In this document: piece by piece, positions 1-20,000 of the stretch
Position numbering within the stretch: position 1 is the first letter of the stretch
Layout of the letters: each line of letters starts with the position of its first letter
Virus record (IMG/VR): IMGVR_UViG_3300005600_000030
Location: 54,180-74,179 of that record
Origin: an uncultured virus (IMG/VR IMGVR_UViG_3300005600_000030)
Taxonomy: Duplodnaviria > Heunggongvirae > Uroviricota > Caudoviricetes
DNA length: 20,000 nucleotides
Reading direction: 5' to 3' (one strand)
Notes under the pieces: generated by a model
What the model was told of the DNA's origin: nothing
What the model saw: the letters and a program-made list of their open reading frames with translations, nothing else
The model's database searches: none
Made by a program: the position numbers and the translations under genes

Positions 1-85
1 CAACTAAAGCATCAAAGTGGTCTTTCGCTGAGTTGAAGTTCTGTTTTTGAATTGCATCAATAAAATCGTTAATATCATTTTCCAT
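1..85 (-). CDS. Probable prohead core protein (gp67-like), runs off the left edge of the window
   Basis: Manual translation from the ATG at 85, 2 nt after the portal stop, gives MENDINDFIDAIQKQNFNSAKDHFDALV, open to the edge. Position after gp20 matches T4 synteny. Not in the ORF track. Confidence 0.6.
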   Translation of the reverse strand, partial: MENDINDFIDAIQKQNFNSAKDHFDALV

Positions 86-87
86 AG

Positions 88-1611
88 TTATACTCCAAGG
101 TCTTCTTCGTCATCGTCTCCACCCTTTGCATTCTCGGCTTCAACTTGTTTTTTCATTTCATCGATATCTTCATCAGACATCATCATCACATTTTTCATTA
201 CCCACTCGCGTGAGAAATATTCACCTACATATTGTGTTACTTGGTCAAGAGTTTGCAGTCTATTAGTTAATATCTCTGCATCTTTTAATTCTGTAAAATG
301 ATTATCCCGAATAAAATCAACTTGGATATCATTTTTCCATTCATTCCAATCCTGTTCAGTAATGATACCTTTTAGGATTAATTGTTTCTTCAGAATGTTT
401 ATGAATAGACCAGAAAAACGTTTACGCAGTCTATCTATAAACTTCTGAAACTTGACTTCGTCTCTAGATATTTCTGTAGAGCGACCCAGTGAGAACTGTG
501 ACTCTTGTTCTAATCGAGCGATAGGTACATTCAGAGAACGATACAAACGTTTCTGGAAGTATACAATATCATCAATCTGACCTAAGTTCTCACCGCCTGG
601 CAGTGTTGAAATCTCAGTACCTCTACCACCCTCTCTACGGGGTAACCAGAAGTCCTCTAACATTGACATATGTTTACGGTCATCTTTCAGATTACCCGTA
701 CTCGCATCGTACACTAACTTGTTACGATAACGATTCATGATATCTTTCATGTGTTGTTCTGCCTTGTTGGCTGGCAGGTTACCCACATCAATGTAAAAAA
801 TTCTACGTTCTGGTGCACGTGCAAGACGATAAATTACCAGACTGTCTTCCATCATCCGTAGTTGGTTGATGGGTTTAATTGCTTTGTGTAGGTATGATAC
901 TACACGTTTTTTAGTAGGGTCGGTTAGACCCGAAGTAATATATGAAACGGAATCGGGAGAAAGTCTCACCGCAGATTGTGTTTGATTCTTCTCTTGGAAG
1001 ACATAAAACTCTTCAGTCTTATCTACAATCTTCGCATTGGTTTGAGTATCCTTTTTATATTTTACCTCTTTTACTTTTCTTACTTTCGCAGAATCGACAG
1101 GACGAATCTCCTGAATACCTGCTTTCATATTCGATTCATTTACTACCAGATGGTGTACAAGACGACCATCAATATACCATGAACGGAACATGTCGTGTCC
1201 GAATTCGTTGAAGTTCAACATCGAACATATATCATAAAACTCATCTGTAATCATTTTCTTAATCTTATCAGAAGTTTCAACTCCATCAAGATTAATTTGA
1301 ACCGGAGATTCTTGTTCTGAACCTGAAATAGACTCATTAACAATATCTTCAATTGCAGCATCAACTTCGGGGTGTTGTGCGATACCACGATACTTCATGA
1401 TGAGTTCTGCGTTATCTTTCGCATTGTCACCGTTGATATCGATATACTGTCCATAGTGTGAACCACTAGCAGTGACGTACCCTGCGCCATCGTCATCCGT
1501 CTTGGGAACGATAGAGGGTAATTTATCATTTTCTTTATTCGGATCTTTCTTGTTCGAACGTTTAAGTTCGAAACCGAATAGTTTCATAATACTATTATTG
1601 TCGTCTGCCAT
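88..1611 (-). CDS. gp20: T4-like portal vertex protein
   Basis: 507 aa with hallmark motifs HPEVDAAIEDIVNE, YLHKAIKPINQLRMMEDSLVIYRLARAPERRIFYIDVGNLP and EDFWLPRREGGRGTEISTLPGG; GAGG RBS. Confidence 0.98.
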   Translation of the reverse strand: MADDNNSIMKLFGFELKRSNKKDPNKENDKLPSIVPKTDDDGAGYVTASGSHYGQYIDINGDNAKDNAELIMKYRGIAQHPEVDAAIEDIVNESISGSEQESPVQINLDGVETSDKIKKMITDEFYDICSMLNFNEFGHDMFRSWYIDGRLVHHLVVNESNMKAGIQEIRPVDSAKVRKVKEVKYKKDTQTNAKIVDKTEEFYVFQEKNQTQSAVRLSPDSVSYITSGLTDPTKKRVVSYLHKAIKPINQLRMMEDSLVIYRLARAPERRIFYIDVGNLPANKAEQHMKDIMNRYRNKLVYDASTGNLKDDRKHMSMLEDFWLPRREGGRGTEISTLPGGENLGQIDDIVYFQKRLYRSLNVPIARLEQESQFSLGRSTEISRDEVKFQKFIDRLRKRFSGLFINILKKQLILKGIITEQDWNEWKNDIQVDFIRDNHFTELKDAEILTNRLQTLDQVTQYVGEYFSREWVMKNVMMMSDEDIDEMKKQVEAENAKGGDDDEEDLGV

Positions 1612-1625
1612 CTTTGCCTCAAAGT

Positions 1626-1661
1626 AAAAATAATACGCGGGGGGACTATCCCCCCACGCAT
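1626..1661 (-). terminator. Rho-independent terminator-like hairpin between gp19 and gp20
   Basis: Minus strand reads TGCGTGGGGGGA-TAG-TCCCCCCGCGTA followed by TTATTTTT: a GC-rich stem with G-U pairs and a U-tract. Confidence 0.8.
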
Positions 1662-1662
1662 A

Positions 1663-1670
1663 TATTTAGT
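1663..1670 (-). promoter_or_regulatory. Possible late-promoter variant ACTAAATA
   Basis: Matches the TAAATA core of the T4 late promoter TATAAATA; intergenic, just after the gp19 stop. Confidence 0.45.
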
Positions 1671-1676
1671 CACAAC

Positions 1677-2204
1677 TTAACTAGTTGTGTCTGACTCCCA
1701 ATACTGAACTTGGAATGTTACTGTGAACTCTTCAACAGCATCTGTTGTTTCGTAGCTCAAAGTAATCTCAGAGATATTAGTTGGGAAACAACCACGGAAA
1801 TTGTACGTCTTCAGTACAAGTCCATCTTTGTCCAACTGATCTACTGACAAGTCAGTTTGATACTCATCTGGATTATTGAAACCAGTGTTCTCATTATGAG
1901 AATTGATTCCATTCATCCAACGTTCCATTGCATTACGCACTTCGAAACCAGTATCGTTAATTACAGTGATAGTCCATACTTCGAAAGTACGGTCACCCGC
2001 AATCTTCAACTGACGACCACGGAAAGGTACAACAATCTCAGCGATTGTTGATGCGGGCAAAGCCGCACCCTTTGCCATGAACGAGGTTAACTCTGCATCT
2101 CCCAATGCGTATGCAGGGAAGTTTACACGACAGTTGAACAGGTTCGCACGGGCACCACCACCTTTGAGTTTTGACTTAAAGTCATCTACACCTAAAATAG
2201 CCAT
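1677..2204 (-). CDS. gp19: T4-like tail tube protein
   Basis: 175 aa with GGGARANLF, PFRGRQLKIAGDRTFEVWTITVIND and FPTNISEITLSYE; follows gp18. Confidence 0.97.
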   Translation of the reverse strand: MAILGVDDFKSKLKGGGARANLFNCRVNFPAYALGDAELTSFMAKGAALPASTIAEIVVPFRGRQLKIAGDRTFEVWTITVINDTGFEVRNAMERWMNGINSHNENTGFNNPDEYQTDLSVDQLDKDGLVLKTYNFRGCFPTNISEITLSYETTDAVEEFTVTFQVQYWESDTTS

Positions 2205-2208
2205 GTGA

Positions 2209-4017
2209 TTATGCTCCTACCGTGCCAACAACTTCTTCGAAGTCTACACCAGTTCTAACTGCAACAAAGTTCAATTGAACGAAGTTGATAGAACGTGCAG
2301 GTTTCACAAAGATGCTTGCAACGAATTGGTTATTGTCCACAACTTCTTGATTGTTGTTTGTTTCATCACATACAACACGGAAGTCAGTTATACCTCTACG
2401 ACCCTTAACTCTACGGAGGAAAGGTTCTACAATGTTTACGAATTCTGCACGAGTAAACTCGTCATTGAATTCGAACATTACATTTTTAGCAGCTTCACCA
2501 ATTGACTTCTCAATCGCAATGAACAAACGTCTTACGTTGATACGGTCAAATGCAGAAGGTCTGCTTTCCAACGTCTTATCACCAAACAGAATCAGACCAG
2601 TGCCTGGAATGTTTGCGATAGGATTAACACCTGCCTTATATAGGGCATCACGTTGGGTTTGGTTTGGATTCGTCAAGATACCCGTAATACCACGATAGTT
2701 ACCACGTCTTTGACCGGCAGGTGAATACCATGGGTCTGCGATAACGTCAGTAGCAGCCATCAGACCCGCAGTGCTTGACGCAGCAGGAATGTTGATGTAC
2801 TTATCGTTGTACTTATCGAACACTTTGAAGAAGTTGTTATCTACTACTAAGTAAGATGATTTTGTAAGAGTATTCGCGAACGAAACTGCATTGGTTTGTG
2901 CCTGTGCATCAGTCTTACCCACAACACCTGCTCTATCTACTGAAGTAATAACAACACAGTCTTTACGTGATTCAGCGATTGATACAAGGTCATTTACTAC
3001 AGAAGTGCCGTTTGCCTCAGAACTATGTTGAGGTGCAATCAGGAAGTCAATCTCAGTAGTGAGTTTGTCTTCGAACAGATCGTAACCTTCAGCGAATTCA
3101 CCAGTACCCAAAGTTGCAGACTCTTGTCCACCACCAAGGTTTACTGTGCGAACACCGTCCACAAGACCAGTACCTAGACCGTAGTTTACTGCGGTGTCGG
3201 TATCAGGAGTAGTTCCCCAGTTTCCACCCAGATCCAAGTAATCGGAACCGAATGCAGAGTCATCACCGAAGTAACCATTCCAGATGTATTGAGAGTTTTG
3301 GTTCAATACGTCAGAGATATAGTTAGGTGAATTATCAGGAGTTACTGCACCACGTGCAACAGAGAGGTATTCAAACTTCTCGAGAACAGAACCAACAGTA
3401 CCAGTGATAGCACCAGTACGGTCAATGATTGCAACGTGAACTTCATCGTTAGCTGCACCATTGCTGGTTGCATACGCAGAAGTGCCTGGAGCACCATTGA
3501 AGTTAGACGCATATGCCCAACCAGTAAAGTGGTCTACACTCGCAGAGTCTCCGGCAGGACAGAAAGAAACTGTCAATGCGTTACCCAATTCGCCTGGATA
3601 TTTTGCAATCCAAGTACCAGAAGAAGTTGCAGCTGCACCTTCACCTACCGCAGAACTGACAGAGTTTTCCCAATGGTCAAGGTTATTAACCAACATTGAG
3701 TTACCGTCAGAATCACCAGCAAATTTAGTTACTGCACCGTGTGCGTTCTGTCCACCATTGTTCTCGCGAACAACCTGTAGAGTTTGTGAGTATTTAAGAA
3801 AGTACGCAGCGGAATGGAAATCCACTGAGTTCGTGTCGTCAGGTGCACCAAAAGTTGATACCAGACCTGTTTCGTCTGCAATCAATGTTCTTTCGTGTAC
3901 TGGGCCCCAACGGAAGTTACCTACGAAACCACCACCAGATGAACCGACCGCAGGTACTATGCCTGTTTTGTCGATTTCGCTGATATTGATCCGAGGAGAT
4001 GCGGGTTTAACAGCCAT
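2209..4017 (-). CDS. gp18: T4-like tail sheath protein
   Basis: 602 aa with SPRINISEID, GNFRWGP, PWYSPAGQRRG and FGDKT...SAFDRINVRRLF...FEFNDEFTR...VKPARSINFVQLNFVA. Confidence 0.98.
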   Translation of the reverse strand: MAVKPASPRINISEIDKTGIVPAVGSSGGGFVGNFRWGPVHERTLIADETGLVSTFGAPDDTNSVDFHSAAYFLKYSQTLQVVRENNGGQNAHGAVTKFAGDSDGNSMLVNNLDHWENSVSSAVGEGAAATSSGTWIAKYPGELGNALTVSFCPAGDSASVDHFTGWAYASNFNGAPGTSAYATSNGAANDEVHVAIIDRTGAITGTVGSVLEKFEYLSVARGAVTPDNSPNYISDVLNQNSQYIWNGYFGDDSAFGSDYLDLGGNWGTTPDTDTAVNYGLGTGLVDGVRTVNLGGGQESATLGTGEFAEGYDLFEDKLTTEIDFLIAPQHSSEANGTSVVNDLVSIAESRKDCVVITSVDRAGVVGKTDAQAQTNAVSFANTLTKSSYLVVDNNFFKVFDKYNDKYINIPAASSTAGLMAATDVIADPWYSPAGQRRGNYRGITGILTNPNQTQRDALYKAGVNPIANIPGTGLILFGDKTLESRPSAFDRINVRRLFIAIEKSIGEAAKNVMFEFNDEFTRAEFVNIVEPFLRRVKGRRGITDFRVVCDETNNNQEVVDNNQFVASIFVKPARSINFVQLNFVAVRTGVDFEEVVGTVGA

Positions 4018-4083
4018 AGCATTTTCCTTTGTTTTCGTTAACGAATAATACGAGAATCATAATACGGTTATATTCAATACCTT

Positions 4084-4091
4084 TATTTATA
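4084..4091 (-). promoter_or_regulatory. T4-type late (gp55-dependent) promoter for gp18
   Basis: Perfect TATAAATA on the minus strand in the gp17-gp18 intergenic gap. Confidence 0.85.
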
Positions 4092-4104
4092 ACAAACCAG
4101 TTCT

Positions 4105-5718
4105 TTACCAGTCGCGGTCGATTACAGTGTCCATCTGGTGCCATCCTTGATTGTGATGGGTAGTATTCTGTTCTTCGATGTAATCCGAACCATCATCAAT
4201 ATACCCGAACGGAACAATATCATCTTGAATTGCTTGCATCTTTTCTTCAAACATCATTTGTTTGAGATTTATATCTGTCATATCTGCAAAGAACTGTGTA
4301 GACACAAAGTAACCAAACATAACCAAATTCATCATGAGATCGTCATGGTTACCATCTGAGGCTTCGTATGATTGTCCCTTACCGATGAATGTAGATATCT
4401 CTAGTATGGTCTGTTCATCGTATATGTCAAGTTTACCCGTCTCGATAATGTCCTTGATAGCAGAACAACCTAGACGTTTGACCTTACGAGTCATTTCTAT
4501 ACCGAGTGCGTTTGCTTTGGTTGCACTGGAAGTGTGGAGATTCTCATATTCTAAATCATAATATAAACCATTACATACTACAGTCCCTTGGTCATTCGAT
4601 TCAACAACAACCCATGATTCATTGTAGAGAGTTGCATACTTATATATAATATTAGGAAAGAGCAATGGAGAAATAGTATTGTTGCGATACACGGCGACCT
4701 GTTTAAATGGTCTCTCGGTAATATCGATTACGTTAAACGTAGAATAATCCTGTCCTCTTCCCTTCGACACATCAACTGTCATGATATATTCATGGTCTTT
4801 GATGGGTTCATTATATATTAGAACACTACCACCTTCATACTGATTTTTGTATGGAACTGCACGTAATGACATCAGTGTTTCTGCACTGATTAAGGTATCA
4901 CCCGTACCGAAAAAAGTATTGCCGAATTCCTGATCGAACTGTAACTGAGATGTATTCGAAATGGTTTCATTCTTCCATTTCTCGTCACGGCCAGGCACGT
5001 CCCACCAATCCACTCGGAATGGTTTGTATTCATTGGTACCTTGTACTGCACCTGTCCAGATCTTCTCGAACTGATTACCGATACCGTTTGCGGTAGATGT
5101 GATGATTACCTTGGTGTCTTTACCAGAAGATACTACAGGGTATGTAGAAGTATAGAATTCTGTCGCATTATCTACGAACGCAAACTCATCAAGAAATAGA
5201 AGATTGACAGACATACCACGAATAGAAGACCCAGAAGTAGCAGCAGCGATGATACGACTATTATTAGAGAATTCAATAGAACCCTTGTTAAGGGCTTTAC
5301 AACCTGGCTGGAGAAAAAATGGTAGATTCTCGAGCATGAGTGTAACACGTGCGAGCATCTCTCGTGCTGTTGCACCTTTGTTTGCAAGGACTGCAATAGT
5401 TTTCTCAGAATGGAAACAAGCAAACCAAAGGAGGTAACCAACCGAAGAAATAGACTTGCCAGATTGTCTACAAGCGAGTACAATAGAAAACCTATTCTCA
5501 TCGAAATGGTCGAACATTTTTTCTTGATATGGATATAGATCGAAGTTAACCAGACCACGGTCAAGATGCACCACCTTTACATATGTACGACAAAAGTATG
5601 CGGCATCACCCATACACTTCTGGTACTCTTTTATTTTCTCTTCTGTCCATTCCTCGGCAACCCCATCTCGTTTAACTTGGGGGTTTCCAAGATACGATTC
5701 CTTAGTCTGAGTCGTCAT
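4105..5718 (-). CDS. gp17: Terminase large subunit
   Basis: 537 aa with YLGNP N-terminus, Walker A CRQSGKS, Walker B LLFLDEFAF, IITSTANG, and nuclease motifs VDVSKGRGQDYS and HDDLMM. Confidence 0.98.
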   Translation of the reverse strand: MTTQTKESYLGNPQVKRDGVAEEWTEEKIKEYQKCMGDAAYFCRTYVKVVHLDRGLVNFDLYPYQEKMFDHFDENRFSIVLACRQSGKSISSVGYLLWFACFHSEKTIAVLANKGATAREMLARVTLMLENLPFFLQPGCKALNKGSIEFSNNSRIIAAATSGSSIRGMSVNLLFLDEFAFVDNATEFYTSTYPVVSSGKDTKVIITSTANGIGNQFEKIWTGAVQGTNEYKPFRVDWWDVPGRDEKWKNETISNTSQLQFDQEFGNTFFGTGDTLISAETLMSLRAVPYKNQYEGGSVLIYNEPIKDHEYIMTVDVSKGRGQDYSTFNVIDITERPFKQVAVYRNNTISPLLFPNIIYKYATLYNESWVVVESNDQGTVVCNGLYYDLEYENLHTSSATKANALGIEMTRKVKRLGCSAIKDIIETGKLDIYDEQTILEISTFIGKGQSYEASDGNHDDLMMNLVMFGYFVSTQFFADMTDINLKQMMFEEKMQAIQDDIVPFGYIDDGSDYIEEQNTTHHNQGWHQMDTVIDRDW

Positions 5719-6046
5719 GAGGAATCACTTGTTTTTCATTGTGTAGGAATCGTTGTAGTTCAGTTGTAGACCCAATGAATATATTATTATTGGTCGTACC
5801 GTTAGGTAGTTCTTTTGGTTTGTCTAGTTGTTCGATTTGTTTCTTTGTTTTATTCAATGCCATCAGACGGTCAGAAACATCCGATACGTTTTTAATCATA
5901 CCGGACAGAACTTCGAACGCACGAGGATGTTCGGACTGTTTTGCCAGTTCCAACATCTCTTCGATACCATCTCTACCCTTTTCGATTAGGTCATAATAAA
6001 CGTCACGAGAAAACTCGTAATCGTCATCCATCTTTTTATCTGTCAT
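5702..6046 (-). CDS. gp16: Terminase small subunit
   Basis: 114 aa with DDYEFSR, SEHPRAFEV and NNNIFIGSTTELQ; overlaps the gp17 start. Confidence 0.95.
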   Translation of the reverse strand: MTDKKMDDDYEFSRDVYYDLIEKGRDGIEEMLELAKQSEHPRAFEVLSGMIKNVSDVSDRLMALNKTKKQIEQLDKPKELPNGTTNNNIFIGSTTELQRFLHNEKQVIPHDDSD

Positions 6047-6828
6047 TAAAATTCACTATCCAAGTATACAGTACTGAATCCATAGTCACTGTCAGCACCA
6101 ACCCCAACAGGTGTCGGTGTGGTTTGTAAACGTAGTTGGAAATCTTCCCTGTCACTATCACCCGATAAAATATATAGGTTATTATTAACTTCACGGATAA
6201 CACCACGAGTGGACATCGGGCCATAAAAGTTAATCTTCATGTTGAATGACAGAGTGTATATAATTGTTCTTCGGTCTCCGATAGAACCCTCATAACCATC
6301 ACTGAAAGAAACACCTGACAATATAATAGGTACATCTTCGGAGATTTCTGGGTGGTCTGTGTTGAATGGTTTGACCGATATCGTGTACTGAGGATTGAAG
6401 TAAGGTAGAATCTGTTCGACCATCTGCAATGCATCATCCTGAGACTTTGCGTAGATATTAACCTCAAACCCAATATCGTATGGTACAGAAGAATAGAATT
6501 GATTCTTTTTAGTCGCGTCACCACCTACCGTAGATGAGAATGAATTCATCTTGGGTAGTTGTCTCACTGGGTCATATGTCATAGAAGTAATCTCGAACGA
6601 CATACGAGGTAGTTTAATTGCAACCCTGCGTTCTGCTTCCTCACCATTAGCCATCTCACCTAATCTTTCGATGAAACTCTTCTTGGGGGCGTAGGACAAA
6701 GGTACCTTAACTTGAGAGATAGTCTCTCCCGAAGAGTTTTGACGAAGTACATAGATGTTATTAAACATGGAACCGAATACCGATACCGCAGTTCTTACCC
6801 TCTTATGATAAAACCAATTTCCTAACAT
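6046..6828 (-). CDS. gp15: Tail sheath stabiliser / tail completion protein
   Basis: 260 aa with FYH...FGSMFNNI, KVPLSYAP, LPRMSFEI, QMVEQILPYFNP and RRTIIYTL; TAATG coupling to both neighbours. Confidence 0.95.
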   Translation of the reverse strand: MLGNWFYHKRVRTAVSVFGSMFNNIYVLRQNSSGETISQVKVPLSYAPKKSFIERLGEMANGEEAERRVAIKLPRMSFEITSMTYDPVRQLPKMNSFSSTVGGDATKKNQFYSSVPYDIGFEVNIYAKSQDDALQMVEQILPYFNPQYTISVKPFNTDHPEISEDVPIILSGVSFSDGYEGSIGDRRTIIYTLSFNMKINFYGPMSTRGVIREVNNNLYILSGDSDREDFQLRLQTTPTPVGVGADSDYGFSTVYLDSEF

Positions 6829-8570
6829 TATGATATATCTCCGAATGGATTACTCTCGCTGAAATCAAGGAAGTCCCCTTCAAAGTCATCGAAGAAATCG
6901 TTCTGTGCAGCCAGTTGTATGTTCTGCAATTCCTGTACCAAAGAAGGTGCATAGGACGCATCCTCACTGACTACCGCATTGCTTGTATTAAACGTATGAT
7001 ATACACCATCGTCCGAACCAACGTGTACTAGGTACAACGTGTTGTCCGAGTCAGACCATTTCGCAACTTCACCTTTCATGGTGAATGTCCCTTGGTCTTG
7101 ACTTACGATAGTATTACGTTGATAATTACCACCGGCAGAAGGTGCATCAATAGTTACTATTGGTTCTTCATCATAGTATATACCAGATTCGGTAAGTGCT
7201 ATTGACTCTAGTATACCACCATCTGTGATTGTTGTGGTTGCAGTTGCACTTATTGCATTGAAGTGTAGTAGTTTCGCATCGTAAGTTACGTCATCTTCCC
7301 ACTCTATTGATTGTATGGTAAGAGTAGTATCATTACCTACAGTCGCATATCTAGGTTCGAGTATCTGTGCTTTACTACCGACTTGTACACGGAACTCATC
7401 AATGAATCCGTCCATTGCAGTCCAGTCTATACCATCAACAGTACGTGCAGCAGTTGCACCTACCGAGTAACCTTCATCACTCACCCAGTTGAAAGTGACA
7501 CCTGCGAGGGTCGCGTCCAGTTTTCTTACGAAGTCGAAGTAGATTACTAGGTTGTTAGTTCCTACACCCGCAATAAGAATATGGTGCCAAGTATCTTCTT
7601 CGAATAAGATTGAACTTCCGGTGAGATTTGTTACACCCCCACCTTGGTTATCTCCTCTACTATACACTAATTGACCCGTTGGGTCAACACCCCAGTAATA
7701 GGTATTTGTTAGGTCACCGTCTCCACCACCTGTTTTGAAAATAATATCTTGACCAGATGAAGGAAGGTTGTTAATATATACCCATGCTTCGATACTACCA
7801 TGCGCACCTGTCTGCGCATACGTACCCTCAGAACCTCGACCACGAGTCACGTTAAGTGACGCATTACCGAACTTAGAATTACTTCCTAAAGCTGCACCAA
7901 TAGTTAATGTGGGTGCAGTAACATAACCTCTACCTGTAGTCTGAACATCAAATCCAACTACCGCACCATCAACATCAATTCGTGATAATGCAGTTGCAGT
8001 AGATGCTGCGGGAGATTCCATAACCAGTTTGTACTGGTATGCAGATTCTTCTTCAACGTCATCGATACCTTCAATGTCGGTATCAAAGTCTTCGTCATTA
8101 TATTCGAATAATTCACATTGAAGTCTGAATGTAGGTAGTTGACTCAACTGATAGAACGGAGTCTCGGTCTCTACTTTATATATCTCAAAGATTGATTGTG
8201 ATAAAGGAAGATAGATTAAGTCGCCTTCACGAGGACGGAAGTTATATGCATCTAGTTTGTCACCGATGAGTTTCTTCCATCGTCTACGTGCGCATACAAA
8301 TGTTGCTTGGTCACGCAACTCCACACCAAACTTAGAGAAGAGGTCACCCTCTCCTCCAAACGCTTCTGCATTCTCGATATACATCTCGATTTTATATGCG
8401 TCAGAAAAATGCGAAGGAACGTCATCAAGGAATATTTTATCCTTGTTAACAATTTCTCGAGGTAAATAGTATACGTCCTGACCATAGAATTGTAAGGACT
8501 CTATTACTATGTCCTCATATAAATTCTGTTCAGCACGTACTGATTGTGAAATCCAAGGATTTGTTGCCAT
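6828..8570 (-). CDS. gp14: Neck / head-closure protein with an inserted LamG/ConA-like domain
   Basis: N-terminal gp14 motifs (GQDVYYLPR, IEMYIEN, SKFGVELRD, RPREGDLIYLP, PFYQL, CELFEY) and C-terminal DFSESNPFG; 580 aa because of the internal insertion. Confidence 0.92.
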   Translation of the reverse strand: MATNPWISQSVRAEQNLYEDIVIESLQFYGQDVYYLPREIVNKDKIFLDDVPSHFSDAYKIEMYIENAEAFGGEGDLFSKFGVELRDQATFVCARRRWKKLIGDKLDAYNFRPREGDLIYLPLSQSIFEIYKVETETPFYQLSQLPTFRLQCELFEYNDEDFDTDIEGIDDVEEESAYQYKLVMESPAASTATALSRIDVDGAVVGFDVQTTGRGYVTAPTLTIGAALGSNSKFGNASLNVTRGRGSEGTYAQTGAHGSIEAWVYINNLPSSGQDIIFKTGGGDGDLTNTYYWGVDPTGQLVYSRGDNQGGGVTNLTGSSILFEEDTWHHILIAGVGTNNLVIYFDFVRKLDATLAGVTFNWVSDEGYSVGATAARTVDGIDWTAMDGFIDEFRVQVGSKAQILEPRYATVGNDTTLTIQSIEWEDDVTYDAKLLHFNAISATATTTITDGGILESIALTESGIYYDEEPIVTIDAPSAGGNYQRNTIVSQDQGTFTMKGEVAKWSDSDNTLYLVHVGSDDGVYHTFNTSNAVVSEDASYAPSLVQELQNIQLAAQNDFFDDFEGDFLDFSESNPFGDIS

Positions 8571-8573
8571 CTT

Positions 8574-9335
8574 TTACCCCACGAAGAACATTGGGCCAAT
8601 GTCTTCTTCTTCTCTAAACTTGGTCATAAGTTGTTCAATTTCAGTATTCGCATCTTCGAGTATTTGTCTACCCGAGATAGTAACACCGCCTGGCAACTGC
8701 ATACCTTCGAACTTGGACATGTTTTGTCCCCACTGACGGCGAATCAATGCGGTTGTATATGCCTTGAGAAACTTGTGGTTCCACAGAGAATTATAATCAG
8801 AGTTAGCACCCGTATCAGGGTCACGTGTACCATATACTTCAAATATTACATAGTTACCTACGGTGAAGTCACCTGCATCATGATAGAAGTATACACGATC
8901 TGCCTGTCTATCAAATGTAATCTGTGGTTCACCACTTAGTTTCATATCCAACAGTGACAGATGTTGTTGCATCTGTTCATAGTATCCCATGTCACCGCTG
9001 AATCTATTTAGGTCTGCAATATCATTCAATCGCATCTGATATTTTATGTCAAAGAAGTTGGTAGACGCAGATGCGTTATCCACTCTGAACATTCGAACAA
9101 CTGTCATCACCTCAGTATCCAAATCGACATACTTATTATCAATCATTGCCTGAGTGATTTCTTTGGTGATATAATACCGTCTCTTACCGTCCGGATGATG
9201 TTCACGGAACCATTGTAGTGCTTCGTCCACACGGTCTTCTACTTGTTCATCCGCAACATTAATTTCCAATACCGGAGAACCCAAGGCTCTCAAGCAATAA
9301 TCAATTAGTTCGTCTCTAGTGTCTGGAGTTGCCAT
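8574..9335 (-). CDS. gp13: Neck protein
   Basis: 253 aa with LIDYCLRALGSPVLEINV, QVEDRVDEAL and RQWGQNMSKFEGMQLPGGVT. Confidence 0.95.
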   Translation of the reverse strand: MATPDTRDELIDYCLRALGSPVLEINVADEQVEDRVDEALQWFREHHPDGKRRYYITKEITQAMIDNKYVDLDTEVMTVVRMFRVDNASASTNFFDIKYQMRLNDIADLNRFSGDMGYYEQMQQHLSLLDMKLSGEPQITFDRQADRVYFYHDAGDFTVGNYVIFEVYGTRDPDTGANSDYNSLWNHKFLKAYTTALIRRQWGQNMSKFEGMQLPGGVTISGRQILEDANTEIEQLMTKFREEEDIGPMFFVG

Positions 9336-9345
9336 TTTCTATACC

Positions 9346-12300
9346 TTAGTTAAGTAGTGTACCCGAAGAGTTATACACGTTAATTCTGTAATGTGAACCT
9401 TGTTGTCCATCTAGTGTGTCAGCATCTAATCCAGAACCCGCACCGTCCACGGTTTTGATTGCGGTCAATAGTTCGGTTGGAGTTGAGTACGTCTCTATAG
9501 TACTAATAACACCAGATGCAGAGTCATATGCAATACCCGAACCCGCAACCATTACCCCACGAATTGTGGATGTGTGGTTAGACAGACTTGACACAGTACC
9601 AGTAACATCACCAGTTAAGTTTGCAGTAATAGTACCCGCAGTAAAGTTACCAGAAATATCACGTGCAACAATTGTCGAACCAGTATTAGAAGAAGTCGCA
9701 GTAGTTGCAGAGTTCTGTACTTTACCTGAAGTCGAAATAGTTGCAAGTTTAGTGTCTGCGATATTCGCAGTTGCATTAATCATCGCATTGGTGATGACAT
9801 TGCTTGCAATACTTGTTGTTAAACTAACATTACCAGTACCATTGAATCCAATTGCGGCCGAAGTTATGTTTCCGGTCAACGAGAAGTTTCTAGAGTTTGC
9901 AAGTTGAACCGCAGAGGTCGCAGAAGTTGCATTACCTGACAGGTTACCATATGCAGTAGCAAACTGAACATCAGCAAGAGATGCAGAGTCAAAGTTAATA
10001 TCGAACTGAGAACTAGAGGAGTCAACGTTTGCGGCAGGATATGCGTCAAAGAATTTCCAACGTTCATCTGTTGCGTCACGCACAACACCCGCATACTTTA
10101 GGGGTTCGTTTTGTTGGTTGTAGTTACCAATAAGACCCAAGTCAAGATTAAGTTCTGTTGGGTGTGCACACCAAAGGTCTGCACTATCGTGACCAGACAA
10201 GTTAATAAACTGAATTGATAGACCATTACGTAAAGGTGCAGTTAGACCGTCAGTCTTCAGATTCCAAGTTGTTTGACCATTCGCAGAATCAAATCCTGTA
10301 CCATATCCATATAGTCCTGCAAGTGAACCATAAGACATCGCATCAGAGTCGGAAATACCCCACTCGATTGTGTCACCAACACCCGCAGAATCAACAGAGA
10401 CCATACGGACAAAGTAGAATACATCACTGTCACCCAGATACTTACCCTTGAAAGTCGCATCGTTTAGGCCACCACTGCTCTGATATGCAGTACCAACAGT
10501 ATCACCATCAAGTAACTGAAGTAAGTTACCACTAGTTGTAAGAGACTGCGAAAGAACTTCGGTTGTGACACCAAGAATGTTTAAGTTACCACCAACGGTC
10601 ACGTTTGCATCGAATCGTGCGTCTTGAGTTACACGAATAGTTTCCATCGTGTGGTCAATAACATCAACGTATACACAACCCAGTGCACTATCTTGAATCA
10701 GACAGATGCCCATATCGGTTGGATAGTAAGGATATTGTGGTGCAGTTGTAGTTAACCCGCCACCTACCGCAACGTGTACTTTTTCACCAACAGTCAAGTT
10801 CTGTGTATCAATATCAGCAACAAGACCACGAGTAGTGACGTAACCGATACTACCATTGGTGATATCATGTGTCGCAAGACCTACTGCGGAAGTTGCTTCT
10901 GTTGCATCGGCAGTAGCAATAGAAGGAACCGAACCCACTTCACCAGACAGATAAACAGGTGTACCATTTATGATAGTTGAACCAGAGTTGTTATAAACTC
11001 GAATCCATTCTTCTTGACCTACCTGTAGAGTAACGTCTTCGACATCATTCTTAACTACAAGTGCACCGTTCGCAGAATCGTAGTAAACCTGACCCTCTTC
11101 ATAGTATCCTGGCGATTTACCATCAAAGTGAATATGCGAACCGTAGATATCTGGCGCTACAAGATCGTGTGTAATAATCTTGTCTTGAACACGTAGATAC
11201 TCGAAGTGTTCTTTTTCTACGTTAACTAAGATACTACCTTGTGCACCGACAGTTAGTACTGTACCCAAGTGAGTAGGATAACCACTGTCAACAGATACTT
11301 CAGTTGTACTCCACTCACCCGCAGAGTCTTTTGATAGATATGCAGTTGCACCCGCAGTCATACCTGTAGTATTTACATCACGAACCAAACCAACTTTAGT
11401 TACATAACCATGCGCACCATCAGGAATGTCCATAGTCGCAAGACCGATAGGACTTGCAGTAGATGCGGCATCTGCCTTTGCAAGAGTTACTTGAGGGTGC
11501 GCACCATGCGCAACACCGGATATGTAAACTGCTTGACCGTTATTAATCTGTGCACCAGTCAAGTTATGAACATATATTAATGTTTCTTGACCTAAGTTGA
11601 TAGTTACATCTTCGACCAACTCATTGGTTGTCGGAATGAAAGACAGACCTTTCTGAGGGTCTGAATCATAATACAATAATCCACGCAGACTGTTAGGTGC
11701 GTCAGGAAGTTTGTCCAAGTGTAAACAAGAGATTTGTGCAGAGTCAACAGTTACCTTACCGAATACAACATCATCGGTTGTTCCGACAGACTGTGCAATT
11801 GCAACTTCACCATTGCTGATTGTTACTCCAGTTCCACCAGAGAAGTGTGCACGAGTCTCACTTGCACTTGGGCCAGTATAAACCAATACCCCTGTTGCAC
11901 TATCATATGCAAGACTTCCATCACCACTAGGATTCTGAACCGACAATACATTACGTGCACGTTGGGTAGTGAAGTAGAGGTTATCTCCCTCGGTTAATTG
12001 AGTAGTTGTTTTCTGACCAAAGTCAGAATCAAACCCACTATAAGGTTGTTCTTCATAGGAGATTATACCAGTAGTTGCATTATATGCGATACTACCTGTT
12101 GCACTGATTGCATGACGTGCAGTAGTGATAGTTCTATCGGAATCATAATAGAGGTTAGTCTGACCCTGTGTCAGGTCATCGGTGGTTTTATCCCCTAAGT
12201 CCGAATCGAAATAAGTTGTTTTGTAATAAAGATTAGACGAACCTTCAGTTAGGTCGTCTGTTGTTTTGGTTCCAAGTCTAGTATCGAACATACTCTCGCC

Positions 12301-12768
12301 ACGAGCAGTAGTCCAATATAAGTTAGTCCCCTCTGATAAATCAGAAGTAGAAAAAGAAGACAATCCAATACGTGCATTAAAAGAACCACCATCTGCGGTG
12401 GATATATTAAGAGTCGCACTTGCAGAATCAAAGGTGAATGCATTAACACCCGCAACAGTTGCACTGTCAATCGCAGTGATTTGACCTTGTGCATTAACTG
12501 TTAATACAGGAATTGAGGTTGATGAACCAACACTTCCGGCAGATACGCCAGTATTGGTGATAGAGATTTCCCCTGCGGTTTCGGTTATACCCGTACCGCC
12601 AGAAACCTCTCGAAGTGTTACTACTGAACTGGAAGATGCACTATCAATTGTTTTAAAAAAAAGACGACCATCATTTGTATTGATGGCCAGTTCGCCTAGT
12701 TCTATATTTGATGTCGTGGGTGCTTTACCCTTGACAGCACTTCGCTTCAGTCTAAAAGTTGTAGACAT
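9346..12768 (-). CDS. Long fibre-like virion protein (tail, collar or head fibre)
   Basis: 1140 aa, rich in G/S/T. Fibre-type N-terminus RLKRS...GELAINTNDGRLF, four TTDDLxEGxNLY-type repeats, a duplicated internal beta domain, and the C-terminal DGAGSGLDADTLDG motif seen in phage fibres. Confidence 0.75.
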   Translation of the reverse strand: MSTTFRLKRSAVKGKAPTTSNIELGELAINTNDGRLFFKTIDSASSSSVVTLREVSGGTGITETAGEISITNTGVSAGSVGSSTSIPVLTVNAQGQITAIDSATVAGVNAFTFDSASATLNISTADGGSFNARIGLSSFSTSDLSEGTNLYWTTARGESMFDTRLGTKTTDDLTEGSSNLYYKTTYFDSDLGDKTTDDLTQGQTNLYYDSDRTITTARHAISATGSIAYNATTGIISYEEQPYSGFDSDFGQKTTTQLTEGDNLYFTTQRARNVLSVQNPSGDGSLAYDSATGVLVYTGPSASETRAHFSGGTGVTISNGEVAIAQSVGTTDDVVFGKVTVDSAQISCLHLDKLPDAPNSLRGLLYYDSDPQKGLSFIPTTNELVEDVTINLGQETLIYVHNLTGAQINNGQAVYISGVAHGAHPQVTLAKADAASTASPIGLATMDIPDGAHGYVTKVGLVRDVNTTGMTAGATAYLSKDSAGEWSTTEVSVDSGYPTHLGTVLTVGAQGSILVNVEKEHFEYLRVQDKIITHDLVAPDIYGSHIHFDGKSPGYYEEGQVYYDSANGALVVKNDVEDVTLQVGQEEWIRVYNNSGSTIINGTPVYLSGEVGSVPSIATADATEATSAVGLATHDITNGSIGYVTTRGLVADIDTQNLTVGEKVHVAVGGGLTTTAPQYPYYPTDMGICLIQDSALGCVYVDVIDHTMETIRVTQDARFDANVTVGGNLNILGVTTEVLSQSLTTSGNLLQLLDGDTVGTAYQSSGGLNDATFKGKYLGDSDVFYFVRMVSVDSAGVGDTIEWGISDSDAMSYGSLAGLYGYGTGFDSANGQTTWNLKTDGLTAPLRNGLSIQFINLSGHDSADLWCAHPTELNLDLGLIGNYNQQNEPLKYAGVVRDATDERWKFFDAYPAANVDSSSSQFDINFDSASLADVQFATAYGNLSGNATSATSAVQLANSRNFSLTGNITSAAIGFNGTGNVSLTTSIASNVITNAMINATANIADTKLATISTSGKVQNSATTATSSNTGSTIVARDISGNFTAGTITANLTGDVTGTVSSLSNHTSTIRGVMVAGSGIAYDSASGVISTIETYSTPTELLTAIKTVDGAGSGLDADTLDGQQGSHYRINVYNSSGTLLN

Positions 12769-12795
12769 TTGTCAACCTCGTTCCAATATTGGATA

Positions 12796-12815
12796 ACCCC
12801 CTTAAAGAAGGGGGT
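12796..12815. other. Intergenic GC-rich hairpin; terminator or 5' stabiliser, orientation unclear
   Basis: ACCCCCTT-AAAG-AAGGGGGT, an 8-bp stem. There is no good U-tract on the coding strand; a T-rich run follows on the plus strand. Confidence 0.6.
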
Positions 12816-12828
12816 GATGTTTTATTAT

Positions 12829-14832
12829 TTAGTATGTTCCGCCATCAAGGGTCGAGATAGTCGCGAACCCAGATGTCACGGTGAATTGGTCTGAATCAAA
12901 AGACGCAACACCTTTGTTGGAATAACTTGCAATCTCGGCAGCGAATACAATAGTGTTATCACTGTCCTGTGAAGAACCGTATGTGATATCAAGTCCTTCA
13001 CCTGCGGCAAAGAAACTGTTACCAAGGTGGTCTTCGATATATTCACTAAGAACCACGCCATTACGGTAAATCTCACCACCAACATCTAAGTCTTTATTGG
13101 TGTTCCACTTGTCTCCTGCAACAGAGTATGTAATTGTCGCAGCCGCACCATTGACCGTAATACCTGCACCATTCGCAGCAGTCGCATCTGCGGCACTATC
13201 TGCAAGGACAAGATTAAGGTCATTAATCGACATAGTGGTCGAGTTAATGATTGTTTGAGTACCCTGTACAACAAGGTCACCCAGTACAAGAACCTGTCCA
13301 CCGTTTGAGTCTCCACTCTTAGGGTCAAGTACAAGTACATTAGTTGCAGTATTAGTAGATATCTTATTACCGTCAATACGGATGTTATCTACAGTCGCAC
13401 CAGTAAGTCCGGTAAGGTCAGTAACAGTCGCACCAAGTGCAACCGCATTATCGCCAATAGTTATATCATCATTGACGAGGTCAGCATTTGCAACAGACCC
13501 AGCCTTCAGACTTACATGACCATTCGAGATTGTGAAGTCAGTGTCTTCGAAAGACGCAATACCTTTGTTGTTACCGTCTGCATCTTCACCAGATACCGAG
13601 ATGTTAGTACCTGCATGGTTTACATTGATACCTTCTCCACCAAGGATAGATATCATGTGACCAGTGATAGGAACATTACCGTCATCGGTAGTGATTTGTT
13701 TAACTACCGCAGAATCAAGACTTACATCACCCGAGTTAAGTGTGAAGTCCGCAGACTGGAATTTGGCAACACCACGTTGGGTGTAAGTTGCATTCAATGC
13801 ATCGACAGTTATAGTCGAACCAGTTCCTTCTGTGACGATACCCTGTACTGAGTTACCACCGATAGTTAATGCATGGGTTACCGGAGTTACATCACCAGAA
13901 TCAGTGCTGATACCTTTTAGTACCGCATCATTCAGGGATACTTCACCCGAAGATACACCAAAGTCTGCACTAAGGAATTGTGCAACACCCTTCGAAGAAG
14001 TGGTCGCATCATCGATTGCATAATCAATCGTGTTAGTAGAACTGGTGTAAGTAAGAGTTAAACCATTACCTGTTGCGGTAAAGGTTACATCTGAATCTAG
14101 GAGACTGATTGGGTCACTGTTAATAGTCAGGTTGGTTGCAACACTAACTTCGGACGCAGCAGTCAATCGACCATCAGAGTCAACCGTGAATGATGGGATT
14201 GCGGTTTGTGAACCGTATGTTCCTGCGGTCACACCTGTGACATCTAAGTCAAAGGTGATTGTATTGGTACCACTGTCTGCAATGGTAGTAATCGCATTAC
14301 CACCGGCATAAGTGATAAACTCTATCGAAGGAATAAAGGTAAACGAACCATTATCCGCAGCTGCGGTTGCGAGGAATTCTGCGGCAAGTGCATCAACATA
14401 TGCCTTGTTCGCAGCATCAGAATCGTGAGTAGGAGTTGCGACACCATGAAGTCCCACATTACCAAAGTCAATTTCGTTACCGTTGGTGTCAAAGGTCAAT
14501 CCACTAACAGAGGTAATTGTGCCATCTGAAAGTGTGATGAAGTTGCTACTACCAACATTAATAGTATCAATTTTACTACTAGCGTCTACGATAAGTGCAC
14601 TGTTCGGGGTCAGTGTACCTTTCGCATGGTCTAACATACTGGTGAAGAATTTACCACCAATGACTTCGTGATTAACTGCATTACCTGCGATTTCAGTACC
14701 AGTACCAATATATAATCGGTCACCACCATTGGAACCATTATCGGTTAAGTATGAATATGCTAATTCACCTTGACCAAGTGTGGTCGGGTCTCCCGCAGTT
14801 CCCGATCTTTTTATTCTTAATAATGATGCCAT
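12829..14832 (-). CDS. Fibre-like virion structural protein
   Basis: 667 aa. N-terminus RIKRS...GELAYS...RLYIG resembles that of the 1140-aa protein; DAANKAYVD motif; four A-x4-[KR]G[VI]AxFxxx[DQ]F repeats; ends LDGGTY. Confidence 0.75.
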   Translation of the reverse strand: MASLLRIKRSGTAGDPTTLGQGELAYSYLTDNGSNGGDRLYIGTGTEIAGNAVNHEVIGGKFFTSMLDHAKGTLTPNSALIVDASSKIDTINVGSSNFITLSDGTITSVSGLTFDTNGNEIDFGNVGLHGVATPTHDSDAANKAYVDALAAEFLATAAADNGSFTFIPSIEFITYAGGNAITTIADSGTNTITFDLDVTGVTAGTYGSQTAIPSFTVDSDGRLTAASEVSVATNLTINSDPISLLDSDVTFTATGNGLTLTYTSSTNTIDYAIDDATTSSKGVAQFLSADFGVSSGEVSLNDAVLKGISTDSGDVTPVTHALTIGGNSVQGIVTEGTGSTITVDALNATYTQRGVAKFQSADFTLNSGDVSLDSAVVKQITTDDGNVPITGHMISILGGEGINVNHAGTNISVSGEDADGNNKGIASFEDTDFTISNGHVSLKAGSVANADLVNDDITIGDNAVALGATVTDLTGLTGATVDNIRIDGNKISTNTATNVLVLDPKSGDSNGGQVLVLGDLVVQGTQTIINSTTMSINDLNLVLADSAADATAANGAGITVNGAAATITYSVAGDKWNTNKDLDVGGEIYRNGVVLSEYIEDHLGNSFFAAGEGLDITYGSSQDSDNTIVFAAEIASYSNKGVASFDSDQFTVTSGFATISTLDGGTY

Positions 14833-15056
14833 TAGTATTGGCCTCCGTTAACTTCTTGATTGTTTAATGTGGGTGTCGCTTCGAAATTTTCTGTGGATTC
14901 GTTATAAACTAAAATAGCACCATCAGTTACTCCTGAAGTATCCACTCCTGCAAGATTGTTGATATTACCTTGTGTAGTGTTGATACGTCTTATTGGTTTA
15001 CCAACAACAACGCGTTTTACTTTCGTTTTTCCTCTGAGGGATACCGTGACTGCCAT
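14832..15056 (-). CDS. Small virion-associated protein
   Basis: 74 aa with an LAGVDTSGVTDGAILVYN fibre-type motif; ends NGGQY; TAATG-coupled to the next gene. Confidence 0.7.
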   Translation of the reverse strand: MAVTVSLRGKTKVKRVVVGKPIRRINTTQGNINNLAGVDTSGVTDGAILVYNESTENFEATPTLNNQEVNGGQY

Positions 15057-15060
15057 TAGA

Positions 15061-15420
15061 TTACCTTGTTACCGAAGGTGTGACTTTAATCTTACCTTCC
15101 AGTATTCTTTCGATGATTGTATTTCCATCACTGTCATCAAATGACAGTTCTACGTCATAGACATATCGGTTTCTAGGGTTCAGTAAATCGGTTTCAGCAT
15201 TGGTGAGAGCGAGTACAAGAATACCGTCTTCGGGAGGATCTGTTATTGCAGTAGTGAAAGTTACGATATCGTTATCGTCAACTGAGTTGTAACTTCTTTT
15301 CATTTTCGCAGACGCAGAGTGTGCTGTCAAATCTTTTTTAGAACCATCAGTTTCCTGAAGGTGCAATTCGATTGCAACATCTGCGCCTTGGTCAATTGTA
15401 AAATCTTCGTAATCTGCCAT
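15061..15420 (-). CDS. Small Ig-like / BppU-N-like virion adaptor protein
   Basis: 119 aa with pattern TIDQGAD...DLT...RYVYDVEL...RILEGKIKVTPSVTR, which I recognise from beta-sandwich proteins that precede phage fibre genes; lies behind a late promoter. Confidence 0.7.
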   Translation of the reverse strand: MADYEDFTIDQGADVAIELHLQETDGSKKDLTAHSASAKMKRSYNSVDDNDIVTFTTAITDPPEDGILVLALTNAETDLLNPRNRYVYDVELSFDDSDGNTIIERILEGKIKVTPSVTR

Positions 15421-15484
15421 TTCCAGTTTCCATCAAACCAATGTAGTGTCTATGGTTTTATTTATATGATTTCGAAACTGGAAA
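15420..15484 (-). promoter_or_regulatory. 11-bp inverted repeat able to occlude the RBS and start codon of the 119-aa gene
   Basis: TTTCCAGTTTC (15420-15430) and GAAACTGGAAA (15474-15484) are perfect reverse complements and enclose the late promoter. Confidence 0.7.
15459..15466 (-). promoter_or_regulatory. T4-type late promoter
   Basis: Perfect TATAAATA on the minus strand, intergenic, about 40 nt upstream of the ATG at 15420. Confidence 0.85.
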
Positions 15485-15494
15485 ATACAGAAAA

Positions 15495-16190
15495 TTACTC
15501 TTCAGACATTATATCTTCGATTAAATCATCTCTGATAACCGAGGACAATTCCGAGGTATCGAAAATGAATGATACCGTCACTCTCCAACAGTCAGTTTTT
15601 GCTGAGTGGTAGAATAGTCGTTCGGGTTCTTCATAATGTCCAAAGTATGCGGCTTTACAGTTCCAACCTTGTTTATCCTTCATCTCCACGACTTCTTTGG
15701 TGGTAGGGTCAACATAATTAAATTGACCGTCTCCAGTCTCTGACCATGAGAATATTAGATTGTATGCGGGGGCGTTCGCATTATTGTGCCAAGAGATATA
15801 ACCGCCAGGTGGATAGAATGCGGTAAGTGCATTGTGTCTTACTCCCAACCATCCAAGAATCTCTTGTTGCATCCACGCAAGTTCCGCAGTCCTGTCTTTG
15901 CGGATAGATGGATGCACACCACGTTCATAAAACTCGTGGTCTTTTCTATGCACTCCAAGTTCGTACCCGTAGATAGAATCCGGAAACCCTTCGTGTCGAG
16001 TACCTTGGTCAAGAATTTCTTGTAGGTGAGTGTCACCTGCCCAGTAATGTCTATTACTTGCATCTTCTTGACATTGTAGGTGAAATGTCTCTTTGAAAGA
16101 ATCGACATCCTTCATCAAGAAGTCTCGATATCGATTCAATATTTTTAATAAGTCCCTATTCTTAACAGGGATGTCCTGCATATAACTCAT
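15495..16190 (-). CDS. 2OG-Fe(II) dioxygenase-like (DSBH) protein with an atypical HxN motif
   Basis: 231 aa with FYPPGGYISWHNN...G.F...FYHSA...RVTVSF, the usual spacing of first His, distal His and the 2OG-binding RxS/T-type strand. Confidence 0.7.
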   Translation of the reverse strand: MSYMQDIPVKNRDLLKILNRYRDFLMKDVDSFKETFHLQCQEDASNRHYWAGDTHLQEILDQGTRHEGFPDSIYGYELGVHRKDHEFYERGVHPSIRKDRTAELAWMQQEILGWLGVRHNALTAFYPPGGYISWHNNANAPAYNLIFSWSETGDGQFNYVDPTTKEVVEMKDKQGWNCKAAYFGHYEEPERLFYHSAKTDCWRVTVSFIFDTSELSSVIRDDLIEDIMSEE

Positions 16191-16921
16191 ATGATATATC
16201 CGTCTTTATCTAAACCACAAGAGTAGTGTCGAATAACAACAGGGCCAGTCGGTTTGGTGATTGCCCAGTTGAATGCGTTATAATAGTTCCAACGCAAATC
16301 GTCTTCAAGTATACCGTACTTGAGGTCTTTGTATTTATCTTCTCTTTCAGTCAACCACCAGAGACTAAACTGATCCCATGACTTGAGACTATCGATGTAT
16401 CCGTCAGGCCACCAATTACCATCCATTTGGTCTTTAGTGAGCATCTCCCAGTCAGACATAAACTCTCTTACGATAGGTTTAGTCATGTCGTATAGAGCGA
16501 CACCCCCACACAAGGTAAATTTAGTCTTACCTTCAGGTGTATCAAACTGACGTTCTGCATAGACATACTCGCGGTCATCTGTGAGTTCAGAGAATAGAAT
16601 ATCCTCTTCGCGTCTCTCCAGTTCATCGAAACATATCGCAATGTCTTCGTGTTCACATTCCATATCAACATCGAGGTACATAGTCAGGTCATAAGGAGAA
16701 CGAGCCATACCTTCGAGTTTAGCACGATAGTGACTACTGCACCATTCGACATTATCAAATAGTTCTCGGTGTTGTTCCTCGAACATCCATGGTTCACAAA
16801 ACAATGTAATCTTTGCGTCTTCATAATAATCTAGAATCGACTCTGCAAGGTTAATTGCATATCGATAGAAGTTTATCTTGTTAGATGCAACAAGTACATA
16901 ACCTCTACTCTTCTCCGACAT
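16187..16921 (-). CDS. GT-A fold (GT8-like) glycosyltransferase
   Basis: Motifs RAKL...SPYDLTMYLDVD (DxD), LCGGV, WDQFSL, RWNY and VIRHY. The ATG at 16921 is preferred because GAGG lies 9 nt upstream. ATGA overlap with the oxygenase gene. Confidence 0.8.
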   Translation of the reverse strand: MSEKSRGYVLVASNKINFYRYAINLAESILDYYEDAKITLFCEPWMFEEQHRELFDNVEWCSSHYRAKLEGMARSPYDLTMYLDVDMECEHEDIAICFDELERREEDILFSELTDDREYVYAERQFDTPEGKTKFTLCGGVALYDMTKPIVREFMSDWEMLTKDQMDGNWWPDGYIDSLKSWDQFSLWWLTEREDKYKDLKYGILEDDLRWNYYNAFNWAITKPTGPVVIRHYSCGLDKDGYII

Positions 16922-17369
16922 TCTCATTCGCCTCAAGTGCTTCTTGTAACAACATCATTGCATATAGGTTAACTTCAACTTTAGATTTTGCGCGTCTAAG
17001 TTTTGCCTTTAACTTCCGGTTCTTGGAATTTTTAATCTCTTCTGTCTCAAAGACTTCTAGTTTGTAGTTAAAAAGTTCTTCGAGTTTACGTGCACGTGCA
17101 TGTTCGGTGTCACGTTGTTTACGTTCTTCGATTTCTGCAGCTTTCCGAACTTTACGGTCTTCGGTATTTCGGTCAATAGATTCTTCACCTAGTGCACCCA
17201 CAACTTCAGCGAACATTTCATTTTCACTACCGTCTTTATTAAGACGACTCAATAACATCACTTGTTTGGTTTGACGACCAATATCATCTTCCATCTCAAG
17301 GATACAATTGACTTTGGATTTCTCAGGATTTTCCCAAAATGCATTATCCATCCATCGTTTAAAACTCAT
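16905..17369 (-). CDS. Hypothetical protein, possibly a fibre-assembly chaperone
   Basis: 154 aa with an AGGAG RBS. N-terminus NAFWENPEKSKVNC loosely recalls tail-fibre assembly proteins; the C-terminal half is charged and helical. Confidence 0.6.
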   Translation of the reverse strand: MSFKRWMDNAFWENPEKSKVNCILEMEDDIGRQTKQVMLLSRLNKDGSENEMFAEVVGALGEESIDRNTEDRKVRKAAEIEERKQRDTEHARARKLEELFNYKLEVFETEEIKNSKNRKLKAKLRRAKSKVEVNLYAMMLLQEALEANENVGEE

Positions 17370-17399
17370 TCATCATTCTCCTATGATATATTAAATTTT

Positions 17400-17428
17400 A
17401 TAATACTATATATCACCCTTGTTGTCAA
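17400..17428 (-). promoter_or_regulatory. Sigma70-type promoter
   Basis: Minus strand TTGACA (17428-17423), 17-nt spacer, TATTAT (17405-17400): perfect -35, 5/6 -10, optimal spacing. Confidence 0.7.
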
Positions 17429-17436
17429 GGGTTTTT
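17415..17436. terminator. Hairpin overlapping the -35 box, terminator-like in the plus direction
   Basis: ACCCTTG-TTGT-CAAGGGT followed by TTTT on the plus strand, directly after the repeat-gene stop. Confidence 0.45.
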
Positions 17437-19999
17437 ATGCAGTTCTTACATAAAGTGTATAGGTTTCAATAACCTCAGTTCCCGAGTCTAGTGTGGTACC
17501 AACATAGTTCCCTACAAAGTCACGAGAATAATTGCCGATAAACGACCTAGAATAATTACCTGCAAAGTTGCGAGAATAATTTCCTGAGAAGTCTCCGGTG
17601 AAATCAGTTACGCGATTACGTGTATAGTCCGCAGAATACGCAGAAGTTCTAGTTCTACTAAATGTTGATACACGAGTTCTAGTAGAAGTACGAGTAGACG
17701 TTCGTGTATACTCACCAATGAAGTCTCGGCTGTAGTTACCAGTGAAGTCCCCAACATAGTTGGATACACGAACCCTTGTATATTCTCCTGCAAAGTCACG
17801 TGAGTAGTTCCCAACAAAGTTACCAGTAAAGTCTTGCAGAGAGTCACGCGTATATTCACCAAGGAATCCACGAGTATAGTTGCCAGTAAAATCACCTACG
17901 AAAGTTCTGGTATAGTTACCCGCAAAGTCTCTTGCGAAGTTACCAGTGTACTCTCCAATAAAGTCGGTTTGTCGGTCTCTTGAATATTCACCTGCAAAGT
18001 CTCGGGTGTAATCGCCAACATAATTACCGGCAAAGTCTCTGGCGTAGTTACCTGCAAAGTTTCTACTGTAATTACCTACGAAATTACCTGCGAAATCTAC
18101 TGTACTGTTGCGAGTGTATTCACCTGCAAAGTCTCGGGTATAATCACCCACATAATTTCCACCAAAGTCTCTGGTATAGTTTCCTGCAAAGTTGCGAGAA
18201 TAATTACCAACATAGTTTGCAATATAATCGGTTATACGAGTTCTTGCATAGTTACCAGTGAAGTCACGAGTATAGTCACCCACAAAGTCACGAGTAGAAG
18301 TTCTGGTTGATACTCTAGTGTATTCACCTGCAAAGTCACGTGAGTAATTACCTACAAAGTTACCTGCAAAAACTGCGGTACTATTACGAGTATAGTTACC
18401 AGTAAATGTTCTTGAGTAGTTACCCACATAGTTTGCAATATAATCGGTTATACGAGTTCTAGCGTATGCAGACACACGATTCCTTGAGTAAGTAGAAATA
18501 CGGTCACGGGTGTACGCAGAGAAACGAGTACGTGTTGATGTACGTGCGTATTCTCCAATGAAATCCCCGACATAATTTCCTGCGAAATCTCGAGTGTAAT
18601 CTCCGGTATAGTTCCCTACAAAGGTACGTGCATAGTTTCCAATAAAGTTACCCGCATAGTTTGTCACTCGGTCACGTGTAAAGTTACCAGTAAAGGTCTG
18701 TAATCTGTCACGAGTGTACGCAGAAAATCTTGTTCTACTTGATACTCTAGTATATGCAGAAGAACGGCTGCGAGTGTAGTCCGCAGCGTAAGCAGATACT
18801 CTAGTCCTTGTAGAGTCAGTAATACGAGTACGAGCATATGCAGAATAACGAGTACGTGTTGATATACGTGCGTATGCCGAGTTACGAGTTCTTGAGTAAT
18901 TACCAGCGAACGCACGAGAATAATCACCTATGAAGTTTCCTGCATAGTATCCGGTACGTGTATAATCACCGACAAATTCTCCTGCATAATAACCTAATCT
19001 AGTATAGTTACCAGTAAAGTCACCTGCATAGTATCCGGTACGGGTATAATACACTGTTGCCGTAGAAACACGAGTAGAGTTGCGCGTATAGTCACCTACG
19101 TAATACAGTGTACGAGTATAGTTACCAACATAATACAATGTGCGAGTGTAGTCGCCTACGTAATATAATGTACGAGTATAGTTGCCTGTGTAATATAACG
19201 TAGACGCACGTGCACGAGTATAAGTTCCGGTCGCAGTACTAGTACGAGTAGAAACCCTAGTATAATCTCCGGTCGCAGTACTAGTACGAGTGGAGGCCGG
19301 CAAGACACGTGAATAGTTACCGACATAGTAAATCGTTTGGCCTTCGACTGTACCACCTGCGCGTGAACGAGTATATTCTGCGGTACCATCAGATGCACCA
19401 ACATAGTTACCTAAGTAGTATAATGTCGGGGTTCGAACTCTCGTGTAATCAAGTGTACGAGTATAGTTACCTATGTAACTTGTTGTTCCAGAACGAGTAC
19501 GAGTATATGCGGATGTTTTTGTGTAATATTCAATCGCATATGGATCAGACGGTGGACTTCTTGCGAATAACAAAACACGAGTATAGTTTCCGACATACGT
19601 CCCACCAGAAATACTGTATCTGACATAGTATCCGGTACGTGTGTAGTTCCCTGTATAGTACGCAATTGCAGTGCTAACTCGAGTGTAGTCGGCAGTAGGC
19701 GTAAAGTTACCAACATAGTACAAGGTACGAGTGTAATTACCAGTAAAGTCACCTGCATAGTACAATGTTCTGGTGTAGTTTCCGGTATATGTTACACCTT
19801 CGGCACGTGCACGAGTATAATCTCCGGTCGCAGTACGAGTACGAGTATAGGTACCAGTTGCGGTGCGGGTTCGCGTATAGTCACCTACTGCCGTGCGGGT
19901 GCGGGTATAGTTACCCGTAAAGTCACCACTGTATGAAACTACACGACTATATGACAATGTAAGAGTCGAAGTCCTTGTACTGATTCTAGTGTAGTCAAA
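17435..19999 (-). CDS. Giant low-complexity Y/T/R/G repeat protein, 5'-truncated (more than 850 aa)
   Basis: The frame stays open beyond the ORF-track TTG at 19957 to the window edge (FDYTRISTRTSTLTLSYSR...). Built from GNYTR, FAGN and YSRD units; non-repetitive C-terminal cap TTLDSGTEVIETYTLYVRTA. Confidence 0.9.
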   Translation of the reverse strand, partial: FDYTRISTRTSTLTLSYSRVVSYSGDFTGNYTRTRTAVGDYTRTRTATGTYTRTRTATGDYTRARAEGVTYTGNYTRTLYYAGDFTGNYTRTLYYVGNFTPTADYTRVSTAIAYYTGNYTRTGYYVRYSISGGTYVGNYTRVLLFARSPPSDPYAIEYYTKTSAYTRTRSGTTSYIGNYTRTLDYTRVRTPTLYYLGNYVGASDGTAEYTRSRAGGTVEGQTIYYVGNYSRVLPASTRTSTATGDYTRVSTRTSTATGTYTRARASTLYYTGNYTRTLYYVGDYTRTLYYVGNYTRTLYYVGDYTRNSTRVSTATVYYTRTGYYAGDFTGNYTRLGYYAGEFVGDYTRTGYYAGNFIGDYSRAFAGNYSRTRNSAYARISTRTRYSAYARTRITDSTRTRVSAYAADYTRSRSSAYTRVSSRTRFSAYTRDRLQTFTGNFTRDRVTNYAGNFIGNYARTFVGNYTGDYTRDFAGNYVGDFIGEYARTSTRTRFSAYTRDRISTYSRNRVSAYARTRITDYIANYVGNYSRTFTGNYTRNSTAVFAGNFVGNYSRDFAGEYTRVSTRTSTRDFVGDYTRDFTGNYARTRITDYIANYVGNYSRNFAGNYTRDFGGNYVGDYTRDFAGEYTRNSTVDFAGNFVGNYSRNFAGNYARDFAGNYVGDYTRDFAGEYSRDRQTDFIGEYTGNFARDFAGNYTRTFVGDFTGNYTRGFLGEYTRDSLQDFTGNFVGNYSRDFAGEYTRVRVSNYVGDFTGNYSRDFIGEYTRTSTRTSTRTRVSTFSRTRTSAYSADYTRNRVTDFTGDFSGNYSRNFAGNYSRSFIGNYSRDFVGNYVGTTLDSGTEVIETYTLYVRTA

Positions 20000-20000
20000 T
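17500..20000 (-). repeat. Degenerate in-frame tandem repeats (12/24-nt and 30-nt periods)
   Basis: Recurrent units such as tagttacc(t/c)gcaaagtc and cgagtatagttacc, varying mainly at synonymous positions. Confidence 0.9.

What the first reader, a model, noticed from the sequence alone, without database searches (positions are those of the whole stretch)
9346..14832. Strong enrichment of a D-S-[A/D] tripeptide in surface virion proteins, a possible modification sequon
Manual count: the 1140-aa fibre has 21 DS dipeptides, 19 of them followed by A (13) or D (6). Rough composition predicts only one or two DS[AD]. The 667-aa fibre has 10 DS (5 DSD, 2 DSA). gp18 has DSD, DSA and DSA; gp15 has two DSD near its C-terminus; gp14 and the 119-aa protein have one DSD each. 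The large terminase has none and the portal one. Sites lie in unrelated local contexts, so tandem duplication does not explain them. Known: Bacteroidetes O-glycosylation uses D-[S/T]-[A/I/L/V/M/T]. Inference: this is a selected tag for Ser modification, perhaps by the nearby GT, or a cation-binding turn.
Basis: partly seen in the sequence, partly recalled or inferred. Interest (0 to 1): 0.8.

Follow-up and report, generated by a model that had tools for sequence, protein, structure and literature searches.

The report
Asp-Ser-Ala/Asp motif on phage fibres
A three-residue motif, Asp-Ser-(Ala or Asp), is far too common on the tail, neck and fibre proteins of one group of uncultured marine T4-like phages and nearly absent from their other proteins, which points to a tag for chemical modification of the virus particle, although no modification has been shown.

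Summary
The counts are right and far beyond chance. Fibre 1 (1140 aa) has 19 DS[AD] against 1.39 expected (0 of 2000 shuffles reach it). Fibre 2 (667 aa) has 7 against 1.13. The window is the end of a 74-kb contig of an uncultured marine T4-like myovirus.

The excess is a trait of the clade. In 120 homologues there are 2250 sites against 247 expected. It also occurs in the gp15 C-terminal tail, gp14, the outer part of gp18 and a 119-aa protein. Terminase, portal, tube and the enzymes lack it.

Same-composition permutations (DAS, SDA, DDS and others) are 3 to 20 times rarer. DTA, DTD and ESA are depleted. Homologous domains in other phage types, and a cyanophage, carry no excess. Sites arise at many independent alignment columns. 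In the model they lie in loops.

A glycogenin-like GT-A gene lies just upstream in the same late operon.

Best reading, at 0.4: a Ser-specific surface sequon for covalent modification. This is unproven. The main rival is a structural strand-end/turn cap. The motif does not fit the Bacteroidota sequon.

The parts
9346..12768 (-). Fibre 1, 1140 aa, next to gp13 (the genome position of T4 wac). It has 19 DS[AD] sites: DSA42, 101, 114, 289, 342, 481, 564, 693, 793, 827, 861, 927, 1082 and DSD188, 209, 247, 368, 780, 807.
   Evidence: Counts. Shuffles. Homologues. AF2 model m707aaaf1a8f3. Internal domain duplication.
12829..14832 (-). Fibre 2, 667 aa, with 7 DS[AD] sites (DSD137, 218, 246, 623, 646; DSA373, 545).
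   Evidence: Homologues in clade loci: 160 observed against 29.2 expected in 29 distinct ORFs.
15061..15420 (-). 119-aa protein (matches PHROG 'L-shaped tail fiber protein assembly') with DSD96. The clade has two recurrent motif columns.
   Evidence: Clade totals: 33 against 3.0 and 35 against 8.1.
15495..16190 (-). p231, a protein with no Pfam family. H135, H195 and R203 are invariant. There are weak leads to 2OG-oxygenase / Asp-Pro-hydroxylase-like proteins. It is the third gene of the cassette.
16187..16936 (-). GT249, a putative GT-A (GT8/glycogenin-like) nucleotide-sugar transferase with invariant D89-x-D91. Its start overlaps the end of p154 and its stop overlaps the start of p231.
16905..17369 (-). 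p154, a small Lys/Glu-rich protein. It is the first gene of the conserved cassette p154-GT249-p231.
17435..19999 (-). p840, the C-terminal part of a giant fibre-like protein cut by the end of the contig (1615 aa in the sister locus L005). It has 0 DS[AD], so it is not enriched here.
   Evidence: Clade: 57 against 13.9 but 72 against 59.
6046..6828 (-). gp15 tail-sheath stabiliser with DSD224 and DSD246. The clade has three conserved motif positions in the C-terminal tail (GLxDSDVY, SADSDYGF, C-terminal LDSA). D246, S247 and D248 are invariant.
   Evidence: Clade: 107 against 7.4 in 41 ORFs.
6828..8570 (-). gp14 neck protein with a Laminin_G_3 insertion; DSD507 (column held by 29 of 37 clade sequences).
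2209..4017 (-). gp18 sheath with DSD102, DSA157 and DSA253. All lie between the domain III N-terminal piece (32-84) and the conserved sheath core (319-584).
   Evidence: 14 motif columns in 22 sequences, all at query positions 60-334.

Best explanation
D-S-[A/D] is a short, Ser-specific surface motif. It has been selected, in number more than in position, on the tail, neck and fibre proteins of one clade of uncultured marine T4-like myoviruses. It is avoided in their cytoplasmic (non-virion) proteins.

The most likely mechanism is that it is an acceptor sequon. A phage-encoded late enzyme would recognise the exposed Asp-Ser-(small or acidic) tripeptide in loops of folded or folding virion proteins in the cytoplasm and modify the Ser hydroxyl covalently, most plausibly with a sugar. 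The candidate enzyme is the glycogenin-like GT-A transferase encoded three genes upstream of fibre 2 in the same late operon (p154-GT249-p231). Sugar donors may come from the phage's own nucleotide-sugar genes.

Shown here: the enrichment, its specificity, its clade restriction, its turnover, its loop location and the GT-A fold of the neighbouring gene. Inferred: that Ser is modified, that the modification is a glycan, and that GT249 is the enzyme.
For: 1. Size and specificity.
- 120 fibre-1 homologues: 2250 DS[AD] against 247.3 expected, median ratio 9.0.
- DSA is the most over-represented of all tripeptides (10.1x); DSD is 7.9x. By contrast DTA is 0.31x, DTD 0.09x, ESA 0.02x, NSD 0.10x, DSL 0.11x and DSG 1.0x.
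- Where D-x-[AD] is kept in homologues, x is Ser in 852 cases and Thr in 7. Ordinary Ser positions go to Thr in 18% of cases. Asp goes to Asn in 2 cases against 852 kept, compared with 11.6% at ordinary Asp positions. Ala and Asp interchange at about 9%, against 2.3% for D to A at ordinary Asp positions (D is not among the eight commonest replacements of ordinary Ala, the last of them at 2.4%).

2. The fold does not require the motif.
- Roseobacter phage CRP-6 gp61 is 40% identical over residues 556-990 and has 0 DS[AD]. The equivalents of the window's sites there are DKA, AAI, TSS, DQS, VLG and DTS; the sites at 807, 827 and 927 fall in gaps.
- 20 distinct fibre-domain homologues in 23 loci that are not T4-like: 8 against 13.8. 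All 271 ORFs there: 49 against 56.7.
- Cyanophage S-RIM2: giant structural proteins 0 against 2.07 and 3 against 1.93; gp15 0, with SADADDDFGF where the clade has SADSDYGF.

3. The motif occurs in unrelated virion proteins, with turnover.
- gp15 107 against 7.4, gp14 79 against 14.4, gp18 63 against 16.1, p119 33 against 3.0. This was repeated in 79 further loci.
- Distinct alignment columns holding the motif in six families other than fibre 1: DSA 55 and DSD 57, against DAS 15, SDA 17, SAD 32, ASD 14, DDS 11, SDD 13, DTA 10 and DTD 11.
- There are 878 de-duplicated contexts with only weak flank preferences.

4. Exposure.
- All 7 sites in confident parts of the AF2 model have Ser in a loop (background loop fraction 0.53).
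- DSD807 and DSA827 lie in a loop that CRP-6 lacks.
- The gp18 sites lie outside the conserved core.

5. Avoidance elsewhere.
- Own contig, non-virion ORFs: 3 against 9.2, with DSA 0 in 17,316 aa.
- gp17 0 against 8.1, gp19 0 against 2.4, portal 2 against 6.3.
- GT249 1 against 11.6, p231 2 against 7.4.

6. A candidate enzyme.
- GT249 has an invariant DxD motif.
- Its AF2 model has pLDDT 78. The best Foldseek hits are human glycogenin-1 (E 6.7e-6), TarS and SpsA.
- 6 of 12 family members hit Pfam GT2 (best 4e-4) and 1 of 12 hits GT8.
- The cassette stands upstream of the fibres in 15 of the 19 T4-like loci that cover a fibre flank. Of the other four, two (L010, L042) carry other GT8-like genes in the same slot, one of them with a radical-SAM/SPASM gene. 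The other two (L043, L054) carry 2OG oxygenases beside the fibres, L043 also a GT2.
- In 50,697 phage records GT249 matches only Phage C48C1.
- The contig also encodes a nucleotide-sugar dehydrogenase, an SDR epimerase/dehydratase and a sugar-phosphate nucleotidyltransferase-like protein.
Against: - No chemical evidence of any modification exists.
- Motif and cassette are both traits of one clade, so their co-occurrence amounts to one evolutionary event and not to many independent ones.
- Phage C48C1 carries the cassette (GT249 65% identical). Its excess is much weaker: virion proteins 40 against 19.2; DSA 11 is no higher than SDA 20 or SAD 15; most DSD sites lie in tandem repeats; gp15 keeps 1 of the 3 positions.
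- The giant fibre directly upstream of the cassette, which earlier notes of this scan took as the cassette's likely target, is not enriched (window 0 sites; clade 72 against 59).
- Part of the signal looks structural. The residue before the motif is hydrophobic in 18 of 26 window sites. Gly is at +4 in 7 of 26. In the model four sites (289, 368, 564, 1082) are strand-D|S-A/D-x-x|strand hairpins. In phages outside the clade the Asp of the 368/564 hairpin is kept, as YD[STN][TDG].
- All Pfam matches of GT249 are below the curated cut-offs. GT-A enzymes more often act on glycans or lipids than on proteins.
- The major capsid protein is not enriched (1 against 0.41), so there would be no general glycan coat.
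- The depletion in non-virion proteins rests on p = 0.024 in one contig and on related sequences elsewhere.
Confidence: 0.4

Rival explanations
1. A purely structural motif. Asp ends a beta-strand and caps the following turn (an Asx-type turn), Ser and a small or helix-favouring residue fill the first loop positions, and nothing is modified. The clade's fibres and exposed domains are built from many such hairpins, and the clade has drifted to one preferred turn sequence.
For: - In the window, the residue at -1 is hydrophobic in 18 of 26 sites (7.5 expected) and the residue at -3 in 15 of 26. Gly is at +4 in 7 of 26 (2.9 expected).
- In the AF2 model the sites at 289, 368, 564 and 1082 are strand-D|S-A/D-x-x|strand hairpins, and the others lie in inter-strand loops.
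- At the variable sites, relatives carry the turn-formers NNS, NSS, NSG and NTG.
- Homologues outside the clade keep the Asp at the 368/564 hairpin. CRP-6 has D-K-A-x-G there.
Against: - The same folds exist without the motif in CRP-6, in 20 homologues from loci that are not T4-like, and in a cyanophage.
- Turn logic would tolerate Asn for Asp and Thr for Ser. Here these replacements are almost excluded: 2 and 7 cases against 852.
- Ala and Asp are interchangeable at position 3, while Gly, Ser, Asn and Glu are not favoured.
- Over 878 contexts the flank preferences are weak: -1 hydrophobic 0.44 against 0.28.
- Some sites are not hairpins, for example the extreme C-terminal LDSA of gp15.
- The motif is absent from the beta-rich tube protein and from the portal.
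Confidence: 0.3
2. A non-covalent recognition motif. Exposed D-S-[A/D] would be a docking site for a shared partner, either another virion or assembly protein (for example the 119-aa protein or p154) or an environmental ligand or ion, and not an enzyme substrate.
For: - The motif occurs on several unrelated tail, neck and fibre proteins, in exposed loops and tails.
- The gp15 tail carries three copies close together near the neck.
- Specificity for Asp and Ser is strict.
Against: - Docking sites are normally fixed in position. Here many sites are singletons at new columns: 14 columns in 22 gp18 sequences and 18 columns in 37 gp14 sequences.
- Cation binding is hard to reconcile with Ala being as frequent as Asp at position 3 (443 against 435).
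- No candidate reader protein has been identified.
Confidence: 0.12
3. An artefact of composition, tandem duplication, a DNA-level signal or shared ancestry, with no selection on the tripeptide.
For: - Five of the 19 sites in fibre 1 lie in repeats or in a duplicated domain.
- Clade-wide counts are inflated by the relatedness of the sequences.
- In Phage C48C1 most sites are in tandem repeats.
Against: - 0 of 2000 composition-preserving shuffles reach the observed count.
- Same-composition permutations are 3 to 20 times rarer.
- Counting distinct alignment columns in place of sequences still gives a 3- to 5-fold excess.
- 12 different codings are used for the 19 sites, with both serine codon families.
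- There are 878 distinct contexts.
Confidence: 0.03

Closest known systems
General O-glycosylation sequon of Bacteroidota, D-(S/T)-(A/I/L/V/M/T)
   Same: It is a three-residue motif with an obligatory Asp before the acceptor Ser. Glu before the acceptor is not tolerated in B. fragilis (PMC12871550, passages read); here ESA is 0.02x. Ala is accepted at position 3. In that phylum the motif is enriched over chance in the target class of proteins (PMC12871550, legend of Fig. 2; PMC8550257, abstract).
   Different: Here Thr is avoided, aliphatic third residues are avoided and Asp is as common as Ala at position 3. That system transfers a preassembled glycan in the periplasm to non-cytoplasmic proteins only. 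Phage tails and fibres are assembled in the cytoplasm (established knowledge). The host of this clade is unknown.
Virion glycosylation in mycobacteriophages (Che8, Rita; Freeman et al. 2023)
   Same: Phage-encoded glycosyltransferases are linked to glycans on virion proteins. I saw this only as a passage in PMC11256854 that cites the original; the original paper is not held.
   Different: In that case the targets named in the passage are major capsid proteins, and no sequon is given there. Here the capsid protein is not enriched, the candidate targets are tail, neck and fibre proteins, and a strict tripeptide stands out. The phage family and host are different.
Glycogenin and other GT8 retaining GT-A transferases
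   Same: GT249 has a DxD motif and a GT-A fold whose best structural matches are glycogenin-1 chains. Glycogenin is a protein-directed transferase (recalled).
   Different: TM-scores are only 0.36-0.46 and identity is 13-16%. Pfam scores are below the cut-offs. Glycogenin glucosylates its own Tyr (recalled). Here Phe is as common as Tyr before the motif (FDS 612, YDS 453), so the residue at -1 cannot be the acceptor.
Hydroxylase-plus-glycosyltransferase pathways acting in the cytoplasm or on virus fibres (Skp1 hydroxyproline glycosylation; mimivirus collagen hydroxylysine glucosylation); recalled, not read here
   Same: A GT-A gene is paired with an oxygenase-like gene next to fibre genes. Variant loci pair collagen-repeat fibres with true 2OG-Fe(II) oxygenases and a GT2.
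   Different: p231 matches no Pfam family. It has Asn where the iron-binding Asp would be in the one weak alignment (hhalign probability 2.6%). The enriched motif holds neither Pro nor Lys.
Beta-hairpin loops capped by Asp or Asn (Asx turn, type I turn with G1 bulge); textbook structural motif, recalled
   Same: Asp is at the strand end, small polar residues are in the loop, and Gly closes the loop at several sites.
   Different: Such loops normally accept Asn, Thr, Gly and Pro, and they occur in all beta-rich proteins. Here the sequence is nearly fixed and restricted to one clade.

Membership tests
Bacteroidota O-glycosylation sequon D-(S/T)-(A/I/L/V/M/T) | Asp immediately before the acceptor; Glu is not accepted | tested here: met
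   DSA 10.1x and DSD 7.9x against ESA 0.02x and ESD 0.86x. The first residue is D in 852 cases and E in 4 where x-S-[AD] is kept.
Bacteroidota O-glycosylation sequon D-(S/T)-(A/I/L/V/M/T) | The acceptor may be Ser or Thr | tested here: not met
   DTA 0.31x and DTD 0.09x. Thr in 7 cases against Ser in 852.
Bacteroidota O-glycosylation sequon D-(S/T)-(A/I/L/V/M/T) | Third residue hydrophobic (L, I, V, T, A, S, M) | tested here: not met
   Only Ala fits. DSL 0.11x, DSV 0.59x, DSI 0.75x, DST 0.58x. Asp, which is not in that sequon, makes up half of the sites.
Bacteroidota O-glycosylation sequon D-(S/T)-(A/I/L/V/M/T) | Targets are non-cytoplasmic proteins, glycosylated in the periplasm | not tested
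   No signal-peptide prediction was run. Cytoplasmic assembly of tailed-phage particles is established knowledge and argues against membership.
GT-A glycosyltransferase, GT8-like (for GT249) | DxD metal / nucleotide-sugar binding motif | tested here: met
   D89 and D91 are invariant in 12 sequences.
GT-A glycosyltransferase, GT8-like (for GT249) | GT-A Rossmann-like fold | tested here: met
   AF2 pLDDT 78.1. 177 PDB matches at E <= 0.001, headed by glycogenin-1, TarS and SpsA; but TMq is only 0.36-0.46.
GT-A glycosyltransferase, GT8-like (for GT249) | Reaches the curated Pfam or NCBIfam score of a GT family | tested here: not met
   Window protein: GT2 at E 0.11, 12.8 bits against a cut-off of 23.3. 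Best family member 4e-4. No NCBIfam match.
GT-A glycosyltransferase, GT8-like (for GT249) | Transfers a sugar to a protein Ser | not testable with these tools
   This needs an enzyme assay or mass spectrometry.
2OG-Fe(II) oxygenase / prolyl or aspartyl hydroxylase (for p231) | HxD/E...H iron triad and a 2OG-binding Arg or Lys in a double-stranded beta-helix | tested here: inconclusive
   H135, H195 and R203 are invariant, but the sequence reads H-N-N. No Pfam hit in 13 members or in 27 distant representatives. Atlas leads score 0.87, below the 0.9 line. hhalign probability 2.6%.
Structural Asx-capped beta-hairpin loop | Asp or Asn at the strand end, Gly closing the loop, and free exchange among D/N and S/T | tested here: inconclusive
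   The geometry is met at 4 modelled hairpins, and Gly is at +4 in 7 of 26 sites. The expected exchangeability is not met.
DxDxDG-type calcium-binding loop | Alternate acidic or polar ligands at positions 1, 3 and 5, and Gly at 6 | tested here: not met
   Position 3 is Ala in 443 of 878 contexts. There is no preference for D, N or S at +4.

The most novel reading that the evidence does not exclude
D-S-[A/D] is the acceptor sequon of a phage-encoded cytoplasmic protein O-glycosylation system (a glycogenin-like GT-A with a helical partner and an oxygenase-like partner). This system coats the sheath surface, neck and fibres of a widespread clade of marine T4-like phages. Sites are gained and lost as in the glycan shields of animal viruses, and the phage's own cytoplasmic proteins avoid the tripeptide. 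It would be the first sequon-directed O-glycosylation of a phage tail apparatus, and it would give a substrate to an orphan enzyme trio seen in hundreds of phage loci.
Probability: 0.28. Interest if true: 0.85.

Novelty: new variant of a known kind. Interest (0 to 1): 0.7.

Why it matters
If the Ser is modified, this motif would allow modification sites on phage tails and fibres to be predicted from sequence alone. It would explain what a conserved cassette of a glycogenin-like transferase and an oxygenase-like protein does in many uncultured marine T4-like phages. It would also extend phage virion glycosylation, so far reported for mycobacteriophage capsids, to the host-recognition apparatus of abundant ocean viruses, where it could affect host range, particle stability and stickiness.

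Four full-text searches found no paper describing an O-glycosylation sequon on phage virion proteins.

If the motif proves to be purely structural, it remains an unusually strict, clade-specific turn signature. That would still be useful for recognising exposed loops in these proteins.

Tried and rejected
- DNA-level explanation (a GANTC methylation site made by GAY-TCN): rejected. About a third of the motif serines use AGY codons, and GANTC density in the fibre genes is unremarkable (6.4 and 3.5 per kb against 4.3 for the contig).
- Sequence search of both fibres against PDB chains: no match at E <= 1.
- BLAST of the two fibres against each other and themselves listed only weak fibre 1 to fibre 2 matches. 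My filter hid self-matches. The internal duplication was then shown directly.
- A 121-sequence MAFFT alignment of fibre homologues was too gappy to use (7613 columns, after a time-out). It was replaced by pairwise alignments.
- Profile of GT249 against PDB sequences: only chance-level hits to ribosomal protein eS25 (E 0.011). Profile of p231: nothing.
- p231: 635 relatives at E <= 0.001 in the 1.84-billion-protein library, but 0 of 27 scanned have a meaningful Pfam family. hhalign against two oxygenase-type proteins gave probabilities of 2.6% and 0.8%.
- Complex prediction of GT249 with the gp15 tail (residues 215-260): no verdict, score 0.02 against a mark of 0.32, controls not run. This is evidence neither for nor against binding.
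- Earlier-findings look-ups by words and by place gave nothing.
- A search for 'C48C1' found no paper on that phage. The Freeman 2023 paper is not held.
- A general 'surface virion protein' rule was rejected in part. The major capsid protein (1 against 0.41), gp13 (5 against 7.1) and the giant upstream fibre p840 (72 against 59 in the larger sample) are not enriched.

Full report
WHAT THE WINDOW IS. All long ORFs lie on the minus strand. Pfam and PHROGs identify a T4-type late module. In transcription order it reads: a giant fibre-like protein cut by the contig end (p840); three small genes (154, 249 and 231 aa); a 119-aa protein similar to fibre-assembly proteins; a 74-aa ORF; a 667-aa and an 1140-aa fibre protein with no Pfam family; then gp13, gp14, gp15, gp16, gp17, gp18, gp19 and gp20. 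The window is the last 20 kb of a 74,179-bp contig (41% G+C) that also carries T4-type replication genes, gp21-gp23 and nucleotide-sugar genes. There is no near relative among 50,697 phage records at DNA level. The closest record by gp15 is the 156-kb Phage C48C1 (61% identity); cyanophages follow at about 40%.

- With 2000 composition-preserving shuffles per protein, fibre 1 has 19 DS[AD] against 1.39 expected (0 of 2000 reach it). Fibre 2 has 7 against 1.13 (p = 0.0005).
- The other 89 ORFs of the contig sum to 12 against 12.0. That total hides a split. gp18, gp15, gp14, p119 and p840 pooled give 7 against 2.0 (p = 0.0034). The 80 non-virion ORFs give 3 against 9.2, with no DSA in 17,316 residues (p = 0.024).
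- The sites use 12 different 9-nt codings and both serine codon families, so the signal is in the protein and not in the DNA.
Three DSD lie in an obvious tandem repeat, and two sites are equivalent positions of a duplicated 170-aa domain.

THE MOTIF IS A CLADE TRAIT WITH STRICT CHEMISTRY.
- Of 1883 relatives of fibre 1 at E <= 0.001, the best 120 were listed. They hold 2250 DS[AD] against 247.3 expected (median ratio 9.0, range 1.7-15.2).
- Among all tripeptides DSA ranks first (10.1x). DSD is 7.9x, FDS 11x and YDS 8.4x. DTA (0.31x), DTD (0.09x), ESA (0.02x), NSD (0.10x) and DSL (0.11x) are depleted. DSG is neutral.
- Four of the window's sites are kept in 69-89% of aligned homologues (342, 368, 481, 693). 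The others are kept in 4-61%.
- Conditional counts show how narrow the motif is. The middle residue is Ser 852 times and Thr 7 times. The first residue is Asp 852 times, Asn 2 and Glu 4. Ala and Asp at the third position replace each other at about 9%, against 2.3% for D to A at ordinary Asp positions.

THE FOLD DOES NOT NEED THE MOTIF.
- The tail-fibre protein gp61 of Roseobacter phage CRP-6 aligns at 40% identity over residues 556-990 and at 32% over residues 282-527. It has no DS[AD] at all. The window's sites correspond there to DKA, AAI, TSS, DQS, VLG and DTS, or fall in gaps.
- In 70 viral loci found with the fibre, 50 fibre ORFs in T4-like loci carry 672 sites against 83.9 expected.
- The 20 distinct fibre-domain homologues in 23 loci that are not T4-like carry 8 against 13.8. 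All 271 ORFs of those loci carry 49 against 56.7.
- Cyanophage S-RIM2 shows no excess in its giant structural proteins or in gp15.

THE MOTIF SITS ON SEVERAL UNRELATED VIRION PROTEINS AND TURNS OVER.
- Enriched in the T4-like loci: gp15 107 against 7.4, gp14 79 against 14.4, gp18 63 against 16.1, p119 33 against 3.0, fibre 2 38 against 6.7.
- Not enriched: gp17 0 against 8.1, gp19 0 against 2.4, gp20 2 against 6.3, gp13 5 against 7.1.
- A second, larger sample of 79 loci, found through GT249, repeats this. It adds GT249 1 against 11.6 and p231 2 against 7.4. It also shows that the giant upstream fibre p840 is not enriched (72 against 59).
- Same-composition permutations are the cleanest control. 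In fibre-1 homologues DSA is 426 against DAS 80, SDA 59, SAD 65 and ASD 15; DSD is 229 against DDS 10 and SDD 9. In gp18, DSA 29 and DSD 28 stand against 0-12 for each permutation.
- To reduce the effect of relatedness I counted distinct alignment columns in six families. DSA has 55 and DSD 57, against 11-32 for the permutations, 10-11 for DTA and DTD, and 5 for ESA.
- gp18 has 14 motif columns in 22 sequences, 8 of them singletons, and all outside the conserved sheath core. gp14 has 18 columns.
- gp15 carries three conserved copies in its C-terminal tail, the last being the C-terminus itself.
- Over both samples there are 878 de-duplicated contexts. Ala and Asp are equal at position 3, and flank preferences are weak.

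STRUCTURE.
- An AF2 model of fibre 1 built from 42 sequences is poor overall (pLDDT 60) but good in three globular regions.
- All 7 sites in confident blocks have the Ser in a loop, against a loop fraction of 0.53.
- Four sites (two of them in low-confidence parts) are hairpins in which Asp ends a strand and S-A/D-x-x forms the loop.
- Two sites lie in a loop that CRP-6 lacks.
- So the sites are probably exposed. That fits both a turn motif and an accessible sequon.
- The duplicated domain resembles capsid decoration proteins and the base of the phi29 head fibre.

THE NEARBY GT.
- The 249-aa protein has an invariant DxD motif.
- It has recurrent sub-threshold Pfam GT2 and GT8 matches and atlas leads to nucleotide-diphospho-sugar transferases.
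- Its AF2 model (pLDDT 78) has glycogenin-1, TarS and SpsA as best PDB matches.
- Together with p154 and p231 it stands upstream of the fibres in 15 of the 19 T4-like loci that cover a fibre flank. Two others carry different GT8-like genes in the same slot, one with a radical-SAM/SPASM gene. The last two have 2OG-Fe(II) oxygenases beside the fibres, one also with a GT2 and collagen-repeat fibres.
- GT249 matches only Phage C48C1 among 50,697 phage records.
- p231 stays unassigned. It has invariant His, His and Arg, but only weak oxygenase leads.
- Earlier AI notes of this scan on other genomes describe the same trio and say that its substrate is unknown. They are leads, not evidence. I confirmed the glycogenin-like fold myself, and the oxygenase-like character only weakly.

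WEIGHING THE READINGS.
- A purely structural motif explains the hairpin geometry. It does not explain the near-exclusion of Asn and Thr, the interchange of Ala and Asp, the restriction to one clade while the folds are shared, the spread over unrelated proteins with many new positions, or the avoidance in non-virion proteins.
- A sequon read by a clade-specific enzyme explains all of these. Bacteroidota offer a precedent for a D-S-x O-glycosylation motif (PMC8550257, abstract; PMC12871550, passages), and mycobacteriophages offer one for glycosylated virions (PMC11256854, passage).
- Against the sequon reading: no chemistry is known. Motif and cassette are one clade's traits. C48C1 has the cassette but only a weak, repeat-borne excess. 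The capsid protein and the fibre next to the cassette are not enriched. The motif fails two of the three residue rules of the Bacteroidota sequon.
- My weights are 0.4 for the modification sequon, 0.3 for the structural cap, 0.12 for a non-covalent docking or ligand motif and 0.03 for artefact. The rest is unassigned.

VERDICT. The interpretation as a selected Ser tag is the best available one but is unproven. The analogy with the Bacteroidota sequon is functional at most and does not amount to membership.

Noticed in passing
window 9346-12768 (residues about 355-530 and 556-710): The duplicated 170-aa domain of fibre 1 resembles capsid decoration or cement proteins and the base of the phi29 head fibre gp8.5 (Foldseek E 1.7e-4 to 8e-4, target TM 0.5-0.68). 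The gene sits where T4 has wac, next to gp13. In siphovirus CRP-6 the homologue follows the portal gene. It may therefore be a head or neck fibre and not a tail fibre.
   Followed up: partly
window 17435-19999: The 840-aa ORF is cut by the end of the contig. The sister locus L005 shows a 1615-aa protein. Unlike the downstream fibres it carries no DS[AD] excess.
   Followed up: partly
L042:4586-5674 (minus strand) and L042:5677-6450: In one related T4-like locus, a radical-SAM/SPASM enzyme (Pfam E 5e-14) and a GT8 glycosyltransferase (24.7 bits, just above the cut-off) replace the usual cassette in the slot before the fibre genes.
   Followed up: no
L043:15494-24360: Another related locus has three collagen-repeat fibres with endosialidase-chaperone (Peptidase_S74) ends. 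They are followed by two 2OG-Fe(II) oxygenases and a 575-aa GT2. This is a hydroxylase-plus-transferase set next to collagen-like fibres.
   Followed up: no
contig 6503-8200 (L001:6503-8200, minus strand): A 565-aa ATP-grasp protein matches cyanophycin synthetase models (E 6e-71, far below the equivalog cut-off). This is unusual cargo for a phage.
   Followed up: no
window 6828-8570: gp14 is 580 aa, about twice the length of most clade homologues (289-300 aa). It carries a Laminin_G_3 (concanavalin-like) domain at residues 257-395.
   Followed up: no
contig 33565-34701 (L002:15565-16701, minus strand) and contig 5169-5861: A 378-aa protein has a Pfam DruA (Druantia) match (E 5e-9), and a 230-aa protein has a sulfotransferase match (E 1e-9). 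Both lie among early or middle genes.
   Followed up: no
window 6046-6828, residues 215-260: The C-terminal tail of gp15, beyond the Pfam gp15 domain, ends in the clade with the motif itself as the last residues (LDSA). The window's copy has LDSEF there.
   Followed up: partly

What the first reader, a model, noticed from the sequence alone, without database searches (positions are those of the whole stretch)
15495..20000. Candidate virion-protein modification system: giant repeat protein, chaperone-like ORF, GT8-like glycosyltransferase and 2OG-Fe(II) oxygenase
Seen: a repeat protein of more than 850 aa, dense in modifiable side chains (Tyr, Thr, Ser, Arg, Asn), is followed directly by three overlapping genes. 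These include a DxD glycosyltransferase and a DSBH oxygenase, all inside the structural module. Known: hydroxylase plus glycosyltransferase pairs modify repeat proteins (collagen lysyl hydroxylase/GT, Mimivirus L230); GT8 glycogenin glucosylates Tyr; GT-A NleB/SseK glycosylate Arg. Inference: the cassette hydroxylates and/or glycosylates the repeat protein or other virion proteins, making a glyco-fibre or coat. Structural context favours this over DNA hypermodification.
Basis: partly seen in the sequence, partly recalled or inferred. Interest (0 to 1): 0.85.

Follow-up and report, generated by a model that had tools for sequence, protein, structure and literature searches.

The report
Phage repeat fibre with enzyme trio
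An uncultured marine T4-like phage keeps a small helical protein, a glycogenin-like sugar transferase and a prolyl-hydroxylase-like protein with an altered metal site directly behind a giant tyrosine-rich repeat fibre gene, which suggests, without proving, that the phage chemically tailors that fibre.

Summary
The window is the structural module of an uncultured T4-like myovirus. At 17435-20000 (- strand) lies the last 854 aa of a 1615-aa protein built of about 330 four-residue units [Y/F]-x-[G/R]-x. It is followed by three coupled genes. o154 is a small helical protein with no support for 'chaperone'. o249 has a GT8-like GT-A fold (Z 15.4 to glycogenin) and an invariant DxD. o231 has a 2OG-oxygenase (DSBH) fold (Z 10.5, nearest prolyl hydroxylases).

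The oxygenase-like protein carries His-x-Asn...His...Arg, not His-x-Asp/Glu; the Asn is kept in 126 of 126 relatives. Its family has three copies per genome, and only one sits beside the transferase. The trio has a sigma70-like promoter of the class that precedes the replication genes, not the late box that flanks it.

The link to the fibre gene is strong. Fibre, o154, o249 and o231 stay together in relatives down to about 30% identity, while the fibre's repeat flavour changes and keeps only Tyr-x-Gly.

Fibre tailoring is the best reading (about 0.45). Host-envelope or host-protein modification are live rivals. No chemistry is shown. The scan has already noted this cassette in other genomes, with similar conclusions.

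The parts
17435..20000 (-). C-terminal 854 aa (residues 762-1615) of the 1615-aa tetrapeptide-repeat fibre protein. It is cut by the window and contig end.
   Evidence: ORF. The full length comes from the near-identical contig L003:2655-7502 and is identical over the window part. Period 4 is shown.
19541..19558 (-). SPPSDP, the only proline cluster in the repeat region. It is the centre of the mirror-like arrangement of the two repeat arms and a candidate hairpin turn.
   Evidence: Smith-Waterman score of the repeat region against its own reverse is 1066. The null of 40 unit shuffles gives 899 +/- 40, maximum 979. The centre is at about residue 911; prolines lie at 910, 911 and 914.
17435..17467 (-). 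Conserved C-terminal tail ...ETYTLYVRTA plus the stop codon. Distant relatives end in ...LWRRI[G/A].
   Evidence: 11 of 15 distant loci have this kind of tail on the ORF directly upstream of o154.
17400..17428 (-). Sigma70-like promoter candidate TTGACA-17-TATTAT in the 65-nt gap before o154. It overlaps a 7-bp hairpin just after the fibre stop codon.
   Evidence: Best site of the scan, 11 of 12 matches; sequence. A TATATA box is present in 46 of 49 distinct relatives, and the late box in 0 of 49.
16905..17369 (-). o154, a small protein conserved with the two enzymes. It has the N-terminal motif W-x-D-N-A-F-W-E and a basic C-terminal half with the conserved motif LFNYK...KNRKLK..LRRAKS, read as helical from sequence only.
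   Evidence: Alignment A5. No Pfam or PHROG family. Its HMM is found in 16 of 19 distant loci.
16187..16921 (-). o249, a GT8-like GT-A glycosyltransferase (244 aa from the ATG at 16921). DxD = D84-V-D86 at 16664-16672. Invariant H232 at 16226-16228.
   Evidence: Model pLDDT 83. Foldseek top hit glycogenin-1, E 2.8e-8. VIA Z 15.4 glycogenin, 14.6 Skp1 Gat1, 13.9 GlyE. Invariant residues in A1.
15495..16190 (-). o231, a DSBH protein of 2OG-oxygenase fold with His135-x-Asn137 (15780-15788), His195 (15606-15608) and Arg203 (15582-15584).
   Evidence: Model pLDDT 93.8. All 50 best VIA hits are 2OG oxygenases; top Z 10.5. Motif invariance.
15459..15466 (-). T4-type late promoter box TATAAATA upstream of o119. 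It marks the start of the next, late, transcription unit.
   Evidence: The box is present in 46 of 47 distinct relatives upstream of o119.
15061..15420 (-). o119, a small conserved protein that follows the trio. It belongs to the neighbourhood and is not shown to belong to the system.
   Evidence: phrog_1084 at E 7.7e-19 and phrog_3304 'L-shaped tail fiber protein assembly' at E 9.1e-12.

Best explanation
This is a fibre-tailoring cassette. The late-expressed fibre protein has a globular N-domain of about 255 aa, two mirror-like arms of [Y/F]-x-[G/R]-x tetrapeptides that meet at a Pro-rich turn, and a conserved C-terminal tail. It is matured in the cytoplasm by a separately transcribed trio.

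The GT8-like retaining glycosyltransferase o249 is inferred to transfer a sugar from a nucleotide sugar, held by a DxD-bound metal, to side chains of the repeats. Tyr is the most likely target, since it is the only residue class kept in all repeat flavours; Thr or Ser are the alternative. The prolyl-hydroxylase-like DSBH protein o231 either oxidises the same substrate with an unusual His-x-Asn...His metal site or serves as its binding subunit. o154 is an accessory subunit.

Shown here: the folds, the motifs, the linkage and the promoter classes. Inferred: the substrate, the chemistry and any complex between the proteins.
For: 1. Folds. o249 is GT8-like: Foldseek E 2.8e-8 to glycogenin-1, with LgtC, GlyE and UGGT also listed; VIA Z 15.4/rmsd 3.5/197 aligned to glycogenin, 14.6 to the Skp1 alpha-galactosyltransferase 6mw8, 13.9 to GlyE, 13.1 to the PBCV-1 capsid glycosyltransferase 2p6w and 12.0 to the collagen glucosyltransferase 6wfv. 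Several of these act on proteins. o231: all 50 best VIA hits are 2OG oxygenases, led by protein prolyl hydroxylases (6f0w Z 10.5, 6t8m 10.3, PHD2 10.0, P4H with EF-Tu 10.0, viral collagen P4H 9.5).

2. Catalytic-type residues are conserved. D84xD86 and H232 are invariant in 30 of 30 o249 sequences. In o231 relatives, Y126, W134, H135 and N137 are kept in 126 of 126, and H195 and R203 in 125 of 126. They sit at the end of strand II, on strand VII and on strand VIII of the model.

3. Linkage near the window. Of 80 IMG/VR loci found with o249, o231 follows in 80, o154 precedes in 79 and a repeat-protein hit lies upstream in 77. Of 30 loci found with the fibre N-domain, the trio follows in 21; the other 9 are cut by contig ends.

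4. Linkage at distance. In 19 loci of an o231 subfamily (23-34% identical), o249 and o231 are adjacent in 17, and o154 is present in 16. The ORF directly upstream is Tyr/Gly/Thr-rich, Lys-poor and ends in LW[RIML]R[ITV]x in 11 of 15. In the other 4 loci one extra ORF intervenes and a Y-x-G-rich ORF lies further upstream. The repeat flavour changes (YTGP, YLGP, YVGP, YTGS), and o119 moves 2.5-6.8 kb away where it is found, so the linkage outlasts the local synteny.

5. Phyletic pattern. Of 1615 phage records with a gp13 homologue, only C48C1 has the GT, the o231 homologue and the fibre N-domain.

6. The fibre gene carries the late box TATAAATA in 5 of 5 nearest relatives.

7. The genome also encodes a UDP-glucose/GDP-mannose-dehydrogenase-like protein and an NAD-dependent sugar epimerase. 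These are possible donor-sugar suppliers.
Against: - No modification is shown.
- The trio has no late box in 0 of 49 distinct relatives. It has instead a TATATA/TTGAC-type element of the kind that precedes DNA polymerase, clamp and clamp loader in this genome. Its timing may therefore differ from that of its supposed substrate, although read-through from the fibre's late promoter is not excluded.
- The o231 family has 3 copies per genome. Two lie in other contexts, one between a gp3-like gene and uvsY and one near gp41/uvsX. 2 of 19 distant loci hold the gene without a transferase.
- The facial-triad carboxylate is replaced by Asn, so oxygenase activity is uncertain.
- Structural modules of T4-like phages are syntenic by descent, so adjacency is weaker evidence than it looks.
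- One locus (L065) has 1.5 kb upstream of o154 without a repeat hit.
- GT8 enzymes of bacteria are mostly LPS enzymes, and a paper on pelagimyophages reads fibre-region GT8 genes as host O-chain modifiers (PMC7029224, passages seen).
Confidence: 0.45

Rival explanations
1. Host-envelope remodelling. The GT8-like enzyme, perhaps with o231 and o154, is made early and alters LPS, O-antigen or capsule sugars of the infected cell. This would block superinfection or release progeny. Its place beside the fibre gene would then reflect the hypervariable host-recognition region, not a shared substrate.
For: - The promoter class is shared with replication genes, not with late genes.
- LgtC, an LOS galactosyltransferase, is among the best fold hits.
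- The genome carries further sugar genes: a dehydrogenase-like protein, an epimerase and two Sulfotransfer_2-like proteins.
- This is the published reading of GT8 genes in the fibre region of pelagimyophages (PMC7029224, passages). A cyanomyovirus paper reads such genes the same way (PMC12801897, passages).
Against: - It does not explain why the trio stays locked behind the Tyr-repeat fibre gene over deep divergence while other neighbours move.
- It does not explain the partner with a protein-hydroxylase-like fold.
- Neither published reading was tested by experiment.
Confidence: 0.2
2. Host-protein modification for takeover. An early-made GT-A transferase and a PHD-like enzyme would modify a host protein such as a translation factor, in the manner of glycosylating GT-A effectors and of the Pseudomonas P4H that hydroxylates EF-Tu.
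For: - The promoter is of early/middle type.
- Fold neighbours include the P4H-EF-Tu complex 4iw3 (Z 10.0) and protein-glycosylating GT-A enzymes (LtpM 11.1, SetA 9.8).
Against: - These neighbours do not stand above the others; Z values within 1 count as ties.
- It gives no reason for the conserved position behind the fibre gene.
- No host is known.
Confidence: 0.1
3. The trio is a fibre-assembly aid without oxygenase chemistry. o231 would be a pseudo-enzyme or binding module (the His-x-Asn site binds no iron), and o154 with o231 would hold or fold the long repeat arms. o249 may or may not still glycosylate.
For: - Asn replaces the carboxylate in 126 of 126 relatives.
- No Pfam 2OG family reaches threshold in 0 of 30 and 0 of 105 members.
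- o154 is conserved with the pair.
Against: The near-total conservation of H135, H195, R203, W134, Y126 and D172 over 126 representatives of separate 50%-identity clusters is what one expects of a working metal and 2OG-type pocket, not of a decayed one. Asn can ligate non-haem iron, as in lipoxygenase; this point is recalled and comes from no call.
Confidence: 0.15
4. DNA hypermodification. A TET/JBP-like oxygenase plus a glycosyltransferase would decorate bases of the phage DNA.
For: NgTET1 is among the DSBH hits (Z 8.4). AlkB-like domains appear among the viral hits.
Against: - Prolyl hydroxylases score higher than TET.
- The cassette sits between fibre genes, not with the nucleotide-metabolism genes.
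- The transferase is glycogenin-like GT-A. That the phage T4 DNA glucosyltransferases have a different fold (GT-B) is recalled and comes from no call.
Confidence: 0.04

Closest known systems
Glycogenin and other GT8 / GT8-like retaining GT-A transferases that act on proteins (Skp1 alpha-galactosyltransferase Gat1, 6mw8; GlyE of the pneumococcal serine-rich repeat adhesin PsrP, 5gvv)
   Same: They are the best structural neighbours of o249 (Z 15.4, 14.6 and 13.9). o249 has a DxD after a hydrophobic strand and a conserved C-terminal His. GlyE decorates a giant repeat protein encoded nearby. That glycogenin glucosylates Tyr and that GlyE acts on PsrP is recalled and comes from no call.
   Different: PF01501 matches 0 of 30 members even at E 10. 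Sequence identity to the neighbours is 12-17%. The acceptor is unknown. The protein is a phage protein of 244 aa without extra domains.
Skp1 hydroxyproline-glycosylation pathway of Dictyostelium/Toxoplasma (PhyA prolyl 4-hydroxylase plus glycosyltransferases)
   Same: Both enzyme folds have a pathway member among their top hits. The Dictyostelium hypoxia-sensing PHD, 6t8m, scores Z 10.3 for o231; its identity with PhyA is recalled. The Skp1 galactosyltransferase 6mw8 scores Z 14.6 for o249. In both cases a cytoplasmic hydroxylase and a GT8-like transferase would act on one protein.
   Different: The repeats contain almost no Pro (0.5%). o231 has His-x-Asn instead of His-x-Asp. The similarity is of fold only, and Z ties with other families are within 1.
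Collagen lysyl hydroxylase/glycosyltransferase LH3 and Mimivirus L230
   Same: A hydroxylase plus a GT-A transferase acting on a long repeat protein. LH3 GT domains are fold hits (6wfv Z 12.0, 8zgc Z 11.3).
   Different: There is no Gly-X-Y repeat, and Lys is 0.1% and Pro 0.5%. The two enzymes are separate genes. The only longer o249 relative found is fused to an unknown 300-aa domain, not to an oxygenase.
Virion glycosylation of mycobacteriophages (Freeman et al. 2023, Cell Host Microbe) and of chlorovirus PBCV-1 (A64R)
   Same: Virus-encoded transferases placed next to structural genes. The PBCV-1 capsid glycosyltransferase 2p6w is a fold hit (Z 13.1).
   Different: Of Freeman et al. I saw only the reference as cited in PMC12801897, plus abstracts of genome announcements; its content is recalled. 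Those systems decorate capsid or tail-tube subunits, have no oxygenase-like partner and are not in T4-like phages.
Glycosyltransferases of the host-recognition region of pelagimyophages and cyanomyophages (Zaragoza-Solas et al. 2020, PMC7029224)
   Same: Marine T4-like phages with GT8-class genes among the tail-fibre genes (passages seen).
   Different: That paper reads them as host O-chain modifiers. In the passages I saw it does not describe the fibre-o154-GT-DSBH block or the Tyr-repeat fibre family. The window's lineage is only 38% identical to the pelagiphage Mosig in gp13.

Membership tests
GT8 glycosyltransferases (CAZy GT8, Pfam PF01501) | GT-A fold whose nearest solved structures are GT8 enzymes | tested here: met
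   Foldseek E 2.8e-8 to glycogenin-1, with LgtC at rank 3. VIA Z 15.4 (rmsd 3.5, 197 aligned) to glycogenin, 13.2 to LgtC and 12.8 to the GT8 protein 3tzt. Model pLDDT is 83.
GT8 glycosyltransferases (CAZy GT8, Pfam PF01501) | DxD metal and nucleotide-sugar motif | tested here: met
   D84-V-D86 is invariant in 30 of 30 sequences. The only stretch that hhalign pairs with a true PF01501 protein of a related phage is this motif, but at probability 0.6%, which is not significant.
GT8 glycosyltransferases (CAZy GT8, Pfam PF01501) | C-terminal His (third metal ligand) followed by Gly and Lys | tested here: inconclusive
   R231-H232-x-S234...L237-x-K239-D240 are invariant. The GT8 motif itself is recalled from memory, the spacing differs by one residue, and the model is weak there (pLDDT 56-67).
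GT8 glycosyltransferases (CAZy GT8, Pfam PF01501) | Match to the family's sequence model | tested here: not met
   PF01501 matches 0 of 30 members at E up to 10. 23 of 30 give a sub-threshold match to PF00535 (GT2) over the DxD region, best E 0.0015. The profile search against PDB sequences finds nothing.
2OG-Fe(II) oxygenase superfamily | Double-stranded beta-helix fold of the superfamily | tested here: met
   All 50 best of 48,161 chains are 2OG oxygenases. The top is Z 10.5 (rmsd 4.3, 157 aligned). Foldseek PDB top hits are P4H, PHD2, AlkB and FIH. The BFVD hits agree. Model pLDDT is 93.8.
2OG-Fe(II) oxygenase superfamily | His-x-Asp/Glu...His facial triad | tested here: not met
   The sequence reads His135-Asn-Asn137...His195. 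Asn137 is kept in 126 of 126 relatives and His195 in 125 of 126. The positions at the end of strand II and on strand VII are taken from the model's secondary structure. No residue-level superposition was possible.
2OG-Fe(II) oxygenase superfamily | Basic residue on strand VIII that binds the C5 carboxylate of 2OG | tested here: met
   Arg203-x-Thr205 opens strand VIII, 8 residues after His195. Arg is kept in 125 of 126 relatives. By eye the stretch YHSAKTDCWRVTVSF resembles WHAASPVVKGTRLVVTAW of a true PF13640 protein of a related phage. hhalign does not detect this.
2OG-Fe(II) oxygenase superfamily | Match to a curated sequence model | tested here: not met
   Pfam gives 0 of 30. Of 105 diverse members, none reaches a cut-off; 3 give sub-threshold hits to PF13532 or PF03171. 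PDB sequence profiles find nothing.
Collagen-type hydroxylase/glycosyltransferase systems (LH3, Mimivirus L230) | Substrate repeats with hydroxylatable Lys or Pro | tested here: not met
   Lys 0.1% and Pro 0.5% in the 1330-aa repeat part.
T4-type late transcription unit (is the trio co-regulated with the virion genes?) | Late promoter box TATAAATA upstream | tested here: not met
   The box is present in 0 of 49 distinct regions upstream of o154, against 46 of 47 upstream of o119 and 5 of 5 nearest relatives upstream of the fibre gene. Read-through from the fibre's promoter is not excluded.
Phage virion-glycosylation systems | A glycan on a virion protein that depends on the phage transferase | not testable with these tools
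   This needs mass spectrometry of virions or of co-expressed proteins.

The most novel reading that the evidence does not exclude
The fibre would be an extremely long two-armed hairpin of Tyr-x-Gly/Arg-x tetrapeptides, about 650 residues per arm. Its tyrosines would be O-glycosylated by a glycogenin-like enzyme. That would be the first Tyr-glycosylated virion protein and the first glyco-fibre of a T4-like phage.

The His-x-Asn DSBH family would be a new class of metal enzyme that oxidises side chains of the same repeats, for example Tyr or Arg. This recalls the DOPA- and hydroxyarginine-bearing mussel adhesive proteins (recalled, from no call). The result would be a sticky, sugar-coated host-search fibre.
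Probability: 0.12. Interest if true: 0.85.

Novelty: new variant of a known kind. Interest (0 to 1): 0.6.

Why it matters
Virus-encoded glycosylation of virion proteins is known from giant viruses and from some mycobacteriophages. In the papers I searched it is not described for the abundant marine T4-like phages (passages of PMC7029224 and PMC12801897). In those papers glycosyltransferases are read as host-surface or DNA modifiers.

If the trio tailors the fibre, three things follow:
- It changes how host recognition, and possibly grazing or immune-like recognition, of these phages is understood.
- It gives a function to a large virus-only protein family: 681 clusters at 50% identity, with no Pfam model reaching its cut-off in the 105 members scanned.
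- It offers a natural His-x-Asn variant of the 2OG-oxygenase metal site for enzymology.

The question is directly testable by co-expression and mass spectrometry.

Tried and rejected
- Sequence-level family searches led nowhere for all four genes: Pfam and PHROGs, profile searches against PDB sequences, and hhalign against a true PF13640 and a true PF01501 protein of related phages (probabilities 0.3% and 0.6%).
- ESM Atlas. For o231 it found only its own unnamed viral clusters, plus leads below 0.9. For the fibre N-domain it gave no usable hit.
- Megablast of 8 kb against the phage collection found no match.
- A literature search for 'C48C1' found nothing relevant.
- A search for a natural His-x-Asn 2OG oxygenase (terms 2-oxoglutarate, facial triad, HXN) brought no such case in the 12 listed abstracts. 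It did bring the two-His site of AspH (PMC10915816, abstract only).
- Fusion search. Among longer proteins, only one o249 relative was found (551 aa). It is fused to an unknown N-domain, not to an oxygenase. The tool warns that finding none is weak evidence.
- Search of prokaryote genomes with a distant o231 sub-alignment: 12 pattern matches, none confirmed. This rests on a single 8-residue pattern, so it is weak evidence that the family is virus-only.
- Complex prediction on o154 + o249 + o231 with o231 as partner returned 'no answer'. It is not used for or against binding.
- The full alignment A3 was too diverse for the search for related loci, so the smaller A4 was used.
- A strict terminator test behind the fibre gene found a perfect hairpin plus T-run in only 9 of 50 relatives, against 0 of 144 control windows. 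In the window itself the hairpin has no T-run on the coding strand. A full stop of transcription is therefore not shown.
- The mirror test was negative for the second repeat protein P0122 (z -0.2).
- Considered and rejected: the collagen-like Lys/Pro hydroxylation target (composition) and the 'chaperone' label for o154 (no evidence).

Full report
WHAT IS THERE

The window is the last 20 kb of a 74-kb IMG/VR virus contig. All its genes lie on the - strand. Pfam and PHROGs identify portal, tail tube, sheath, TerL, TerS, gp15, gp14 and gp13, so this is the structural module of a T4-like myovirus.

Read 5' to 3' on the - strand, the finding's region holds:
- a repeat ORF, 17435->20000, 854 aa, open at the contig end;
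- o154, 16905-17369;
- o249, 16187-16936; relatives start at the ATG at 16921;
- o231, 15495-16190;
- o119, 15061-15420, which matches phrog_1084.

o154 and o249 overlap by 17 nt (32 nt with the TTG start). o249 and o231 overlap by 4 nt (ATGA).

A near-identical contig (L003) gives the whole repeat protein, 1615 aa. It is identical over the window's 854 residues. L003 also shows a second, paralogous repeat gene just upstream.

THE REPEAT PROTEIN

After a globular N-domain of about 255 aa come about 1330 residues with a four-residue period.
- The autocorrelation of Y/F at lag 4 is 0.49.
- Of 246 gaps between successive aromatics, 144 are exactly 4 residues and 40 are exactly 8.
- Counted at the 247 aromatics, the unit reads [Y 167/F 80]-[T/A/S/V]-[R 111/G 107]-[N/D/T].
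- Lys is 0.1% and Pro 0.5%.

No Pfam or PHROG family describes the protein.

Earlier notes of this scan speak of 'hairpin fibres', so I tested mirror symmetry. The Smith-Waterman score of the repeat region against its own reverse is 1066. Shuffles of the repeat units give 899 +/- 40, with a maximum of 979 in 40 shuffles (z 4.2). The centre falls at about residue 911, which is the only proline cluster of the region: SPPSDP, residues 909-914, window 19541-19558. The paralogue P0122 gives no such signal (z -0.2). A two-armed hairpin is therefore a reasonable but only partly tested picture.

The protein ends in ...ETYTLYVRTA.

THE THREE GENES

o249. With a 30-sequence alignment the model has pLDDT 83. 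Foldseek puts glycogenin-1 first (E 2.8e-8), with LgtC, UGGT, WbbM and GlyE following.

An independent all-against-representatives alignment gives these Z scores:

| Chain | Z |
|---|---|
| glycogenin (rmsd 3.5, 197 aligned) | 15.4 |
| Skp1 alpha-galactosyltransferase 6mw8 | 14.6 |
| GlyE | 13.9 |
| LgtC | 13.2 |
| PBCV-1 capsid glycosyltransferase | 13.1 |
| collagen glucosyltransferase | 12.0 |

D84-V-D86 and H232 are invariant in 30 of 30 sequences. At sequence level, PF01501 matches none of the 30. 23 of 30 give a sub-threshold GT2 match over the DxD region. o249 is thus GT8-like in fold and motif, but not a member by the family's sequence model.

o231. The model has pLDDT 93.8. All 50 best hits of 48,161 chains are 2OG oxygenases, led by protein prolyl hydroxylases. 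The top scores are Trichoplax PHD 10.5, Dictyostelium PHD 10.3, PHD2 10.0, Pseudomonas P4H 10.0 and chlorovirus collagen P4H 9.5. NgTET1 scores 8.4. Foldseek against PDB and against BFVD agrees.

The model's strands place His135 at the end of strand II, His195 on strand VII and Arg203 at the start of strand VIII. That is the canonical layout, except that the residue two after the first His is Asn137, not Asp or Glu.

The profile search finds a large family: 681 representatives of 50%-identity clusters at E <= 0.001. The call listed the best 150. I dropped the 25 shorter than 190 aa and aligned the remaining 125 with the window's protein. In these 126 sequences, Tyr126, Trp134, His135 and Asn137 are kept in 126 of 126, and His195 and Arg203 in 125 of 126.

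No Pfam model reaches its cut-off in 105 members scanned. A pattern scan of prokaryote genomes confirmed no relative, which is weak evidence.

Each of five genomes searched holds the family. Four of them hold three copies. In the window's genome, the other two copies lie between a gp3-like gene and uvsY, and near gp41/uvsX.

o154. No family is known for it. It has a conserved N-terminal W-x-D-N-A-F-W-E motif and a basic C-terminal half that I read as helical from its sequence. Nothing supports 'chaperone'.

LINKAGE

- Of 80 IMG/VR loci found with o249 (48-100% identity), o231 follows in 80. o154 precedes in 79; the miss is cut by a contig end. A repeat-protein hit lies upstream in 77. Two of the three misses have under 100 nt of upstream flank. 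The third, L065, has 1.5 kb without a hit.
- Of 30 loci found with the fibre N-domain, the trio follows in 21. The other 9 end within 4.4 kb, before the fibre gene is finished.
- Fibre length varies widely. It is under 600 aa in some loci and about 3350 aa in phage C48C1, a 10,044-nt CDS.
- In a distant o231 subfamily (23-34% identical to the window's), 17 of 19 loci keep o249 next to o231, and 16 keep o154 as well.
- In that subfamily the ORF directly upstream is Tyr/Gly/Thr-rich, Lys-poor and ends in LW[RIML]R[ITV]x in 11 of 15 loci. In the other 4 one extra ORF intervenes, with a Y-x-G-rich ORF further upstream.
- The repeat flavour differs between these loci (YTGP, YLGP, YVGP, YTGS). What the flavours share is Tyr (or Phe), Gly, and Thr/Ser.
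- Where o119 is found in these loci (8 of 19), it lies 2.5-6.8 kb from o231, except in L132, where it follows directly. So the block has outlasted local rearrangement.
- The 2 loci without a transferase hold the paralogue of the replication-gene neighbourhood.
- Among 50,697 phage records, only Phage C48C1 (record taxonomy Kyanoviridae, host not given) has o249, o231 and the fibre N-domain, and in the same order. 1615 records have a gp13 homologue. After C48C1 (55%), the nearest is Caulobacter phage Cr30 (41%), followed by cyanophages and pelagiphages. The host of the window's phage is unknown.

REGULATION

The 65-nt gap before o154 holds a 7-bp hairpin and the best sigma70-like site of the region, TTGACA-17-TATTAT, with 11 of 12 matches.

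| Region scanned (distinct sequences from relatives) | TATAAATA (T4 late box) | TATATA |
|---|---|---|
| Upstream of o154 (49) | 0 | 46 |
| Upstream of o119 (47) | 46 | 4 |

For TATATA upstream of o154, shuffles give a mean of 6 and a maximum of 12. TTGAC-N15-19-TATAww is present in 14 of the 49 regions. The fibre gene has the late box in 5 of 5 nearest relatives.

In the window's genome, the TTGAC/TATATA arrangement also precedes DNA polymerase B, the sliding clamp, the clamp loader, a gp47-like nuclease and a DruA-like gene.

The trio is therefore a unit with an early/middle-type promoter set between late genes. Read-through from the fibre promoter remains possible. A strict hairpin-plus-T-run is found in only 9 of 50 relatives, and not on the coding strand in the window.

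HOW IT MOST LIKELY WORKS

Shown: the folds, the conserved catalytic-type residues, the linkage and the promoter classes.

Inferred: the trio is made before or alongside the late fibre protein and acts on it in the cytoplasm. The transferase adds sugar to repeat side chains, most likely Tyr, since it is the only residue class common to all flavours; Thr or Ser are the alternative. The DSBH protein either oxidises the same substrate with an unusual metal site or recognises it. o154 is an accessory subunit. I put this at about 0.45.

The main rival, at 0.2, is early remodelling of host envelope glycans. This is the published but untested reading of fibre-region GT8 genes in pelagimyophages (PMC7029224, passages). 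The promoter class fits it. The tight, long-lived linkage to the fibre gene and the protein-hydroxylase-like partner do not.

The other rivals are host-protein modification (0.1), an assembly role without oxygenase chemistry (0.15) and DNA hypermodification (0.04).

COMPARISON AND NOVELTY

The closest known things are:
- protein-directed GT8 enzymes (glycogenin, Gat1, GlyE);
- the Skp1 hydroxyproline-glycosylation pathway, members of which are top fold hits for both enzymes;
- LH3/L230;
- virion glycosylation in mycobacteriophages and chloroviruses.

The cassette differs from all of them in its substrate type (a Tyr-x-Gly/Arg-x tetrapeptide fibre), in the His-x-Asn site, in the small third partner and in its occurrence in marine T4-like phages.

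My literature searches and the passages read found no description of this block. Freeman et al. 2023 I saw only as a cited reference.

Earlier notes of this same scan describe the same cassette in other genomes with similar conclusions. One of them also reports a sigma70 promoter. Others call it one late operon, which my counts for this lineage do not support.

I class the finding as a new variant of a known kind, with interest 0.6. No chemistry is shown, and the decisive experiments are simple.

Noticed in passing
L003:1-2610 (upstream of the window's contig end, in the near-identical contig): A second, paralogous repeat protein (869+ aa, open at its 5' end) with the same kind of N-domain, the same tetrapeptide repeats and the same tail (...ETYTLYVRTA). 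Its repeats are interrupted mid-way by a non-repeat segment of about 90 aa. Relatives carry 2-3 such N-domains in tandem.
   Followed up: partly
G000:C1:49460-50089 and 21127-21795 (L147:13460-14089, L146:3127-3795): Two further paralogues of o231 in the same genome. One lies between a gp19/gp3-like gene and uvsY, the other among small ORFs near gp41 and uvsX. Four of the five genomes searched have three copies.
   Followed up: partly
G000:C1:26010-27894 (L146:8010-9894): A UDP-glucose/GDP-mannose-dehydrogenase-like gene overlapping an NAD-dependent sugar epimerase/dehydratase gene. These are possible suppliers of a donor sugar.
   Followed up: no
G000:C1:5169-5861 and 38306-38944: Two Sulfotransfer_2-like proteins (E 9.5e-10 and 3.5e-4; the second is below the cut-off), plus an ATP-grasp protein at 6503-8200. 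Their substrates are unknown. This is notable in a phage with a Tyr-rich fibre.
   Followed up: no
G000:C1:33565-34701 (L146:15565-16701): A 378-aa phage protein matches Pfam DruA (Druantia defence protein), E 5.3e-9, 36 bits against a cut-off of 27. It is preceded by the early-type promoter arrangement.
   Followed up: no
window 6828-8570 (-): The gp14 neck protein is 580 aa long and carries a Laminin_G_3 (concanavalin-like lectin) domain at residues 257-395 behind the T4 neck-protein domain.
   Followed up: no
window 4084-4091 and 15459-15466 (-): The only two exact TATAAATA boxes of the window both lie in intergenic gaps, upstream of the sheath gene and of o119. Two matches alone are not above chance (52 of 200 shuffles reach 2). 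However, the o119 box is conserved in 46 of 47 relatives.
   Followed up: yes
P0273 (551 aa, from metagenome assemblies): An o249-like transferase (48% identity) fused behind an unknown domain of about 300 aa with no Pfam match. It is a single cluster member seen on 3 contigs.
   Followed up: partly
window 9346-14832 (-): Two large fibre-like ORFs (1140 aa and 667 aa) lie between o119 and gp13. The 667-aa one is rich in Gly/Thr/Ser/Asp and matches phrog_15769. The 1140-aa one matches phrog_697 'structural protein' only weakly. Both vary strongly among relatives.
   Followed up: no
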